Under the pieces are notes generated by a model. The model did not search any database and had not been told where the DNA came from. It saw only the letters and a list, made by a program, of their open reading frames with translations. A stretch of DNA of 64,000 bases, taken from positions 7,351-71,350 of the forward strand of contig CAWBKP010000010.1 of assembly GCA_963789395.1 (NCBI GenBank), written 5' to 3'. The translations under genes were made by a program, and so were the position numbers. The DNA is from an uncultured delta proteobacterium (GTDB lineage Bacteria > Desulfobacterota > Desulfobacteria > Desulfobacterales > Desulfatirhabdiaceae). Of this stretch, positions 1 to 64,000 are shown one piece after another; the first letter of the stretch is position 1; every line of letters begins with the position of its first letter.

Positions 1-574
1 AGAAGACCGTCACCAAAACAATCAGGATTTGAGTTGCGTTGAACGCCACCGTCGTGAAGCGACCGACCACGCCCTGGAACATCTCGCTCAAACTGGAACG
101 AAGAGATTTCGACTCTTTTACGGGTTTGGATGGAATCGCTTCAGCGATTTGTTGAGCGGCCTCGGGCTTGCCCTCCTCCGTCGCGGTCCGGGCAATTTCA
201 GTGGTGACTTCCGCCTGAAGTTTTTCCTCGGAAAGCACCGCTTGTTGCTCCATCTTGATCAGGGGCTTTTGGAGACGTTCCCAGTAAGCGGGCACTTGCT
301 CCGAGAGCTTGGATACCGAGTCTTTCATCGGCCCGAAGAAAACCCAGCCCATCAAGGTAATGACAACAACCAATGCCGCCACGATCAGACCCGTCGCGCT
401 TTTTCTACCACCCCTTAAAGCCCGCATCCGCGATATCAACGGATTGATTGCGAGCGAAATCAGAAGAATGAGCAGTATCGACAGCAGAATGGGAGACAGC
501 AGCGAGAACGATTGGATGAAAGCAAATAGTGACGCTCCCAGGATCACATAGAAAGAAATCGAGCATTGCTTCAC
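1..574 (-). CDS. AI-2E family transporter (PerM/YhhT-like), N-terminal part; the gene runs off the left edge
   Basis: Absent from the ORF track because there is no stop inside the window. Hand translation of the minus strand from GTG 572-574 gives VKQCSISFYVILGASLFAFIQSFSLLSPILLSILLILLISLAINPLISRMRALRGGRKSATGLIVAALVVVITLMGWVFFGP... The two N-terminal TM helices resemble AI-2E/UPF0118 proteins. The family call is from memory. Confidence 0.5.
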   Translation of the reverse strand, partial: MKQCSISFYVILGASLFAFIQSFSLLSPILLSILLILLISLAINPLISRMRALRGGRKSATGLIVAALVVVITLMGWVFFGPMKDSVSKLSEQVPAYWERLQKPLIKMEQQAVLSEEKLQAEVTTEIARTATEEGKPEAAQQIAEAIPSKPVKESKSLRSSLSEMFQGVVGRFTTVAFNATQILIVLVTVF

Positions 575-973
575 CTCAGACTTGGGGCTGTTTGGCACGA
601 CGTTATCTCCCGTTAATTTCTTTTGTTCGCATGTGTGCCACAATTTTTTTTACCGACAATGACCGCATTTTGCCCCGGCCTGCTCGAAGGACCGTTACGC
701 CCAGGGCGACGACCCAGACTTCGGCAAACCGTGTGGGCCGGCTCGGAGTGAACCTATAAAGCAGGCACACTCCGAAGCATCACTACCAACGGGATAAATA
801 AGCTTCCCGTGTCATACACCCAGAAATGGAAATTCATGCATTGGAAACAGCCGGCCTTCGACGCAGCACTTGACAGTGCTGCTGCCTCATCACAATCATG
901 GCCGGAGACAATGACAGTCATAAGTTTGCCGTCCCACTATTTCGTCAGGGAACGCAGAATAACCGAAAACACG

Positions 974-1165
974 TCAGGCCATCCCCTGGGTTTTGATATC
1001 GCCAAGCTTGCCAGACTTGGCAGACCTCACCCGGTTCTCCAAGGTGGACTTTGGCAAAGAAAGACGCGCAGATACTTCCCCTGCAGACATTCCGTTTTCA
1101 ATAACCAACCGGGCAGCCTCTTCCCTGGATTCTTATGTCTGTCGGTCCTGTGGAATTTTCGCCAT
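974..1165 (-). pseudogene. IS3-family transposase OrfA (HTH) remnant with an in-frame stop
   Basis: Hand translation of the minus strand gives MAKIPQDRQT*ESREEAARLVIENGMSAGEVSARLSLPKSTLENRVRSAKSGKLGDIKTQGMA*. This is the typical IS3/IS911 OrfA helix-turn-helix. There is an in-frame TAA at 1133-1135 and no intact OrfB downstream. Confidence 0.55.
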
Positions 1166-1253
1166 GGATGACACTTCCGTCTTATCTACTTGTAAACTTT
1201 CAAAATTTTGGTGTCCATTATTTTCAGCTTACCGCTGTTTTTGCAGTTCAATA

Positions 1254-2846
1254 TTATCTGCTGATGGCTTTAAGTGCTCCAAGCAAATACTTTGGATTGT
1301 GAGTCGAGTCGTACATTGGATGTACATTCTGTCCCGTATCAAACAACCCATATACAGCCATTTGCGCCGTCCGCACTGAATACTCTACCGTAAACACACA
1401 GTCTTTCGGTGCTTCGGCAAATTGACCCAAAAAGGCAAAATTCGTTGCGCCTTCCGGTATGACCTTTGGTCTATCTCCAATTATTCTCGGCATGAACAGA
1501 CTATCAATAAACGGCATCGCAACCGGAATACAATTTGCCTTACCGGCTGCAGTAACCGGTTTCATGATATCTTGAATTTTCAAATGATAATAAAGCTCTT
1601 CGAGCATTTCGGCACCGGTACACGCTGCCATGGTTTTGTCGATGTAATTGCCTTTTCTGTCGGGATAGAGCCCGTACCCCCAAAAAATCTTTACATCGTC
1701 CGGCTGGTTCGGAAAGTGAGGCTGTCGAGCGATGACAAATGACATGAGCCAGTTGGAGTCAGTCAGGGTAACCAGTCCGCCGGTTCCATCGACATTGCCG
1801 GAAAAGTTTTCCATATAATCATGAAAGGTGCTGTCTTTATAGGTGGCTGTAAATGAATACCATTTTTGCAAACCGATATTGTCACAAAATGGATCTGGGC
1901 TTCCGAACGCCTTGTCTTTTGTCGCTAGTTTTTTCCACAGTTTCCAGGAGCCGGAGTCTTCTATACCTTTCAACTTGGCTGGCGTATCCCAGGTTCCATT
2001 ATCAGAACTTTCTGTGATGGAGCCATTTGTGATCAACACAAAATCATCTTTTCCAAGTACTATTTCAGTGTTGTCTTTAAGGTGGAGCATGGTAGCAGTC
2101 TTTTTGTCAGCGGATAGATTGAAATCGATATCAACAACTTCTTTGCCCAATTCAAACTTCACGCCCTTTTCTTCGAGGTATTTTTTTAACGGCCTAACTA
2201 CAGAGTCGTATTGATTGTATTTGGTACGCATTACACCGCCCAATCTGGGCAGGCCTTCGACAAGATGCACAAACCTTTTCATGTATCTTCTCATTTCGGC
2301 AAGGCTGCTCCATTTTTGAAATGCAAACATGGAACTCCATATATACCAGAATGTTGTGTCAAAAAAGGCTTGATCAAACCAATCCTGTATTCGTTTATTG
2401 CCAAGAGATTTTTCTGAAACGAAAGTTAATTTAAGGAAGTCTGTTTGTTGTTTAAATGATAAACCATAAGAAGAGACATCCATTTTTTTTCCATCTTTCA
2501 GAAGACGGGCCTGTCCGTTTGAAACAAAACGTTCATTAAAATCAAAAGATTCGTCTCGCACCGAAATATCGGGGTCTTCCAGCGAAGGAATGTGAGACAG
2601 CAGCTCCCAATAACATTCGTAATGCATTTCATGCATTCTTCCACCACGAACGACAAATCCTTTATCTTTATCGCCTGAGCCATCAGTGGCGCCACCGACA
2701 ATTGAATCTTTTTCCAAAATGTGAATATTTCCGCCGGGAATTCCAGCATCTTTTTCCAAATATACCGCACTTGCCAGTCCGGCAATTCCGCTGCCTATAA
2801 GGTACACCGTAGAACTTTTCGGGTTTGTATTACTTTCTGTTTTCAT
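1254..2846 (-). CDS. ohyA: oleate hydratase (myosin-cross-reactive antigen family, FAD-dependent)
   Basis: 530-aa ORF. N-terminal FAD fold motif YLIGSGIAGLASAVYL, then GGRMHEMHYECYWELLSHIPS and WYSFTATYKD, which are characteristic of the MCRA/oleate hydratase family. Visibly more AT-rich than its surroundings. Confidence 0.85.
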   Translation of the reverse strand: MKTESNTNPKSSTVYLIGSGIAGLASAVYLEKDAGIPGGNIHILEKDSIVGGATDGSGDKDKGFVVRGGRMHEMHYECYWELLSHIPSLEDPDISVRDESFDFNERFVSNGQARLLKDGKKMDVSSYGLSFKQQTDFLKLTFVSEKSLGNKRIQDWFDQAFFDTTFWYIWSSMFAFQKWSSLAEMRRYMKRFVHLVEGLPRLGGVMRTKYNQYDSVVRPLKKYLEEKGVKFELGKEVVDIDFNLSADKKTATMLHLKDNTEIVLGKDDFVLITNGSITESSDNGTWDTPAKLKGIEDSGSWKLWKKLATKDKAFGSPDPFCDNIGLQKWYSFTATYKDSTFHDYMENFSGNVDGTGGLVTLTDSNWLMSFVIARQPHFPNQPDDVKIFWGYGLYPDRKGNYIDKTMAACTGAEMLEELYYHLKIQDIMKPVTAAGKANCIPVAMPFIDSLFMPRIIGDRPKVIPEGATNFAFLGQFAEAPKDCVFTVEYSVRTAQMAVYGLFDTGQNVHPMYDSTHNPKYLLGALKAISR

Positions 2847-2879
2847 AAAAGTCCCCTTTGAATAGTTTGAGGTCGGTCA

Positions 2880-3131
2880 TCAATAATGTACACCAAGTTG
2901 AGCAGAGAATTGTTCCTGTTCATAAAACCGACGTTCAAAGATTGCTGGTGAAAGATAGCCAAGTTTTTCTTGTCGTCTTTGGCGGTTATAAAAAAACACT
3001 ATGTATTCAGTGAGATCCAGATTAGCCTCTTGCCGGCTCGCATATTTTCGATGAAAAACGAGCTCTGTTTTAAGCGTTTCCCAAAAACTTTCCATGGGAG
3101 CATTGTCAAAGCGGTTTCCTTTTCCACTCAA
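2880..3131 (-). pseudogene. IS3-family transposase OrfB, C-terminal fragment (end of the rve integrase core)
   Basis: The 83-aa ORF reads KGNRFDNAPMESFWETLKTELVFHRKYASRQEANLDLTEYIVFFYNRQRRQEKLGYLSPAIFE, the conserved C-terminal block of IS3 transposases. The N-terminal three quarters are missing, because the ORF abuts the stop of gene 3135-3473. Confidence 0.7.
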
Positions 3132-3134
3132 TGA

Positions 3135-3473
3135 CTATTCCAATTCCGATTCAATTTCGTCAAATGTATCCTCGATGCCGTAAAGAAGTTTGTCAGCCTG
3201 GGCAAGCTTCCAGTCGGCGATATTCTCTTGAATCAGTTTATAGTGCTTCCGGAGCTTTTCAGCATGCCGGAGCAGTACCGCTCTTAGCGGCGTTCCATCA
3301 TGGCGGTATAGAAGCTGATCCAACTGTCCCACCAACTCGTAGAGAGAGGGATTACGGGTTGTCAGACTCGAATCCAGATATCCCAAATCACGCGCCAGTT
3401 TGGGGTAAATCCCTTCCAGATCTTTTTGATAATAAGGACGGACGGTAACCGTCAGTTGCATGTGTTTGCTCAT
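3135..3473 (-). CDS. hypothetical protein
   Basis: 112-aa ORF with no motif I recognise. Coding status rests only on ORF length and its position between genes. Confidence 0.35.
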   Translation of the reverse strand: MSKHMQLTVTVRPYYQKDLEGIYPKLARDLGYLDSSLTTRNPSLYELVGQLDQLLYRHDGTPLRAVLLRHAEKLRKHYKLIQENIADWKLAQADKLLYGIEDTFDEIESELE

Positions 3474-3634
3474 GATCGAATCTCCTTATGCGTTTTGAGC
3501 CACAATATCCCTGACCCTGTTTCTGCTGCTGATTGTGAAAATTCCGGGACAGCGAAAGATCGGGAAAATGAATCGGGTCGGCAGAGTCAAATCTGCGAGA
3601 ATTTTTACTTAGACAGACACTTTCAGAATCTACG

Positions 3635-5074
3635 TTACCCTTCCGGCTGCGCTACGGAACCTGAGTAAAATACCGTGCACTTTTCATTTTGGATGAATTT
3701 CCATGCATCCTCCAGAGGATTCAATACGGATCTGGCAATAGACTCAAAGATTTTTTCCTTATCGATCTGCGGTTGACGGAAGGGCCCGTGCAATTTCTCG
3801 CTGTAAATAGCGCACCCTCGCTTGTCGAGGACCGCTATGGTTACGTCGACAAACCGCTCGTTGATCAAGTTCAATTTCCCTTTCATGGCGATCCTATGTT
3901 TTTTTGACGTAAGGGCCGCATCGCTCGCCGCGGCAATGCCGTTTTTTACCTTCCAGACCGAGACGAGTTTTGTGATGACCCCTTTTCCGCCCTGCGACTC
4001 TTGCAGCAGGCTTGCAAAGTTATAGCTTTTGGTAAGTACTGGCCCGAAGGGGCCCACAAGTAAGAACGCCCCTACATCCACGAGGTTAAAGTTCCGGCTT
4101 CGTTCGTACTCGGTGATAAGAGAATCGATATCGATGCTGTAAAGCATCAGGTTTTCGCCGTTCAAAGAAAGATCGCCGTTAAGCGACCGCTTTATCTCAT
4201 CGGCGCTCTTGCCCATTGCCGTCAGGTCCGCGGAAAAGTTAATCGATCCTTCTATGGTTTTCTCGGGGATTTTCTTGAGCGAGTATAGCTGAAGAAGTTC
4301 TTCGATCCTGACCCGATTAAGACGATAGATTACCCTGTAATGAGGCGACGGTTCCGTCACGTCCACATGAATGCTTCCGTTCCCGGTTCCACCGAAGATG
4401 TTCATACTGACCGCGTTGATATCGAATATTCCCTTTTCACCAGCTGCTCTCATCACGAGGTTATTCAGAGTGAAGTTATAGATCTTGAGCATCTTGCATC
4501 CGGCATCCCCGGTGAATGAGATGTTCTTGAATGGTTCGGAGCTGTCCGTTCCGCTGGAAACAACGTTTCTGATGCTCAAATCCAAGTCACCGACTTCGAT
4601 TTTTTCGCCGGATGTCTCATCCGTATAGACAAGGCTCCCCTGAGAGATGGATATCTTTTCCACCGCAGCGAGTTTTTCCCATGACATGGGTTCCGGTTTT
4701 TCAAGATTGAACATCCCATTCTTGAACCGAACTATGGAGAAAACCGGCTTGACAAGCCCCACCTGGGTTATCTTGATTTGAAACCTCGCGAGGGGGATGA
4801 GCTTCAGCCCGATCCTGATCTGCTCAATCGTAACAACATCCAGTCCCCTGTTCCGCAGGGTGACATCCGTCAACGATAGACCGAAGCCCGGGAAAAGAGC
4901 GATGCCCATCCCGCCTTTGATCCGGACATCCATTCTCAGAGCAGTAGATGCGGCCGCCTCGATCTGCGGTTTAAAAACTTTGATACTGAGCAAAAGAGCG
5001 AGGATACCCGCGAAGACAACAAGCGTGATGACACCCGTTGTTATGAACAGAACCTTTTTCGTATGCAGAGCCAT
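3635..5074 (-). CDS. AsmA family protein (outer-membrane biogenesis / lipid transport-like)
   Basis: 479 aa. N-terminal TM anchor (VLFITTGVITLVVFAGILALLL) followed by repetitive beta-rich sequence typical of AsmA-like proteins (IKGGMGIALFPGFGLSLTDVTLRN..., C-terminal LNGDLSLNGENLMLYSIDID). Confidence 0.75.
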   Translation of the reverse strand: MALHTKKVLFITTGVITLVVFAGILALLLSIKVFKPQIEAAASTALRMDVRIKGGMGIALFPGFGLSLTDVTLRNRGLDVVTIEQIRIGLKLIPLARFQIKITQVGLVKPVFSIVRFKNGMFNLEKPEPMSWEKLAAVEKISISQGSLVYTDETSGEKIEVGDLDLSIRNVVSSGTDSSEPFKNISFTGDAGCKMLKIYNFTLNNLVMRAAGEKGIFDINAVSMNIFGGTGNGSIHVDVTEPSPHYRVIYRLNRVRIEELLQLYSLKKIPEKTIEGSINFSADLTAMGKSADEIKRSLNGDLSLNGENLMLYSIDIDSLITEYERSRNFNLVDVGAFLLVGPFGPVLTKSYNFASLLQESQGGKGVITKLVSVWKVKNGIAAASDAALTSKKHRIAMKGKLNLINERFVDVTIAVLDKRGCAIYSEKLHGPFRQPQIDKEKIFESIARSVLNPLEDAWKFIQNEKCTVFYSGSVAQPEG

Positions 5075-5153
5075 GTTTCATCTTTTCAAACTCTTACAAC
5101 AGAGGTATTGGATTCTCTTTTCAATTGATTTTGGATTCGCCCAAAAATCATCT

Positions 5154-5333
5154 CTACTTACCGATCACTTTCTTGACCTGTCCGACTTTTTCCTGAATTT
5201 TTCCGTCCAGATTTTCGATTTTGCCTTCGGCTTCCAATTCGCGATTCCCGACAACTTTCCCAACGGTCTCCTTGATCTTGCCTTCAGCCTGGTGCATTTT
5301 GCCTTCTACATTGTCTTTTGTGCTTGGTTTCAT
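5154..5333 (-). CDS. CsbD family stress-response protein
   Basis: Below the ORF-track size cutoff. Hand translation gives MKPSTKDNVEGKMHQAEGKIKETVGKVVGNRELEAEGKIENLDGKIQEKVGQVKKVIGK* (59 aa), with the typical CsbD G-K-x-K-E / EGK repeats. Confidence 0.75.
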   Translation of the reverse strand: MKPSTKDNVEGKMHQAEGKIKETVGKVVGNRELEAEGKIENLDGKIQEKVGQVKKVIGK

Positions 5334-5366
5334 GGCCTTCCTCCAGTTTTTTGAGTTAAACGTTGG

Positions 5367-5516
5367 TTAGATTCTGCCCAATAAGAGCAGGATCAAAAGA
5401 ATAACCACAATCAGCCCGACCACGCCTCCGGGTGCATACCCCCAGGATCGGCTATGCGGCCAGACAGGGATTACCCCCACAAGTACCAGTATCAGAATTA
5501 TAAGTAAGATTGACAT
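5367..5516 (-). CDS. DUF3309 family small membrane protein
   Basis: Hand translation gives MSILLIILILVLVGVIPVWPHSRSWGYAPGGVVGLIVVILLILLLLGRI* (49 aa). It has two TM segments and the conserved PxWPxSRxWGY core of DUF3309. Confidence 0.65.
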   Translation of the reverse strand: MSILLIILILVLVGVIPVWPHSRSWGYAPGGVVGLIVVILLILLLLGRI

Positions 5517-5618
5517 GATTTGTTCTCCTTTTTAAAATAATGTGCACTCCAAATTGACTGACTCCAGCAAGTTCTTTACCGAAACGAGCCGGCTGCCTCG
5601 GTCGGTCCAGGACACGGT

Positions 5619-5846
5619 TCACGGTACGGTCATGTTGTTAACCACCTTCTTTACGCCGTGAACGTCACTCACGAATTTGGTGGCCAAGTCCTTTTCAGCC
5701 GCGTTTTTGGCTTTGCCTGCCAACGTTACCACGCCTTCTTTCGTCTCGACTGTGGAAGAATCAAACAAGGCGCTGACAAACGATCTAAAATTGAAAAGGG
5801 GGTATCCATTTCGCTGGCCTATCCGTACCCGAACATCAGTTAACAA
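5619..5846 (-). CDS. BON domain protein; 5' region interrupted by a MITE
   Basis: The C-terminal part FRSFVSALFDSSTVETKEGVVTLAGKAKNAAEKDLATKFVSDVHGVKKVVNNMTVP is a BON domain. The first roughly 19 codons of the listed ORF (TTG start) are encoded by the inserted element 5797-5955. Removing the element plus one target duplication restores an open frame ...NGIASNFNFRSFVSALFDSS... that runs back to sigma-54 promoter A. Confidence 0.55.
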   Translation of the reverse strand: MLTDVRVRIGQRNGYPLFNFRSFVSALFDSSTVETKEGVVTLAGKAKNAAEKDLATKFVSDVHGVKKVVNNMTVP

Positions 5847-5955
5847 TTTATGCTGACAATTGCTCTATATGGAGGAGGGACTTCATATAAAGTATGTTGT
5901 GAACAATGATAATTTATATTCACACAATAATAGGCCAGCGAAATGGATACCCCCT
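5797..5955. mobile_element. 159-bp MITE-like element with 26-bp perfect terminal inverted repeats and an 8-bp target site duplication
   Basis: The left TIR is AGGGGGTATCCATTTCGCTGGCCTAT (5797-5822). Its exact reverse complement is at 5930-5955. Direct repeats AATTGAAA lie at 5789-5796 and 5956-5963. The internal 107 bp is AT-rich and non-coding. Confidence 0.75.
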
Positions 5956-6025
5956 AATTGAAATTACTGGCAATGCCGTTCAAGACAATATTGATGGAAT
6001 TAAACCGCGCGCTGCTTTTTATAAC

Positions 6026-6041
6026 TGCACTCTTTGTGCCA
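6026..6041 (-). promoter_or_regulatory. sigma-54 (-24/-12) promoter, cassette A
   Basis: The minus strand reads TGGCACAAAGAGTGCA (GG-N10-GC spacing; consensus TGGCAC-N5-TTGCA), preceded by TTGGAAACT as in the other cassettes. It lies upstream of the BON / DUF3309 / CsbD genes. Confidence 0.7.
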
Positions 6042-6141
6042 AGTTTCCAATACGCGTCATCACATCACCCATCATTCTGATATTTATTAATAATTAGTTA
6101 ACAATGCATTTGCAGGGTTGTCATTAACAACCATAATAAAA

Positions 6142-6171
6142 GGTCATATTTAACCTGTGGTCATATATGAC
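6142..6171 (-). promoter_or_regulatory. enhancer-like tandem palindrome (UAS) of cassette A
   Basis: The plus strand reads GGTCATATTTAACC-TGT-GGTCATATATGAC. GTCATATATGAC is a perfect 12-bp palindrome. The site lies 100 nt upstream of the -24 box, and the same element occurs at three other loci. Confidence 0.6.
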
Positions 6172-6324
6172 TTATTTGCGGTTAGAATTCCTATTCTTGA
6201 TTCAACCCCGCTTCGGGCTATGACGGTTTCAAGAAGCAAAGCTATCCTCTCTCAGCGGCCGAAACGAAAAAGGTGGGCGTCGTCTTCGCCTTTCTTGGTT
6301 TCCGGTGGTTCCGGTTTCATGCTA

Positions 6325-7395
6325 TCAACCGGATGCAAATTCAATGAGCGCGGCAAAAGCGGAGAAGCCGGCACCGAATGCCAGTAGCATCCCTTTTTGG
6401 CCGGGTTGTGGCCGGCCGCTGTCCAGAATCTCCCGCAAGACAAACAGAACGGAAGGTGACGACATGTTGCCGTAATTCTCGAAAATGCTGTATGAGAAGC
6501 GCAGGGCCTCGTCGGCAAGTTCCAGTTTTTTGGCGACTTGGGCCAGCACCGCCGTGCCTCCCGGATGGACCGCCCACCAGGCAATGTCATTCCGGGAGAG
6601 GTCATGCCGGTCCAGAAGCCCGGATGCCACCTCCGTCACGGTGCGCGCCCCGATAACCGGCACCCGCCTGTTCAGGTAATTCCGCAGGCGGCCGCTTTCC
6701 GTCCGGTAACGCAGATCTTCGCGGTACCGGGGAAAAAGCGCCGCCGCAAAGTCCACCATTTTCACCAGTCCGTCCTGACGGTCTTTCCGAGACAGGTCAA
6801 GAACAGCGGCGGCGGCGCCGTCTCCGAAAATGGAATTGCTCACCACCAGTTCCGGCTCATGGCCGAAAAAAATGGTGGCTGAGCATATTTCCACGGCAAG
6901 GCTGAGAACCGGACCTTCCCCGCTTCGGACCAGCATGCCGGCGGCGGCTTCGAGATTCGGAATCACCGCACCGCACCCCATCCCCATCAAATCCAGGAAG
7001 CGAATCGACGTCTTGAGCCCCAGATCTTCCGCGATATACGAGGAGAGACCGGGGCAGAGGTAACCGGTACAGGTGTTGACAACCAAACCGGATATCTCGG
7101 CGGGTTCCACGCCGGCCTCCGCCAATGCGCGGCGTGCGGCGGCAACGGCTGTGCTACGGCCGAACTTGAGAAAACGCGCCAGCAGCCGGTCGGGATCGGT
7201 TTCAAGAACATCCTCTCTGGCATCCATCCCCAGATAACGGCCTTTGATTTTGCCTTCCAGGAGAATGCGGCGATACAGATCCCGTTCGGCCGGTTTCAGG
7301 GAGAAATGCGTGAAGAAGTATTCATACGCCTCCTCCTGCGTTGCATAAAATGGCGGGGTGGCGGTACCCAACCCTCTTAGGATAATGGATTTCAC
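6325..7395 (-). CDS. type III polyketide synthase (chalcone synthase superfamily, alkylresorcinol/alkylpyrone type)
   Basis: The catalytic triad contexts are all present: NTCTGYLCPG (Cys), WAVHPGG (His) and ENYGNMSSPSV (Asn). The likely start is GTG 7393-7395, preceded by AGGAGA and overlapping the methyltransferase stop (GTGA). The listed ORF extends to 7443. Confidence 0.9.
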   Translation of the reverse strand: MKSIILRGLGTATPPFYATQEEAYEYFFTHFSLKPAERDLYRRILLEGKIKGRYLGMDAREDVLETDPDRLLARFLKFGRSTAVAAARRALAEAGVEPAEISGLVVNTCTGYLCPGLSSYIAEDLGLKTSIRFLDLMGMGCGAVIPNLEAAAGMLVRSGEGPVLSLAVEICSATIFFGHEPELVVSNSIFGDGAAAAVLDLSRKDRQDGLVKMVDFAAALFPRYREDLRYRTESGRLRNYLNRRVPVIGARTVTEVASGLLDRHDLSRNDIAWWAVHPGGTAVLAQVAKKLELADEALRFSYSIFENYGNMSSPSVLFVLREILDSGRPQPGQKGMLLAFGAGFSAFAALIEFASG

Positions 7396-8090
7396 GCAAT
7401 TTCTCCTGGTTTGAATCGGATGATGGCGGCGATCCGAAACCAACTGGCCGGCTCCACTGAAACCGTGACGCCGTCGAGTTGCCGCAACAAGGTTCTCAGC
7501 TCTTCAATCTTGAAGCCGCGCCGGATCGAGAGCAGGGCGTCATGCCGGACCCCTGCCGGCGCAGCGGTGGCGACAAGCAGTAGTCTTGCTGACAGAAACG
7601 CCAGTTGCGAGCGGCGCAGATCGTTGATCAGCATGCTGTTGCGAACGAAACCGCGAAGCCTGTGCAGCAGCATCAGGATCTGTGCATTGCTGAAATGGTG
7701 GAAGCACATGGAGGTCACGGCATAATCATACGGTTCGGCGGGTTGGTGGGTAAAGGCGTCCTCCTGAAGCAGTTTCACCGGCGGATTGCCCGCTCGGGCG
7801 AGTTGCCCGCGCGCAATGGCAATTGCATGGCCGGCCATTTCCAGGCAGGTGAAGTGCAGGGGGATGCCGCAGGCGCGCGCCCATCGGATTACCGCCAGCG
7901 GGATGTCGCAGCTTCCTGAGCCGATGTCGAGGATGCGTAGGGGGGCAAAGGCATGGCGCCCCGCAGTTTCAGCGGCCAGAAAACGCCGGACCAACCGGAT
8001 GCCGCCGAAGCGATAATTGACCGTCTCCATGAACCGGTAGCTGGCGGCGGCCAGCGACGGATCACAGTCCGGCAGGTCCAGAAGCTCCAT
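7392..8090 (-). CDS. class I SAM-dependent methyltransferase
   Basis: SAM-binding motif LRILDIGSGSCDIP, followed by the YDYAVTSMCFHHF block. The likely start is ATG 8088-8090 (MELLDLPDC...), 17 nt after the U32 stop. The listed ORF start at 8366 overlaps the upstream gene. Confidence 0.75.
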   Translation of the reverse strand: MELLDLPDCDPSLAAASYRFMETVNYRFGGIRLVRRFLAAETAGRHAFAPLRILDIGSGSCDIPLAVIRWARACGIPLHFTCLEMAGHAIAIARGQLARAGNPPVKLLQEDAFTHQPAEPYDYAVTSMCFHHFSNAQILMLLHRLRGFVRNSMLINDLRRSQLAFLSARLLLVATAAPAGVRHDALLSIRRGFKIEELRTLLRQLDGVTVSVEPASWFRIAAIIRFKPGEIA

Positions 8091-8106
8091 CTCCGCGGCG
8101 CGTGAG

Positions 8107-9348
8107 TCAAACACCCCAGAGCCCTCCCGTTGCCATGGCTTCGTCCATGTCCGCATACTTTCTAAGCACCTCGGTACGATACGCGGGCAAGATCGAAACG
8201 GCTTGGTCTGCAATCCGCTCGCAATAGCCGCAAGCCTGGCAGTCCATGGAGGCGCAGTCACGGCCCCGAAAACCGTCCAGGAAATTCTCCGGAATCTGCT
8301 GCGCATCCACCCGGATCGGACACTCCGGCAGCGGCGAGAGCCAGCCTTGCAGCCGCGCCAAGTCAAGCATCGGTTTCAATCTCAGCGGATTCACCTGCCG
8401 CGGCTTCCAGAAGTGGCGCAGAGTCCAGTGCGATTCCTTGTGAACCGGATTATTAAAGCCATACGACAGCAGCAGTTCTGCCAGATTGCCGGCGAACCGC
8501 CGCTCGCTGTATGCTTTGACGCGCCGCAGCAGCTCCGCTGACGGAATCCCCCGTTCCAGAAGCTTGAAGGACGTGTATCCCATCGCTTCATACACAGCAA
8601 GGTCCTCCGGCCGAATCCAGGCCGACTTGATGAATTGCGACGGATCCGTCAGCCGCTGCCGGGAACAGCGCATAAAGCAGTAATCGATGAAGAGTGTGTT
8701 GGTGTCGTCAGATGCATGTGCAAAACCGTTTTGATGATAGGTTTGCATCGGACAATTCATGAGGCAGACGTGATTCGCGATCAGTTCCAGATCGCATCGG
8801 ACGGCCTGACGGATAGCCGCAAGGCGGGAGAAATTCCGGTTGATCGAGAAGCTCTCCAGAACGATGGCATCCGCCCCGAGATCTTCCCAGAATCGGGCGC
8901 GCCGGGGCGTGTCCACCTGGGCGTAAATCCCGACCCTTACCTTGAACTCGGGGAAACGGCGTTTGACCAGTTCCAGAAGAAACGGGGTGGATACGGTGAC
9001 CCGGCGGACTCCCAAGCCGCCCAGCCTGGTCAGCAGGGCCGTCATCCGTTTCTGCCAGGGGCGTGTCCATTCGCGATTGCCGAAACAGGCGCCGTTTAAA
9101 AGGTAATTGAAGGCAATGCCATGATGGTCGAGCAGGCGAATGTAACGCCGCAGATCCGCTTCCGTGAGCGGTGTCGCCAGGTAGCGGGGACGGCCACCGC
9201 TGATACCGTCTGCGGGGAACTTGCCGTAAACTTCATCGACCGGGTACGCAGCAAGCTTCGGAACCAGTTCCGGATCGTAGTTAGCCGCCAGTGAGAACCT
9301 GGTTGGCCGGGGTGCGGTCCGGACGGCGCTTGTCGGCTCATTTGGCAT
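8107..9348 (-). CDS. peptidase U32 family protein (Fe-S cluster type; candidate O2-independent hydroxylase rather than protease)
   Basis: TIM-barrel-like U32 layout: [11 protein letters not shown] ... [17 protein letters not shown] ... [16 protein letters not shown] ... [15 protein letters not shown]. Four clustered Cys (HVCLMNC ... DYCFMRC) plus a C-terminal CX4CX2CX2C motif ([14 protein letters not shown]). The true start is probably ATG 9346-9348 (MPNEPTSA). The listed ORF runs on to 9690 by read-through of a hydrolase remnant. Confidence 0.6.
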
Positions 9349-9379
9349 ATTGTTTATCCTTCGCGCCGGCAAAGATAGA

Positions 9380-9690
9380 TCAGCTTTTAAGAAATGCCAG
9401 CAGATCTGCGTTAAGCTGATCTTTGCGTGTATGCAAGGCCGTGGGGTGCGCCGGCGTAGATCTTTAGGGTCGCATTTTTGACCGGTTTCGATGAGCTCCG
9501 AGAGGTCGTCGGCGTAAGTGCCCATATCGTTGTCGCTCCAGGGCTGGCTCGACCGCCCATGGCCGCGACGGTCATGGGCGATGCATCGATAGCCGCCGGA
9601 AGCCCAGAACATCGTCTGAGCCTCCCAGCTATCCGAACTGAGGGGCCAGTCCTTTCTTTGCATCAAGTCTTTCTGCTTTGAATTTGCCAA
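9380..9690 (-). pseudogene. alpha/beta hydrolase (non-haem chloroperoxidase/arylesterase-like) remnant with an internal deletion
   Basis: The N-terminal piece is [54 protein letters not shown]. It is joined directly to the C-terminal end [18 protein letters not shown] / [14 protein letters not shown], which lies in other frames. The nucleophile elbow and core are missing. Confidence 0.6.
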
Positions 9691-9698
9691 CGTGACTG

Positions 9699-10073
9699 CT
9701 ATGCCTTCCAGAGGCCGTGAAGATTACAATACTCTCTTGCAGTAACTTTTGCGGCATCCAGCATAAATGTGGCTTCAGGAACCTTGCCGGGATTCAAAAA
9801 CTGCCGATAGGCTTTACCGTCTGCAACAATTTCAATCCATTCAATCAAATGTTTTTCTTCCATGGGGTGGGCGACACTGCCCACTTTTACCTTGAAGCCG
9901 CCCGGAACTTTTTCAATTACCGGAACATGCTTTTCCTTTGCTGCATCAACGGTGTTTTCAACCGTCTGTTTCATGGGCTGGCCGCAGCAGACAAGATCGC
10001 CCTCGCCGGAATGAAGGACCTCAACGATATTGCCACAGATGTCACATTTATAAACTTGAAGTTTCTCTGTCAT
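9699..10073 (-). CDS. dfx: desulfoferrodoxin (2Fe superoxide reductase)
   Basis: 124 aa. N-terminal desulforedoxin-like CxxC ... CC ([27 protein letters not shown]) and the C-terminal SOR domain (KHVPVIEK ... [13 protein letters not shown] ... YCNLHGLW). Confidence 0.9.
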
Positions 10074-10269
10074 ATAACCTCCCTTTAAATTTTCGGAATA
10101 TAGGGTTTCGGGATATTTTTAGCTTCCTTCTTTCTACTTGCGCACAACCTTCTCGACCTTGCCCAGCTTCCAAGTCGTTATTCCCAGCTACTTTCCCGGC
10201 AGTTTCCTTGATCTTACCTTTCACTTGGTGCATCCTGCCTTCTGCGTTGTCTTTTGTGCTTGATTTCAT
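10048..10269 (-). CDS. CsbD-like protein, apparently degenerate or frameshifted
   Basis: The N-terminus [36 protein letters not shown] is close to CsbD 5154-5333, but the rest of the listed frame is not CsbD-like and overlaps dfx. A +1 frame gives KVEKVVRK* ending at 10134. Confidence 0.45.
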
Positions 10270-10299
10270 AGTCTTTCTCCTGTCTGATTTAAGAATTGA

Positions 10300-11286
10300 T
10301 TAGAATCTGCCCAATAAGAGCAGGATCAAAACGGCTTCAAGGAAGTCATATAGGTCAGCCTTTGAAATGGGCTCTTCCTTTCTCCGCCATGTCTCGACTT
10401 CGACAAATATGCGTTGAACAAGCGGGTAGGCTCGTTTGATCGCACTGTCCAATCCTGCCACGGTCGCCTCAACCGCTGTCGCAAGGATCGGGTCCACAAA
10501 ATCGACGCTGATGTTCACGAGAATAAAGTCTGGTCCCATGTGCATGGTCAATACTTCATTGACCTGTTTGATTTCTTTGTACGAAGAGGCGATATCCCGT
10601 ATTCCCTGGACGACCTCTTTATTGGCACTCTCTCCGATCAACAGACCTTTTGTTTCAGATGCCAGCAATATGGCGGTTCCCGCGAGTATCAGCCCGATAA
10701 TAACGGCTGCGGCGGCGTCATAGGCGGGGATGCCGGTAACATGGCTGAGAAGGATTCCCGTAAATGCGACGACAAGACCGACGATCGCGGCAGAATCCTC
10801 CAACAGCACGATAAATATGGAGGGATCTTTTCCTCTATGAATGGCCTGAATATATCCCCACGTGCCTTTTGATTTGGCGAATTCCGTCAGAGCGATATAC
10901 CAGCTGATTCCTTCGAAAACCAGCGCCAGGCCGATAACGCCGTAGTTGATGTAGGAGTGCTTTACCGGCACCGGCGAAACGAGTTGAGCTATCCCCTTGT
11001 ACATGGACAGCCCCGCGCCGCCGGCAAAAAGTAAAATGGCGACGACAAAGCTCCAGAAGTAAATCTCCTTGCCATGACCGAAAGGAAATTCATTATCGGC
11101 GGGCAATTTTGCCCGCCGCAGTCCATACAGCAGCAGAATCTGGTTGCCTGTATCGGCGCCGGAGTGGACCGCTTCCGACATCATGGCCGAACTTCCGGTC
11201 ATAAAGGCTGCGACTACCTTGGTCATCGCTATCAGGCAATTGCCGGCCAGCGCCGCATAGATAACCTTTCGGGAAGACGCCGCCAT
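10300..11286 (-). CDS. cation diffusion facilitator (CDF) family metal efflux transporter
   Basis: 328 aa with six TM segments and CDF signatures (SSAMMSEAVHSGADTGNQ, LLEDSAAIVG) plus a C-terminal cytoplasmic domain (VLTMHMGPDFILVNISV). The last roughly 9 codons are nearly identical in DNA to the 3' end of the DUF3309 gene. Confidence 0.85.
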   Translation of the reverse strand: MAASSRKVIYAALAGNCLIAMTKVVAAFMTGSSAMMSEAVHSGADTGNQILLLYGLRRAKLPADNEFPFGHGKEIYFWSFVVAILLFAGGAGLSMYKGIAQLVSPVPVKHSYINYGVIGLALVFEGISWYIALTEFAKSKGTWGYIQAIHRGKDPSIFIVLLEDSAAIVGLVVAFTGILLSHVTGIPAYDAAAAVIIGLILAGTAILLASETKGLLIGESANKEVVQGIRDIASSYKEIKQVNEVLTMHMGPDFILVNISVDFVDPILATAVEATVAGLDSAIKRAYPLVQRIFVEVETWRRKEEPISKADLYDFLEAVLILLLLGRF

Positions 11287-11542
11287 GTGTCAGCTCTCTC
11301 CAATAAGAATCATCATGAGAAAAAAATCCCCTCCCGCTTCCCAAAGCGTCATTTTCATAGATGCGGCAGGACCGCTATCCTTCGGTGTCAGCCTGAACGC
11401 CTGTATCTCTCTCCCCTCGCTTCAAATCCTCCCTGGCTTTTTTTGCCAACTTCTCATAATTGATTCGGATTTTACCCAGTTCATTCTCGTCCAATTCTTC
11501 CAAATCCAACAGGGCATTATGCGCGCCATCTATTTCACTTTT

Positions 11543-11983
11543 TTACTTAACGGCAAGGTTGTTTTCCACCGATTTTACATTCTTGACACTGTGGACGATT
11601 TCCATTGCCCGGTCGATACTCTGCTGAGAATCAACGACGCCACTCAGCATCACCACGTTGTTTGTCGTGGTCACGTTGATCTGGGAGACTTTAAGCAACG
11701 GGTCACTCAAAATTTCCGCCTTGATCTTGGCTGTAATAGCGGAATCATCCATGATTTCTCCGGCTTTTTCGGCTTTTGCGTTTATCGCTTTTCCGGCTTC
11801 TTCAATTTTCTTGCCGACTTTTTCGGTCGTTTGTTCAATATTTTTGCCGGCTTTTTCAGTTGCCTGGTCAATCTTTTTCCCTGCCTTTTCGCCTGTCCCC
11901 TCTTGTTGGCAACCGGCAAATCCGAAAACGAAAGCCATTATGATGACGATAAAAAGAACCCTAAGTGTCAGATTCATTTTCAA
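11543..11983 (-). CDS. BON domain lipoprotein with EKAGKxI repeats
   Basis: Lipobox FGFAGC, repeats EKAGKKIDQATEKAGKNIEQTTEKVGKKIEEAGKAI, and a C-terminal BON domain (DDSAITAKIKAEILSDPLLKVSQINVTTTNNVVMLSGVVDS ... VKNVKSVENNLAV). Confidence 0.75.
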   Translation of the reverse strand: MKMNLTLRVLFIVIIMAFVFGFAGCQQEGTGEKAGKKIDQATEKAGKNIEQTTEKVGKKIEEAGKAINAKAEKAGEIMDDSAITAKIKAEILSDPLLKVSQINVTTTNNVVMLSGVVDSQQSIDRAMEIVHSVKNVKSVENNLAVK

Positions 11984-12087
11984 TCTCTTTTCGATAAAAG
12001 TGTAAAATTAAGCAATGGAGGTGACTTAAAATGCTTTAAAAGATCTCAAAAGATATAGATTCCGCATTTCTAAAATTGTGAAATGGT

Positions 12088-13572
12088 TTAAAGAATATAT
12101 CGCTCACAAATTTTGCGGTAGTGATGGCCATATATTGAAAGCGTGACTGCCAATGACAGTTGTCTGGGCCTGCGGATCAGGGTCCAGAGCATCAGTTGCC
12201 AGTAACGAAAACGCTCCTTCCCCAATACCCCGAGTCGGAAAGCGGCGCGAAAGAATGAAAGAAACCGTTGCATATTTATCGGCTGGTTGATTTCAGACGA
12301 CTTGAGTTCCTTCAGTAACGTTCTGACACGCCGGTAGTAGTATTTCGGAGAATAAATCTGTTTCATGATCGATTGATACCCTTCCAAAAGGCTGTCCATG
12401 CCCATTCGAGGAATGATATTGGTTGTTCCATCAACATTATCTCCGGTAAAGGTATCGACCACCCGGCTCTCCCGTTGAAGCCGGTCAAAAAGACGGGTAC
12501 CCGGAATGGCCTGGAGCATTCCCACCATTGCTGTGACGATTCCGCTCTTCTGTATGAAATCGATCTGACGTTGGAAAATTGAAGGCTTATCGTTGTCAAA
12601 GCCCACAATAAAACCGCCCATCACCTGCAGCCCTGAATGGTGGATGATATTGACGCTTTCCAGAAGATCCCGGTTCTTATTCTGGGTTTTATGACATTCC
12701 GTCAGACTGACTTCATCGGGAGACTCGATACCGATAAAAACGGCATCGAATCCGGCCATTACCATCATGTCCAGAAGTTCAGGGTCATCGGCGAGATTGA
12801 TGGAGGCTTCCGTGAAAAAAACACATCCCTTTTTATCTTTGCGCCATTCGATCAGGGCCGGAAGTAAATGCGCTTTAAGGAAGCCCTTATTTCCAATAAA
12901 ATTGTCATCAACAAAAAATATACTGCCGCGCCATCCGGAAGCATAAATTCGGTCCAGTTCCGCGATGACTTGCTGATGTGTTTTTAAGCGCGGCCGGTGA
13001 CCGAACAGCGCCGTCACATTGCAGAATTCGCAGTTGAAAGGACATCCCCTGGAAAACTGAATGTTCAGGGACGCATATCGTTTCATTTTTACCAGGTCCC
13101 ACGAGGGCGTCGGAGAGTCGCAAAGATCGCAGAAGCTTGAAGCCCTGTAGACTTTTTTGGGCTGACCGTTTTGCAAGTCCGACAGAAAGGCGGGAAGGGT
13201 TAATTCCGCTTCATCGAGAACAAGATGATCCACCCCATTGAATTCATCGGGCTCGGAAGTAAAAAGAGGCCCGCCGGCAACGACTTTTAAATGCAGCGCA
13301 TTGCAACGGGCGATGATTTCCCTGGCCGATTTGCGCTGAATTGCCATGCCTCCGATAAATACCAGATCCGCCCATAAAAGTTCTTTATCCGTGAGGATAT
13401 CCACGTTCACGTCCACAAGGCGCTTGGACCATTTTACCGGCAACAGGGACGCTACCGTAAGCAGGCCAAGCGGCGGGAAAGCCGCCTTCTTTCCGATAAA
13501 ACTCAAAGCGTACGTGAAAGACCAGAACGTATCCGGAAATTTGGGGTAAACAAGGAGAACGTTCATATCCAA
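12088..13572 (-). CDS. B12-binding domain radical SAM protein (DUF4070 C-terminal type)
   Basis: N-terminal cobalamin-binding Rossmann part (LLVYPKF ... DLVFIGGM), radical SAM motif RGCPFNCEFC (CX3CX2C), and a long helical C-terminal extension. Confidence 0.85.
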   Translation of the reverse strand: MDMNVLLVYPKFPDTFWSFTYALSFIGKKAAFPPLGLLTVASLLPVKWSKRLVDVNVDILTDKELLWADLVFIGGMAIQRKSAREIIARCNALHLKVVAGGPLFTSEPDEFNGVDHLVLDEAELTLPAFLSDLQNGQPKKVYRASSFCDLCDSPTPSWDLVKMKRYASLNIQFSRGCPFNCEFCNVTALFGHRPRLKTHQQVIAELDRIYASGWRGSIFFVDDNFIGNKGFLKAHLLPALIEWRKDKKGCVFFTEASINLADDPELLDMMVMAGFDAVFIGIESPDEVSLTECHKTQNKNRDLLESVNIIHHSGLQVMGGFIVGFDNDKPSIFQRQIDFIQKSGIVTAMVGMLQAIPGTRLFDRLQRESRVVDTFTGDNVDGTTNIIPRMGMDSLLEGYQSIMKQIYSPKYYYRRVRTLLKELKSSEINQPINMQRFLSFFRAAFRLGVLGKERFRYWQLMLWTLIRRPRQLSLAVTLSIYGHHYRKICERYIL

Positions 13573-13703
13573 AGGCTCCTTTCTGCATAAATATGAAAAT
13601 AATCAGATTCTTTAATTTTCTTACGGAATCGACAGATTCGATTCCTTCAAAACCTGTTACCGTATGGCCCGCTACCTGATTTATATTTTGTCGTTTGTCT
13701 ATC

Positions 13704-14241
13704 TTATTCATCTTCTGGTGAAACTTTCGCTTCGATTTTAACCGGCGCCGCGCCGTCTTTTTCTATGCCGATTTCTTTGCCGGCTTCTTTTGATAAATCG
13801 ATATCACGCCCTTTGCTATAAGGGCCCCGATCATTAATTGTTACTTCTACAGACTTGCCGGATTCCAGGTTCGTCACGGTTGCTTCAGTTCCCATCGGCA
13901 ATGTCGGATGCGCAGCGGTAAGGTCATTGTTGATCAAATTTTTCGCCGCTGGCGGTTTTTTTTCCGTGAAACCCCTTGCCGTACCAGGACGCCTCTCCGA
14001 CCTGTTCAACGACCGGCTCACCTTTGGCGTCAGTTTTCACCTTGACCGCATCCTTCACCAGATCATTCTTCCCTTCCGCTTTCTCAGTCTGCTTGGCTTT
14101 CTTTTCTACTTTTTCCGCGATGGCATCAGCCTTTTGTTCAGTTTTATCCCCGGAAAAAGCTACGCAGCAGTGAAGCCAGAGCATCACTGCTGCGACAGCA
14201 ACTATACCCAATATCAAATTTTGACATACGCGAATGGACAT
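13704..14241 (-). CDS. RlpA-like double-psi beta-barrel lipoprotein (septal ring lytic transglycosylase family), frameshifted
   Basis: ORF 13924-14241 ends ...[27 protein letters not shown] 13704-14021 continues [46 protein letters not shown]. Together they form a complete RlpA DPBB domain, with a frameshift near 13930-13936. Confidence 0.7.
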
Positions 14242-14376
14242 AGATCAGAATCTCCCGTCTGAGTTTCAGCCGATCTTCCTAATATGGTGTTCCGTAGACA
14301 GCATAAATTTCTTTTGTCCAGGACGGGGCGGCCGGTCGACCTGCTTATGGTCTGCCTTGAGAACACCATCGCCCGC

Positions 14377-15551
14377 TCATGACTTCACAAAAAGATCCCG
14401 GCTTTTTTCTATTCCATCCAGAAGGGCGGAAATCGCATACTGCAGTGCCAGCCTGGCGCCGTTTTCCGGCGTCGTTTGCGCGTAATTTCCAATCATAGAC
14501 GTTCCATGCCCTTTGAAAATGATGTTTGAGCCATTATTCGCGTCAAACTCCAGCTGAAGATCGATTTCAAATTCATACTTCTCGTTGTGTTCCAGGGAAT
14601 CGGCTCGCAGGAATTTAGGAATCACCACATAATCATAACTCCGCACCCGGGCATGATCCGGATCATTTGACAAAAGCATCTCCCTGGCTCTGGCTTCGCT
14701 TCGCACCTGCCATACATCAACCTTGGCAAATTCGATCCCTAAAGCTTTTCTCATTTCCAGCTCCGCTTCCCGGCCAAGTTGGTAACGGATGCTGCCTCTC
14801 TTATAGTTGCCGACATGATCGAAGGTCTCAAACTCGGCTGGAATCAGCAGCAGAATTTTCACAGGAATCGGCGGTCTTCCGTACTGAGAATAATCCACGG
14901 GGGTCAGGGCGTATTCGTGAGCGTAAGAACTTCCGCGAGAAATTGTTCTGTCCGCGTTTCTTGGTTCTTCAATGCTTCCGGTTCGATTTAGATCCGATTC
15001 CAGTGTATCGAGCCTGCGGGATATGTCTGCTTCTTCCTCGTATGTCGCGTATCTGCCGCCTTCCGTCATCCGCATATAGTCACGCCGAATGGTGTCCAAT
15101 CTGAATTGAAAATCCCGCTCCGCTGCAAGAGACAAACGCTTGCTGGTGCTTCCATCATCAATTCTCCTTTGAAGTGCGGCAATCCTGTTCCCAATGCCGG
15201 GTTCAACAATTCTTGTCGTCCGGCCATCGCCCTGTCGATCTCTTCACCGAGCCCATCAATTCTGGTAATAAGGTTGTCCCACTCTTCCCGGTAGACACTT
15301 TTGTCTTTCAGCGCCGCATATTCTGATCGAATCGCTTTCAGTTTCATCAGAAAACTCTGAGACTGATCGAGGCTAAGTGCGCCGGTTTTCAGCCCCTCTC
15401 CAATCTTCTCCTGAATGACAAACATCTTGTTCTCTGCAGTTCTTTGATCATCCTGCCATACTTGAATTGAGGCGCAGCCGCTAATCAGAATCAATCCAAA
15501 AATCATTGCTGCCGTCACATAGCCAACGCTTCTTATTTCTTGTTTATTCAT
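14377..15551 (-). CDS. lipoprotein with a coiled-coil N-domain and a conserved C-domain (paralog of 17334-17960); probably one gene split by a frameshift
   Basis: ORF 15066-15551 has a lipobox (LILISGCAS) and coiled-coil sequence. Its last roughly 50 aa look non-protein-like. The frame of ORF 14377-15135 is open from about 15245 and reads ...RIAALQRRIDDGSTSKRLSLAAERDFQFRLDTIRRDY. The C-domain YSQYGRPPIPVKILLLIPAEFETFDH... matches 17334-17960. Confidence 0.5.
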
Positions 15552-15741
15552 TTGCCACCTCCATTTTTTAGATGTTCAATCAGTTGAATAGCTCACGCAC
15601 GTACGGACGTAGAGATCGATATAGACGGGCAGGGAAATGATACTGATGCCCGGCGGTGTAACCGGTGAATAAATGACCGAAGGATAGCGGAAACAAGGCA
15701 TCCAAGGGGAATAACCTACATTTATTTCGCATTTATAATAG

Positions 15742-15757
15742 TGCATTCTTTATGCCA
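15742..15757 (-). promoter_or_regulatory. sigma-54 (-24/-12) promoter, cassette B
   Basis: The minus strand reads TGGCATAAAGAATGCA, preceded by AATGAAACC. It lies about 190 nt upstream of the lipoprotein gene start at 15551. Confidence 0.65.
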
Positions 15758-15859
15758 GGTTTCATTCACGCCGCTTTACATCATACATCATGTTGATTTT
15801 TATGAACAATTAATCCAAAAAGCATTGACAAAGCTGCCACTTGCTGTCTTATATAATAT

Positions 15860-15890
15860 GGTCATATTTAACCAGATGGTCACATATGAC
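15860..15890 (-). promoter_or_regulatory. enhancer-like tandem palindrome (UAS) of cassette B
   Basis: The plus strand reads GGTCATATTTAACC-AGAT-GGTCACATATGAC, 102 nt upstream of the -24 box. Confidence 0.6.
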
Positions 15891-16072
15891 TTTTTTCCGT
15901 CTCTTGCGTGTAGCGTGCTTTTTTACAAAAAAAATCTTTTCAATTGGCTGCCCGATAGAGGGGACAGTTTGAATTTTGCTGTAATATTCTGATTAAATGG
16001 TGTGACAATAAATCTATCAAGGACTATCCTATCGTATTACAGATTGACGAGAAGTACTTTAAAGGGGCTACC

Positions 16073-16279
16073 ATGAACAAGTTATTGATGCAGATGATAG
16101 GGATTGAATCATCCAGGCGGGGCCGGCCGCCTGCCCCCGAATCTCTGCGCAGGCAGCAGATCGGGAGATCGATTCGGCTGCCCAAATGGATTGTTGACTG
16201 GTTGAGGGCTGAAGGAAATTCCGGAAAGAAGATCGAGGCGGCTCTTGTCGGGCATGATGGGCTGACCCCGCCGGAATAA
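16073..16279 (+). CDS. small basic protein, possible ribbon-helix-helix DNA-binding protein
   Basis: 68-aa ORF with an AAGGGG Shine-Dalgarno. The sequence RSIRLPKWIVDWLRAEGNSGKKIEAALVGH fits a strand-helix-helix pattern. It is the only plus-strand ORF in this neighbourhood. No family was recognised. Confidence 0.35.
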   Translation: MNKLLMQMIGIESSRRGRPPAPESLRRQQIGRSIRLPKWIVDWLRAEGNSGKKIEAALVGHDGLTPPE

Positions 16280-16341
16280 AATTTATGCGCGGCAGCCCAT
16301 GTCAACTCGGCTTGAACGATAGGCTGCCGACACGATGCCCC

Positions 16342-16686
16342 TTATGGATAAATAATGATGGGCGGGAAAAAGATACTGATGCCCGGCGGCGGGGGCGGCG
16401 CATAGATGACCGGCGGCGGCGCATAAACGCGACCCCCATAGTCATAACTGTAGCCATAAGGCCGATACACTTGCCGGCCATGCACATAGGGGTTGCGATA
16501 ATACCCGCCCCTTCCGTGATCGTACCCGCGGCCTCTGTGATCGCTACGGCCGTTGTCATGTCCTCCCTTATTATTTTTAGCGAGGGCCGGCGATACGCCC
16601 ATGCAACCGATCATAATGGCTAAAACAAGCCCCATCATAATCCTGCCCACTATGGTCCTATAATTCCAAATACTTGATGTTTTCAT
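16342..16686 (-). CDS. small secreted Gly/Tyr/Arg/His/Pro-rich protein
   Basis: The likely start is MKTSSIWNYRTIVGRIMMGLVLAIMIGCMGVSPALA (signal peptide). The mature part is low-complexity: GGHDNGRSDHRGRGYDHGRGGYYRNPYVHGRQVYRPYGYSYDYGGRVYAPPPVIYAPPPPPGISIFFPPIIIYP. Confidence 0.5.
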   Translation of the reverse strand: MKTSSIWNYRTIVGRIMMGLVLAIMIGCMGVSPALAKNNKGGHDNGRSDHRGRGYDHGRGGYYRNPYVHGRQVYRPYGYSYDYGGRVYAPPPVIYAPPPPPGISIFFPPIIIYP

Positions 16687-16690
16687 AATG

Positions 16691-17239
16691 TCACTCCATT
16701 CTTGGATCGATTCCAATCGCCTGCCTGGCGTCAATCGCTGGTTGAATATGTATGATCAATGCATACTGTTTTTTCCATCTCGCCCTGTCAGAAATATTGT
16801 ATCGGTAGTCTTTTTTCTGTTTATCCGACATACTGTCATAGAGCGCCTCGAAAGGCGGGATGAACTTCTTCAGTTGATCCAAATGGGCTTGGGAAATTTG
16901 AACGCGGAATTTCATTTGCTCGACAGAGTTCATGGTCATGGTTTTTTCAGTCCTGTCCTTGGTAAGCGCGTCCATTTCTTTGGCATTTTCACGCATCACC
17001 TGGGTAAGGTTATTCCATAATTCTTTCTGGGCATCGGTGATCTTCAGCGCGCCTTGAAGCTGTTTGATTTGGGCCTCGGTATACTCGACAGCAGAGGTTC
17101 TGCCGACATCCGAGGATTTCTTTTTGCTTGAGGCAGCAAAAGCAGGATTTGCATCGGCAAAAATGATAATGGATAGAAACGCCATTATTACAACAACGAG
17201 TGTAACGGGGAAAATAAATTGGTTAGCCTTTTGTTTCAT
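16691..17239 (-). CDS. periplasmic Spy/CpxP-like (LTXXQ motif) protein
   Basis: Start at ATG 17237-17239 after GGAGACAGACC. It has a signal peptide (MKQKANQFIFPVTLVVVIMAFLSIIIFADANPAFA) and helical repeats with LTXXQ-like motifs (ITDAQKELWNNLTQVMRE; LDQLKKFIPPFEALYDSMSDKQKK). Confidence 0.55.
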   Translation of the reverse strand: MKQKANQFIFPVTLVVVIMAFLSIIIFADANPAFAASSKKKSSDVGRTSAVEYTEAQIKQLQGALKITDAQKELWNNLTQVMRENAKEMDALTKDRTEKTMTMNSVEQMKFRVQISQAHLDQLKKFIPPFEALYDSMSDKQKKDYRYNISDRARWKKQYALIIHIQPAIDARQAIGIDPRME

Positions 17240-17333
17240 GGTCTGTCTCCTTATGAATTTGTCTTTAGAAAATAGTATGGTTGATGGGACGAATACGCGA
17301 CTTGAACACCTCCGAAATCCAGACGCCCGGTCA

Positions 17334-17960
17334 TTAGTAAACAAAAAGATTCCGTCTTTTTTCAATGCCATCCAGAAGGGCGGAAACCGCGTACTGCAGT
17401 GCCAGGCTGGCGCCTTTTTCCCGCGTCGATTGCGCGTCCTTTCCAATCATGGACTCTCCATGGCCTGTGATGGTGATGCTTGAGCCGTTATTTGCGGTAA
17501 ACTCCACCTGAAGATCGACTTCAAAGCCATACTTCACTTTGTCTTCCGTGGAATCGGCGCGCAGGAATTTAGGTATCGCCACGTAATCATAGGTCCGCAC
17601 CCGGGCGTTTTCCGGATCATTCGGCAAAAGCATCTCTATCGCCCTGGCTTCGCTTTTCACCGGCATTATTTCAACCTTGGCGAATTCAATGCCAAAGGCG
17701 TTTCTCATCTCAAGTTCTGCATCACGGCCGAGGTAGTAACGGATACCACCGCTCTCAATATTGCTGGTATGCTCGAAGCGCTCAAACTCGGCCGGAAACA
17801 GCAGCAGAATTTTCGCCGGAATCGGCGGCCTGCCATACCGGGAATAATCCAAGGGAGTCTCCTCACTTAAAGGCGAAAACCGATGCTCCGAACACGCCAG
17901 GGTGAAACACCCGAGTGTGACAATCATAAAAAGTACAACCACGATTTTGTTGGGTTTCAC
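17334..17960 (-). CDS. lipoprotein of unknown function (paralog of the C-domain of 14377-15135)
   Basis: Lipobox LGCFTLACS. The stretch YSRYGRPPIPAKILLLFPAEFERFEH ... GASLALQYAVSALLDGIEKRRNLFVY aligns along its whole length with 14377-15135. Confidence 0.65.
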   Translation of the reverse strand: MKPNKIVVVLFMIVTLGCFTLACSEHRFSPLSEETPLDYSRYGRPPIPAKILLLFPAEFERFEHTSNIESGGIRYYLGRDAELEMRNAFGIEFAKVEIMPVKSEARAIEMLLPNDPENARVRTYDYVAIPKFLRADSTEDKVKYGFEVDLQVEFTANNGSSITITGHGESMIGKDAQSTREKGASLALQYAVSALLDGIEKRRNLFVY

Positions 17961-18047
17961 TTTTCTTTTCCTTGTAATATGAAAACAATCTCTTAACCAT
18001 GGGTGATGATCTCAAAAAATCAAATTTGGATGGCAGCAGGCGATGGT

Positions 18048-18404
18048 TTAACGGAAAAATTCCAGAGCCACGTCTGATAGCGCGTTGACCACGGGCCGGG
18101 CAAAGCGGCCGGTGGCGCCCGAACGACGAGAGCCTGCACCCAGAAGATACCCCAGCCCGACGCCTACCCCCAATGCGAGAAGCACTGTCTTGCCCGGATT
18201 TTTACTGCCATAACGCTTAACCTGCTCATATGTTTCACTTACCGTCCGGGCTGTTTTATCATAAACTTCACTTACAGCCTCCTGCGCTTGGCCGCGAACC
18301 TCAGCGCCGTTTTCCTGGGTGCTATGCTCAGCAGCGCTATCGCTGCCGGATTCTTCCGCAGTTTGCTGTTTGGGGGTATCGTGTTTTTTGTGTTTGACTT
18401 CCAT
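18048..18404 (-). CDS. YqjD/ElaB-like (DUF883-type) tail-anchored membrane protein
   Basis: Acidic, helical N-part and a single C-terminal TM (NPGKTVLLALGVGVGLGYLLGAG). Confidence 0.45.
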   Translation of the reverse strand: MEVKHKKHDTPKQQTAEESGSDSAAEHSTQENGAEVRGQAQEAVSEVYDKTARTVSETYEQVKRYGSKNPGKTVLLALGVGVGLGYLLGAGSRRSGATGRFARPVVNALSDVALEFFR

Positions 18405-18441
18405 GTTATCCTCCTAAAAAAGATTAAACGTTATCTTTTAT

Positions 18442-18930
18442 TTAAGTATTTGTTGATATATCCGCTTCCGGACTGATGGTTGAACCGCTCCCTGTCCGGG
18501 GTTGAGGCCCGGCCCCGCCACCTGCCGCATCTGCTGAGATTGCCTTCTTTATCCAACTGGCGGCGGCCTTCGTGGCGATTCTTTGCAGGGCCACCAGAAT
18601 CAGGCTGGAGCCGGCGGCTCCGGCAAACACGCCACCGACTGAGCCGCGAACTTCTTTTGCAATGGATCCCATGATGCGCTCCATGGGCGTGGCGCGTGCT
18701 ATCAATATCCTTGAGGCAAGATACCCAAGGCCGGCGGCAGCCCCTATCGCCAGGTATGGAGAGTCCTTCACATATTCACGCCAATTCAGTTTCTCTTCGA
18801 TAAGCTCGCCGATTTGAGCGACCGTCTGGGAAATGTTCTCTTCTCCTTTGGCGATATCCTGACGGATGTCTTCGGAACTGCGCTCGACATCCGCTTCCTC
18901 TGTATCACCAGGATTCTTTGTGTCGGCCAT
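18442..18930 (-). CDS. DUF3618-like membrane protein
   Basis: The N-terminal SSEDIRQDIAKGEENISQTVAQIGELIEEKL resembles DUF3618, and is followed by a TM segment SPYLAIGAAAGLGYLASRIL. Confidence 0.4.
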   Translation of the reverse strand: MADTKNPGDTEEADVERSSEDIRQDIAKGEENISQTVAQIGELIEEKLNWREYVKDSPYLAIGAAAGLGYLASRILIARATPMERIMGSIAKEVRGSVGGVFAGAAGSSLILVALQRIATKAAASWIKKAISADAAGGGAGPQPRTGSGSTISPEADISTNT

Positions 18931-18964
18931 TGCTTGTCCTCCTTTTCAGTGTCTGTATTGTCAT

Positions 18965-19321
18965 CTACGTTTTAAGGGTCGATTTCTTCAATAGCCTGTA
19001 TCCGATGAAGGCAACGCCGACGCCGATGAATGCAAGCGCCGCTCCCGTGACAAGCGCCGCAATGACTGGGGCCATATAAAAAGTGAGTTCGATGAACAAT
19101 GCGGCGCAAAGAGACAGGAAAGCGGCAAAACCGATGACCACGCCTGTCGCGACAATCAGGACACCGCTGCGAACAGCCCTTCCCTTTTCGCGGATTTCCT
19201 GGGTCACGAGCTCAATCTCGTTGTGAACCACCGCGGACGAGTTGTTGGCAAGCTGTTTCAGCAGTTCGGTCAAGGATTCGCGTTGTGTTGCCGGGTCCTT
19301 GTTGACCACGTTGCTGTTCAT
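18965..19321 (-). CDS. phage-holin-family / YqjE-like two-TM membrane protein
   Basis: 118 aa. The pattern LKQLANNSSAVVHNEIELVTQEIREKGRAV followed by two TM helices is that of Holin-X/DUF1469 proteins found next to DUF883 genes. Confidence 0.5.
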   Translation of the reverse strand: MNSNVVNKDPATQRESLTELLKQLANNSSAVVHNEIELVTQEIREKGRAVRSGVLIVATGVVIGFAAFLSLCAALFIELTFYMAPVIAALVTGAALAFIGVGVAFIGYRLLKKSTLKT

Positions 19322-19337
19322 AGGGAAATTCGCCTCC

Positions 19338-19688
19338 TTACCTGCGTCGCAAAATCGCTCCGATAATCAGGCCGGCGCCTCCTGCTATCAAGAGACAGCG
19401 CCCCGGATTCTGCCCGATATATTTCCGGACACCGGCGTTTGCCCGTTCATAATCGAATTGCCGAACATACTCGGCGGATTGGTCCAGCCACGCCGATGCC
19501 GGGTTTTCCGAACCCATGCCGGATTGCACGTCCGAATCTCCCGCTTTTTCGCTTAGCGCATCGGCAATATGATGCAATTTATCAGCGATAATATTTTTGA
19601 CGTTCTCGAAGCCGGTTGACTGCCCCGAACCCTGGAACGCTTCGGCGGCTTCTTCGGTTTCATCAACTGTGCTATTGTTTTCTCCCAT
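19338..19688 (-). CDS. DUF883 (ElaB/YqjD/YgaM) family protein
   Basis: C-terminal NPGRCLLIAGGAGLIIGAILRRR tail anchor and a helical N-part. It is the first gene of a four-gene yqj-like set. Confidence 0.55.
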   Translation of the reverse strand: MGENNSTVDETEEAAEAFQGSGQSTGFENVKNIIADKLHHIADALSEKAGDSDVQSGMGSENPASAWLDQSAEYVRQFDYERANAGVRKYIGQNPGRCLLIAGGAGLIIGAILRRR

Positions 19689-19804
19689 GGTTCACCTCAT
19701 AATAAGTTATCGTGCGATACTGCAGGAAATGGTGAAGCCTCGTGGGGATATTCTTTTCTGCCGTGTTCCCCAAATTTTCACGCAATCGAAGGGTTACCTT
19801 CAGT

Positions 19805-21732
19805 CTAAGGCCGTTGAGCCTTGTTCGCCAAAGCGCGGCAGATCGAGTCGCCAAGCGCCTTGAATTGATACGGCTTTTCCAGAAACGCCTGCGGCCATTC
19901 GTCATGATCACCTGCCATGACATGTTCCTTGCCGTATCCGCTGGTGAGGACAAACGGAATTCCAGGCAACAAGCTGCGAAGGGCTGCCAGCGTTTCCCAG
20001 CCGTCCATGCGTGGCATGGTCAAATCACAAAAAACGCAACGGATCTCAACTGAATGCAATCGGAATACCTCCACAGCCTCGATGCCATCCCTGGCTTCAA
20101 GCACGGTATAGCCCAAGTGCTCCATCATCGTCCTTGACCATATTACGCACCTGATCCTCGTCTTCGACCAACAGCACCGTGCCGCCGCCTTCATTCTCCC
20201 GGATCAAGGCTATCTTTGTCCGGACGGCGTGGAACTACTTCAGCCGATACCGGGAAAAAGACCCGAAAAATACTGCCCCGTCCCGGCGTGCTCTCCACAG
20301 TGACAACCCCGTGGTGTGCCCGCACAATCCCCAGAACCACAGGCAGGCCAAGACCCCGTCCGATAAATTTGGTGGAGAAAAACGGATCGAAGATCTTCTC
20401 GAAATCCTCTTCTGCAATGCCGCTGCCCGCATCCGCGACTTCCAGGCAGGCGTAGGCAATGTCCCGGGGTTGCCAGTCGACAGGAAAACGCTTTAATGCG
20501 GGAATATCTTCGCGGAAACCATCTTGACGGTCAGTCCAATGCCGCGTCTGTTCTTGTCGGCGGACTCCCAGGCATTGGTGACCAGGTTGGTCAAAACCTG
20601 CATTATCTGGACTGCGTCCGCACGAATGACTCGGGCCGGATGACCGGGAAATCGGCCTTTAGGAGTGTGCCTTTTGGTGCCACGGCCTGAAGCAGCGCCA
20701 GACTTCGCCGGAAGGTTTCAGAAAGATTTATGGGTTCCAGCGTACAGGGCGTTTGCCCCAGATAGGTCAGCATCAGACCGCTGACCTCCGCTGCCTTGAG
20801 GGCTGCCTGCATGGCCGAGACCAGGCTATCCATCTTATTTTCACCCAGCGGCGGATCCTTCATGGCCATTTCGAGGTTTCCCATCACCACATGGAGTTGA
20901 TTGTTGAAATGATGGGCGATGGCCCCGGCCATACGGCCCAGGCTTTCGGCCTTCTGGAGCTGCCGGTTCTGGACCTCGAGTCCGGTCTTTTCCGCTTCAA
21001 CCCGCTTGTAGTCGGTAATATCGCTCATCGCAACACGCCACATGTCGGCACCGTCGGCACCCTGCACGGTTGTTGCCTCCAGCCGTACCCATAAGGGTGC
21101 GTCACCATTTTTCTCCATCCGCAGTTCGCAAGTCTGGAGTTTCCCGGTCTCAAAAAGCTGTTTGCTGTGCTGGTAGTAGATGTCCTGGTCTTCTTTGTGG
21201 ATGAACCAGGTGATCGGCTGCTTGACCAGAGTGTCCCGGACCACGCCCAGCAGGGTGGCGGCAGTGAGGTTGGCTTCCAGAATCTGTCCCTGCTTCGCTG
21301 AGGGTGAAATAGCCCACCGGCGCCAGGTCGTACAGATCGAAATAGCGTGCTCGCGATAGAGTCTATTTTCATATATGCTGTTCGCAGCTCCTCGTTCTGC
21401 ATCTCCAATTCAATCTGATGCACACGCAGCTCGTGGAGCATCTGTCGGGTTTCTTCGGGCGCCAGTGCCTTGCGGTCTTCCATCGACACGGCCGCTTTTT
21501 CATGAACCATCTTTTCTGCCTGTTTACGTATTTCCTGCTCACCGGATCCGTGGCGAAAGGAGAAATGGACAGGAAAGGGACAAAGGGCTCCATCAGATGG
21601 CGTACGCCGTTCTGAAACGCCATGTCGCGGGCCGGCTGGATGAACTGCTTTTCCGGCGACCTCATGCGTTTCGATTGCCCGGGCAGACGGCACTTCCACT
21701 GCTGTTTCCTTGTATATATTTCTGGATGTCAT
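19805..21732 (-). pseudogene. hybrid PAS sensor histidine kinase (PAS-HisKA-HATPase-REC), broken by at least 6 frameshifts
   Basis: The domain pieces lie in different frames:
- 21025-21732: [25 protein letters not shown].
- 20603-21244: PAS plus HisKA (AIAHHFNNQL).
- Hand-translated HATPase: QVLTNLVTNAWES ... GRGLGLPVVLGIVRAHHGVVTVES.
- REC in 19805-20194: TVLLVEDEDQVRNMV / DLTMPRMDG.
Several shifts are 1-nt homopolymer changes, so this could be an error-riddled intact gene. Confidence 0.7.
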
Positions 21733-21849
21733 GTTTGGCTTATCCCTGTTTCTTCGCGTTCGCTACAGCAATCCCGGTAATTATGGTGTACTCAAGTCCG
21801 AGTTTTATCATCGAAGTTTCTGTTCAATAAAAACGATCCACCGAAATCG

Positions 21850-21882
21850 AACAATCCGCGGGGCGATTGCCCGCGGATTGTT
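21850..21882 (-). terminator. 13-bp perfect stem-loop downstream of the Thr-rich protein gene
   Basis: AACAATCCGCGGG-gcgattg-CCCGCGGATTGTT. T-runs lie on both sides (plus strand GAATTTTTT; the minus strand has scattered Ts). It lies 23 nt after the stop at 21905. Confidence 0.55.
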
Positions 21883-21904
21883 GAATTTTTTCCGGCTCGA
21901 GCAG

Positions 21905-22396
21905 TTAATTACTCTCGGTCGTTGTTGTAGTGCTGGTTTGCTTCTTTCCGATCGCTGGATTTTCGATCGTCGTGGTAGTGCTGGTTTGTTTTTTCCCGAT
22001 AGAGGGCTTATCGATTGTCGTCGTGGTGCTGGTCCGTTTCTCTTCGATCCCGGGCTTTTCGGTCGTCATCGTGGTTTTCTGAACCATCACTTTGTTAGCG
22101 ACCATGCGATCGCCTTCGCGGGTATAGTAAACCGTTACCGGCAGACCGGATTTGACAGTCTCGATGGAGACAGGCGCACCCGTTTCGTCAACATAGGTTG
22201 TACTCTTCGAGTAGCTATAGCTCATCGGAGATGAACTGGTTTCGGACCGGACCACGATGTTGTTGGGGCTGACTTCGCTGATCGTCCCGGCGGTTTCCGT
22301 TGTCGTGACCGTGCTTACAATCCCCTGTTGGGCAAATAACCCGCATGGTATAATCAAAACTGCCAATACAAATACGAACGACATTGCTGTTTTCAT
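21905..22396 (-). CDS. secreted protein with C-terminal Thr-rich tandem repeats
   Basis: The likely start is MKTAMSFVFVLAVLIIPCGLFAQQ (signal peptide). The C-terminus is KPGIEEKRTSTTTTIDKPSIGKKQTSTTTTIENPAIGKKQTSTTTTTESN, i.e. three repeats of about 15 aa (about 45 bp each). Confidence 0.6.
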   Translation of the reverse strand: MKTAMSFVFVLAVLIIPCGLFAQQGIVSTVTTTETAGTISEVSPNNIVVRSETSSSPMSYSYSKSTTYVDETGAPVSIETVKSGLPVTVYYTREGDRMVANKVMVQKTTMTTEKPGIEEKRTSTTTTIDKPSIGKKQTSTTTTIENPAIGKKQTSTTTTTESN

Positions 22397-22514
22397 AACT
22401 TTTCCTTTTTTTGTGAAATTTTTAAGCATTCGATGTAAATCTTCTTTCATGCTTTAAAATCCCGCAGAGCCTTTCCCTGCAGGCTGTTGAACTTTGAACC
22501 GGTTCTCGAGCACC

Positions 22515-22706
22515 TTAATCATTACTTTCGGTTGTTGTGGTGGTGGTCCGCCTCTCTTGGAGTATGGGTTTTTCGGTCGTCGTGGTCGTGGTTTTCCGGA
22601 TCACTTCTCCTGTGCTTTCGTGTTTGGGTGCCGATGAACAGGCCATCATTGTGGCGATCATCATCAGAAGAACTAAATAAGGGATAATAATTTTTCTCTT
22701 TTTCAT
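22515..22706 (-). CDS. small lipoprotein with the same Thr-rich repeat
   Basis: MKKRKIIIPYLVLLMMIATMMAC lipobox, then RKTTTTTTEKPILQERRTTTTTTESND. The ending TTTTTESN(D) is shared with 21905-22396. Confidence 0.6.
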   Translation of the reverse strand: MKKRKIIIPYLVLLMMIATMMACSSAPKHESTGEVIRKTTTTTTEKPILQERRTTTTTTESND

Positions 22707-22820
22707 AGCGGTTAATCCTCTCTACAAGTTTATGGTGAAAGATGTTGAATGAAGAACCCAATAGAACAATGCGCTCATCCATCGCTTTGACAGATGCTTC
22801 TTGTTCTGCACTGTTTACAT

Positions 22821-22836
22821 TTCAATTATTGTGCCA
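22821..22836 (-). promoter_or_regulatory. sigma-54-like (-24/-12) promoter, cassette C (weaker -12)
   Basis: The minus strand reads TGGCACAATAATTGAA (GA instead of GC at -12), preceded by GTTGAAAACC as in the other cassettes. It lies 115 nt upstream of 22706. Confidence 0.5.
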
Positions 22837-22936
22837 GGTTTTCAACACACAGCATCATTTCACCCATATTCCGATATTTAAGTATAATTTGTGAACAAAG
22901 CAGTTACAGACCTGCCATTTGCTGCCCTGTAACAAG

Positions 22937-22967
22937 GGTCATATTTAACCATGCGGTCATATATGCC
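22937..22967 (-). promoter_or_regulatory. enhancer-like tandem palindrome (UAS) of cassette C
   Basis: The plus strand reads GGTCATATTTAACC-ATGC-GGTCATATATGCC, 100 nt upstream of the -24 box. Confidence 0.55.
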
Positions 22968-23146
22968 CATTTTTCTGTCTTTCGGTGTGATGAGCGGCAA
23001 AAAATAAGGGCGGATTAAAATGATAATGGATTTTTTCCTGGCGCCTGCATCGGAATTGCTTTCAGGAAAATCATCTGATTACGATTCAGTGCTGCGCCAA
23101 CGGGGAAAAACTCGGAACATTCGGAGATGTTAGACGGGTGGAGAAT

Positions 23147-24668
23147 TTATGGTTTTTGGATGCCAAGTTTACGCATGCGCGCGCGCAGGGTGCTGCGGTC
23201 GAGCCCAAGGATTTCAGCCGCGCTGTTTTTTCCGCCGATTTTCCAGTGGGTCTGTTCCAGTGTCTGGACAATATAGTCGCGCTCAACCGCATCCAGGGTT
23301 TTTTTGTTTGTGCTTAAACCCTTGAACGGCTTCTTGAGTTCATCAACCAGGCGCAGCTTGGGACCCGACGAGTTGATGACCGCACGTTCAATGACGTTTT
23401 CCAGCTCCCGGACATTTCCGGGCCAGTGATAGTTTTGCAAGGAACTCATGACACCCGCCGAAATGAGTTCAATGGACTTGCCCATCCGTTTGGAAATTTT
23501 TTTGACGTAAAAATCCACAAGAAGCGGGATGTCTTCCATGCGGTCCCGGAGCGGCGGCATGGTTATCGGAAAAATATTCAACCGGTACAAAAGATCTTCA
23601 CGGAAACGGCCCTTGCGGACTTCCTCTTCCAGATTGCGATTTGTGGCGGCGACAATCCGCACATCGACCTTGACGGTGTGGGAGCTGCCCAGCCGTTCAA
23701 ACTCGCCGTCCTGGAGCACTCTGAGCAGCTTTGACTGCAGTTCCAGCGGCAATTCGCCGATTTCATCCAGAAAAAGGGTGGCGCCGTTTGCGACCTCAAA
23801 TCGCCCCAGACGTCTGGCAATGGGAACCGGTGAACGCGCCTTTCTCATGACCGAACAATTCGCTTTCGATCAGGTTTGCGGGCAGTGCGGCGCAATTTAC
23901 TTTCACCAGAGACCGGTTTTTGCGCAAGCTCAAGCCGTGAATGGCCCGGGCGACCAATTCCTTGCCGGTTCCCGTCTCGCCCAGAACCAGCACGGTGGTA
24001 TCGCTGCCGGCAATTTGCTCCACTTTATAGAGCACGTATTTGAGCCCGTCACTTTGACCGATAATTTTGTCATGGTTGTATTCCAGTTTGATTTCTTCCT
24101 GCAGATAGGCTCTTTCCGCTTCCAGTTGATCTTTTAACATTTTTATTTCGGAAAGGGCGGTTTCAGCTTTTTGTTTTCCTTTTTCCGCCGCTTCTTTTGC
24201 GATGACAAGCTCGGCCGTTCGATTGGTCACCTCGCGTTCAAGAAAGGCGGTCTGGTCCCGCAGGAAATCGGCCATGGCCTTCAGCGCCAGATGGTTCTTC
24301 ACGCGCGCCATGACGATGGGCGGGCTGATCGGCTTGGTGATGTAGTCGACCGCGCCGAGTTCCAGCCCTTTCTTCTCGTCCTCCATTTCAGACCTGGCGG
24401 TGAGAAAGATCACCGGGATGTTCATCGTCTCGGGATCGCGCTTGAGTCGCCGGCACACCTCGTAACCGTCCATGCCGGGCATCATGATGTCGAGCAGGAT
24501 CAGGTCCGGCGGCGGGTCCGACGCCGCGATCCTCAGCGCCTTCTCGCCACCGTTGGCGATTTTCACCTTGTAGGTATCCTTGAGCAGACTGCTCATCAGC
24601 GCCAGGTTGTCCGGCGTGTCGTCGACCACCAGTATCGTGGTCCTTTCGGTGAAATCGAGTTCGTCCAT
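23147..24668 (-). CDS. sigma-54-dependent response regulator (REC - coiled-coil - AAA+ - Fis-type HTH), one frameshift
   Basis: REC ([11 protein letters not shown] ... DIMMPGMDG), AAA+ sigma-54 interaction domain ([42 protein letters not shown]) and HTH ([22 protein letters not shown]). It is split into ORFs 23796-24668 and 23147-23848 by a frameshift near 23825. Confidence 0.85.
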
Positions 24669-24680
24669 GGGTGTTTCCTT

Positions 24681-27600
24681 TCAGACCGATGGTCCGGCGG
24701 CGGCCCTCAGCGCTGCGAGCGCCGCCTCGAAGTCGAATGACCGGATGCCTTCGTCGATCTTGCGGTAGTGGTTGGGGAAAGCGGCGTTAAGCAGGTCCGC
24801 ATTCGCATCCAGCACATCACCCGCCTCCGCGTCGTCGTCGGCCAGCATTGCCTCCAGCTTGTCACAGACAGCCTTGAGTTGTTCCGGGTCTACAGCGGCG
24901 GCCATCCTTGGCCCGTTCCTCCGGAAGCTTGTGTTCCAGTTGGGTGATGAGATATTCAAGCGGCATTTTCAACGCGTCGAGCCGGGCATCGATCTCCTCG
25001 CGCGGATGGCGCTCCCTGATCGCGGTTTCGAGCTTTTCCGCCAGCTGCTGCAGGCCGGTGGCGCCGATGGTGCCGGAAACACCCTTCAGCGTGTGGGCAA
25101 GCCGCTCCGCGGTGTCCAGGCAGTTGCTCTCCAGCGCTTTGCGGATTTCCGCCAGTACGGATTTCTGCCCGGCGACGAACTTGCGCAGCATCGAAAGGTA
25201 GAGCGGTTTTTTGCCGAGCACACGGCGCAGGCCGTTGGCCATATCCAGCCCCTCGATGCCGGACGGCAGGTCGACATCTTCGCGACCGCCTGCGGCTTGC
25301 CATCAGGACTGCTGCTGTCGCGTGCCGCGGCTTGATCCATTTCAGCAGCGCCTTCCACAGGTTTTCGGGTTCGATCGGCTTGGCCACATGATCGTTCATG
25401 CCCGCCGCCATGCAGCGGTCGCGATCGCCCTGCATGGCGTTGGCGGTCATCGCCACCACCGGAAGATCCTTGAAGCGCGCATCCTTGCGGATCTCCCGGG
25501 TCGCCGTCACGCCGTCCATCACCGGCATCTGCATGTCCATCAGCACGATGTCGTAATCGGCGGCCCTGACCTTGTCCAGCGCGATCTGGCCGTTCTCGGC
25601 CAGATCGACGATGAAGCCGGCATCGCGCAGCAGTTCGGTTGCCACTTCCTGGTTGAGATCGTTGTCCTCCACCAGCAGGATGCGGGCGCCCTTGATGGTG
25701 GCGAGTTGCTCGAAGGTGTCGGTCGGCGCATCCCCGGCGATGCGCGCGCCATCGACAACGCCTCCCAGAATGCGCATCACGCTGTCGAAGAGCACCGAGG
25801 CGCTGACCGGCTTGATCAGCACATCCTCGATGCCCGCTTCCTCCGCGCCTTTTATAACTTCCTCGCGGCCGAAAGCGGTCACCATGATCATGTGCGGCAT
25901 GCGGCTGAGCGGAAGCTCCCTCAGCTGCCTGGCCGTTTCGTTGCCATCCATGCCCGGCATCTGCCAGTCGAGGAACACGATCTCGTAGGGCATGCCCTGG
26001 GCCTCGGCGCGTTCCACGGCGCCGATGGCCGCCTGGCCCGACTCGGCCTGGTCGACCTTGAAGCTCATGCTGCCAAGCAGGTCGCCCAGCACCTGGCGGG
26101 CGTTCTCGTTGTCGTCCACCACCAGCACGCGTTTGCCCTGCAGGTCGGCCGACAGCACCAGCTTGCGCTGCTGGCCGACGCCCTTGCCGAGGCGCGCCGT
26201 GAACCAGAAGGTGCTTCCCTTGCCGGGTTCGCTGTCCACGCCCACCTCTCCGCCCATCAGTTCGGCCAGCTTCTTGGAAATGGCCAGCCCGAGGCCGGTG
26301 CCGCCGAATTCGCGGGTGGTCGAGGTGTCGGCCTGCGAAAATCTCTGGAACAACCGCCCCATCTGCTCCTCCGTCAGGCCGATGCCGGTATCGCGCACGG
26401 CGCAGTAGATCAGCACGTCGTCGTCGGTCTGCTCCTTGAGGCGGATGATGATGTCGATCTCGCCATGCTCGGTGAACTTGACGGCATTGTTGCCGTAGTT
26501 GATAAGAATCTGCCCCAGCCGCAGCGGATCGCCGATCAGGTTGGGCGGCACGTTCCTGTCCACGTCAAAGACCAGTTCCAGCCCCTTGGCGGCGGCCTTC
26601 TCGGCGATCAGGTTGGCCACATTGTCAAGCACCTTCTCCAGTTCGAACTCGGTGTGCTCGATCGTCAGCTTGCCCTCCTCGATCTTCGAGAAATCGAGAA
26701 TATCGTTGATGATGTTGAGCAGATGCCGGCTGGAAAGCTTGATCTTCTTGATGTAGTCGCGCTGGCGGGGCGTCAGTTCGGTCTTCAGCGCCAGATGGGA
26801 CATGCCGATGATGGCGTTCATCGGCGTGCGGATCTCGTGGCTCATGTTGGAGAGAAAATCCGATTTGGCGAGGTTGGCTTTTTCCGCCACGGCCTTGGCT
26901 TTCTCCAGCTCGGCGGTCTTTTCCTGCAGCACCTGATCCAGGAGTTTGCGCTCCGTGATGTCGCGCGCAGCGGCGAACACGCCCTGCAGCCTCCTGTCCC
27001 GATCGTAGAAGGTGGTGGCATTCAAGGACACCACCGTTTCCTGCCCGTCCCTGGTGCGCGCGGTGAGCTCGTAGTTGGTGACCTTTTTTTCGCTCAGCAC
27101 GCGTTTGATGCTTGCCTCGGCCCGCTCCGGATCCGTAAAGTAATTCTTGAACGGCGCGCCGATCAATTCGTCGCGCGTGCAATCGGTGAGCGCCTCCATC
27201 TGCTTGTTGACATCGGTGATGATGCCGGACGGATCGGTGGTCATCAGCGCGTCGATATTGGATTCAAAGAGGGAGCGCGTGTAGAACTGATAGTCGCGCA
27301 GGCGCTGATCGAGCTGATTTCGCACGGTGATATCACGCAAAATGCCGGTGAAGTATCGCTGGCCACCCAGCCACATTTCGCTTACCGCAATCTCCAACGG
27401 AAAAGTGCTGCCATCCTTGCGCCTGCCGGTGACTTCGCGTCCGAGGCCGATAGCGCGCGCCTCTTCGCTCGCACTGTAATACTCGAGCGAACCATTGCGC
27501 TGGTCCTGATCCAGTTCGGGGATCAGCAGGCTGAATTTCTGTCCGATGAATTCTTCGGCGGCATAGCCAAACATTCGCTCGGCGGCCGGATTCACCGTCT

Positions 27601-29173
27601 GGACGATGCCGCCGTTGGCGTGGAGGGTGACGATGCCATCCTCCACGGTATTGAGAATGGTCTGGATCAGCGCAGCACTGTCGCGCAAGGCCTGCTGCGC
27701 CGCATATTCCCCGGTGACATCGCGGAACACCAGCACGGCGCCGATCACCTGACCGTCCCGGTCGCGAATCGGCGCGCAACTGTCGGCAATATCGCACTCG
27801 CCGCCATCGCGTGCAATCAGCACGGTGTGGTTGGCCAGGCCCTGTATCATGCCCTGCGCCAGGGTTTCAACAACCGGAATCGTGGCCGGGTGGCGGGTTT
27901 CTTTGTTGATGATGTGAAAAATATCGCTCACCGGGCGTCCGCCGGCCTGCGCCATCGTCCAACCGGTGAGCTTTTCGGCAAGGGGATTCAGGAGTGTCAC
28001 ACGTGCTTCGGTATCGGTGGTTATTACGGCATCGCCAATGGAGTTGAGCGTCACCGCGAGTTTTTCCTCGCTGTCCCGCAAGGTGACGTTGGCCTGCTGC
28101 AGTTGTTTGTTTGTCTCCTGCTGAATCTCGATCAAATGCTGCCGCTCTGCTTCGACCTGCTTGCGCGCGGTGTTGTCCGTGCCAATCAGCAGGTAACCGA
28201 TGATGGCGTTTTTTTCGTCGCGCAGGGCCGTGACCGAAACGATTGCCGGGAACCGACTGCCGTCCTTGCGGATGTAGGTCAGCTCGTAGATGTCCTCGAT
28301 GCCGCGTGACGCCTTGAAAACCAGCGCCTCGAAGCCCGGTGTAATCGGGGTTCCGAGTTCGACGCTGAGCGCTTCGGCGCGCGCGATCACTTCCCGCGGA
28401 TCGGAAATTTCGGCCGGCGTGATTTTGTTCATCACTTCGGCGGCCGTATAGCCCAGCATGCGCTCGGCACCGACATTGAAGATCTGGATGACGCCCTTTG
28501 CGTCGGTTGCGATACTCGAGAAATTGGCGCTGTTGAAAATCGCGTTTTGAAGCGCACCCGTCTTGAGCAGCTCTTTTTCAGCCCGCTTTCGCTCAGTGAT
28601 GTCACTCATCACGATGCGGCATACGGGAGCGCCGTCCGTATCCTGCGAGGTGGCCAATTCCAGATGCGCCCAGAATTGCGTGCCGTTCTTTTTCACCATC
28701 CTCAGATCGCATGCCAGCGGTTCACCGGCCTGCCTTGTGCCTGCCGAAAGGGTTTCCGAGAGTTGTTTGCGGTACAGGTAGTAGATGTCCTGGTCTTCTT
28801 TGCGGATAAACCGGGTGATCGGCTGCTTGACCAGTGCGCCCCGGGCCATGCCCAGCAGCGTCGCAGCGGTCAGGTTGGTCTCCAGAATCAATCCATTTTC
28901 GGAGACGGTGCAATATCCCACCGGCGCCAGATCATAGAGGTCGAAATAGCGCCCCCGTTCGGCGTCCAGTTCCTGCTGCGCCGCGCGCAACTCTTCGTTC
29001 TGGATCTCAAGTTCAATCTGGTGCACGCGCAACTCGTGGAGCATCCGCCGGGTTTCTTCAGGAGACAGGGATTGGATGTTTTCCGTCGACTGCGCCACTT
29101 TTTCCCGGGCGATCTCTTCGGCCCGACGTCTCAGTTCGGTGTCTTTTTCGGGTTGGATATCCTTGTTTTTCAT
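24681..29173 (-). CDS. multi-PAS hybrid sensor histidine kinase (PAS x about 5 - HisKA - HATPase - REC - REC - Hpt), two frameshifts near the 3' end
   Basis: ORF 24956-29173 contains:
- A coiled coil and PAS/PAC repeats.
- HisKA ([17 protein letters not shown]).
- HATPase ([23 protein letters not shown]).
- Two REC domains ([12 protein letters not shown] ... DWQMPGMDG; [13 protein letters not shown] ... DMQMPVMDG).
The Hpt domain ([13 protein letters not shown]) lies in ORF 24862-25242 and the tail in 24681-24959. The frameshifts are near 25295 and 24905. The gene ends 12 nt before the EBP gene. Confidence 0.85.
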
Positions 29174-29322
29174 TGTTGGCTTCCTTCATTTTACGGCCGC
29201 TCATCGGATGCTACCCAATCATGCGATCTTTTCTCCATCTTAAAATTCCCCGCAATCCTTCCTGTGCAACTTTTTTCCCCTGGAGTTCGTAGAAAATTGT
29301 AAAATTCAAAGCATTTATTACA

Positions 29323-30498
29323 TCAATGCTTTGCTCCTTCGCATTCACAAAAGGGCTCAGTATTAAAAATTTCCTGAAAAATGGTTTTAAATTCGAGCAA
29401 CCGTTTTTTTGCAAATAACTGATGAAGCGTTTTGGCCTGTGTTTCCTCAAAATTCAATTCTCCGAGACGTTTTTCAATATAAATCTGTGTCCTCAGTGTA
29501 ACCTTAACCCCCAATATCGCTTCAATATTCGTTTCAATCTCAGACGCCGATAATTTCCGGCAAATCTTATTCTTTCCCATGGCAGTTGCATCAGTCCCAT
29601 TACTGCAAGGCGTTGCCGCATTTCCTTTAACTGCCGAAATATTTGTTAGACTGTGCGCCTCCGATAGGCGACACAAATATTCAGCCTGATGCGCAGCCAC
29701 TTGGAGATAGGCGCTCAAATTGTAAAAGCCTGCATGGATATGCTCTGGAAATTTTATGCCGCTTCGACTGCTCATATATCGATATTTGTGATCAATCTCG
29801 CTCCACGCCTCTTCGAGAATGGTCCGCAATTGTAACTCGAAGCAAAGGTCCTTCAACACCGGCGGAGCATCCGAATTTTCGCCCAGTTTTATCTTGTAAT
29901 GGATGGAAGAGTATCCGGTGTATCTTGGATCTACGCTATCCGGGATCGATTCGCCGGGATCAACCGGCAGCAGGAAAGACTTCTTTGGATCAGGACCTTC
30001 TACAAAATTCAAAATATTTTCTTCGGACAACAATTTGAGATAGGTCTCAATTTTTTCAATATCCGAAAGACGCAGGCAGATGATCCGGACACCCAATAGA
30101 TCACCGACATTTTCCTGATAATTTTTTTCCGTAATTATCCGTGCACCGGTAGCCATCCCTTCATCCAACATATTGATTTTCTCAATCAGCCTCTGTTCGT
30201 CCTTGATGCGGTATATAACGGTGTGCAGACTTTCTTTTGGCGACGATGGATCGTCCTGGATCAGACGAACGATATATTCAGCAAGTTTTTTATATCTTTC
30301 TTTTTCCTTCAAAAACGAGATGAGGATCGCCTCTTTCTGGTGTTTCTTCAAATACCGATTCTCCTCGATAAATTTGTGTACCGACAGACCGTCACCGCCG
30401 TAATACCGAACAACATGCTTAATGATATGCGCATTTTCTTTTGTTTTTTTGCCTTCACGACAAATACCGTTAGAATCCCAGCGACACTTCCATGCCAT
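29323..30498 (-). CDS. RelA/SpoT-domain protein (small alarmone synthetase / toxSAS-like nucleotidyltransferase) with a C-terminal extension of about 140 aa
   Basis: Synthetase-fold motifs: SLHTVIYRIKDEQRLIEKI, DLLGVRIICLRLSDIEKI, YTGYSSIHYKIKL, CFELQLRTILEEAWSEIDHKYRY. The start is taken at ATG 30496-30498 (MAWKCRW...), because the listed start at 30642 overlaps the upstream gene by 170 nt. The gene is markedly AT-rich compared with its flanks. Confidence 0.7.
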   Translation of the reverse strand: MAWKCRWDSNGICREGKKTKENAHIIKHVVRYYGGDGLSVHKFIEENRYLKKHQKEAILISFLKEKERYKKLAEYIVRLIQDDPSSPKESLHTVIYRIKDEQRLIEKINMLDEGMATGARIITEKNYQENVGDLLGVRIICLRLSDIEKIETYLKLLSEENILNFVEGPDPKKSFLLPVDPGESIPDSVDPRYTGYSSIHYKIKLGENSDAPPVLKDLCFELQLRTILEEAWSEIDHKYRYMSSRSGIKFPEHIHAGFYNLSAYLQVAAHQAEYLCRLSEAHSLTNISAVKGNAATPCSNGTDATAMGKNKICRKLSASEIETNIEAILGVKVTLRTQIYIEKRLGELNFEETQAKTLHQLFAKKRLLEFKTIFQEIFNTEPFCECEGAKH

Positions 30499-31675
30499 AG
30501 TAATCAACCTTATTGTTATAAAACTGGCCATACGGATCATACCCACTGTACCACACTGCCATGAGGCGCAGGCGGCGCTGGCCCGGGTAGGGATGACCAA
30601 ACTCGAGGCCTGCCTTGATGCTGGTATCGACGGACCAGTCATTCTCCTCCGTGCTCTTCATATCCACCCCGGCGATTGGTCTGCCGCTCCAAACAAGCGG
30701 CTTGATACCGCGATACTCGAGCCCCCAGTGGGCGATTGCCGGCTTGAGATCACTCGGTTCCTTGTGGACCAGGTACTCCCCGCCACCGTAAACTCGCCAC
30801 TCTCGCCAATCGCGGGAATAGATGAGCTCAGTGGATTCGTAGCTGAGGTTAACCCGTTCCGGATGATTGGCGCTCAGGAGCAGTTCATCCCCCAGATGCG
30901 AGCTCTGATGATAAAGGCGGACACGGAGCGAATTGTCGCCATACCGGTAGGTAACCGGAATGCCGATGGTGTAGTCCGCATTGATAAGGTCGGAGGAAGC
31001 GGAATCCAGGTTGAATTGGGCGAACAGAGCGCCTTCCAGGCTCAATTGAAGCCCGTCCCCCTCGCGGCTGCCGAAAAACCTGTATATGCCGAATGTCTCC
31101 CCGAAGCCGACGGACGCCATGGTGTATCGGACATCCAGTGAGCTGAAACTAAGGAGGCTGACAAAGAACCGCGGCTGCTTCGGGTCGGCAATGAGCGGCC
31201 AGAACAGATCGCCAACTGGAAAGGTTTCTCCCTGGGCGGTAACCCCCATAAAACTGCCTTCCGCTTCCGGCTTGACGGCGTCTGCAGGCTTTACCACGAT
31301 CGTTACCCCCTTGAGTCCATCGATAGCACGCAACTGCTTGTCGGCCGCCTCCTGCCGAATCGGGTCCTCTTTATACAAGGTAATTGTGGCAACTCCGTTG
31401 ACAATCTTCAACATATAGCTGTCTCTTTCCCAGTTCAGGTCCCGCTCAAGGATGGAGGCAACATAACCGGTCAGAAATTCATCGCCGGACCTGTTTGCGG
31501 CCACTGCGGGGAGAGAGGTGAAAAGGAGCATGAGACAGAGGAAGGCGGCGAAGAGGCGTCCGGTAACATTCACACAGGTGGTGATACGCAGCAGCATGGT
31601 CACGTCATTTTCCTTTTTATTGGCAGAACAGGGGGCGTCAAACGCCAGACCGATGGGTCCGGCATCCTGGCTCAT
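30470..31675 (-). CDS. DUF1207 domain outer-membrane-type protein with an N-terminal BON-like domain
   Basis: Signal-like segment RLFAAFLCLMLLFTSLPAVAA, then a BON-like part (GYVASILERDLNWERDSYMLKIVNGVATITLY ... IDGLKGVTIVVKP), then the DUF1207 core (FPVGDLFWPLIADPKQPRFFVS ... RVRLYHQSSHLGDE). ATG 31675 overlaps the upstream stop (ATGA). An alternative start is at 31597. Confidence 0.65.
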   Translation of the reverse strand: MSQDAGPIGLAFDAPCSANKKENDVTMLLRITTCVNVTGRLFAAFLCLMLLFTSLPAVAANRSGDEFLTGYVASILERDLNWERDSYMLKIVNGVATITLYKEDPIRQEAADKQLRAIDGLKGVTIVVKPADAVKPEAEGSFMGVTAQGETFPVGDLFWPLIADPKQPRFFVSLLSFSSLDVRYTMASVGFGETFGIYRFFGSREGDGLQLSLEGALFAQFNLDSASSDLINADYTIGIPVTYRYGDNSLRVRLYHQSSHLGDELLLSANHPERVNLSYESTELIYSRDWREWRVYGGGEYLVHKEPSDLKPAIAHWGLEYRGIKPLVWSGRPIAGVDMKSTEENDWSVDTSIKAGLEFGHPYPGQRRLRLMAVWYSGYDPYGQFYNNKVDYYGMEVSLGF

Positions 31676-31962
31676 TTGAACTTTGAGGCCGCATTGTGGT
31701 AGGCTGTCTTGACTTCATCCCAGGCTTTTTCCGCGCCTGTTTTGACGTCTTCCCATGCCTCGTCTCCGGCGGTCTTCAGCTCGCGCAATCTTGTTCCGGC
31801 AACTTCTTGTTTGTGCTCCAACGCTTCGATGTTTTTGTAGTATTCGATCTTCGCATCGGCCTTGGCCTTGTCCGCCTTGGCCTTAAGCAGCGCTATCTGC
31901 GCGTTCCATTCTTGGAACTGCGCCTCGAGCTTTTCTTCATATGCTTTTCGTTTGTCCTTCAT
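31672..31962 (-). CDS. coiled-coil protein of unknown function
   Basis: 96 aa, Lys/Glu/Ala-rich heptad-like sequence (EEKLEAQFQEWNAQIALLKAKADKAKADAKIEYYKN...). Confidence 0.5.
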   Translation of the reverse strand: MKDKRKAYEEKLEAQFQEWNAQIALLKAKADKAKADAKIEYYKNIEALEHKQEVAGTRLRELKTAGDEAWEDVKTGAEKAWDEVKTAYHNAASKFK

Positions 31963-32004
31963 TTAAAATTCCTTTTCAGTTTATTGAGTGTATCTTCAGA
32001 AGAT

Positions 32005-32196
32005 TCACTTCCCGATACGAATCCTTGAGATGTCACCAATGAGTCCGAAAACACTCAAAAGCCAGAGAATAACCCCAATAACCACGACGGCATTGAGGAT
32101 TTTCTTAATACTGCTCTGCATCGGTATGTAATTGTTAATCACCCACAGGATCACCCCGACGACAACCAAAACAATGACCAATTGTATCAACGGCAT
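32005..32196 (-). CDS. Thivi_2564-type small two-TM membrane protein
   Basis: MPLIQLVIVLVVVGVILWVINNYIPMQSSIKKILNAVVVIGVILWLLSVFGLIGD. The layout and motif match that small-protein family, recalled from memory. Confidence 0.5.
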   Translation of the reverse strand: MPLIQLVIVLVVVGVILWVINNYIPMQSSIKKILNAVVVIGVILWLLSVFGLIGDISRIRIGK

Positions 32197-32347
32197 GGTA
32201 TTTCTCCTTTCATCTTGCGCATTGACGGAGAAGAGACCGGTTCTCTCGCCATGGAGCAGTGAGACGTCATAAACCTCGCATTTGAAGGGGCACCCCGAAA
32301 TTCTGGCGAAATGGGAAGTACTTTGATGGAATGCCCCTTATCCATTC

Positions 32348-32659
32348 TTATTTCTTTTCGACCTTCAAAAGGTTCTTAACGGATTTCACGCCCTTGATTT
32401 TCCTGATGTTTGATACAAGCCGGTTCTCGGTCGTTGTGCTGTTCACAAAACCGGTAAGCACAACCTCTCCTTTTGTGACCGTCACTTCGATCTTTAAATA
32501 ATGGGCATCCGGATCTTGAACTACGATCGCTGTTGCTTGTGTATAAATCGATGAATCGTCGACATGCTCACCTGCTGTCTCGCCCGTCATCATCGCGCAG
32601 CCCGAAAACATGGCCAACCCAAACACCATTAACACTGTCATAAGAATCGCTTTTTTCAT
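32348..32659 (-). CDS. BON domain lipoprotein
   Basis: The start is chosen at the second ATG after GGAG (MKKAILMTVLMVFGLAMFSGC lipobox). The BON domain is DDSSIYTQATAIVVQDPDAHYLKIEVTVTKGEVVLTGFVNSTTTENRLVSNIRKIKGVKSVKNLLKV. Confidence 0.75.
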   Translation of the reverse strand: MKKAILMTVLMVFGLAMFSGCAMMTGETAGEHVDDSSIYTQATAIVVQDPDAHYLKIEVTVTKGEVVLTGFVNSTTTENRLVSNIRKIKGVKSVKNLLKVEKK

Positions 32660-32745
32660 TTTCATTTCTCCTTTTCTTAGATGCGCAATCATACGATTGC
32701 ACGATTAATAAATAACGATGGCAAATTCGTTCCTGATTATACAGT

Positions 32746-32761
32746 TGCACGCATTGTGCCA
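32746..32761 (-). promoter_or_regulatory. sigma-54 (-24/-12) promoter, cassette D
   Basis: The minus strand reads TGGCACAATGCGTGCA, preceded by TTGGAAAAC. It lies about 87 nt upstream of the BON lipoprotein start. Confidence 0.75.
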
Positions 32762-32862
32762 GTTTTCCAACACGCAGCGTCAAGCCACTCATCTATTTGA
32801 TTTTAAATAATAATTTGTTAACAATGCACTTATACGACTGGCATTGGCGGATAGAAATAAAG

Positions 32863-32893
32863 GGTCATATTTAACCGATGGTTATATATGACC
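32863..32893 (-). promoter_or_regulatory. enhancer-like tandem palindrome (UAS) of cassette D
   Basis: The plus strand reads GGTCATATTTAACC-GAT-GGTTATATATGACC, 101 nt upstream of the -24 box. Confidence 0.6.
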
Positions 32894-33323
32894 CTTTTAT
32901 TACAAATCAGTGCGGCGCCGGCGGGAAGAAACTTGAAGGCTCGGAGATGGTTGATCCGCCATGGGCACGCCGGGTACTTTATCTCTATGTCCCATACGGA
33001 CAGGATGCCGCTATGGGTATTGACAGTGCCATAATAAATGCGATAACTTCATGAACCTGCTCTTCTGCTGCTCCTTACACCCTTAATTTCGGGGGCAACC
33101 CCTGTGACGGGTTGAGCAGAAGGGCATTTTACCGGCAAAGCCGACTTTCTCTGACCCCGCCCACTGGACGGGGGTTTTCATGTAAAATCGGATGCACAGT
33201 TACAGAATCAAGCAGCAAGACCCACGTCATTCCTGATTTGCCGGAATAACGTAAATGAAAGCCCCTTTCCATTTTGTTCACTTCATTGTTTGGAATTGTA
33301 ACAGGCGACGGCGGAGGACGCGA

Positions 33324-34298
33324 ATGAGAAAAAGGATCTTCTTCATCTGCGGTTCGATGAATCAGACTACTCAGATGCATCAGATTTCCAAGCACCTTTC
33401 CGACTACGCGCATGCGTTCTCGCCTTTCTACTGCCAGGGTTTTGACGAGATTCTTCGAAAATTCGGGTTGACCGAGTTCACGATCGCAGGCAACAAAACC
33501 GCGGGACGCTGCCGGACGTATCTGGAGAATCATGGCCTGCCCATCGACTTCCAGGGAAAGAAACGGCCCTACGACCTGGTGGTTACCTGCTCGGACGTAT
33601 ACCTTCAAAAGAATATACGAGGCAACAGGATCGTACTGGTTCAGGAGGGGATTATCGACCCGGAATCCGTCATGTATCATCTCGTCAAGCGTTTCCGATT
33701 TCTTCCCCGATGGATGGCGGATACGGCGATGACCGGCCTCAGCGATGCATACGCGGTTTTCTGTGTGGCAAGCGAAGGATACCGCGATTTATTCATCGGA
33801 AAAGGCGTGCGTCCCGGGAAAATCGTCGTTACGGGAATACCCAATTTCGATGACTGCCGGCAATATCTGACGAACGACTTTCCCTACAGGCACTATGTAC
33901 TGGCCTGCACATCCGCGCTAAGGGAGACATTCCGCCGCGAGGACCGCGTATCCTTCATACGAAGGGCTGTAGATATCGCCGGCGGCCGGCGGCTCATCTT
34001 CAAGCTTCACCCGGCTGAAAATGTCGGGCGCGCCACCCGGGAAATCCGGGCGCACGCTCCGGGAGCTTTGGTGTTTGCAGCGGGGAGCGCAGAAGAAATG
34101 ATCGCCAATTGCGATGTCCTGATCACCCGCTTTTCATCGACCGCCTTCGTCGGCGTTGCGCTCGGCAAGGCGACTTATTCGGACTTCGATACCGACCAAT
34201 TGCGTCGACTGATGCCGCTTCAGAACGGCTCGGCGGCTGTTAACATCGCCAATGTCTGCCGCCGGATTCTTGAGGAAAAACAGGATGAGCGCATTTGA
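33324..34298 (+). CDS. GT-B fold glycosyltransferase-like protein (MurG/MGDG-synthase, GT28-like)
   Basis: Start at ATG 33324 after GGAGGA (MRKRIFFICGSMNQT...). The blocks KIVVTGIPNFDDC and ANCDVLITRFSSTAFVGVALGK resemble the GT28 linker and C-terminal nucleotide-sugar motifs. The family assignment is tentative. Confidence 0.4.
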   Translation: MRKRIFFICGSMNQTTQMHQISKHLSDYAHAFSPFYCQGFDEILRKFGLTEFTIAGNKTAGRCRTYLENHGLPIDFQGKKRPYDLVVTCSDVYLQKNIRGNRIVLVQEGIIDPESVMYHLVKRFRFLPRWMADTAMTGLSDAYAVFCVASEGYRDLFIGKGVRPGKIVVTGIPNFDDCRQYLTNDFPYRHYVLACTSALRETFRREDRVSFIRRAVDIAGGRRLIFKLHPAENVGRATREIRAHAPGALVFAAGSAEEMIANCDVLITRFSSTAFVGVALGKATYSDFDTDQLRRLMPLQNGSAAVNIANVCRRILEEKQDERI

Positions 34299-34450
34299 AA
34301 ATCAGCCGGCCGGGACTTTCATACGGCTTGTCATCCCATCCGGCACTGAAACGCTTTGATTTGGCTATTGACATGAAATATCATACAGGATTGATGTCGG
34401 ATAAATCAGTTGCAGTAAAATATTCGAGTTGCCTTGATTAAAGAGAAAAC

Positions 34451-35395
34451 ATGATTCTCAATGCCCGGGACAAAATTACCAGGGGTTTGTTGTCATTGGC
34501 CAAGACCCCCTTGGTCTTTTCTCCTTATTACCGATACCATCTTCCATTGCCCGCCGTGATCCTGATCGAGAATACAAACTGCTGCAACGCGCAGTGTGTC
34601 ATGTGCCCCCGCGAGATGCTGACCCGAAAACGCGGCTTCATGGAGTTCGGATTGTTCGAGAAGATCATACGTGAAGTGTCCAGCGTGAAACGAAAACCCG
34701 TCGTGCATTTGCATGGGTTTGGAGAACCGCTGCTGGATGAGTCGTTGCCGGAAAGGATCAAGCTTGCAAAAGCCTGCGGGATAAAGCATACTTATCTTGT
34801 TACCAATGCTTCGTTACTGTTCCCCGAGAAAGCCGGAAAGATCATCCGTGCGGGACTGGACGTGATGAAGATCAGTTTTTACGGCACCGATCAAGAATCG
34901 TATCGCGCCACCATGAAACGGCTTGATTTCGATGTGGCGCTTGACAACATCAAAGAGTTTGTGAGGATAAGAAAGGATCTGAACAAACGAACTCCGAAAT
35001 TGATTCTTCAATACCTGCCTCAGGAAGCCAATGGAGGCAAGACAAAGGAATTTCAATCTCTGTGGCACTCTGTCCTGGATAAGCGGGCGGGCGACTGCCT
35101 GAATTTCTGTGCTTTGGACAATTTTGGAGGCGGGAGAGCTTACAACCGTTTGGGAGAAAAAATAGTGTCCGTCTGTTTTTACCCCTGGTCAGCCCTGTCG
35201 GTGCTCTGCGACGGCAGGGCCGTTACCTGTTGTGTGGATTACAATGGCGTTCAGGGCGTCGGAAATCTGAACTTCCAGACCGTCAAGGAAATCTGGAACG
35301 GGCCTGAGTTGTCCCGGATCAGGAGCAGCTTTGGAAAAACGGATTATAGCGCGTTTCCGACCTGTCTTTGTTGCGACTGGGTACGCAGGCGGTAG
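34451..35395 (+). CDS. radical SAM / SPASM domain protein
   Basis: CNAQCVMC (CX3CX2C) radical SAM motif near the N-terminus and a Cys-rich C-terminal SPASM-like region (CFYPWSALSVLCDGRAVTCCVDY ... FPTCLCCDW). Confidence 0.8.
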   Translation: MILNARDKITRGLLSLAKTPLVFSPYYRYHLPLPAVILIENTNCCNAQCVMCPREMLTRKRGFMEFGLFEKIIREVSSVKRKPVVHLHGFGEPLLDESLPERIKLAKACGIKHTYLVTNASLLFPEKAGKIIRAGLDVMKISFYGTDQESYRATMKRLDFDVALDNIKEFVRIRKDLNKRTPKLILQYLPQEANGGKTKEFQSLWHSVLDKRAGDCLNFCALDNFGGGRAYNRLGEKIVSVCFYPWSALSVLCDGRAVTCCVDYNGVQGVGNLNFQTVKEIWNGPELSRIRSSFGKTDYSAFPTCLCCDWVRRR

Positions 35396-35517
35396 GCTCC
35401 GGATGATTGAATTGCCGATTCTAACTGCGGTTGCTCTGTGAAGAAAAATGACGATTTCTGACATCCAACCGGGTGCATGTTTTTTATTAATTTAACTTTC
35501 TTTACAGGGAATGATAA

Positions 35518-36498
35518 TTGAAGGTTTTGGTAACCGGCGCCACAGGATTTATCGGGAGCCACCTGGTGGAAGCCCTCGTTCAACGCGGAGCCCAAATCAG
35601 ATGCCTTGTACGGGACAAGAAGCAGTTAGGGTGGGTGAAAGACCTCCCCGTTGAGTTTGTTGCCGGAAATTGTCAGGAGAAGCATTCTCTAACACAAGCC
35701 GTGAAAGACATCGATCAGGTGTTTCACCTTGCGGGTGCGACAACAGCTGTCAAAGAAAAAACGTATTTCGAAGTGAATGCCCTGGGAACGGAGAACCTTG
35801 TCAAAGCCTGCATCGAAATCAATCCCCGTCTCAATAAATTCATCCATATTTCAAGCCAGGCAGCAGCAGGTCCGTGCCTGAGCGGCGGGAAGAAAAAGGA
35901 AACCGACGCTTGCGAACCGGTTTCGCCCTACGGGAAAAGCAAATTGCTGGGAGAGGAATTGGCTTTGTCCCGCTCCCGTGAGCTTCCGCTGCTTATACTG
36001 CGGCCATGTGCCGTTTACGGGCCCAGGGACAAAGGCTTCCTTGCGCTTTTCAAGTGCCTCTCCAGGAATATCCTTCCTTGCCTTTCGGGGATCGATCAAC
36101 ACATCAGCATGTGTCATGTTCAGGATCTTGTCCGGGCAATTCTTTTAGCTGCCGATACCCAATCAGCGCACGGAAATATATTTTTTATATCAGATGGGCA
36201 GGATTATCGGACGGCGGAAATCGGTGATATCTTTGCGGAAGCAATGAAGATCAATGCACTGCAGCTTCATATTCCCAAACAGATACTATTCGGCGTGGCC
36301 TTTTTTGCAGAATGTCTCTCAAGGGTCTCCGGAAAGCCATCCATCATGAACAGAGGCAAGGCAGCGGAAATGATCCAGCAGAACTGGGTTTGCGACATTA
36401 CCAAGGCCAGGACTTTATTGGGTTTTGAGCCCCGGATTTCTCTTGCCCGGGGAGCTGAATCAACCGTTGCCTGGTACAAAAATGAAAATTGGCTGTAA
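35518..36498 (+). CDS. NAD-dependent epimerase/dehydratase family SDR
   Basis: TTG start. VLVTGATGFIGSHLV Rossmann motif and catalytic YGKSK (YxxxK). 326 aa, typical of extended SDRs. Confidence 0.85.
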   Translation: MKVLVTGATGFIGSHLVEALVQRGAQIRCLVRDKKQLGWVKDLPVEFVAGNCQEKHSLTQAVKDIDQVFHLAGATTAVKEKTYFEVNALGTENLVKACIEINPRLNKFIHISSQAAAGPCLSGGKKKETDACEPVSPYGKSKLLGEELALSRSRELPLLILRPCAVYGPRDKGFLALFKCLSRNILPCLSGIDQHISMCHVQDLVRAILLAADTQSAHGNIFFISDGQDYRTAEIGDIFAEAMKINALQLHIPKQILFGVAFFAECLSRVSGKPSIMNRGKAAEMIQQNWVCDITKARTLLGFEPRISLARGAESTVAWYKNENWL

Positions 36499-36545
36499 CG
36501 ATATTGTCGGGAAGTTTCGCGGTTAACCTTATAAAAAGAGCAAGC

Positions 36546-37667
36546 ATGGCCGTCATCGAGATCATTACCGTGGAAAGCAGATCGGATCTTAAGGCCTTTA
36601 TCGATCTGCCCTGGAAAATATATGCGGAATACCCCAATTGGATCCCTCCCCTTAAGAAGGAAATTCGCCGGCTGCTGGATCCCGGCAAACACCCTTTCTG
36701 GGAGTTTTCCGAGCGCATCCTCTTTCTGGCCCGACGGGGTTCGGAAACGGTGGGAAGGATCGCGGGCATCATCGACCGCAATCATAACGCGTTTCACAGC
36801 GAACAGATGGGCATTTGGGGATTCTTCGAATGTGCCGACGATCCGGAAGTCGCGTCGGCCCTCTTCTCTTCCGCAGAGACGTGGGCGCGCCAAAAGGGGA
36901 TGTCCTTCATCAGAGGCCCGCTCAACCCTTCCACCAATTACGAGTTGGGGCTTCTCATCGAGGGTTTCAATTACCCGCCCGCCATCATGATGGCCTACAA
37001 TCCGCCGTACTATCCGGGGTTGGTCGAATCGTGCGGTTTCGTCAAAGAAAAGGATCTGCTGGCCTTTCTGATTGATGGCGATTACCGGCTCCCCGAATGG
37101 ATGGATCACCTTGCCGAATGGATCGCCAAAAAAGGCGGTATCCAAATCAGGCGGTCTCGTCCAAAGGATGCGGATGCCGAGTTTGCCCTGATCAGGGAGA
37201 TATACAATGCCTCCTGGTCCGGCAATTGGGGGTTTGTCCCCTTAAGCGATCATGAGATGCGGGACATTCAAAAGAATGTGATGGCATTTGTGGATCCGGA
37301 TATGGTTTTCTTCATTTATTATGGAGATGAACCCGCAGCATTCTGTGTTATCTTTCCAGACATCAACCCGTTGCTCAAACGTCTCAATGGGCGGATCGGC
37401 CTGCTGGGCTTGCTGAAGTTCCTGCTATATCGGCGGGAGATCAACGGATTGCGGCTGTTGATGTTTGGCGTCAAGGAGAAGTACCAGCAATTGGGACTCC
37501 CCATGCTGGCCTTTCACCACATATATGAGGTTGTGAGGAAGAAAGAAAAATATCGCTCCCTGGAGCTGGGCTGGACCCTTGAGGACAATGCATCGATCAA
37601 CTCTTTGATAGAGGAAGCCGGCGCAAAAATATACAAAAAATATCGCATATTCAGAAAGTCTTTATGA
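36546..37667 (+). CDS. GNAT-like N-acyltransferase (about 370 aa, two-lobed)
   Basis: Start at MAVIEIITVES. The blocks GRIAGIIDRNHNAFH..., WGFFECADD and the C-terminal LLMFGVKEKYQQLGLPMLAF (QxxGxP/A-like acyl-CoA loop) resemble large GNAT-fold acyltransferases. Assigned from memory, moderate confidence. Confidence 0.5.
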   Translation: MAVIEIITVESRSDLKAFIDLPWKIYAEYPNWIPPLKKEIRRLLDPGKHPFWEFSERILFLARRGSETVGRIAGIIDRNHNAFHSEQMGIWGFFECADDPEVASALFSSAETWARQKGMSFIRGPLNPSTNYELGLLIEGFNYPPAIMMAYNPPYYPGLVESCGFVKEKDLLAFLIDGDYRLPEWMDHLAEWIAKKGGIQIRRSRPKDADAEFALIREIYNASWSGNWGFVPLSDHEMRDIQKNVMAFVDPDMVFFIYYGDEPAAFCVIFPDINPLLKRLNGRIGLLGLLKFLLYRREINGLRLLMFGVKEKYQQLGLPMLAFHHIYEVVRKKEKYRSLELGWTLEDNASINSLIEEAGAKIYKKYRIFRKSL

Positions 37668-37742
37668 TCAAGCACCGGATTTCCGGGATGCGGGATTTGA
37701 TATCGATGGTTCTATTGACGACAGCCAAATGAGAAATACAGA

Positions 37743-38578
37743 ATGAAAAGGAAAGTAGCCGAACGCGTATATATAGCGCGGCTCCTCGTGGTGATGAATT
37801 GCTGACAGGGGTTGCGGCAGGCTGCGCGCACCGGATCCACGCTCCGATGCAACCCGATGGCTGGAGTGCCCAGCCTATCGTGATCATGTGCCGCTTTACC
37901 CCCGATGCCGACCTGGATCCCGCCACCGGAAAGCCCGTGGGAGACGAAGGGTATTTTTTTTATATCCTGACCCAACCTGCCAATTGGGATTTCAGCGATG
38001 CCTCGTCGCTTCTCTTCTCAATTTGGCTGCATCCGTCGGCGCATAGCTGGATCATCCTGGAAAGCCCCGGGAATCGTCAGGAATTCGGCCACACCGGCAA
38101 CTTCGGGCAAGAGAAACCGCGCTACCATGACGGTGTGATGCAAAGGGTTCGGGAGGGAGATCCCGATCCAATCGCTTATTTGTGGCAGCCGATGTCCGAT
38201 GGCCAGTTCCAGATCGGCAAGCCCGGTCGCCCCCCTGCGTTCGTCTGGAAAATGCCGATTACCCGACGACGGTATCAAACGATCGAAGAATACGTAACGC
38301 AGCGGAAGTACGATCTGTTTGACTTGAGGACCGGCAACTGCACCGATTTTGTGATGGAGACAGCGGTGCTGGCGGGCATCAATCTGACCTACCGTATCCA
38401 CCTCACCTTGCCGCCTGAAGCAAGGTTCTTGGGCCGGACGCTGCGTGTTTGGACAGATCCGCAATACCGCATACTGGAGTTCGGTACACCCGAAGTTCTG
38501 GAGGTGGACCTGCGCCAGCTTGCCCGGATGGGAATCGGCAGTGACGCCACCGGGTGGTACCTGTCTTTGAAACACTGA
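37743..38578 (+). CDS. lipoprotein of unknown function with an NC-x-x-F Cys motif (possible NlpC/P60- or LRAT-like fold), 5' frameshift
   Basis: ATG 37743 gives MKRKVAERVYIARLLVVMNC*. Adding one T at TT 37799-37800 fuses it to ORF 37799-38578 and creates a lipobox (LLVVMNLLTGVAAGCA). The motif is LRTGNCTDFVMETA. Confidence 0.45.
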
Positions 38579-38644
38579 CAATTGACCCAACCGGCGAATT
38601 GTCATCAATAGGAGAATGTATGACGTTGAAACAGAGGAATGTAA

Positions 38645-41281
38645 ATGTCGGCTGAACATCGCGCTCCAATCATCGCTTTCGTTTGGCGGCCCGAGGAGAT
38701 GACCCCGCCTGTAATCCAAATGGCGCATCAAACAGGGAGCAGGGCCATCTTCGATTTTTCCATGATGGGGGTGGATGCGCTGCGATCTTCCCTGCAAAAA
38801 GCCGGCCCCGACGGCCAGATCAGGGATATCAAGATTTCAGCTGCTGCATTTATGGAACCGTCTTTGGGACAGATATTACCCAATACAGGCGTCCAAAACC
38901 TTTGGATCGAATGTCACCCGCAGTTTTTCCAGGGAGATCCTTCCACGTTTCTACAGAGATTGAGGGAATTGCCGCAAAATTACCGCCTCTTCCCGATTTT
39001 CGGGGACCTGAATCTCCTGACGACTATTTTGACAGATGGCCCGGAAATCGGGCGCATCGTCCTGAAAGGAAGCGAGGCATCCGGATTCGTAAGCAGTGAG
39101 ACGACCCTGACGCTTTATTCAGCGGTCAAGGAAATGCTGCGACGCCGATCGAAGTTTTTGGACATCCTCATCTGGGGAAGTGTTTTCACTCCTGAGGCGG
39201 CTGCGGCATTTTTGTCCACCGGAGCCACGGGGATCGTCTTCGAGAGCCTCCATTGGCTGACAGACCTGGTTGCTGTTGATGATCTCCAACGCCGGCGGCT
39301 CTCCAACCTCCGCCTGGATTCAACCGATCTGGTCGGACTGGACCTGCAGGTTCCCTGTCGCATTTTCAACAAGGGAAACTCGATCGCGTTCAAGGAGATC
39401 AAAAGTTTCGAAAACGCGCTGTGCGGAGCAAGGATCACGGAGGAAAGCCGCCGATCCTTCGAGAACCGAGTGAGTATTGGGACCCGCCACCCTCTGGAGA
39501 GTGCTTTCACCCCGGGCGAGACCATCCCTCTGGGTGTGGAGGCAGCCTTTGCCGCATCCTTTGCCGAGCGTTTTGGAACGGAAACCGAGGAAGCCGTGAA
39601 GTCCTTCATGAACGAGATTCACAGCTCATGCCGCCAGGCTGTTATAAAAAATGACTGCTTTTTGAACAGCCCCGTCGCCGCAGAGATGGGATCCAAATAC
39701 CCTTTTATCCAGGGAGCCATGACCTGGATCACCGATGTCCCTGAGTTTGCCTCACGGGTTGCCGAGGCCGGCGGGTTGCCCACAATCGCCCTGGGCATGA
39801 TGGACGCCGAAACCCTTGATCGGAAGCTGGGACACCTGCCGGAGATCATGGGCGGGCGCTCTTATGCCGTGAATATCGTCTCTCTGGCGGAGAACCCTTT
39901 CAGGGAGACCCAACTGGCATGGATAAAGAAACACCGGCCCCGTTTTGTGGTGATCGCGGGAGGGGATCTCTCCTTTTTAAGGGATTTGTTGGCATGCGGA
40001 CTGGAGATCATGTATATCGCCCCGAACGAGGCATTGTTGCGACTCGCTCTTGAAGCCGGCGCCCGGTATGTGATCTGCGAGGGATATGAGGCCGGCGGGC
40101 ACGTTGGCCGCCATAGCACGCTTACCCTTGCTCAAATGGTACTGGATCTGAAACGAATCAAACCATCCCTGTTCCAGAATTGCCGCATGATTCTTGCCGG
40201 GGGAATTTTCAACCGGGAAACCGCATTCATGGCAGCCATGCTCGGAGCAGATGCCATCCAGATGGGCACCGCATATCTGGCCACCCGTGAAATCATTGAA
40301 ACGGGAGCCCTGACGGCGCTCTATCAGCGGATGGTCCTGGAATCACCTCCTGGCGGAACGGTCGTTTCAGGCAGGGACACCGGACTTCGGGTGCGCTCCT
40401 TGAAGTCCCCGAGAACAGCCGCAGTTTCATCCCTGGAGCGGGAATTTGCAGCGGATCACCCAGACGAGAGTTCCTTCCGCACGAAAATAGAAGAGATGAC
40501 GGCGGGAAGCCTCTTCACCGCGGCCCGCGGCATGGAAAGACCCGGCGGGGCGCCTCTGGATGAGCGGACCTGCCTGGAACGCGGACAATTCATGAGCGGG
40601 GCCAGTGCCGGCCTTATCAGCAATGTCCTGAATCTGCCGTCCTTCCATCGCGAGTTGGCTGAAGGCCATCTTTTGCTGCATCAGCCCGGGGGTTCCACCG
40701 AGAGAATGCCGGAACCTTCACCCGGCGCTTCGCGCCCCATGAAACCCCCATCCAGCGGGATTGTCCAGGGACTGATGAAACCGGCGCTGCATAAAGACGC
40801 CCATGAAAGGGTTGCCATCACCGGGATGAGTATTCTCAATACCCTGGGGGATAGTCCGGAAGGGGTCTGGGCGGCAAGCCTGGCCTTGAAGAGCGGGATT
40901 ACCCTGGTTCCGTCTTCCCGGTGGGATCACACTCTTTTTTATGATCCCCGCCCGTTTGCTCCGGACAAGACTTACTGCAGGGTGGGCGCCTTCCTGGACG
41001 TTCATATCTCCCGAGGCGAACTCGGAATTTCCCCGCATGATTTCCGAACCATGACCGATGCCACAAAGCTCACCCTGTGGCTGGCGGACAAGGCCATCCG
41101 GGAGTCCGGCATCCTGGAGTCGAACATCCCACGGGAGCGAATCGCAGTCCTTGTCTCCCAGAACTCCGGAGAAGCGGCGGCAACCTTCACCGATCTTAAT
41201 CATAAGGGCGCATGTTCACGACATCCTGGCCGATATCAATCGGGTGCTTCACCTCAGTCCGGATCAGATGCGCGCCGCTGA
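38645..41281 (+). CDS. megasynthase part 1: two PfaD/nitronate-monooxygenase-like enoyl reductase domains plus the start of the KS
   Basis: The second ER domain is clear (YPFIQGAMTWITDVPEFASRVAEAGGLPTIALGMM ... CEGYEAGGHVG ... MGTAYLATRE). The first roughly 330 aa form a degenerate copy of the same fold. The KS begins at RVAITGMSILNTLGDSPEGVW. The true reading passes into ORF 41058-45983 at about 41197. Confidence 0.8.
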   Translation: MSAEHRAPIIAFVWRPEEMTPPVIQMAHQTGSRAIFDFSMMGVDALRSSLQKAGPDGQIRDIKISAAAFMEPSLGQILPNTGVQNLWIECHPQFFQGDPSTFLQRLRELPQNYRLFPIFGDLNLLTTILTDGPEIGRIVLKGSEASGFVSSETTLTLYSAVKEMLRRRSKFLDILIWGSVFTPEAAAAFLSTGATGIVFESLHWLTDLVAVDDLQRRRLSNLRLDSTDLVGLDLQVPCRIFNKGNSIAFKEIKSFENALCGARITEESRRSFENRVSIGTRHPLESAFTPGETIPLGVEAAFAASFAERFGTETEEAVKSFMNEIHSSCRQAVIKNDCFLNSPVAAEMGSKYPFIQGAMTWITDVPEFASRVAEAGGLPTIALGMMDAETLDRKLGHLPEIMGGRSYAVNIVSLAENPFRETQLAWIKKHRPRFVVIAGGDLSFLRDLLACGLEIMYIAPNEALLRLALEAGARYVICEGYEAGGHVGRHSTLTLAQMVLDLKRIKPSLFQNCRMILAGGIFNRETAFMAAMLGADAIQMGTAYLATREIIETGALTALYQRMVLESPPGGTVVSGRDTGLRVRSLKSPRTAAVSSLEREFAADHPDESSFRTKIEEMTAGSLFTAARGMERPGGAPLDERTCLERGQFMSGASAGLISNVLNLPSFHRELAEGHLLLHQPGGSTERMPEPSPGASRPMKPPSSGIVQGLMKPALHKDAHERVAITGMSILNTLGDSPEGVWAASLALKSGITLVPSSRWDHTLFYDPRPFAPDKTYCRVGAFLDVHISRGELGISPHDFRTMTDATKLTLWLADKAIRESGILESNIPRERIAVLVSQNSGEAAATFTDLNHKGACSRHPGRYQSGASPQSGSDARR

Positions 41282-44200
41282 ACGCGAGGTGAAATCCGGA
41301 CGCCTGGCCCCGGACGATACCACACTCCTGGGCAGGCTCAACTGCGCGGCGGCCGGCTTTATCTGCAACCGGTATGGGTTCATGGGACCCAGCCATTCCG
41401 TCTCCGCAGCCTGCGCAACCTCACTGGTCGCACTTCACAGCGCCATCCAGATGATCCGGACCGGCATCATCGATGCAGCCATCGTCGGAGGGGGCGAGGA
41501 GTATCTCAGTCGAATGCATTTTCTGGAATTCTCCGCCCTGGGCGCCCTTTTCGGGTTGTCCGGGCAGGAAAGGCCCGCTCATGAAACCTCCCGCCCCTTC
41601 GACGCCGAAAGAGACGGAATGGTACTGGGCGAAGGCGGGGGAATGATCATTATCGAGCGGGAAAGCTCGGCCCTGCACAGAGGGGCGCATATCCACGCCG
41701 TCATCACGGGCATGGGCGCCAGCAACAACCATCTGGGCATGGTAGAATCCTCCAGTGTCACCCAGGAGATCGCCATCCGCGCCTCTTTCCAGGGGACACC
41801 CTATGGACCCGATGCGGTGGACCTGGTGGAATGCCATGCCACGAGCACCCGGCAAGGGGACGTGGAGGAGGTCCGTGCCCTGAAGGCGATTTTTCATTCT
41901 TCCAATCGCACAGTCATTACCTCATTCAAATCCCAGATCGGACACACACTGGGCGCCTCGGGCATCAACAGCCTCATTCGCGGCGTCATGGCCATGAAGG
42001 CGGGGGTTTTCCCTCCCACCCTCAATTATACGCATCCAGACCCGGAAATCGGCCTGGAAGGATCGGGACTCTTCATTACCCCCGAGCCGCTTGACTGGAA
42101 GTGCAGGGCCGGCCGGTTAAGAAGGCTCCAGGTTAATGCTTTCGGGTTTGGAGGTTCCAACTACGTGGTGCAGTTGGAACAGTCCATGGATGAAGCGGCC
42201 ACGATCCTTGTCTCCCCCGAAGGTGAGCCTTCTGAGCTTCAGGGGATCTCTTTCTTCCGGACCCAGATGGACGGCCGTCACTACCGGACGGCCGTCGTGG
42301 CGGAATCCGAAGAAGCGGCGCTCACTGTCTTTGAGAGATCGCGCCACCTCCTTTCAAAAGACGGAATCGCCACTCCCAGGGCATTGAGATCCCTGGCACA
42401 TCAGGGAATCTTCATGGGCGCTGAGGATCTGCCGGTGCTGCCGCTCGCGTTGGTATTTCCCGGACAGGGCACCCACTATGCAGGAATGGGGCGGGATCTC
42501 TACGAGTCCTTTTCCGTCATCAAGGGGTGGATGGATCGGGCTGCGGCGGCCGCGGACTTTGACCTTCTTCATCTCTTGTTCCATGACCGCGAAGAGAACC
42601 TTCAAATGACCCGGTGGCAGCAACCGGCCCTGTTCGTTCTGGAATACGCCATGGCGAAATTCCTCCTCTCACTTGGCATCCGCCCGGTGGCGATGGCCGG
42701 CCACAGTTTGGGCGAACTGACCGCCCTGTGCCTGTCCGGCGTCTATTCCCTTGAGGACGGATTCCGAATTGTGAATAAGCGGGCGCTCTGTATGGACAAG
42801 GCCGCCGCCATGCACGTGGATCCGGGTGTCATGGCGGCCACGGACGCCCCCCTGGAATTGCTGAAAGAGATGGTCCGGGAACGGGACGATGTCCATATCT
42901 GCAATATCAATTCACCGAAACAGGTCGTTCTGGGTGGCAACACCGAGGCGGTCAAATATCTGGGTATCAGACTGAAAGAGAAGGGATTCCGCTCAACCCT
43001 TTTACGGGTCAGCATGGCCTTCCACTCTCCTATCATGAGAGTCATTCATGACGAACTCGAAGCGTTTATTGCCACCATCCCGTTTCATTCCCCGCAGATT
43101 CCCGTCATCTCCAACACGACCATGGCGCCGTATCCATCCGATCCAGGAGAGATCCGGCGCATTCTGATGACTCACCTGGAATCTCCCGTCCACTGGATGC
43201 ATAACGTTCAGACGCTTTGGAACGACTACGGCGTCCGACTCTTCATGGAGGTCGGTCCAGGCGACATATTGAGCAATCTCATCGCAGACACGCTCTCTGG
43301 CGCAACATGCATCCAAACTTGCCTTCCCCGGGAAGAGAGTTTGACCTGCAGGACAGCTCTTGCCCAGCTTTTCGTGCAAGGACATCTGATGGGACAAAGG
43401 GAAATCAGCCCGGCATACCCGGAAGCCTCACCGGCATCAGATATCCAATCCATGACAGGCGGCCCCTTGCCCCCCGAAAACCGGATGGAACCCCCCGACA
43501 CTACGAAGACTCCTTCTCCAGACAATGCGCCTGAGAACCCGGATCACATGGAGCGTCTTATACGAATCATCATGGAGGCTACGGGTTTCGAAAGAAGCGA
43601 GATCCAACCCGATATGGATCTGAGGAAAGACCTTTCCATCCGCTCCAGCCGCCTTCCGATCATCATGGACGCTGCGGAACACCAATTCGGAATCACTATC
43701 GAATTGCAGGATTTTATCCATGTCCGCACCGTGAAGGACATCGCGCAGAAGATCTCCGAGATAATCGCCAGGCAGGAAGGCTCCGGACCACTTCCGGCCA
43801 CCCGGGCTGTTGACCCCGGCATGGTGCGGGATGAAATCCTGAAACCCTCTGCGAATGCGGTGAGCCTGAAGCGACTCGTATTCAGTTATGTCCCTGTCGA
43901 TCCACCAGCTTCCATTCCCATACATTTTGAGCCGGACCAGTCAGTTCTCGTTCTCTCACCGGACCGGGAGGACAGCATTGCAGCAAGCGTCGCAGACATC
44001 TTCCGCCGGGATTGCGGAATTGACTTATTTCCCCTGTCGTTCATGCAATGGAGCTCCGGTCCAGTCGAAACAGGCCACGACATCAGAACCGCCGAAGGGG
44101 GCCATGAGCTTGCCGATCGGATTGCGGGTTTGACGTCTGCGGTTGGGATGGTTATCTCCTTGCATCAACTGGCGGAAAATTTAAAACGCATGGAGGATAT

Positions 44201-45983
44201 TGCACAGATTCTCAGAGGCTTCTTTATCCTCCTGAAAACATTTCTCCAGACACCGGACAGGAAACTCGTCATGCTGATCCACTCTCGGGAGGATACCGAA
44301 ACACCGGTTCGGCTCCTGGCGGAGGGGATGACGGGACTTTTTCTGAGCGCAGCGCTGGAACACCCGGCGGTCCTGTTTCGCACACTGGAAATCGACCACG
44401 ACACCGACATTCGCATTGCCTTACGTGATGCTTTGGACAGTGGATACAAGATAGTGGAGATGGTGCATCGCAATGGGAGGGTTTTCACCTCCGAGGGACA
44501 TGTCGCTCCGTCGCTCTTCAGGGATGTATCAAGCCTGGAACTGAGTCCAGGAGACGTTGTCGTCATGTCCGGAGGCGCAACGGGAATCAGCTCCCATCTG
44601 GCCCGCAGTTTTGTTCCCTTTAAGCCCCGCCTGGTCTTTCTGGGAAGAACGACTCTCGATCCAGGCATGCATGTAACTCCCCGCACCATGCATCCGACTT
44701 CAACGCCTTTTGTTCTCGAAGACAGGGCTTTGGAGATTACCCGGACCCTGGCTGATTTGCACGCCTCAGGGATCGAGGCATCCTACCATACCTGCGATGT
44801 CGCTGATCCCGAGGCGGTCCGTGCCGTCATGGACGAGTTGGCAAATCGTTATGGCAAGATCCGGGGGATCATCCATGGTGCAGGCGTCCTCAGGGACGGA
44901 TTCCTCAACCAACTGACTCCGGATGATTTTTCCATTGTCACGGACATCAAATTCCTCGGTGCATGGAATTTATTCCTGGCTGCCGAGAAGGCCGGCTTGA
45001 GGTTTTTCGTGGGCCTTTCTTCGGTGGCCGCGATCCAGGGGAATCCCGGCCAAACCAACTACGCGGCCGCCAACCGGATGATGTCCGCGTTGATCAGAAC
45101 CCTCCGGCGGAAGAATGGCGCCATCCGGTTCAAGGCATTAATGCTTCCCCCAATCGAGGGGGCGGGCATGGCCGAGGACCCGGATATTCGGGAACTGATG
45201 CGGCTGAAGGGCGCGTCGTACATTCATGTAGATGAGCTTGCAGGGCTTTTCTGCCGGGAGCTTTTCGCATCCCCGGCCGACGATAATTGGGTCATGTTCA
45301 TGCGGACGCTGCCCTCCGTAAAGACGGCAAGGCTAAATGACAGGACCGGTCCTTTGCCCAATGGAGTACTGGATGGAGGCTTCGCGGCTTTAAGCCCCGA
45401 GGGCTTTCCCATGATAGAGGGGATCTCCGGCCTGGACATCCGCCGGGAACAACTCGAAGCCTTCAGGTCCTTCTCCCGGGAGAAGGATCTTTGGATTGAG
45501 GATCACAGACCCTTGACGTTTATCAAGCATCCCCTGGTTTCAGCCGCCATGTTTCTGGAGACATTCATGGAAGCCGCCCGGATCCTGTATCCTTATTTGC
45601 AGGTGTGCGGAGCCCGCCAGGTGCGGTTCCTGGACATGATCCAATGTCCTCCCGGGATAGTGCGGTCCATCCATCATCTCCTGCCGCCGGGTGGGGAGCC
45701 ACCTTCCGGAGGTATTGTGCGAGGTTTCTCTGGCGACACAGGCGCTCTCCCCCACAGGAAAATTGGCAGACCGCTTCACCCCCCACTGCAAGGGTCAGGT
45801 CATTCTGGGCGGCGGGGAAGGCTTTCTGGGAGAGGGTTTCCTGGATTTTCCCGTCCGGGCCGACGAACTGACTACGGATCCCATGAATCAAAAAAATATG
45901 CTGAAATGGTACAAGAAACATTCCGGCCTCAAAGGCAGGTATCGCGTATTGGAAAGTCCTTGACGGCGCCGGTCCGAAAGTGA
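41058..45983 (+). CDS. megasynthase part 2: KS-AT-ACP-KR-DH(N-terminal part) of a type I PKS/FAS-like enzyme
   Basis: KS (SVSAACATSLVALHSA, VECHATST, SQIGHTLGASG), AT (FPGQGTHY, AGHSLGE), ACP (MDLRKDLSIRSSRL), KR (VMSGGATGISSH ... QTNYAAANRMM), and the DH hot-dog start (LWIEDHRPLTFIKHPLVSAAMFLE). Only residues from about 41197 onward are real. The last roughly 100 aa of the listed ORF are out of frame. Confidence 0.85.
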   Translation: MPQSSPCGWRTRPSGSPASWSRTSHGSESQSLSPRTPEKRRQPSPILIIRAHVHDILADINRVLHLSPDQMRAAEREVKSGRLAPDDTTLLGRLNCAAAGFICNRYGFMGPSHSVSAACATSLVALHSAIQMIRTGIIDAAIVGGGEEYLSRMHFLEFSALGALFGLSGQERPAHETSRPFDAERDGMVLGEGGGMIIIERESSALHRGAHIHAVITGMGASNNHLGMVESSSVTQEIAIRASFQGTPYGPDAVDLVECHATSTRQGDVEEVRALKAIFHSSNRTVITSFKSQIGHTLGASGINSLIRGVMAMKAGVFPPTLNYTHPDPEIGLEGSGLFITPEPLDWKCRAGRLRRLQVNAFGFGGSNYVVQLEQSMDEAATILVSPEGEPSELQGISFFRTQMDGRHYRTAVVAESEEAALTVFERSRHLLSKDGIATPRALRSLAHQGIFMGAEDLPVLPLALVFPGQGTHYAGMGRDLYESFSVIKGWMDRAAAAADFDLLHLLFHDREENLQMTRWQQPALFVLEYAMAKFLLSLGIRPVAMAGHSLGELTALCLSGVYSLEDGFRIVNKRALCMDKAAAMHVDPGVMAATDAPLELLKEMVRERDDVHICNINSPKQVVLGGNTEAVKYLGIRLKEKGFRSTLLRVSMAFHSPIMRVIHDELEAFIATIPFHSPQIPVISNTTMAPYPSDPGEIRRILMTHLESPVHWMHNVQTLWNDYGVRLFMEVGPGDILSNLIADTLSGATCIQTCLPREESLTCRTALAQLFVQGHLMGQREISPAYPEASPASDIQSMTGGPLPPENRMEPPDTTKTPSPDNAPENPDHMERLIRIIMEATGFERSEIQPDMDLRKDLSIRSSRLPIIMDAAEHQFGITIELQDFIHVRTVKDIAQKISEIIARQEGSGPLPATRAVDPGMVRDEILKPSANAVSLKRLVFSYVPVDPPASIPIHFEPDQSVLVLSPDREDSIAASVADIFRRDCGIDLFPLSFMQWSSGPVETGHDIRTAEGGHELADRIAGLTSAVGMVISLHQLAENLKRMEDIAQILRGFFILLKTFLQTPDRKLVMLIHSREDTETPVRLLAEGMTGLFLSAALEHPAVLFRTLEIDHDTDIRIALRDALDSGYKIVEMVHRNGRVFTSEGHVAPSLFRDVSSLELSPGDVVVMSGGATGISSHLARSFVPFKPRLVFLGRTTLDPGMHVTPRTMHPTSTPFVLEDRALEITRTLADLHASGIEASYHTCDVADPEAVRAVMDELANRYGKIRGIIHGAGVLRDGFLNQLTPDDFSIVTDIKFLGAWNLFLAAEKAGLRFFVGLSSVAAIQGNPGQTNYAAANRMMSALIRTLRRKNGAIRFKALMLPPIEGAGMAEDPDIRELMRLKGASYIHVDELAGLFCRELFASPADDNWVMFMRTLPSVKTARLNDRTGPLPNGVLDGGFAALSPEGFPMIEGISGLDIRREQLEAFRSFSREKDLWIEDHRPLTFIKHPLVSAAMFLETFMEAARILYPYLQVCGARQVRFLDMIQCPPGIVRSIHHLLPPGGEPPSGGIVRGFSGDTGALPHRKIGRPLHPPLQGSGHSGRRGRLSGRGFPGFSRPGRRTDYGSHESKKYAEMVQETFRPQRQVSRIGKSLTAPVRK

Positions 45984-46317
45984 TGCGCGGACAAAGCGTC
46001 TGCCGGCAGACAGGTGATTTTAAAAATCTGCGGAACGTTCATTATCAATACTCTCCCTATCTTTTAGAAGCCATTTTGCAATTGGCCGGCCTCCACTGCA
46101 TTGTCATGAATATAACGGAGAAACGATCCATGATTCCCATGGAGATCGGGGAGATGCGCTTTTCCCGAAAATGCCGGGCGGGGGAACAGATCACCCTGGA
46201 GGCCCGCATGCGGGCGCAGAATGCGCAAAGTCAGCTTGGGACGCCCGAGGACTTGATGATCAAGGCCGCACCATCATGCAGGTTTCCAATTTGGTGATGC
46301 ACTGGATTTCAGGCTGA
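45691..46317 (+). CDS. megasynthase part 3: remainder of the DH domain, spread over three frames
   Basis: ORF 45691-45963 reads ...LCEVSLATQALSPTGKLADRFTPHCKGQVILGGGEG ... KWYKKHSGLKGRYRVLES. ORF 45980-46297 reads ...HYQYSPYLLEAILQLAGLHCIVMN ... IGEMRFSRKCRAGEQITLEARMRAQ. A final frame gives WDARGLDDQGRTIMQVSNLVMHWISG*, ending at 46317. The frameshifts are near 45670, 45955 and 46225. Confidence 0.65.
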
Positions 46318-46335
46318 GTCGTCATGGATAGGGGG

Positions 46336-46368
46336 AGACCGGCTCGGTTATGGAAACCGAGCCGGTCT
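46336..46368 (+). terminator. 13-bp perfect hairpin after the megasynthase (no T-tract)
   Basis: AGACCGGCTCGGT-tatggaa-ACCGAGCCGGTCT, 19 nt after the reconstructed stop at 46317. The lack of a U-tract makes its function as an intrinsic terminator uncertain. Confidence 0.35.
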
Positions 46369-46430
46369 GGAAGTCACGAACAATTTTTACTTGTCTGAGG
46401 CCTAAGTAATGCAGCACGGCAAATATTGGA

Positions 46431-47162
46431 GTGGATATGGGGAAGGATTGCCAGGGCATTACCGTCCATGCAGTGAGTTTTGATCATCGCGGGGGACCCG
46501 CATTCTATGCATCCTTGCCGGGTGATGGTGAAAACCACAAAGGGTGCCGGTCGAACGGGGAAGAAGACAAGAATCGCCTGGTCTCCTTTCTGTTGGATCA
46601 CGTTACGGGGATGGATAGTCCTCTTGGGAAATGCCGGCTTTCGTTCGATAGCGATCCTTTTCCCATTCACGTGGTCCGCGACCCGCTCGGCAGGCCGCAT
46701 CTCCTGTTGGGAGAACATCGGGGTCCGGCCATCTCCTTCAGCGAGGGTGGCGGGAAAATCTGGGCCGCGCTTTGCGGGGATGCATCCGATATCGGCATCG
46801 ATGTAGCAACGGCCGATGAATTTCAGGGAGGATACCCCTGTCACCGGGTCTTTCATGACCGGGAGATCCAATATGCCTTAAGGTTGACGGGGGGAGACAT
46901 GGAAAAGGCTTCAGCCCTGCTCTGGTCCATCAAGGAAGCGGTTGTCAAGGCCCTGGGATGCGCATTCCATCTTGTGGCGCCCCGGCAAGTTCACATCTAT
47001 CCTTCGACAGGGGGGGACGGGGGATATACTTTCCCCGTGTGCTTATCGAGGAAGGCCCTGGCACGGTCTCCCACGAGCACAGGCTGTTTCATATGGGTGC
47101 GTTCGTTTCCCCAGGCGAAGATGTGGCTTTCCATTGCCCTCTTGAGCTGGCAGCCACGTTGA
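46431..47162 (+). CDS. 4'-phosphopantetheinyl transferase (Sfp-type)
   Basis: Motifs DPLGRPHLLL, ISFSEGGG, DIGIDVATADEF and WSIKEAVVKALG (the PPTase W/F-x-x-K-E-A-x-x-K signature). Confidence 0.8.
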   Translation: MDMGKDCQGITVHAVSFDHRGGPAFYASLPGDGENHKGCRSNGEEDKNRLVSFLLDHVTGMDSPLGKCRLSFDSDPFPIHVVRDPLGRPHLLLGEHRGPAISFSEGGGKIWAALCGDASDIGIDVATADEFQGGYPCHRVFHDREIQYALRLTGGDMEKASALLWSIKEAVVKALGCAFHLVAPRQVHIYPSTGGDGGYTFPVCLSRKALARSPTSTGCFIWVRSFPQAKMWLSIALLSWQPR

Positions 47163-47215
47163 GACGATGGCTTAGATTTTAATATCCGTGTTCTATGGAG
47201 GCAGGCTTTTGATTC

Positions 47216-48168
47216 ATGATGAAAGAAACTGAATACGCCATCGAAGTCGAAAAACTGACGAAGCGTTATGGGGATTTGCAGGCAGTTAACGACATCTCGT
47301 TCAACGTCCGGAAAGGCGAGGTTTTCGCCTTGTTGGGCCCGAACGGAGCCGGCAAGACCACCACTGTCGAGATCATCGACACCATCCGCACGCCCACGTC
47401 GGGAAACGTTCGCCTTCTGGGAATGGACGTCACAAAGAAGAAGCGCGACATCGTCCCCCGCATCGGCGTCCTCCCGCAGGGGTTCAACTCGTTCGATAGG
47501 ATAACCGTCAGGGAAACCGTGCAGTACTACTCGCGGCTTTTCTGTTGCAGGAACGTCAATATCGACGGGCTGATAGCGCTTGTGAATCTCAATGAAAAGG
47601 CCAAAGAGCAATACATGAATCTCTCCGGTGGATTGAGACAGCGCCTCGGGATCGCAATTGCGCTCGTGAACGACCCCGAGGTCGTGTTTCTAGACGAGCC
47701 GACGACAGGACTCGACCCCCGCGCCAGGCGCGAGGTATGGGACGTCCTGCTGGGCCTGAAGCAGGCTGGAAAGACGGTATTTCTCACCACGCACTACATG
47801 GAGGAAGCTGAGCTTCTTGCGGACACTGTAGCAATTATCTCCAAGGGGAAGATCATCGCCATGGACTCTCCCGTGCAGCTCATCGAAAGCAACGCGGATT
47901 ACCTGGTCCTCACGCTGCAGTCTGTGGATGAAAAAACTTTTGAAGTCGTAGGGAAGATGGGCTTCGCGCCGGAACTTACCAACACAAAAGCCTCAATGTG
48001 AAGGTGGCGGGCACGGACGACATCCGGAAGATACTGAACGCCATGGAAGACTCCGGGGCCGCGTTGCTCAGCATGGACGTTCGCAAGCCCAACCTCGAAC
48101 AGGTCTTCCTGAATCTTACCGGCGAGGCGCTCCACGAAGGCGCTTCCGTGGGAAAGGGGGTGAAATGA
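47216..48168 (+). CDS. ABC transporter ATP-binding protein (ABC-2 exporter type), one frameshift
   Basis: Walker A GPNGAGKTT, signature LSGGLRQR, Walker B VVFLDEPTTGLD. ORF 47216-48001 stops prematurely. One extra A in the A-run 47986-47989 restores ...TNTKSLNVKVAGTDDIRKILNAMEDSGAALLSMDVRKPNLEQVFLNLTG..., ending at 48168. Confidence 0.85.
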
Positions 48169-49279
48169 ACCTGCGCGTTGTTGTCGCAAGCCTCGTCGTG
48201 AGCCTCAAGAGCTTCTACCGCGAGAAGACCACGATGTTCTTCACAACTACCTTCCCGATACTCCTGATACTCGTGTTCGGCACGATTTTCCAGGACCAGG
48301 ACAAATTGAATTTCGACCTTTGCCTGCAGGACCTCGACCAGACAGAAACCACGGCGGAAATCGCAAAGACCCTGTCCCTTACCGGGAAGTTCAACGTCAC
48401 CAAGGTCGATCCTACCATCGATGCCGCACATTACGCCAAGACCAACCAGATAAACCTTGTTGTCATCATTCCCAAAGACTATGAAAAATCTTGTATGCAA
48501 TATCTGCAATCCGGCGATCCCGATGCATTCGTTACCATCCAGTTTGTCTACGATCCCAGCTCCAATCGGTGGATACGAAGATGCGAATTCTGGACATTAT
48601 ATTCGCCAAGCTGAACCAGGGGATGTCCGGAAAGCCGCCGTTCGTCAAGACGGAAGAAATATCGATTCTCACCAGGAAATACCGGTTCATCGAGTTCTTT
48701 ATCCCCGGCGTCATCGCAATGGCGGTGATGACCGCAAGCCTGTTCGGAACTGTGAACGTGAACACGGAGCTGCGGCAGAAGGGCATCATCCGGAAACTGT
48801 CCACCACGCCCATCACCCGCTCGGACTGGATACTGTCTAACATTCTATACCAGTTCATACTTGCGGTCATATCCACCACGGCAATGCTTATAGTGAGCTA
48901 CGCCGTGTTTGACGTCAAATTGCAGATAAACGCCTGGCTCCCGCTGTTCATCGTGCTTGACGTTTTTACGTTCGTTGGTATCGGGTTGATACTCACCCGC
49001 ATCGTGAAGGAGGCGCAGAGCGCCGCCGCCGCAGCCAACGCCCTCATATTCCCGATGATGTTCCTCTCGGGGAGCTTCTTCCCGCTCGAGATGATGCCGC
49101 GCTTCTTGCAGACGTTCGCCAGGGCCCTGCCTCTGTACTATGTGAACGAGGGTCTTCGGGCATCCATGGTGTTTCACGACAACGCCGCCGCACTGAATTA
49201 TGCCGCGATAATCGGAGCCTTCGCGTCACTGGTCTTCGTTCTGGGTCTCATCGCCACCAAATGGGAAGAGGGTAATTGA
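48165..49279 (+). CDS. ABC-2 type transporter permease, one frameshift
   Basis: ORFs 48165-48614 and 48491-49279 join if CC at 48562-48563 is read as CCC (...VYDPSSQSVDTKMRILDIIFAKLNQ...). The C-terminal half has the ABC-2 membrane domain (FFIPGVIAMAVMTASLFG ... FPMMFLSGSFFPLEMMP). The ATG overlaps the ATPase stop. Confidence 0.8.
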
Positions 49280-51039
49280 CAGCCAAACATCCCTTTCGCG
49301 CCATCACGCAAGCACCCCATGCCCGTGTCATTACCGCCTTGCTTGCAGCAACGCTCGCTGTCCTTATCGATTTCATTTTCAGATTCAGCAATTACCGGGA
49401 TCTACTGCATCTGCTCCCGGACGCCGGAGCCATGAAGTTTTCGGGCGCACTCACGCTGGTATTTCTCCAGGTGATCGCTCTCTTTTATCTCATGCTTCTT
49501 CTTCCCAGGCTTCTCCGTGCGGTCGTCTTCCTGTTTTTTGTTTTTGTCCTGGTCGTCCAATTCTCCTACTGGCTGACACTTAACCAGTTCATGACAAGCA
49601 CCGACCTGTTTCTCGCCCTGAATGTCAGCGCCGACAATTTCGAAGGCGCCATTTCAAGCTTCCTCAAGCCGCTTATCTTCTGGTATGCGCTTCCCTACGC
49701 ACTCGTACTATCCACACTGATTTTCGTCCCAGTCAGATCCACATTCCGAAAGTCCCTCGCGCTCAGCCTCCTGCCCGCATTCTACCTGCTCTTTTCCAAT
49801 TCCGCCCTCTTTCTTTACGCGGCTGAAGGCAATTTCCATCTGAATCCCCTGACCTCCCTCCTCCGTACAGCACTTCATTACGAATTTGAAACCCTCCGAG
49901 AATATCAGGGCCCCCGGGAAGACCTGCCGGTATTTCCTGCCTCCCAACGGCCACATAACAGCATCATCTATATCATCGATGAATCCATTCGAGGCAGCAA
50001 TCTCAGTCTGAACGGCTACCCGCGGGCCACCACACCGTTTCTTCAATCTTTAGAGACCCAGGGACGCCTCAAGAATCTCGGCATTTGCGTTGCTGCCGGC
50101 ACCTATTCCTACCTCAGCAATGCTTATCTGGTTACCGGCCACAACGCATTTCCCGACGACACTTTTCGAACATTCAAGAACCCGACCCTCTTTGATTACG
50201 CTAAAAAAATGGGTTACGAAACGATCTATATCGATGTCGACAGTGGCTATCTTTCCAAGCTTCTGGAAACCGCCCGGGAGGGTCACGTGAGATCCCTGGA
50301 CCGGTGGATGACCGATCAATCGTTCAGGGATCGCCATATCGATCTTGAAACCACGAAAGACCCGGGCGTCGCACGCTTTCTGAGTAGTCTTCTGAACGAA
50401 AGAGGCGGTTATTTCATTCTCGTCAACAAGAAGGGCCTTCATTTCCACTATCGCAATACCTACCCGGATGATCCGGCCTTTACGTTTTGGGAGCCGGTTA
50501 TGGAAACATCGGAACCCATCGACCCCAGCCCGACCGGCCGCGAAAAGCTCGTTAATACCTATGACAACGGGATTCGCTTTCAGGTGGATGAATTCTTCCG
50601 GGAGTTCGTGTCCGATACAACGAATCAGAATTATGTCATCCTTTACACTTCGGACCATGGCCAGACGTTGGCCGAGCATGGGCAGGTGTATACCCATGTA
50701 AAGTCTGACAAGGTGATCGTCGACGTACCGGCGTTTCTCGTAGTCGGTGAGCGATATGACAAGAAGGGTTCCTTAGCCGGCATTCGCCCCGGCATCCGGG
50801 TTTCCCATCTGAACAATTTCGCGACCATCCTCGATCTGATGGACGTACCGTTGTCTTTGCGGGTTCGTCCCTACGACAAATCGATTTTTTCTTTGACGTC
50901 CGAGGACAACAGCGAGCGCTACTATATGAGCGGTTCTCTTCATGGCTCCGGCGATTACGTGGTGAAGATGATACCGACACCACCGGATGAGGGATGGGGC
51001 GTTTCGAGACTTCTCGGCAAGGTCCTCAAGTCTGAATGA
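49276..51039 (+). CDS. membrane-anchored sulfatase-family transferase (phosphoethanolamine/phosphoglycerol transferase-like)
   Basis: Five or six N-terminal TM helices, then an alkaline-phosphatase-superfamily domain (IIYIIDESIRGSNLSLNGYPRATTPFL ... ILYTSDHGQTLAEHGQ). The TTG start overlaps the permease stop. Confidence 0.7.
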   Translation: MTAKHPFRAITQAPHARVITALLAATLAVLIDFIFRFSNYRDLLHLLPDAGAMKFSGALTLVFLQVIALFYLMLLLPRLLRAVVFLFFVFVLVVQFSYWLTLNQFMTSTDLFLALNVSADNFEGAISSFLKPLIFWYALPYALVLSTLIFVPVRSTFRKSLALSLLPAFYLLFSNSALFLYAAEGNFHLNPLTSLLRTALHYEFETLREYQGPREDLPVFPASQRPHNSIIYIIDESIRGSNLSLNGYPRATTPFLQSLETQGRLKNLGICVAAGTYSYLSNAYLVTGHNAFPDDTFRTFKNPTLFDYAKKMGYETIYIDVDSGYLSKLLETAREGHVRSLDRWMTDQSFRDRHIDLETTKDPGVARFLSSLLNERGGYFILVNKKGLHFHYRNTYPDDPAFTFWEPVMETSEPIDPSPTGREKLVNTYDNGIRFQVDEFFREFVSDTTNQNYVILYTSDHGQTLAEHGQVYTHVKSDKVIVDVPAFLVVGERYDKKGSLAGIRPGIRVSHLNNFATILDLMDVPLSLRVRPYDKSIFSLTSEDNSERYYMSGSLHGSGDYVVKMIPTPPDEGWGVSRLLGKVLKSE

Positions 51040-51075
51040 TGAAAATATAAAAGCTGGGTTTTTCGACAGTTTGCG

Positions 51076-54000
51076 TTATTTTTCAATCCGTTGCAGGGCT
51101 TCCAGTTCCGAGGCGACGACATCCAGAGCAAAGCGGATCTGATCGGGTGTATGGGTGCAATTGACAAAAAAGCGCAGACGGGCGGAGTTATCAGGGACGG
51201 CCGGATAGACCATGGGCAGGGCATCGATCCCTTGCCGGAGGATGGATTGTGAGAGTCTTAGCGCCTTCAAGGAATCTCCGACGATGACTGGAATAACCGG
51301 GGAAAAGCTGCTGCTGGCGCCGGTATTCAGACCCCTTTCCCGGGCGAGCATGAGAAAAAACCCGGAGAGCTCATGGAGGCGCATCACCCGTTGGGGCTCC
51401 TTCCTGAGCAAACGAATGGCGGCCAGTGCTGCTGCGACATTCGACGGAGGCATTCCCACACTGTAGACAAAGCCCGGCGCGGTGTATTTCAGGTATTCAA
51501 CAAGGGCTCCGGATCCGGCGATATAGCCTCCGCAGCTGGCAAATGACTTGCTCAATGTGCCCATCCAAAGTTCGACTTCGGCGGGAGCGATTCCAAAGTG
51601 CTCACCAATACCCCTGCCTCTTTTCCCCAATACGCCGATGGAATGCGCCTCGTCCACCATCAGAAAGGCTCCGTGCCGTTTCTTGATCTTTATAAATTCA
51701 GGAAGTTCCGGGATATCGCCATCCATGCTGTAAAGGGCTTCGATAACCACGAGGGCCCGTCGGAAACGGGGTCGCAACTCCTTGAGAATCATGTCCAGGG
51801 CTTGCCAGTTGTTGTGGGGAAAAGAAAGGTATGTTGCCTGGGAAAGCTGGCATCCCTGGAGAACACTGTTATGAATCAGGGCGTCATGAACAATGAGATC
51901 GGACTTGCCGAAGAGATGGCCGATTGTAGTCACGTTCGTGGCATGTCCGCTGACAAAAACGAGGCTGTCCTCTGTGCCGATCAAGTCAGCAATTTCTTTC
52001 TCAATCTCACGATGCAGGGGCCTTTCGCCTGAAACCAGACGGCTTGCCGAAACCGAAGTCCCATAGCGGTCGATAGCATCTTTGGCGGCTTGAGATACGA
52101 CCGGATCTCCGGACATACCCAGGTAATTGTACCTGGAAAAGGTGATGAACGCCCGGCCTTTTGCAGTTGCGTCTTTTGAATCGGTCTCTTCGTGCACCCT
52201 GAAGTAAGGGTTGTCGATACCCCGCGCCTTCATCCCCTGCATGATCTGTTGCAGGTTACGGTATTCGGGGTAATCCACAAACGGCAGGCACTCCGGTTGA
52301 ATCTCACGGACCTCTCTCTGGTCAACACCCCTTTCTGCCGGCTCTCCGGACTGACGGTCGGATGATAGCACTTTTCCCAAAGGTCCGTCTTTGGCTTCAA
52401 GCCCTCTTCCCAAAGTCCTTTGCCAGAGAACGTGAGCCGTCAGATCGGAAATGCCGGCTCCCAGAAAGAGCGCTTCGACGGGAAATTCGATTCCCATGTC
52501 TTCTTCAATCGTCGTCTTCAGCTCTGCTGCCATCAAAGAATCGATGCCAAGCGTATTCAAGGGACTGTGCACATCTATCCTGGTGAACGAGATTTTGAGG
52601 AGATCCGCCACTTTTTTAGCAATGCGAGCCTCAATGACCCGGTTGAGCCAGGAAACGGCTTCCGCACCCATGTCCTCAGATTCCAAATCGCCGACTTTGA
52701 GCGTTGAAGCATCCAGACCGATCGAAACCGATGCGTCGTTCCCCAGATGGACGGGTCGGCATTCTTCCAATGCCTGGAGGGTTATCTCCGGATCGATTTT
52801 TTGGGAATACCCGACGCACTGGGCAACGGCCCTCAAACTGCCCTGGATAAAATGCTCCCGACAAAGGCGGCGCTGGATCTTTCCACTGGTCGTCTTGGGA
52901 AGACCGGCGGTCTTGAGCAGCACAACTGCGTAAGCGTGGATTTCATGCTCTCGTGACACACTTTGGCGAATGGCCCCGATCACCGCCTCTGCATCCAGCT
53001 TTTTGATGTATCGTCGCTCGATTTCTTGCACCACCACCAGTCGTTCCTCATCCCCGACTTCAACGGAAAACGCCGCCCCGCAGCCTGGTCGCAGGGCCTC
53101 ATGGCTTCTTTCCACGGTCCTCTCGATGTCTTGAGGATAATGATTGAGGCCCCGTATGATGATAAGATCCTTCCAACGGCCCGTGACAAAGAGCTGGCCG
53201 TCATGGATAAACCCGAGGTCTCCCGTGCGCAGATAAAGACCTTTACCACCATCGGCAAGCCTTGCCCGGAAGACGTGATCCGAATCTTCAGGACGATGCC
53301 AATATCCTTGTGCAACGCTTGGCCCTGCGATCCATATTTCTCCAATCGTATCGATTTTGCAGGGGGTCTGCTTCTCCGGATCGACGATAACAATCTCATT
53401 GCCAGGCGGTGCTCCCCCATTTGCTACCAGCTCGAAGTCATGCTCCCGATCTTCTGCAGAAAGGACCAAACGACCGGATTGTAACGACTGCGCGTCCACC
53501 TTCAGGAATGTCGGTGCGGCGCTTTTGCTGCCTCCAGAAGCGATAAGGGTGTTTTCCGCAAGGCCATAACAGGGCAGAAATGCTTTTTGCCGAAAGCCGC
53601 AGGACTCGAAAGCCGCAGCAAAACGGCGGAGCGTCTCCCCCCTGACCGGCTCGGCACCGTTGAAAGCAACCTCCCAACTGCTCAGATCAAGTCCTGATTT
53701 CTGCTCCGGCGTGATCTTTCGAACACAAAGATCGTAAGCAAAATTCGGTCCACCACTTGTCGTGGCCCTATAGCGTGAGATGGCCATCAGCCAGCGAAGC
53801 GGTTTTTGGATGAAGTGAACAGGTGACATCAAGATCATATCGGCGCCAGCATAAACAGGCTGAACGATCCCTCCGATCAATCCCATATCGTGGTATGGGG
53901 GAAGCCAGAATATGCCGCGGTTACTCGATGAATACCCAAAGACTTCATGGATAACGGATGAATTATGGAGCAGGTTCCCATGGCTGACCATTACGCCCTT

Positions 54001-54582
54001 GGGATTTCCGGTGGAACCGGATGTGTATTGGAGAACAGCAAGGGAATCAGCACCCAGGGAAGGTTCTTTCCAGACATTTGCCAGATCGTCGGAAATGGTG
54101 TCGGTTAATATCCATTTGAGAGCAGCCAACCCGGGAGTCTTATTAATTTGGTGTCTATATGCTTCCAGGGTAGAAGCCGTAGTGAGTGCAATTGTGGGTT
54201 CAGCGTCGGCTACTGTTGCTACAAGGTTTGCCAAAAACTGGTTGGAATGGGGGGGATAGGCCGGCACGGCGACCAAGCCCGCACACAAGCACCCGAAGAA
54301 TGCCGTGGGAAACTCGATGCCTGGAGGGTAGAGCAAAAGGATCCTCTCTCCCGGAGAGAGGTGAGATTGGAGATGCGCCGCAATGGCGAGTGCCCTGCGT
54401 TCCAGTTCACAATATGTCAGTCTGGTTTCTTGTGATTCTCCATCCTTGAGATAGGTGTAGAGGGTTTTTTCTCCCTGCTCTTGAACCCTCCGGCGCAGCA
54501 GGTGGATCAGATTCGGCAGCCTATTCGTGCAGATTGTTGAGCTCGGTCCGGGCTGATTACCACGGCTCATATAGTCTTTCAT
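51076..54582 (-). CDS. tri-domain fatty acyl-AMP ligase - ACP - alpha-oxoamine synthase (serine palmitoyltransferase/AONS-like, PLP-dependent)
   Basis: 1168 aa, intact. FAAL/adenylation domain (LQYTSGSTGNPKGVMVSHGNLL, YLRTGDLGF, PKTTSGKIQR), ACP (LNTLGIDSLMAAEL), and class II aminotransferase/AOS domain (YNYLGMSGDP, HATNVTTIGHL, DEAHSIGVLG, GTLSKSFASCGGY with the PLP lysine). Confidence 0.9.
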   Translation of the reverse strand: MKDYMSRGNQPGPSSTICTNRLPNLIHLLRRRVQEQGEKTLYTYLKDGESQETRLTYCELERRALAIAAHLQSHLSPGERILLLYPPGIEFPTAFFGCLCAGLVAVPAYPPHSNQFLANLVATVADAEPTIALTTASTLEAYRHQINKTPGLAALKWILTDTISDDLANVWKEPSLGADSLAVLQYTSGSTGNPKGVMVSHGNLLHNSSVIHEVFGYSSSNRGIFWLPPYHDMGLIGGIVQPVYAGADMILMSPVHFIQKPLRWLMAISRYRATTSGGPNFAYDLCVRKITPEQKSGLDLSSWEVAFNGAEPVRGETLRRFAAAFESCGFRQKAFLPCYGLAENTLIASGGSKSAAPTFLKVDAQSLQSGRLVLSAEDREHDFELVANGGAPPGNEIVIVDPEKQTPCKIDTIGEIWIAGPSVAQGYWHRPEDSDHVFRARLADGGKGLYLRTGDLGFIHDGQLFVTGRWKDLIIIRGLNHYPQDIERTVERSHEALRPGCGAAFSVEVGDEERLVVVQEIERRYIKKLDAEAVIGAIRQSVSREHEIHAYAVVLLKTAGLPKTTSGKIQRRLCREHFIQGSLRAVAQCVGYSQKIDPEITLQALEECRPVHLGNDASVSIGLDASTLKVGDLESEDMGAEAVSWLNRVIEARIAKKVADLLKISFTRIDVHSPLNTLGIDSLMAAELKTTIEEDMGIEFPVEALFLGAGISDLTAHVLWQRTLGRGLEAKDGPLGKVLSSDRQSGEPAERGVDQREVREIQPECLPFVDYPEYRNLQQIMQGMKARGIDNPYFRVHEETDSKDATAKGRAFITFSRYNYLGMSGDPVVSQAAKDAIDRYGTSVSASRLVSGERPLHREIEKEIADLIGTEDSLVFVSGHATNVTTIGHLFGKSDLIVHDALIHNSVLQGCQLSQATYLSFPHNNWQALDMILKELRPRFRRALVVIEALYSMDGDIPELPEFIKIKKRHGAFLMVDEAHSIGVLGKRGRGIGEHFGIAPAEVELWMGTLSKSFASCGGYIAGSGALVEYLKYTAPGFVYSVGMPPSNVAAALAAIRLLRKEPQRVMRLHELSGFFLMLARERGLNTGASSSFSPVIPVIVGDSLKALRLSQSILRQGIDALPMVYPAVPDNSARLRFFVNCTHTPDQIRFALDVVASELEALQRIEK

Positions 54583-54858
54583 ACTGTTGTTTATTTCTTC
54601 CTGTTGGTTCGAAGATCCCCGTGGTCATCAACGGCAGCCCCGCATTCTTCTCAAAGATCAATGCGCAATCGTGAATTACGAAGGAATGAGATACCATCAT
54701 TGATATTAAATTTTCTCAAAGTATACGGAATTTGTCAACCATGGTTCTTCGAAAAGAACGCTTTATATCCTTCAATTTAAAGGACCTATGACGATCACGT
54801 TCTTGTTGGCGTCTGAAGCGCGGTCCATGCCGGTTTGGAGTTTGCGTGCAGAAACGTT

Positions 54859-55977
54859 CTATACGCGTGAATAGCTGACGCTGTCCTTTTCAAACTCGGC
54901 AATTACTTGATCGCTCAAAGACGGGGGTACTTTCGGCAGGATCTGGATGATTGTCTCCGTGTTTACCCGGTAGTCTTCTTTGCTGGCAAGCTCCTGCTCG
55001 AATGCAAAATGCGCGACCTGCTGAAAAAGATACTGGATATCCGAAGGCGTGAACCCGGATGTCATTTCGACGATGCGATCCAGATCGATTTGTCCGGTAT
55101 TGAGCTTGGAAAGATAATGTTCAAGAATCGTTGTCCTGCCCTCCCTGTCCAGTCCCCCAACCGGAATGATGCAGTCAAATCGCCCCGGACGCAGCATTGC
55201 GGCATCCAGTTGCCGGATGTAATTGGTGGCACACATCAGAAGGATCTTGTTCTTCTGATTCTTCAGCAACGGGATTTGTTTCAGGAACTCGTTCGTAATG
55301 GACTTGTCAATCCGGTCAGCCGTATCCCGACTGCCTGCGATCTCCTCGAACTCATCGATGAATAGGACCACTTTATCAAGATGCCTTGCCTCTTCCATGA
55401 TTTCCCGCAGATTGGCGCCTATCTTCTCGACCCCGTCCGCCATGAGCATGCTGGGGAAGATCTCTATGTACCGCCAGGACAGGATGCCGGCGATCGCCTT
55501 TACAAAATGGGTCTTCCCCGTACCCGGAGGCCCGAAGAAAACGATCGCCTTCGGCGGAACAACCCCGTGCTTTATCGAGAGATTCTCCTCCATAAGGGGA
55601 AGAATGATTCGGCGTTGGACCAACTGCTTGGGGGGCTGTGAGTCGGATATGGTATCCCAGATTTCTCTGCCGATGGCCTGTGCTCCCATCTCATACAAGA
55701 TACTCTTGCGTTGATGGGCTAAGTACTCATCAGGAGCCTGCTCTATATTTTCCAGGAAATCGATGCAGGCAGTCCGCAATCCCACATCCCGGCCGAGTTT
55801 TTCGGAGAGAAGCCACTTGTGCTTCAATATCTTGGACCAAAGGTCGGAGGAGACATCCGGTTCAAACGCCACCCCGCTGAGTTCAAGAATTCTAGTTGCA
55901 GACTCTTCTGGTGATAGGATTTCCGGCAGAATATCATTCATACTATAATTATACCTTGTTCTGGAATTTGGTGACAT
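54859..55977 (-). CDS. AAA+ ATPase (CDC48/FtsH-type module) with a DUF4032-like N-terminal domain
   Basis: Walker A GPPGTGKTH, Walker B VLFIDEFEE, second region of homology ATNYIRQLDAAMLRPGRFD. The N-terminal HKWLLSEKLGRDVGLRTACIDFLEN resembles DUF4032. The start is taken at MSPNSR, because the first roughly 55 codons of the listed ORF lie in very AT-rich, non-protein-like sequence. Confidence 0.7.
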   Translation of the reverse strand: MSPNSRTRYNYSMNDILPEILSPEESATRILELSGVAFEPDVSSDLWSKILKHKWLLSEKLGRDVGLRTACIDFLENIEQAPDEYLAHQRKSILYEMGAQAIGREIWDTISDSQPPKQLVQRRIILPLMEENLSIKHGVVPPKAIVFFGPPGTGKTHFVKAIAGILSWRYIEIFPSMLMADGVEKIGANLREIMEEARHLDKVVLFIDEFEEIAGSRDTADRIDKSITNEFLKQIPLLKNQKNKILLMCATNYIRQLDAAMLRPGRFDCIIPVGGLDREGRTTILEHYLSKLNTGQIDLDRIVEMTSGFTPSDIQYLFQQVAHFAFEQELASKEDYRVNTETIIQILPKVPPSLSDQVIAEFEKDSVSYSRV

Positions 55978-56214
55978 GAGTTTATTGTAACGTTTTGCTT
56001 GGAGAATCAGATATAGATAGGGACGTACATAAATATATAAATTATATTCCATGGACATATTGGTTTCAGCAGCAAATTGCACATCGCGTTCAATGCCTTT
56101 CACGATATGGCGATACATTGCATAGATGGTCATCACATGCAAGCTTATCTTAGCATGATTTCCCTTTAAATGACACCGATTGCTATTTAAAACTTATTTA
56201 TTTATGTACCCCTA

Positions 56215-57850
56215 TCATTGCCTGGATTTTTTGTAGCGCCGGATCAGGGTGTTGGTAGAGCTGTCATGACTGAGCTGGCGCTTGTCCCCGGTCTCAAGTT
56301 CGGGAATGATGCGCGCGGCAAGCGCCTTGCCCAGTTCGACCCCCCACTGGTCGAATGAGTCGATGCCCCAGATGGCACCTTGCGTGAAGACGCTGTGTTC
56401 GTAAAGTGCCACGAGTTTGCCCAGCGCCTCCGGCGTCAGCCGTTCCATAAGGATCGTGCTGGAGGGGCGGTTGCCCGTGAAGGTCCGGTGCGGCGCCAGC
56501 CATTCGGGGATGCCCTCGGCCTGAACCTCCTGCGATGTTTTGCCGAATGCCAGCGCCTCTGCCTGGGCAAACACGTTGGCCAGGAGCAGGTCGTGGTGCC
56601 GGCCAAGCGGGTTGAGCGGCTGAATAAATCCGATGAAATCGCAGGGAATGAGCTTGGTCCCCTGATGAATCAGCTGGTAGAAGGAATGCTGGCCATTGGT
56701 GCCCGGCTCCCCCCAGTAGATCGGCCCGGTCTGGCAGGCGACCTCTGTCCCGTCAAGACCGACATGCTTGCCGTTGCTCTCCATCGTCAACTGCTGGAGA
56801 TAGGCCGGAAAACGCTTCAGGTACTGGTCATACGGAAGCACCGCCAGTGTCTGTGCACCAAAGAAGTTATTGTACCAGATTCCCAGGAGCCCCATGAGCA
56901 CCGGCAGGTTGGCCTCGAAAGGGGCGGTGCGGAAATGCTCGTCCATCTGGTGGAAACCGCCGAGCATGGCCCGAAAATCCGCGGGGCCGATGGCGATCAT
57001 CGTTGAGAGGCCGATCGCCGAGTCCATGGAATACCGTCCGCCGACCCAATCCCAGAACTCGAACATATTCTCCGTGTCAATGCCGAACTTGGCGACTTCC
57101 CCGGCATTGGTCGAAACGGCAACAAAATGCCTGGCGACGGCAGCCGGATGTTTCAAGGTCTCCAGCGCCCAGTCGCGGGCCGTGTGCGCGTTGGTCATTG
57201 TCTCCAGGGTCGTAAAGGTCTTTGACGAGATGATGAACAGCGTCTCCTCGGCGTCAAGATCCCGGGTGGCCTCGGCAAAGTCGGTCCCGTCGATATTGGA
57301 GACGAAGCGGAAGGTCAGGCTGCGCAGGCTGTAATGCCGCAATGCCTCGTATGCCATCACCGGCCCCAGGTCGGACCCGCCGATGCCGATGTTGACGATG
57401 TTGCGGATAGGCTTGCCGGTATGGCCTTTCCACTCCCCGCTGCGCACCCGGTTGGAGAAGTCGGCCATCTTGTCAAGCACCGCATGGACCTGGGGCACGA
57501 CATCTTCACCGTCCAGGACGATGGATTGCCCTTTGGGGGCGCGAAGGGCAACGTGCAGAACGGCCCGCTTCTCCGTGACGTTGATCTTCTCGCCACGGAA
57601 CATGGCGTCGATGCGGGTCTGGAGGCCGGACTCCCTTGCCAGTTGCAACAGGAGCCGGAGCGTCTCGTCCGTGATGCGGTGCTTCGAATAGTCGAAATAG
57701 ATGCCGACGGCCTCGGTTGCCAGGCGCTCGCCGCGCTCTGGATCGTCGGCGAAGAGCTTTCGAAGATGCAGGTCCCGGACTTTGGCGTAATGTGCCTCAA
57801 GTGCCTGCCAGGCAGCATAGTTTGGGGAGTTGCGGAATACGTGTTGTCAT
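56215..57850 (-). CDS. pgi: glucose-6-phosphate isomerase, 5' frameshift
   Basis: ORF 56215-57648 carries the PGI signatures ([11 protein letters not shown] ..., [18 protein letters not shown]). The same frame is open upstream ([38 protein letters not shown]...) but has no start. ATG 57848-57850 (MTTRIPQ) is in another frame, so there is an indel near 57825-57832. Confidence 0.9.
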
Positions 57851-58101
57851 GCTCATATGCTCGTTCTCATTCATATGGGGTTGCTCCATTTCCAGTTGCG
57901 GGTTTCCGGCTTATCCTCGCCGTGCTTGTTGATGAATTGCCTGTGCGCGAGCGGTTTATCCCGCGTGAACAGAATTGCTCCGTTACAGACGATTCCTGTC
58001 CCTATGCTTTTTGATATCGCTTTTACTTTATCAAGTCAATGACGTTAAAGGGCTGCCATTGAGGGCCATAAATAAAGTCAAAGTAACTACTCAGGCATAC
58101 A

Positions 58102-58319
58102 GAATTCAGGAGTCAGAATTCAGAATGGCCCGCATGTCAGTTTTGAGCAATTTACCGACTTCTTCCATCAAGCGGGTTGGCTTAGTAACATCTCCATGAG
58201 CGAGATCGTGGACAAGTATCAAATAGCAACTCGATTCTTCGAGGGGCTCTTGAGCGAAATTGAAAAAACGGATTTGCCGGCTCCCTCATTCCGGCTTCTG
58301 AATTCTGACTCCTGAATTC
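58102..58319. repeat. 24-bp inverted repeat pair enclosing a four-helix-bundle gene relic (IVS-like element)
   Basis: GAATTCAGGAGTCAGAATTCAGAA at 58102-58125 has its reverse complement at 58296-58319. The two arms are 170 bp apart. Confidence 0.6.
58106..58285 (-). pseudogene. C-terminal relic of a four-helix-bundle protein (23S rRNA intervening-sequence protein family)
   Basis: Hand translation gives GSRQIRFFNFAQEPLEESSCYLILVHDLAHGDVTKPTRLMEEVGKLLKTDMRAILNSDS*. This matches the pattern FxxFLxxAxGSxxExxxxLxLAxDLGYI ... KMLxGL of that family. There is no start codon, and an in-frame TGA at 58286-58288 bounds it. Confidence 0.5.
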
Positions 58320-58420
58320 CTGTGTAGTGACAAGTCCAACCTACCGTTTTCGGGATTTTCATGATGTTTTGGAAAATCGTCGTCAGAGGTTACCCCTTTA
58401 AGAGGCGGAGGGAGAAGAAT

Positions 58421-59145
58421 TCAGCTCAAATCCAGTCGGGCGGCCGCGGCCTTGTCAGTCAGCCATATAATTTCGCCGATCCGGGGCCGGACAAGCTGGG
58501 CAGGCAGCCGGGAAGGATCGTCCGGTTCGGTGAGCACCGCTTTAAGCACGGAAGCCTTGGTATCCCCGCTGACCAGAAATACCACCAGCCGTGCCCGGTT
58601 GATAATCGCGGGCATCAGGGTCACCCGGTGCATCTCCTGCTCTTTCAGATAAATCGAAGCCGTCCAGGCGGTTTGATCGTTGAGGATCTCTGTTTGCGGA
58701 AAAAGAGAGGCGGTATGCCCGTTTTCGCCCAGTCCCAGCAGGATCAGATCAAATGCGGGCGGCCCGCCGGAAAAAAAATCATGGAGCAGATCGCGGTATT
58801 GTCTGGCGGATTCCGCGGGTTTTTCAAGGCATATCATCGGGTGAATCTGGTCCGGCGGCACGGAAACATGATCCAGAAGCGCCTCCTGGCCATGCGAGCG
58901 TTGCTCCGCCGGTCATCCGCCGGCACGCACCGTTCGTCTCCCCAGAAAACATGGGTCTTGTCCCAGGCGACTTCATCGCGAAAAGGCGGCCCAGCCAATA
59001 TCTCATAAAGGCGCCGGGGGGTGCTCCCGCCCGACAATGCCACGGCAAAACGTCCCTGCCGGGCTACGGAAAGCCGCGCCTGCCGGACAAAAAGCGCTGC
59101 CGCTTCCCGGCTGAGCGATTCCGGATCCGGAAAAACGCGGATCAT
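58421..59145 (-). CDS. pgl: 6-phosphogluconolactonase, one frameshift
   Basis: ORF 58834-59172 (start probably ATG 59143-59145, overlapping the zwf stop as ATGA) reads ...FAVALSGGSTPRRLYE ... VFWGDERCVPADD. ORF 58421-58861 reads ...FDLILLGLGENGHTASLFP. They join if GCC-AGG at about 58889 is GCC-CAGG. Confidence 0.85.
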
Positions 59146-60697
59146 GGACGCGGCTCCGTGCTGATATGACACACCGCCGCATCATCCTGGCACTGGAGGG
59201 AAGTGGGGGTGATCCAGCTGATGCCGTCCCGGGCGATCAACGTGTCGGCATCTTCCGGTCCCCAGGTGCCGGCCTGGTAGTTCGGAAAATCGGCGGACCT
59301 CACCGAGTTCCAGACATCCAGAATCGGTGCGATAACTGACCAGGCCGCCTCGGTCTGGTCCTTTCGCAAAAACAGCGTGGCATCCCCTTTCATGATATCG
59401 AGGAGCAGCGTCTCATAAGCCTCGGGCGGCACCACTTTAAAGGCTTCCCGGTAGTAAAACTGCATCATCACCGGGGACAGGTGCATCACTGGGCCTGGCT
59501 TTTTGATCTGGAACCTGAGCAGAATGCCTTCTTCCGGCTGGATGGCGATCAAAAGCCGGTTGGGACGAAGGTCCAGGGTCGCGGATGCCGGAAAAGTCTG
59601 ATGGGGAACGGGTTTGAATTGAATGGAAATTTCTGAAATTCTGGCCGGCAGCCGTTTGCCGGTTCTCAGAAAAAACGGGACCCCCTGCCATCGCCAGTTG
59701 TCCACATAAAACTTGGCGGCAACGAATGTTTCGGTAAAGGAATCTTCGGCGATGTCTTCTCGTCATGGTACCCTTTGACATATTCTCCGTTGATTTTTCC
59801 CGCGCCATACTGGCCGCGGACGGCGAACTGGGGAACCTGTTCCGGCAGGATGGGCCGTATGGCGTGCAGCACGTCCACCTTTTTGTTGCGGATTTCGTTG
59901 TCGTTAAAAGAAACCGGCGCTTCCATGGCGATCAGGCAGAGTATCTGCAGCAGGTGGTTCTGGATCATGTCCCGCAGGGCGCCGGCCTTGTCATAGTACC
60001 CGCCCCTGTGGCCGACACCCACCTCTTCGGCCACGGTAATCTGGATGTGATCGATATGCTGGCGGTTCCAGACGGGCTCAAAAAGCGTATTGCCGAAACG
60101 AAAGGCAAGGATGTTCTGAACGGTTTCCTTGCCCAGGTAATGATCGATGCGGAAGATCTGCCGCTCCTCGAAAATCTCGGTCAGCAGGCGGTTTAAATTG
60201 CGCGCCGACGCCAGATCATGCCCGAAAGGCTTTTCGACGACAAAGCGGACCCGTTGCCGGTTTTCATTCAATTTGGCGTCTCCCAGATGCCGGGCCACGG
60301 GTTCAATCATGCTCGGGGGAAGGGCCAGGTAGAAAATTCGGTTTACTTCAGCGCCCCATTTCTTTTCACGGGCCGAGAGCATTTTTCCCAGGTCCTTGTA
60401 AATTTTTGCATCGATCAGGTCCACGCGGTTAAAATGGAGGCAAGGCGCGAAATTTTTCCAGTCTTCGTCTTTAGCCTTTCCCCGGCGGGAAAATTGATTC
60501 ACGCCGTCCCGCAGATGGTCCCGGAAATTGTCATCATTCATCTCGTCGTTGCTCATGCCGATAATTTCAAATTTTTCGGGCATCCATCCGCTCAAATACA
60601 GGTTGTAGAGTGCCGGAACCAGTTTTCGCCACGTCAGATCGCCCGATGCGCCGAAAATAACGAAAACAGTCGGATCGCAGCGTTTTTCAACTTCCAT
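59142..60697 (-). CDS. zwf: glucose-6-phosphate 1-dehydrogenase, one frameshift
   Basis: ORF 59666-60697 (VIFGASGDLTWRKLVPALYNL, RIDHYLGKE) and ORF 59142-59705 (DNWRWQGVPFFLRTGKRLP) join if GAGAAGACATC at about 59756 is GAGAAGGACATC (...GYHDEKDIAEDSFTETFVAAKFYVDNWRWQG). Confidence 0.9.
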
Positions 60698-60706
60698 GTA
60701 GCCTCC

Positions 60707-62137
60707 TTATGGTTTTCCCCATTTCGTGTGAAAGGTGCCTGCCGCATCCACCCGTTCATAGGTATGGGCGCCGAAATAGTCGCGCTGTGCCATGATCAGG
60801 TTGGCCGGCAGCCTGCCGCTGCGGAAGGCGTCAAAATAGGACAGGGCCATCATCAGACCCGGCATCGGCAGCCCCAGGGTTGCACCGGTGCAGACCACGT
60901 ATCTCAGTTCGGTTTGCCGGACAACCACGGCCTGGCCCAGATGCCCGTCCAAAAGCAGATTTTCCAGATCGGGAGCTGATTGATAGGCGGACCGGATGTC
61001 TTCCAGCAGGGCCGCCCGGATAATGCACCCGCCTCGCCAGATGCGCGCCACGGTTTCGAGGTTCAAGTCATATTCATATGTTTTGGAAGCCTTTGCCAGC
61101 AATGCCATGCCCTGGGCATAGGTGACGATCATGGCTGCGTAAAGCGCATTTTTGACCTGGTGGAGTATATGCTCCCTTTCCCCTTCAAAGCCCGGACTCG
61201 GACCCTTGAGCTTGCGGCCGGCTTTTTCACGCTGCTTTTTATATGCGGACATGTCCCGCATCATGACCGCGATGTCGATATTGAAGGCCGGCACCTGAAG
61301 GCCCAGGTCCTCCGAGACGGTCCACTCTCCGGTGCCTTTCTGCCGGGCCTGGTCCTGAATCACGTCGATGAGGGGCTTTCCGGATTTCTCGTCTTTCTGA
61401 AGAAATATATCCGCCGTGATCTCGATCAGATAGCTGTTCAACTCTTTTCCGTTCCAGCGATCGAATACTTCATGCAGTTCATCGGGCTGCATGCCCAGTC
61501 CCCGTTTCATCAGGTCGTAGGTCTCGGAAATAAGCTGCATCAGCCCGTATTCAATCCCGTTATGCACCATTTTGACATAGTGGCCCGCCGAACCGGGCCC
61601 CAGGTATGCCACACAGGGGTCATTGTCCACGCGGGCGGCGGCGGATTCCAGAATATGGCCGACCCTGTCATAACCCTTGCGGGTGCCGCCCGGCATCAGG
61701 CTGGGGCCGCGGCGAGCGCCGCTTTCCCCGCCGGACATGCCCATTCCCATGAAGGAAAGCCCCCTGTCTTCAACCCTGCGGATGCGCCGGTTCGTGTCCG
61801 TAAAACGGGAGTTGCCGCTGTCGATGACAAGATCCCCGGATTCCAGATGCGGCAGGAGCTCCTCAATCACCGCGTCCACCGGATCGCCTGCCGGGACAAG
61901 CATCATCACGGCCCGGGGCCGGGAGAGCAGTCCGAGAAATTCTTTGATGTCATGGCCGGTCCGAAGATCCTGATCCCGGGTCCTTTCAAGTGTCAGGGCC
62001 TGCATCTTGTCCGTATCCCGGTCATACCCGGCCACTGAAAAACCGTGATCAGCCATGTTCTGCGCAAAATTGCGCCCCATCACCCCCAACCCGATCAGCC
62101 CGATATCGCATTTCCTGTTTTTGTCATGCCCTGCCAT
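60707..62137 (-). CDS. gnd: NADP-dependent 6-phosphogluconate dehydrogenase (decarboxylating)
   Basis: 476 aa, intact. GLIGLGVMGRNFAQN Rossmann motif, GMGMSGGESGARRGPSLMPGG, and GHYVKMVHNGIEYGLMQLISE. Confidence 0.92.
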   Translation of the reverse strand: MAGHDKNRKCDIGLIGLGVMGRNFAQNMADHGFSVAGYDRDTDKMQALTLERTRDQDLRTGHDIKEFLGLLSRPRAVMMLVPAGDPVDAVIEELLPHLESGDLVIDSGNSRFTDTNRRIRRVEDRGLSFMGMGMSGGESGARRGPSLMPGGTRKGYDRVGHILESAAARVDNDPCVAYLGPGSAGHYVKMVHNGIEYGLMQLISETYDLMKRGLGMQPDELHEVFDRWNGKELNSYLIEITADIFLQKDEKSGKPLIDVIQDQARQKGTGEWTVSEDLGLQVPAFNIDIAVMMRDMSAYKKQREKAGRKLKGPSPGFEGEREHILHQVKNALYAAMIVTYAQGMALLAKASKTYEYDLNLETVARIWRGGCIIRAALLEDIRSAYQSAPDLENLLLDGHLGQAVVVRQTELRYVVCTGATLGLPMPGLMMALSYFDAFRSGRLPANLIMAQRDYFGAHTYERVDAAGTFHTKWGKP

Positions 62138-62450
62138 GGCTATTTCTCCCGTTATTTCAGATTATTTTACCGTAAAAACACATCCGCGCCATCATTCCGG
62201 CGAACACCGAAATCCAAGTCCCCCCGATCCGCGGGTTTCACGTTCCCGCGCGTTTGCGCAGATCCTTCCCTCAGAAAGGTCCGGTCACCTATCATGTGCA
62301 GGAGGGGGATCGCCAGCATCATGAACAGGCACACGCGGATCGTCTCAGCAATGCGTCAGATCGCATAGCTGTTCATCCGCCGGAAGATTCTCAGGCAGTC
62401 CGATCCGGTCGATCCCGCCTTCCGCACCGTCTTTTCTTCCGTCGATCGGA

Positions 62451-64000
62451 TCATCGCTGCCACAGGATCCGTGCGTCTTCCAGCGGGATCGAAACACCAT
62501 CGCAGCAGGGTATCACACGCGCCGTATAGTCCGCCGGCGGGCGGTCCGCGGACACCGACGCGCTGTAAACGGCAGCTCCCGACGATTCGGCCGGTTGCCG
62601 AACACGCTGCATCTCCTGCCGCACCGGTGTTTCGCCGTTTATTCCGTCGGCATAAAGCTCCACCCGCACCGACCGGGGTCGAGATCATTGAGATAGAGCT
62701 GAATCTCATACACATGCTGACTGTCATGGGTCTCCACCTTCACTTCGCCGAATCGCAGCGCGGCCCATTTCTGTTCCAGGCTGTGCTGCCAATAAACCAT
62801 TTGCCTGCCTGCAGTCCCATTGTCGGCGGCACGCGAACGGTAGGCGGCGGCGGACGGAATGTAGTACTGCTCGGTGTATTCGCGCACCGTGCGGTTGGCG
62901 GAAAAGCGGGGTGTCAACTGTGCCATGCTCTCCCGCATCCGCTTGATCCAAGCGGTGGGAATATTGCTCTCGTTCCGGGTATAAAACTCCGGGATCACCT
63001 CGCGCTCGAGCAGGTCGTAGAGGGCCTCGGCTTCAGCGGCGTTCCAGGCGGGATCATCGCCATGCTCCTGGCCGTCCCCCAGGGCCCACCCCACTTCCGG
63101 CGTGTAAGCTTCGGCCCACCAGCCGTCCAATTCCGACAGATTGATGCCGCCATTGACGAGCACCTTCATGCCGCTCGTTCCGCTGGCCTCCCAGGGTCTC
63201 AGCGGCGTGTTGATCCAGACGTCCACCCCCTGCACCAGGTGCTCTGTAAGCAGCATGTCGTAGTCGGCCAGAAAAACGATATGGGGCCGGACCTCCGGCT
63301 GGCGGATGAATTTTATCCATTCGCGGATCAGGTCCTTTCCCGCCTGATCCTCCGGATGGGCCTTTCCGGCGATGATGAGCTGCACCGGACGCTCGGGATT
63401 GCTTAACAGGCGCAGCAGCCGCTCCGGGTCGTGCAGCAGCAGGTTCGGCCGCTTGTAGGTTGCAAAGCGCCGTGCAAAGCCAAGTGTCAACGCATTGGGA
63501 TCAAACAGATGTTTCGCCCCTTCAACCGCTCCGGGTGACGCGCCGGAGGCGGCCAGTTGCCGGGTCAATCGATCCCGGGTGAATTCAACCAGGTCGGTGG
63601 TGGCGGCAATGCGAAACTGCCAGAGGCCGGCGTCAGAAATGCCGCGAATATCCTTCTCCAGGGTTTCCGTCGTTCCCAGCCACCGGTTTTTTTCACAGGC
63701 CTTTGTCCAGAGATCGTCGGCCGCGGCCGAGTCCCAGCTCGGCATGTGAACACCGTTGGTCACGTGTCCGACGGGCACTTCGTCCGGCGGCCAGTGCGGA
63801 AAGAGCGGCTCAAAGAGACGCCGGCTGACCTTGCCGTGCAAGCGGCTCACGCCATTCACCGAACCGCTCCCCCGGATTGCCAGATAGGCCATGTTGAAAC
63901 TTTCCGATGCGTCGTTCGGGTTCCGGCGGCCCAGTGCCAGCAGATCGTGTCGGGTGATACCGAGTTTCTGCTCGGCATAACCGCCGAGGTACTGCTCGAT
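62451..64000 (-). CDS. glgP: alpha-glucan (glycogen/maltodextrin) phosphorylase, C-terminal part; the 5' end lies beyond the window; one frameshift
   Basis: SVNGVSRLHG, the GT35-family block TPLRPWEASGTSGMKVLVNGGINLSELDGWW containing the PLP-binding lysine, plus a C-terminal extension. ORF 62639-63892 is open to 64000 and continues in ORF 62451-62669 after a 1-nt indel near 62672. Confidence 0.85.

Follow-up and report, generated by a model that had tools for sequence, protein, structure and literature searches.

The Megasynthase Gene and Its Domains

Within the window, i.e., the whole 64,000-nucleotide stretch of DNA analyzed here, a single large reading unit is found on the plus strand, starting with an ATG at 38645, which has AGAGGA located 5′ of it, and ending with a stop codon at 46315-46317 (ORF listing and translation). 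Use of two intact relatives, P0003 (2557 aa) and P0002 (2536 aa), as tblastn queries breaks this unit into pieces, these being 38645-41197 in frame 2, 41196-45665 in frame 3, 45652-45954 in frame 1, 45959-46234 in frame 2, and 46234-46314 in frame 1. Collectively, the following features are present:

38645 to 46317, plus strand: whole megasynthase unit, about 2,555 codons in five collinear pieces (tblastn, Pfam/NCBIfam domains, intact orthologs)
38645 to 39664, plus strand: N1, a catalytically dead FabK/NMO-like TIM barrel or ‘pseudo-ER’ (phmmer, hhalign, AF2 with Foldseek, motif loss)
39677 to 40684, plus strand: ER, a FabK-like FMN enoyl reductase domain (Pfam NMO, TIGR03151, PDB FabK matches, motifs)
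40805 to 42030, plus strand: KS domain, with Cys 41412, His 41835, and His 41943 (Pfam ketoacyl-synt N and C domains, split across two frames)
42453 to 43307, plus strand: AT domain (Pfam Acyl_transf_1, E 1.7e-43; TIGR00128, fabD-like), with GHSLG Ser 42705 and AFHS His 43023
43551 to 43748, plus strand: single ACP (Pfam PP-binding, 24.7 bits), with attachment Ser 43644-43646
44559 to 45179, plus strand: KR catalytic subdomain (Pfam KR, E 4e-33), with GGATG 44571 and Tyr 45060
45370 to 46317, plus strand: PKS-type DH (double hot-dog), with His 45504 and with three frame changes inside

The order of Pfam domains over the window pieces is NMO, KS (as split by the first break), AT, PP-binding, KR, and PS-DH, which is also the order in intact P0003, the PS-DH match being to the 45905-46297 piece in the window and to residues 2432-2553 of P0003. 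The architecture is pseudoER-ER-KS-AT-ACP-KR-DH, as encoded by one gene, and the catalytic codons all are found in the window copy. Two tandem NMO-fold ER units ahead of KS-AT-ACP-KR-DH is what had been proposed upon inspection of the letters (the sequence-only reading), and Pfam, phmmer, hhalign, AF2, and tblastn together bear this out, as they do the claim of a complete reducing set (KR, DH, and ER), with domains in a PfaA-like order. The possibility raised there of an N-terminal ER that instead is a separate gene, with its own stop and start, is not what is seen. Residues 1-851 of an 878-aa ORF hold both the ER and the first 130 residues of the KS, and since this frame is uninterrupted the ER forms no gene of its own.

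The AFHS motif of the AT is a malonyl-type signature. The attachment serine of the ACP follows arginine (IRS) rather than aspartate, with IRS lying over IDS in an alignment with AcpM, and this IRS motif is at least 90% conserved across the megasynthase family.

The Twin N-Terminal Barrels

The second of the two barrels, ER, has its motifs intact, that is, QGAM, EAGGH, and QMGT, with the motif I Met at codon 39719-39721, the catalytic His at 40100-40102, and the QMGT box at 40265. It passes the Pfam NMO cut-off (PF03060; 77.5 bits versus 28) and has as its best family match TIGR03151 (FabK), at 132 bits, which is below the equivalog cut-off of 453. ER is a domain, that is, and not a FabK equivalog. 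Its top PDB matches, both by sequence (E 8e-27) and by fold, also are FabK. The score against TIGR02814 (PfaD), by comparison, is 18 bits versus a cut-off of 449, and the earlier description of this reductase as PfaD/PksE-like consequently has to be replaced with one that is FabK-like.

The first barrel, N1, is less readily recognized. A Pfam/NCBIfam search using the first 345 residues alone gave no match even at E 10, and its homology therefore is drawn instead from phmmer, hhalign, and fold. Searched by phmmer against 1.8 billion proteins, N1 matches stand-alone NMO proteins at E 3e-9 to 1e-5; hhalign aligns it with the ER domain at E 2.4e-4; and its AF2 model is an eightfold beta/alpha barrel for which the best PDB match, by Foldseek, is FabK. 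In N1 a Phe codon (39086-39088) occupies the catalytic-His position, and over the family that histidine is present in 0 of 146 N1 domains versus all 146 ER domains, with N1 also lacking the FMN-contacting motif I and the phosphate-binding QMGT box. A degenerate first copy followed by a second copy possessing all of its motifs, as the sequence-only reading had it, thus holds up. N1 nonetheless displays 67-86% identity among 109 homologs and a dN/dS of 0.49. N1 is a conserved barrel paralogous to ER, a pseudo-enzyme from which the catalytic His, motif I, and the phosphate box have been lost. An AF2 model of the N1-ER di-domain, with pLDDT 53 and pTM 0.39, is too poor to reveal an interface between the two.

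Frame Changes

Breaks in the reading unit had been named near 41197, 45670, 45955, and 46225, and four frame changes indeed are found by tblastn at those places:

41196 to 41197, plus strand: frame change 1, inside the KS, frame 2 to 3 (tblastn boundaries; single-base length difference versus L001)
45652 to 45670, plus strand: frame change 2, frame 3 to 1 (tblastn; comparison with L001)
45955 to 45959, plus strand: frame change 3, frame 1 to 2 (tblastn; comparison with L001)
46231 to 46234, plus strand: frame change 4, frame 2 to 1 (tblastn; comparison with L001)

Relative L001 (94% nucleotide identity) reads intact at the places broken in the window, its own breaks lying at others that are intact in the window, and at frame change 4 this relative, the source of P0002, likewise deviates from the family reading. 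No in-frame stops exist within the megasynthase pieces. Against L001, the megasynthase dN/dS is 0.25-0.33 (2,334 codons), with the final 90 codons giving 1.3, a value from a tiny sample for which the relative itself is aberrant. Homopolymers had been suggested as a cause of the breaks, but local runs of bases are at most 2 long, i.e., no long homopolymers are seen.

A frameshift census, as based on essential-gene searches across the whole genome, finds the genome's sole valS in 5 pieces, its sole leuS in 4, and its sole full-length dnaE-type match, which is on the window's own contig, in 2. (A Pfam scan of overlapping ORF pairs elsewhere in the window found most to be simply neighboring genes.) Among relatives, break sites differ, with close relatives broken in other genes. 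The copy in G008, a long-read assembly, also is shattered, while in a short-read ortholog contig all genes are intact, and overall the megasynthase is broken in 13 of 19 long-read MAG copies versus 3 of 36 others (Fisher p = 7e-6). Decay had been rated as equally likely to be the cause of these breaks as error, but with essential genes broken, relatives broken elsewhere, and this bias toward long-read copies, that parity is not sustained. The hallmarks of a pseudogene, i.e., gene-specific lesions, relaxed selection, and lost catalytic residues, were not found. From this genome-wide and comparative evidence, the four frame changes most likely are consensus indel errors of long-read assembly rather than gene decay. 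In this genome rpoB, rpoC, and ileS carry no breaks, however, such that the error rate is uneven, and some lesion among the four therefore may be real.

The Operon and Its Neighbors

The megasynthase gene is flanked by the following:

36546 to 37667, plus strand: GNAT-superfamily ‘acyl-CoA N-acyltransferase’-like gene, 373 aa, intact (maps to L001:579-1700)
37799 to 38578, plus strand: gene for a small lipoprotein-like product, 278 aa in L001; a frame change lies close to the 5′ end
46337 to 46367, plus strand: perfect 13-bp hairpin just 3′ of the stop codon (read directly from the sequence)
46431 to 47162, plus strand: Sfp-type phosphopantetheinyl transferase (PPTase) gene (Pfam ACPS)
47216 to 48001, plus strand: ABC transporter ATPase (Pfam ABC_tran), 317 aa in relatives but shortened here, a frame change lying near 47984
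48491 to 49279, plus strand: ABC-2 type permease (Pfam ABC2_membrane), 371 aa in relatives; a frame change near 48566 shifts its 5′ part
49276 to 51039, plus strand: sulfatase-family (LtaS/EptA-like) membrane enzyme, intact (Pfam Sulfatase; 587 aa in the P0003 contig, broken in L001)
51076 to 54582, minus strand: FAAL-ACP-alpha-oxoamine synthase fusion, 1168 aa, intact (Pfam AMP-binding, PP-binding, Aminotran_1_2)

Over many anaerobic phyla there is a conserved operon core, consisting of the GNAT-like acyltransferase, sometimes the lipoprotein, the megasynthase, the PPTase, the ABC ATPase, and the ABC-2 permease. Most conserved as a partner is the GNAT-like gene, for which 72 of 74 related loci have a homolog immediately 5′ of the megasynthase and in the same orientation, and for which dN/dS versus L001 is 0.10. 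The PPTase is 3′ of the megasynthase, again in the same orientation, in 47 of 49 loci, the ABC ATPase is present in 44 of 48, and the permease in 43 of 47. Source annotations give the GNAT-like gene as acyl-CoA N-acyltransferase or GNAT; PF00583 and PF13480 are above cut-off in close homologs, with 18.6 bits seen in the nearest copy; and the 373-aa protein itself matches nothing in the PDB by sequence and nothing in NCBIfam. Weak Pfam matches along with source names thus are what suggest its being a GNAT.

In 27 of 69 loci, the lipoprotein-like gene separates the GNAT gene from the megasynthase. The product of L001:1777-2613 has a signal/lipobox-like N-terminus, profile searches gave no family match, and there is a single-base length difference versus L001 near 37798. 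The hairpin, of which 20 bases are absent from L001, may be terminator-like or instead a repeat.

The FAAL-ACP-oxoamine synthase and sulfatase-family genes had been viewed as the megasynthase's partner lipid genes. They are lineage-specific accessories, however, found only beside the closest orthologs (for the FAAL fusion, in G000, G008, and G010, such that it was rejected as a general partner), and it is the GNAT-like gene, PPTase, and ABC-2 exporter that instead are conserved.

Family and Distribution

Intact orthologs of the megasynthase are 2536-2557 aa in length, and 39 relatives possess a single ORF of 2506-2762 aa, with such intact relatives up to 93% identical. The same Pfam set is found in 1608 homologs, and the family is present in at least 525 species genomes, distributed over many anaerobic phyla. 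Within the genus, the operon has a patchy distribution. No description of either the architecture or the operon came up in literature searches, including of PMC13291983, and this apparently is a widespread but unstudied lipid operon of anaerobic bacteria.

Proposed Function

The 38645-46317 unit probably is a single functional gene, one encoding a type I, iterative, fully reducing fatty-acid/polyketide-type synthase, with its frame changes representing assembly errors. Iterative, FAS-like action is plausible. The PPTase would prime the megasynthase's single ACP, the AT would load malonyl units, and repeated cycles of full reduction, by KS, KR, DH, and ER, then would give rise to a saturated long acyl chain. 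As no thioesterase is present, off-loading may be by the GNAT-like enzyme, which would transfer the finished chain to an amine acceptor, and the ABC-2 transporter would move the resulting lipid out to the envelope. In the window's lineage, the FAAL-ACP-oxoamine synthase and sulfatase-family enzyme may contribute extra steps. The dead barrel, N1, could be a structural partner to the active ER within a dimer, since dimers are the working form of FabK-type ERs; TIM-barrel ERs function as dimers, and one thraustochytrid ER pair is a heterodimer (PMC13311796).

More speculatively, and as a combination of claims which we would consider possible but on balance doubtful, the five-gene operon could specify an unassigned class of exported, N-acylated, long-chain lipid, one shared, via horizontal transfer, by anaerobes belonging to at least eight phyla, with at the same time the His-less barrel an obligatory intramolecular dimer partner, supplying one self-contained FabK-type reductase per chain.

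Alternative Readings

An unlikely alternative to a functional gene is that the four frame changes are real, with this a true pseudogene and the lipid operon decaying in this lineage. There are, after all, four breaks in just 7.7 kb, the adjacent lipoprotein, ABC ATPase, and permease genes are broken too even as the neighboring 3.5-kb FAAL fusion and sulfatase gene are intact, break contexts are not classic homopolymers, and the operon is patchy within the genus. The essential, single-copy valS, leuS, and dnaE nevertheless are broken alike, with a density that is the same or greater, long-read assemblies of relatives have their breaks at other sites and in other genes, and breakage follows assembly type, all while the pieces retain every catalytic residue, free of in-frame stops, under a dN/dS well short of one. 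Highly improbable is that the breaks instead are programmed recoding sites, or that the N-terminal reductase is a separate, trans-acting protein. Some database entries do consist of 1770-1929 aa lacking NMO, or of approximately 700 aa of N1-ER only, but those short entries that were checked come from frame-broken long-read contigs (e.g., P0043, on the L047 contig), ER is in one open frame with the first 130 KS residues, the 39 single-ORF relatives run uninterrupted, and break sites are not conserved among relatives.

Assuming a functional gene, its product could stand in for an incomplete type II system as the organism's primary fatty acid synthase, a role which PMC3098273 suggests for the Type S cluster of Desulfobacterium autotrophicum and which would be consistent with presence of the full KS-AT-ACP-KR-DH-ER set. 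We consider this to be quite improbable, and it was rejected for this genome, since fabZ and three fabH genes are present above cut-off, as too is a stand-alone FabK-like gene. In addition, the operon is patchy among congeners, and the megasynthase is tied to an exporter and an acyltransferase, which fits instead with an accessory envelope lipid. A PUFA/olefin-type Pfa synthase, i.e., PfaA fused to PfaD and making polyunsaturated chains, is very improbable, notwithstanding that the last five domains are in PfaA order, that TIGR02813 is the second-best NCBIfam match, and that Deltaproteobacteria Type I and Type J clusters have pfaD and then pfaA (PMC3098273). TIGR02813, that is, gives 409 bits versus a cut-off of 1010, even with the intact ortholog P0003; there is one ACP and no tandem array; the ER is FabK-like, reaching only 18 bits against PfaD; and neither a PfaC-type KS-CLF-DH/I nor PfaB is found in the operon, whether in this genome or at the related loci examined. 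With both TIGR02813 and TIGR02814 scores under cut-off, PUFA synthase membership was rejected.

Significance

If this reading of the family is right, then a compact operon, one that can be both expressed and assayed, defines a lipid pathway that is very common yet unstudied, with carriers that include sulfate reducers, syntrophs, Nitrospirota, Acidobacteriota, Planctomycetota, and others, as from peat, sediment, and groundwater, and the operon may indicate where some orphan lipids of the environment originate. Relevant to FAS/PKS structure and engineering, there would be both a natural example of a pseudo-enzyme domain kept inside of a megasynthase and a carrier protein with inverted charge at its attachment site. 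For annotation, any ‘pseudogene’ with several breaks in a few-contig long-read MAG is best compared first with essential genes and with short-read relatives.

Comparison with Known Systems

PfaA of Shewanella and Photobacterium, one of the ‘secondary lipid synthases’ of Shulse & Allen 2011 (PMC3098273), resembles the megasynthase in its KS-AT-ACP-KR-DH order and C-terminal PKS-type DH, and the KS-MAT-ACP-KR-DH order by which the PfaA family (TIGR02813) is defined is found in the megasynthase as well. PfaA/PfaD systems also share with it an FMN TIM-barrel rather than MDR-type ER along with a dedicated Sfp-type PPTase within the cluster, and Type J and Type L secondary lipid clusters (PMC3098273) have an ER gene ahead of the pfaA homolog, as with the megasynthase. 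Among the cluster types A-T catalogued by Shulse & Allen, the candidate counterpart is Type S of D. autotrophicum, which their text describes without a domain order. The PfaD ER, however, is trans-acting, whereas that of the megasynthase is cis-fused N-terminally, FabK-like, and duplicated, with one copy dead. The PfaA family, furthermore, has tandem ACPs rather than a single ACP with an Arg-Ser attachment motif, and PfaB and PfaC are absent, with the megasynthase's partners instead a GNAT-like acyltransferase and an ABC-2 exporter. The PksE/MlnA ERs of trans-AT PKSs (AT-ER proteins; 4Z38, 4YX6) similarly are FMN TIM-barrel ERs serving a type I synthase, but are PfaD-clade, trans-acting, and fused to AT domains, and provide only weak fold matches to the megasynthase barrels.

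With FabK, the enoyl-ACP reductase II of type II FAS (S. pneumoniae 2Z6I, T. maritima 5GVH, C. difficile 7L00), the likeness extends to both barrels: ER matches it best by sequence as well as by fold, N1 matches it best by fold, and ER retains the QGxM of motif I, the catalytic His of EAGGH, and the QMGT box. FabK, though, is a free homodimeric enzyme, while the megasynthase ER is a domain of an approximately 2,550-aa synthase and is paired with a His-less twin. For pairing as such, there is a likeness to ERb/ERc of the thraustochytrid (Schizochytrium) PUFA synthase, which also are two paralogous TIM-barrel ERs cis-fused to synthase subunits, and which form a heterodimer with one partner dependent on the other (PMC13311796). 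Those ERs both possess a catalytic His and are C-terminal on different polypeptides (PMC13311796), however, whereas the megasynthase pair is tandem, N-terminal, and has one member that is dead.

In operon logic, lastly, the likeness is to the heterocyst glycolipid pathway of cyanobacteria, with its HglE-type synthases, HetI PPTase, and DevBCA exporter (general background and PMC3098273). Both make an envelope lipid by combining a reducing synthase of Pfa-like type with its own PPTase, a transferase for tailoring, and an ABC exporter. The heterocyst glycolipid synthase nonetheless is split differently and lacks the FabK-like tandem, its tailoring enzyme is a glycosyltransferase rather than a GNAT, and its exporter is the DevBCA tripartite system as opposed to an ABC-2 pair.

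Reading Unit and Domain Layout

The megasynthase opens with an ATG at 38645 of the forward strand, preceded by AGAGGA, which begins a frame of 878 codons. The end of that frame is overlapped by another of 1642 codons, with three short frames then leading to a stop at 46315-46317. Two intact relatives, P0003 (2557 aa) and P0002 (2536 aa), to which the window copy is 85% and 93% identical, respectively, together cover the whole stretch in tblastn comparison, i.e., as five collinear pieces.

Pieces of the megasynthase (tblastn with P0003 and P0002)
38645-41197, +, piece 1
41196-45665, +, piece 2
45652-45954, +, piece 3
45959-46234, +, piece 4
46234-46314, +, piece 5

The boundaries of these pieces place four frame changes where a sequence-only reading of this DNA had noted interruptions. 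The Pfam order (NMO, KS, AT, PP-binding, KR, PS-DH, the first break cutting through the KS N-terminal domain) agrees as well with the claim made there that an ER followed by KS-AT-ACP-KR-DH forms one reading unit. A single unbroken frame runs from the ER region through the initial 130 residues of KS, and the ER region therefore is not a separate gene possessing its own stop and start. Every catalytic codon looked for was found in the window copy.

Catalytic codons (codon check of the window)
39719 (Met) and 40100 (His), +, ER
41412 (Cys), 41835 (His) and 41943 (His), +, KS
42705 (Ser), +, AT
43644 (Ser), +, ACP attachment
45060 (Tyr), +, KR
45504 (His), +, DH

Directly 3' of the stop is found a perfect 13-bp hairpin (46337-46367), 20 bases of which are absent from L001, the 94%-identical contig that carries P0002.

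Frame Changes: Error or Decay

Essential genes were checked in the window's own genome (4.37 Mb, 25 contigs). Its only valS (G000:C5:91951-94526) consists of five frame pieces, none over cut-off, and its only leuS (G000:C23:42639-45204) of four. The sole full-length dnaE-type match (G000:C10:118598-121661), found on the same contig as the window, is split in two, with the other dnaE-type match in the genome a single 68-position fragment. As rpoB, rpoC, and ileS are unbroken in this same genome, the error rate is uneven. Consensus quality in this genome is strongly contig-dependent.

On L001, which is 94.3% identical and from a different assembly, the megasynthase, ABC ATPase, and permease genes are intact, these being broken in the window, while the sulfatase and FAAL genes are instead broken there and intact in the window. 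The short-read contig with P0003 has all six genes intact, and the copy of the locus in the few-contig genome G008, which holds one of the closest orthologues, is shattered. Of the related loci from long-read "contig_" MAGs of a single survey, 13 of 19 have premature frame ends, as do 3 of the 36 from other assemblies (p = 7e-6 by Fisher test, with relatedness of loci not corrected for). In the broken related loci, reading always picks up again in a different frame, and the positions at which it does so differ between genomes. Between the window megasynthase and that of L001, dN/dS is 0.25-0.33 over 2,334 codons, and no in-frame stops were seen inside the window's pieces.

Decay and sequence error had initially been considered equally likely. 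Five indirect lines now agree upon error, i.e., the broken essential genes, L001, the contigs with P0003 and from G008, assembly type, and dN/dS along with the lack of in-frame stops. The frame changes thus are very probably errors of consensus, with true decay of the gene, which would make of the window copy a pseudogene, improbable given that same evidence. That the breaks mark a separate, trans-acting ER or sites of programmed recoding is very unlikely, break positions not being conserved between relatives. Consensus error, however, is not quite ‘homopolymer error’, as had been suggested, since sequence around the breaks contains runs of two bases at most. The family is of interest, but the window copy represents it poorly; what the window contributes is this test of the frame breaks.

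At the place of the window's fourth break, the C-terminal reading of P0002 (L001:10263-10290, the 3' end of its gene) departs from that of the family, and the called protein therefore is 21 residues short (2536 versus 2557 aa) and ends in an unrelated tail.

Twin Reductase Domains

The second barrel (ER, about residues 345-680) had been described as PfaD-like, but is instead FabK-like. It scores 132 bits with TIGR03151 versus 18 bits with TIGR02814, sequence comparison puts it nearest, among solved structures, to FabK of Thermotoga, C. difficile, and S. pneumoniae, and FabK is at the top of the list as well in a fold search.

The first barrel (N1, the first 345 residues) has no match in Pfam or NCBIfam. 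Phmmer against 1.8 billion representatives nevertheless links it to stand-alone NMO-family proteins (E 3e-9 to 1e-5) as well as to the N-terminal domains of more remote megasynthases, which Pfam does recognise as NMO. Hhalign aligns 188 of its columns with the ER domain (E 2.4e-4), placing KGxEASGF over EGYEAGGH. Its AF2 model is an eight-fold beta/alpha barrel (mean pLDDT 64, barrel 70-92), for which the best PDB matches are FabK, with TM-scores of only about 0.4. By these several lines, N1 is homologous to NMO/FabK-type reductases.

That the first copy is degenerate and the second motif-complete, as previously proposed, is borne out by a comparison of 160 family members of over 1500 aa. The catalytic position is His in 146 of 146 ER domains and never His in N1 (most often Phe, in 126, followed by Tyr, Trp, Leu, Arg, and others). 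Only ER has motif I, QGxM, and the phosphate box, QMGT (names and roles following PMC13311796). N1 nonetheless is 67-86% identical among 109 homologues, with dN/dS of 0.49 versus 0.16 for ER, and so, as judged from sequence, is a retained pseudo-enzyme rather than debris. The literature searched yielded no description of a tandem of FabK-like domains fused in cis at the N-terminus, one of them dead.

Carrier Domain

Alignment of the megasynthase's one ACP to mycobacterial AcpM shows Arg preceding the attachment Ser (IRS over IDS), along with further basic residues in helix II. The Arg-Ser motif is at least 90% conserved across the family; no description of it was found in the literature searched.

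Operon and Neighbors

Conserved neighbors of the megasynthase
36546-37667, same strand, directly upstream, 373-aa GNAT-like gene, 72/74 related loci
downstream, Sfp-type PPTase, 47/49 loci
downstream, ABC ATPase, 44/48 loci
downstream, ABC-2 permease, 43/47 loci

The literature searched yielded no description of this conserved GNAT/PPTase/ABC-2 operon. The 373-aa protein is annotated at source as "acyl-CoA N-acyltransferase" or GNAT, with Pfam GNAT matches that are weak, passing the cut-off in close homologues and falling slightly short of it in the nearest copy. No solved or curated relative of it was found. It is 77-97% identical across phyla. PPTase lengths vary among relatives (218, 243, and 260 aa), and the window's PPTase gene displays three single-base length differences from L001 within 45 bases (46542-46587).

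A FAAL-ACP-oxoamine synthase fusion (51076-54582, -) and a sulfatase-family gene (49276-51039, +) occur next to the closest orthologues alone (G000, G008, G010), not beside 55-63% paralogues of the same genus. These are lineage-specific accessory additions rather than core. Upstream of the operon are a glycosyltransferase-like protein (33255-34298), a radical SAM/SPASM enzyme (34451-35395), and an NAD-dependent epimerase/reductase (35518-36498), recurring near the megasynthase in 15, 9, and 28 of 80 related loci, respectively.

Family Spread

A search of 5.8 billion proteins returned 1608 megasynthase homologues, and nearly all of the best 120, at 2500-2830 residues in length, share its Pfam set. 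A single ORF of 2506-2762 aa is present in 39 of 55 loci containing the whole gene. Based on a one-genome-per-species scan, relatives of the N1-ER di-domain occur in at least 525 species genomes, including Syntrophobacteraceae, Syntrophales (Smithella), Syntrophorhabdales, Desulfobaccales, Desulfobacterales, Desulfobulbaceae, Geobacter, and other Desulfuromonadales, as well as Nitrospirota, Planctomycetota, Acidobacteriota, Verrucomicrobiota, and Lentisphaerae. The best 80 loci, from MAGs of Desulfobacterota and those latter five groups, share 58-86% N1-ER identity (at least 64% in 79). Such identity between phyla, far above that of housekeeping proteins, suggests horizontal spread among anaerobes.

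Proposed Function and Known Systems

The observed basis of the mechanism consists of the domains and their unimpaired catalytic residues, the inactive twin barrel, and the neighbors in the operon. By extension from type I FAS/PKS and Pfa-type chemistry, the PPTase would prime the ACP, the AT would supply malonyl units, and KS, KR, DH, and the FabK-like ER would carry out iterated full reduction cycles, giving rise to a saturated long chain. As a thioesterase is absent, a GNAT-like neighbor near-universal, and an exporter present, that chain may then be moved to an amine acceptor and the resulting lipid exported, with the GNAT-like protein the obvious candidate for chain release. N1 in turn might serve as structural partner of ER, as TIM-barrel ERs function as dimers and the two paralogous ER domains of Schizochytrium form a heterodimer, one dependent on the other (PMC13311796).

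All of the domain types of the megasynthase are already known. Identity as the primary FAS was rejected for the window's genome, FAS II genes being present, as too was identity as a PUFA synthase, since scores lie below the family cut-offs, the ACP is single, and neither PfaC nor PfaB is seen in the operon here or in the related loci examined. Found 30 kb upstream is a KAS III / type III PKS-like gene (6325-7443, -; fabH family match, 85 bits), which the type I synthase could, by analogy, feed as in the Azotobacter ars system. The Type S cluster of Shulse & Allen, the text on which provides no domain order, might be the same system as that described here.

Follow-up and report, generated by a model that had tools for sequence, protein, structure and literature searches.

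Among described systems, AasR, AcpR and Spt of Caulobacter crescentus, E. coli B and Sphingomonas, accompanied by CerR and bCerS, use in the same order the three activities predicted for the protein studied here (PMC9386255, PMC11087976). AasR acylates AcpR only, never CoA, and Spt favours acyl-AcpR (PMC9386255). In Pseudomonas fluorescens MYb115, an iterative PKS and an alpha-oxoamine synthase (AOS) make sphinganines; its SgaA/SgaB/SgaC cluster pairs an iterative type I PKS with an SDR and an AOS that has SPT activity (PMC12134224). Whereas SgaB stands alone, without FAAL-ACP, the AOS described here is fused to both, and whereas the SDR of the Sga cluster is of the eukaryote-like KDSR type, that of our locus is a CerR homologue. 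The architecture A-CP-PLP2 (AOS), with the same domain order as our fusion, was already catalogued in 2013 by Milano et al., with Microscilla A1ZVW4, Blastopirellula A3ZWL3 and Synechococcus PCC 7002 B1XHP8 as examples, and was modelled there on S. multivorum SPT (PMC3870968). In that study the product was listed as unknown and ceramide genes were not connected to it, whereas we draw this connection here. A literature search for the combination of FAAL and AONS found nothing, and oxoamine or PLP fusions go unmentioned in a 2025 FAAL review and a 2021 eLife FAAL paper. A paper on a Nostoc punctiforme 'Spt' was set aside as a precedent because its subject is a stand-alone BioF-like gene.

We analysed a stretch of 64,000 nucleotides (the window) from an uncultured delta proteobacterium, in which an intact FAAL-ACP-oxoamine synthase had been predicted. 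The frame opens with ATG and is free of internal stops, and its product matches the Pfam families AMP-binding (aa 30–428, 1.6e-66), FAAL/DIP2-type C-terminal domain (aa 472–587), PP-binding (aa 653–718, 7.8e-12) and Aminotran_1_2 (aa 813–1154, 1.1e-40). An AlphaFold2 model shows folded domains at 21–592, 641–724 and 780–1168, with disordered linkers between them. With the frame unbroken and all catalytic motifs present in its three domains, the prediction of an intact fusion stands. An assembly chimera could be ruled out, as at least ~8,000 scored database proteins share the domain order, among them proteins from the cultured isolates Nostoc minutum NIES-26 and Legionella resiliens. The window's fusion belongs to a Blastopirellula-like (planctomycete/Desulfobacterota) clade, and comparison with three orthologues gave a dN/dS of ~0.2. 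A related layout occurs in RedL of undecylprodigiosin biosynthesis (A-ACP-KS-AT-ACP-OAS; glycine to pyrroline), which likewise unites a domain for fatty-acid adenylation, a carrier and, at its end, an oxoamine synthase in a single protein. However, a KS-AT-ACP extension module lies inside RedL, whereas the fusion has no internal KS.

Table 1. Features of the fusion gene and its cluster, in window coordinates.
Feature	Position	Strand	Remarks
Glycosyl/glycerophosphotransferase-like protein	33255..34298	plus	weak family matches only
Radical SAM/SPASM protein	34451..35395	plus	adjoins the fusion in L093 and L094 also
Extended SDR (epimerase/3-beta-HSD type), CerR homologue, candidate 3-keto reductase	35518..36498	plus	
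GNAT-superfamily acyl-CoA N-acyltransferase, bCerS homologue	36489..37667	plus	real start probably Met at 36546, giving 373 aa
Iterative PKS, x-ER(NMO)-KS-AT-ACP-KR-DH, no TE	38645..46314	plus	read in four frames (1-bp indels)
Sfp-type 4'-phosphopantetheinyl transferase (PPTase)	46431..47162	plus	PF01648, 2.1e-10
ABC-2 exporter	47216..49279	plus	ATPase 47216–48001; permease 48165–49279, split by an indel
EptA-like phosphoethanolamine-transferase family membrane protein	49276..51039	plus	convergent with the fusion gene
FAAL-ACP-AOS fusion gene	51076..54582	minus	1168 aa, intact
AOS/SPT-like domain, aa 780–1168	51079..52245	minus	best solved match S. multivorum SPT
PLP lysine K1012	codon 51547–51549	minus	in the AOS domain
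ACP domain, aa 641–724	52411..52662	minus	PP-binding PF00550, 7.8e-12
Phosphopantetheine serine S682 in LGIDSL	codon 52537–52539	minus	(D/N)S(L/M/V/I) motif, here DSL
FAAL domain, aa 21–592	52807..54522	minus	48% identity to Synechococcus olefin-synthase FAAL 7r7e-g
Sigma-70-like promoter match, TTGACA-17-GAAAAT with TG	54710..54738	minus	~125 nt upstream of the fusion ATG; consensus scan only

The FAAL domain retains motifs A3, A5, A7, A8 and A10, and YTSGSTGNPKG, FNGAEP, YLRTGDLGF, GRWKDLIIIRGLNHYPQDIE and PKTTSGKIQR (P-loop, TGD, hinge and A10 lysine) are conserved in 24 family members. Its closest solved structure is 7r7e-g (613 bits, 48% identity), followed by 3kxw and FadD32. An insertion of ~30 aa after YGLAE, which is FAAL-specific, is absent from E. 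coli FadD and common to AasR-like proteins, and the C-terminal part matches the DIP2/FAAL-type family PF23024. Judging from the insertion and the behaviour of AasR, this domain would transfer its acyl group to holo-ACP and reject CoA. The ACP domain is modelled as a four-helix bundle (helices at 641–662, 682–696 and 711–724), and G679, D681 and S682 are invariant among 32 family members. The AOS domain aligns with S. multivorum SPT at 245 bits and shares its fold (TM 0.88, rmsd 2.9 Å); H904, D977, H980, K1012, R1135 and R1137, which represent the PLP-stacking His, the Asp/His pair, the Schiff-base Lys and the C-terminal Arg, are invariant in 32 sequences. The original prediction held that one chain makes acyl-AMP, loads its own ACP and condenses the acyl group with an amino acid independently of CoA. 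This chemistry agrees with all sequence evidence and is supported by the FAAL motifs and insertion, by the invariant ACP serine and PLP residues, and by homology to AasR, AcpR and Spt.

To place the AOS domain, we built trees with small taxon sampling. When KBL, ThAOS (AONS/KBL type) and ALAS were included and the long E. coli BioF branch was left out, the topology was (classical Spt,(LCB2, fusion clade 96/93)) 99/98, which puts the domain in an SPT super-clade as sister to eukaryotic LCB2. In trees retaining BioF, again with small taxon sampling, the fusion AOS fell outside the Spt groups.

We compared the window with the neighbours of genuine proteobacterial spt genes, that is, those at NCBIfam equivalog level (785–835 bits versus a cut-off of 670). 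Homologues of three window proteins were found around them: AasR-type homologues of the FAAL domain (32–34% identity, ~550 aa, E 1e-63 to 1e-68), GNAT genes (33–36% identity to the window's GNAT-like protein, ~385 aa, E 1e-61 to 1e-69) and, inside ACS-SDR-ACP-spt operons, an SDR (28–31% identity, ~325 aa, E 1e-31 to 1e-42). One such locus (L122) has the order ACS-SDR-ACP-Spt, which is how PMC9386255 and PMC10411912 describe the operon. With 28–36% identity and a neighbourhood near equivalog-level spt as their basis, the bCerS- and CerR-type assignments are putative; the named families nearest to the SDR are HpnA and OleD. Co-location with bCerS and CerR homologues, by which 'Spt-like' genes are recognized in PMC11334938, was found at the fusion's cluster. 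As the FAAL domain is AasR-type, the SDR CerR-homologous and the GNAT-like protein bCerS-homologous, the fusion would represent AasR-AcpR-Spt on one chain within a ceramide-type cluster. We therefore think it quite probable that the protein is a one-polypeptide long-chain-base synthase, a natural joining of AasR, AcpR and Spt; judged by its sequence, it would be the fused form of a pathway that has been known since 2021–22. Given the relatives of other bacterial ceramide enzymes encoded around it, the fusion most likely catalyses the first step toward a sphingolipid-like membrane lipid, in a lineage of anaerobic sulfate reducers. Points against this reading are that the AOS domain stays below the cut-offs of all NCBIfam SPT equivalogs, namely NF047600 (322 versus 640), NF047599 (282 versus 500) and NF047603 (237 versus 670), that its top score is with bioF, and that the PKS frame is broken in the present assembly.

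Likeness to the Caulobacter-type system thus extends from the fusion, each domain of which has a stand-alone homologue beside proteobacterial spt, to the CerR- and bCerS-type genes sharing its cluster. There are also clear differences. Three proteins in Caulobacter-type bacteria correspond to one polypeptide of the order AasR-AcpR-Spt here, the AOS clade is sister to eukaryotic LCB2 and distinct from classical bacterial Spt, and the host is an anaerobic member of the Desulfobacterota. In addition, the cluster exceeds the Caulobacter-type set by its iterative PKS and PPTase, the ABC-2 exporter, and the radical SAM and EptA-like enzymes. Relatives of the GNAT-like protein are 373 aa long, and its gene is found close to the fusion in loci from Pirellulales, Rokubacteria, Legionella and Desulfobacterota (L106). 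Four of five other fusion-bearing genomes have it elsewhere in the genome. ABC-2 genes adjoin the fusion in L091–L093 and L011 too, and the Rokubacteria cluster L011 also holds a 73%-identical copy of the glycosyl/glycerophosphotransferase-like protein. The PPTase gene lies directly 3' of the PKS gene, an order kept in relatives. The EptA-like protein matches the sulfatase family (2.3e-20) and NF028537 (1.4e-23, far under the cut-off of that model).

Starting from the observed domain content, conserved catalytic residues, homology to proteobacterial ceramide genes and conserved linkage, we infer the activities, amino acid, chain lengths, role of the PKS and order of N-acylation, reduction, head-group addition and export as follows. 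The cluster's Sfp-type PPTase would convert the ACP domain to its holo form at S682. The FAAL domain would adenylate a free long-chain fatty acid and load it in cis onto the phosphopantetheine arm, not onto CoA, and the AOS dimer, with PLP held by K1012 as a Schiff base, would condense acyl-S-ACP with an amino acid, most likely L-serine, to a 3-keto long-chain base and CO2. The GNAT-type bCerS homologue could then N-acylate this base, perhaps with a chain built on the adjacent TE-less iterative PKS, and the CerR-like SDR would reduce the 3-keto group. A head group might be added by the EptA-like and glycosyltransferase-like enzymes, before the ABC-2 transporter would export the lipid toward the outer membrane.

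The original prediction had also pointed to the intactness of the fusion in a window where many long genes are frameshifted. The frameshifts were indeed present: relative to an intact 2557-aa orthologue (in L103), the PKS gene carries four 1-bp indels at ~41195, 45668, 45957 and 46233, and the genes for the ABC-2 permease, zwf and glgP are also broken. However, these indels are private to the present assembly, and a relative with 97.4% identity shows private indels of its own, which hit other genes, housekeeping genes among them. The frameshifts of the neighbours thus look like long-read assembly errors. Between the window and this relative, the fusion gene has no indel and 1.06% mismatches, which makes it the least diverged gene (neighbours, 1.6–5%); at this mismatch rate ~1.6 indels are expected, and the probability of none is ~0.2. 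As the frameshifts look like assembly errors and the fusion is little diverged, its intactness is not special, and we rejected special selection as its explanation.

The PKS allows a different division of labour, of the RedL or SgaAB type, in which FAAL-ACP primes the PKS, the PKS elongates the chain, and the AOS off-loads it from the PKS ACP as a very-long-chain sphingoid base. We regard this as possible but doubtful. It would account for a PKS (ER-KS-AT-ACP-KR-DH) that lacks both a loading domain and a TE and that accompanied the fusion at each of the eight Desulfobacterota loci examined, and SgaA and SgaB, likewise an iterative PKS and an AOS, yield C24–C28 sphinganines (PMC12134224). Yet in Planctomycetota, Pyrinomonadaceae, Nostoc and Legionella no PKS lies near the fusion, which indicates that the fusion is self-sufficient there. 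Moreover, the PKS and GNAT-like genes are coupled in gene order, with an 11-nt overlap in L106, which better fits supply of the N-acyl chain. An AOS-linked pfa-like cluster was not described by Shulse and Allen 2011.

The head of the long-chain base had been considered unreadable from the sequence. At the active site this held, as reading the AOS domain against S. multivorum SPT structures (PMC10196870) revealed no residue that discriminates Ser from Ala or Gly. The context, however, indicates a ceramide-type lipid and makes L-serine the likeliest AOS substrate, given the bCerS-, CerR-, PKS- and EptA-like genes of the cluster and the position of the domain in the SPT super-clade. The same pathway might instead begin with L-alanine or glycine and lead via a 1-deoxy long-chain base to 1-deoxyceramides, which we consider unlikely. 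Such lipids, which are not serine-derived, dominate the upper euxinic Black Sea and have been attributed to Desulfobacterota and/or Bacteroidota (PMC11334938). The AOS domain scores highest with the alanine-using bioF model (TIGR00858, 352 versus a cut-off of 426) and has Asn after the PLP-stacking His (HNS), whereas characterised bacterial Spt has HAS. Against alanine or glycine stand the sister relation to serine-using LCB2 and the strong serine preference of SgaB (PMC12134224) and S. multivorum SPT (PMC10196870). In addition, the acceptor of the EptA-like transferase would be the C1 hydroxyl of a serine-derived base.

Two readings outside membrane lipids fared worse. A signal synthase like CqsA or LqsA, making an alpha-hydroxyketone or amino-ketone, would fit PRK07179, an autoinducer-synthase model that is matched weakly (150 bits versus a cut-off of 428), and the presence of a family member in Legionella, but is very improbable, as the genes for N-acylation, reduction, head group and export indicate a structural lipid and the AOS groups with SPT and LCB2 in trees that held no CqsA or LqsA sequence. 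A biotin enzyme resembling BioW-BioF, which would form 8-amino-7-oxononanoate by condensing activated pimelate with alanine, is effectively refuted: although natural BioWF fusions exist (PMC9544090), bioF is the top NCBIfam model and the fusion is the sole AOS-family gene of the genome, this 94%-complete genome yielded no bioB, bioD or bioA above cut-off, the bioF score is itself under cut-off, the activator is a long-chain FAAL and not BioW, the cluster holds lipid genes, and, among 16 searched genomes of the genus (G000 counted), only 3 carry the fusion.

The preferred reading, a fused long-chain-base synthase, concerns a widespread one-chain AasR-AcpR-Spt variant, of which databases list thousands of members from Desulfobacterota, Planctomycetota, Acidobacteriota and cyanobacteria. 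Sphingolipids are increasingly found in anaerobic bacteria and sediments, and the responsible genes have mostly been inferred from stand-alone Spt. Screens demanding a near-full-length match to a 400-aa Spt may miss or mislabel the fusion, and public annotation calls such proteins '8-amino-7-oxononanoate synthase'. If active, the enzyme would make long-chain bases from free fatty acids independently of CoA and, in Desulfobacterota, would link sphingolipid formation with an iterative PKS; one gene plus a PPTase would also make a handy system for studying amino-acid and chain-length specificity. The apparent sister relation of the fusion and LCB2 bears on the origin of the eukaryotic enzyme. As a tentative proposal, which we hold at low confidence, the fusion clade, comprising FAAL-ACP-AOS proteins (Desulfobacterota, Planctomycetota, Acidobacteriota and Legionella) together with cyanobacterial split FAAL plus ACP-AOS and stand-alone forms, might be the closest prokaryotic relative of LCB2/SPTLC2, and the Desulfobacterota fusion might make, with the iterative PKS, a polyketide-acylated outer-membrane ceramide. 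If this were true, eukaryotic sphingolipid synthesis would derive from a lineage holding the fusion and not, as proposed, from alphaproteobacterial Spt.

The fusion gene is a single ORF whose 3.5-kb frame is intact, as the original prediction had it, with 1168 codons from ATG to stop. Its reading as a FAAL (fatty acyl-AMP ligase), an ACP and an alpha-oxoamine synthase (AOS) in one protein also proved correct, because Pfam domains, matches to solved structures, an AlphaFold2 model and Foldseek searches agree. The N-terminal 590 residues matched fatty acyl-AMP ligases best among solved structures (Synechococcus olefin-synthase FAAL 7r7e-g, 613 bits, then Legionella 3kxw and FadD32), and the C-terminal 400 residues matched Sphingobacterium multivorum serine palmitoyltransferase (SPT; 245 bits), then plant LCB2a (221 bits). 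The AlphaFold2 model, built with 32 homologues as input (mean pLDDT 70, pTM 0.45), has folded domains at residues 21-592, 641-724 and 780-1168 and disordered linkers at 593-642 and 742-780. Foldseek retrieved FAALs with the first domain and SPT structures with the last (TM 0.85-0.88, rmsd ~3 Å).

Features of the fusion protein and its surroundings (nucleotide positions in the window; aa, residues of the fusion; Pfam values are E-values)
Feature	Position	Strand	Pfam
FAAL-ACP-AOS fusion	51076-54582	-	
AMP-binding	aa 30-428		1.6e-66
FAAL/DIP2-type C-terminal domain	aa 472-587		2.5e-12
PP-binding	aa 653-718		7.8e-12
Aminotran_1_2	aa 813-1154		1.1e-40
AOS domain used in trees	51079-52245		
Glycosyltransferase (GT)-like gene	33255-34298	+	
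Radical SAM/SPASM	34451-35395	+	
Extended SDR	35518-36498	+	
GNAT-superfamily 'acyl-CoA N-acyltransferase'	36489-37667	+	
259-aa ORF	37799-38578		no family match
x-ER-KS-AT-ACP-KR-DH PKS, without TE	38645-46314	+	
Sfp-type PPTase	46431-47162	+	
ABC-2 exporter	47216-49279	+	
EptA-like transferase	49276-51039	+	
AAA+ ATPase ORF as listed	54859-56142		
AT-rich stretch	55977-56209		

The domain order is not an assembly chimera: a search of a 5.8-billion-protein collection gave ~8000 scored candidates with the same architecture, and contigs with a full-length copy include those of Pyrinomonadaceae, Rokubacteria and the cultured Nostoc minutum NIES-26 and Legionella resiliens. Copies in Desulfobacterota metagenome genomes share 75-99% identity with the fusion, those in Pirellulales and others ~50%. 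The closest named proteins indicate a host in Desulfatirhabdiaceae. All catalytic motifs are kept among the 24 to 32 family members aligned, namely A3, A5, A7, A8 and the A10 lysine in the FAAL domain, G679, D681 and S682 in the ACP, and H904, D977, H980, K1012, R1135 and R1137 in the AOS domain. The gene is under selection, with a dN/dS of ~0.2 against three orthologues.

We compared the cluster with proteobacterial ceramide genes. Genuine spt genes were located in 301 Pseudomonadota genomes with the NCBIfam equivalog NF047603 (785-835 bits, cut-off 670), together with Spt-like genes, and 20 kb around six of these were searched by tblastn with the cluster proteins of the window. Homologues of the FAAL domain (32-34% identity over about 550 aa, E 1e-63 to 1e-68), of the SDR (28-31% over about 325 aa, E 1e-31 to 1e-42) and of the GNAT-like protein (33-36% from end to end, over about 385 aa, with E 1e-61 to 1e-69; 7e-72 pairwise) lie beside spt. 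At one such locus (L122) the gene order is acyl-ACP synthetase (ACS, 579 aa), SDR (315 aa), ACP (111 aa) and, last, Spt (406 aa). This is the operon of four genes known from Caulobacter (PMC10411912, PMC9386255), where a GNAT-type gene at a distance of a few kb encodes the ceramide synthase bCerS (PMC11087976). In the work of Padilla-Gomez et al., the ACS (AasR) acylated the dedicated carrier AcpR only and did not acylate CoA, and acyl-AcpR was the preferred substrate of Spt (PMC9386255). The FAAL domain of the window and AasR-like proteins have in common a ~30-residue insertion after YGLAE that is absent in E. coli FadD. Together with the homologues beside genuine spt, this insertion indicates that the window encodes homologues, as judged from sequence, of all five Caulobacter ceramide genes. 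In contrast to the Caulobacter system, three of the five are fused, in the order AasR-AcpR-Spt.

The fusion gene stands tail-to-tail with the plus-strand cluster. PKS, PPTase and ABC-2 genes accompany it in all Desulfobacterota loci examined, as do the radical SAM, SDR and GNAT genes in loci extending far enough. A GNAT-like gene lies within ~10 kb of the fusion in Pirellulales, Rokubacteria and Legionella, with no PKS there, and elsewhere in the genome in four of five further fusion-bearing genomes. Beside the fusion of a Rokubacteria MAG (L011, 2100-9900) is a compact divergent operon of GNAT-like, SDR, GT-like, stand-alone KS, ABC-2 and KR-like SDR genes. Its GT-like gene is 73% and its ABC-2 genes 71% identical to those of the window and, because identity is so high across phyla, this suggests that part of the cluster may have been transferred horizontally in recent times.

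We observed which domains the protein has, that the catalytic residues are conserved, that every part has a homologue in a system with known biochemistry and that the linkage is conserved; from this we infer a sequence of events, activities included. The cluster PPTase would convert the carrier to holo-ACP, the FAAL would adenylate a free fatty acid and load it on S682, and an AOS dimer would condense the acyl-S-ACP with an amino acid, of which L-serine is the likeliest, so forming a 3-keto long-chain base. The bCerS-like enzyme would N-acylate this base before the CerR-like SDR reduces it; EptA-like and GT-like enzymes would decorate the lipid and ABC-2 would export it. As the PKS has neither a loader nor a TE, its chain must pass to another acceptor. 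Tight coupling to the GNAT gene, which overlaps the PKS gene by 11 nt in the Desulfobacterota relative L106, favours a PKS that would supply the N-acyl chain. A live rival is that the PKS may supply the long-chain base instead, by analogy with SgaAB of Pseudomonas fluorescens MYb115, in which C24-C28 sphinganines are made by an iterative PKS together with an AOS (PMC12134224). In the interval that separates the GNAT-like gene from the PKS, the window has the 259-aa ORF and L106 has no gene. A second relative (L105) carries at this place a 285-aa gene for which no Pfam family is recorded. In both relatives AsmA/YhdP-family genes lie directly upstream of the GNAT-PKS pair, with PLA1, PLD-type, PAP2 and MGDG-synthase-like genes nearby, a neighbourhood that fits an outer-membrane destination of the product.

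The AOS domain reached the cut-off of no curated equivalog HMM (bioF, 352 vs 426 bits; SPT models, 237-322 vs 500-670). A biotin role is excluded because the window's genome (94% complete), in which this is the sole AOS gene, has no bioB, bioD or bioA above cut-off. Trees were built with S. multivorum SPT, plant, human and yeast LCB2 (the eukaryotic SPT catalytic subunit), T. thermophilus AOS (ThAOS), Coxiella and E. coli KBL, E. coli BioF, proteobacterial Spt and ALAS as references. The fusion clade was monophyletic (100/99-100) and, in the tree without E. coli BioF, formed one super-clade with classical bacterial Spt and LCB2, apart from KBL, ThAOS and ALAS (99/98). Within it, the fusion AOS clade, which takes in cyanobacterial ACP-AOS and stand-alone forms, was sister to eukaryotic LCB2/SPTLC2 (96-98/93-95) and not to alphaproteobacterial Spt. 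In AU tests, a grouping of LCB2 with proteobacterial Spt was marginally rejected (p = 0.033) and one with all classical Spt was not (p = 0.10). Motifs common to the fusion AOS and LCB2 (TKSF/SKSF-xSCGGY, GxATN and ARxRF) fit this kinship, which we regard as a lead because sampling was small.

The closest non-fused relatives of the AOS domain come from cyanobacteria, namely Moorena, Trichodesmium, Okeania, Nostoc and Chroococcidiopsis. They are either ACP-AOS didomain proteins or stand-alone ones, with 60-67% identity (P0257-P0361; L059 and L064 are Moorena loci). Their FAAL is presumably encoded separately, as a split form of the fusion system; to our knowledge, sphingolipid genes are not established in cyanobacteria. 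More distant FAAL-ACP-AOS proteins (39% identical) occur in Limnothrix (L018) and a Bacteroidetes MAG (L021), and their AOS motifs (NNYLG, GTF[SA]KS) differ from those of the window. As their AOS domains belong to the classical bacterial Spt clade, the three domains were probably fused on two or more independent occasions. Within the genus the fusion is patchy, being found in three of the 16 genomes searched, the window's own included (the others are G010 and, with the gene in three pieces, G008). The same-genus genome G004 is without the fusion and carries, at locus L089, a GNAT-like gene 80% identical to that of the window and an AOS of 399 aa that stands alone and clusters with S. multivorum SPT; two alternative starts to the same pathway thus seem to exist within the genus.

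Long genes in the window do carry frameshifts, as had been noted. The adjoining PKS reads in four frames because single bases were gained or lost near 41195, 45668, 45957 and 46233, all of them indels private to the window's assembly; three relatives support one and the same intact frame, and the G010 orthologue is one 2557-aa ORF. Further single-base indels (48566, 59760 and others) break the ABC-2 permease, zwf and glgP. Over 23 kb, 40 indel events separate the window from a 97.4%-identical relative (L091), in which the PKS, the EptA-like gene and gnd carry breaks of their own. Because housekeeping genes are broken at different sites in two near-identical genomes, the private indels suggest long-read assembly errors, and gene calls in the window's genome call for frameshift-tolerant reading. 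Thirteen of the 40 events fall in the AT-rich stretch, which takes in the start of the AAA+ ATPase ORF and the bases just upstream and is either hypervariable or hard to basecall. The fusion gene has zero indels against L091 but is the least diverged of the region (1.06% mismatches vs 1.6-5%). Scaled to mismatches, ~1.6 indels are expected in it, with P(0) ~0.2, so that an intact frame amid broken neighbours, which the original prediction had stressed, stands as a fact and carries little information.

The A-CP-AOS architecture appeared in a 2013 survey with its product listed as unknown (PMC3870968), the split AasR/AcpR/Spt system was characterised in 2021-22 (PMC9386255) and the PKS route in 2025 (PMC12134224), and the window therefore holds a variant of a known system. 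Among the literature searched, no paper characterises the fusion or connects it with ceramide genes. New from the window are the lead towards LCB2 and, for a Desulfobacterota genome, a full set of ceramide gene homologues together with a PKS.
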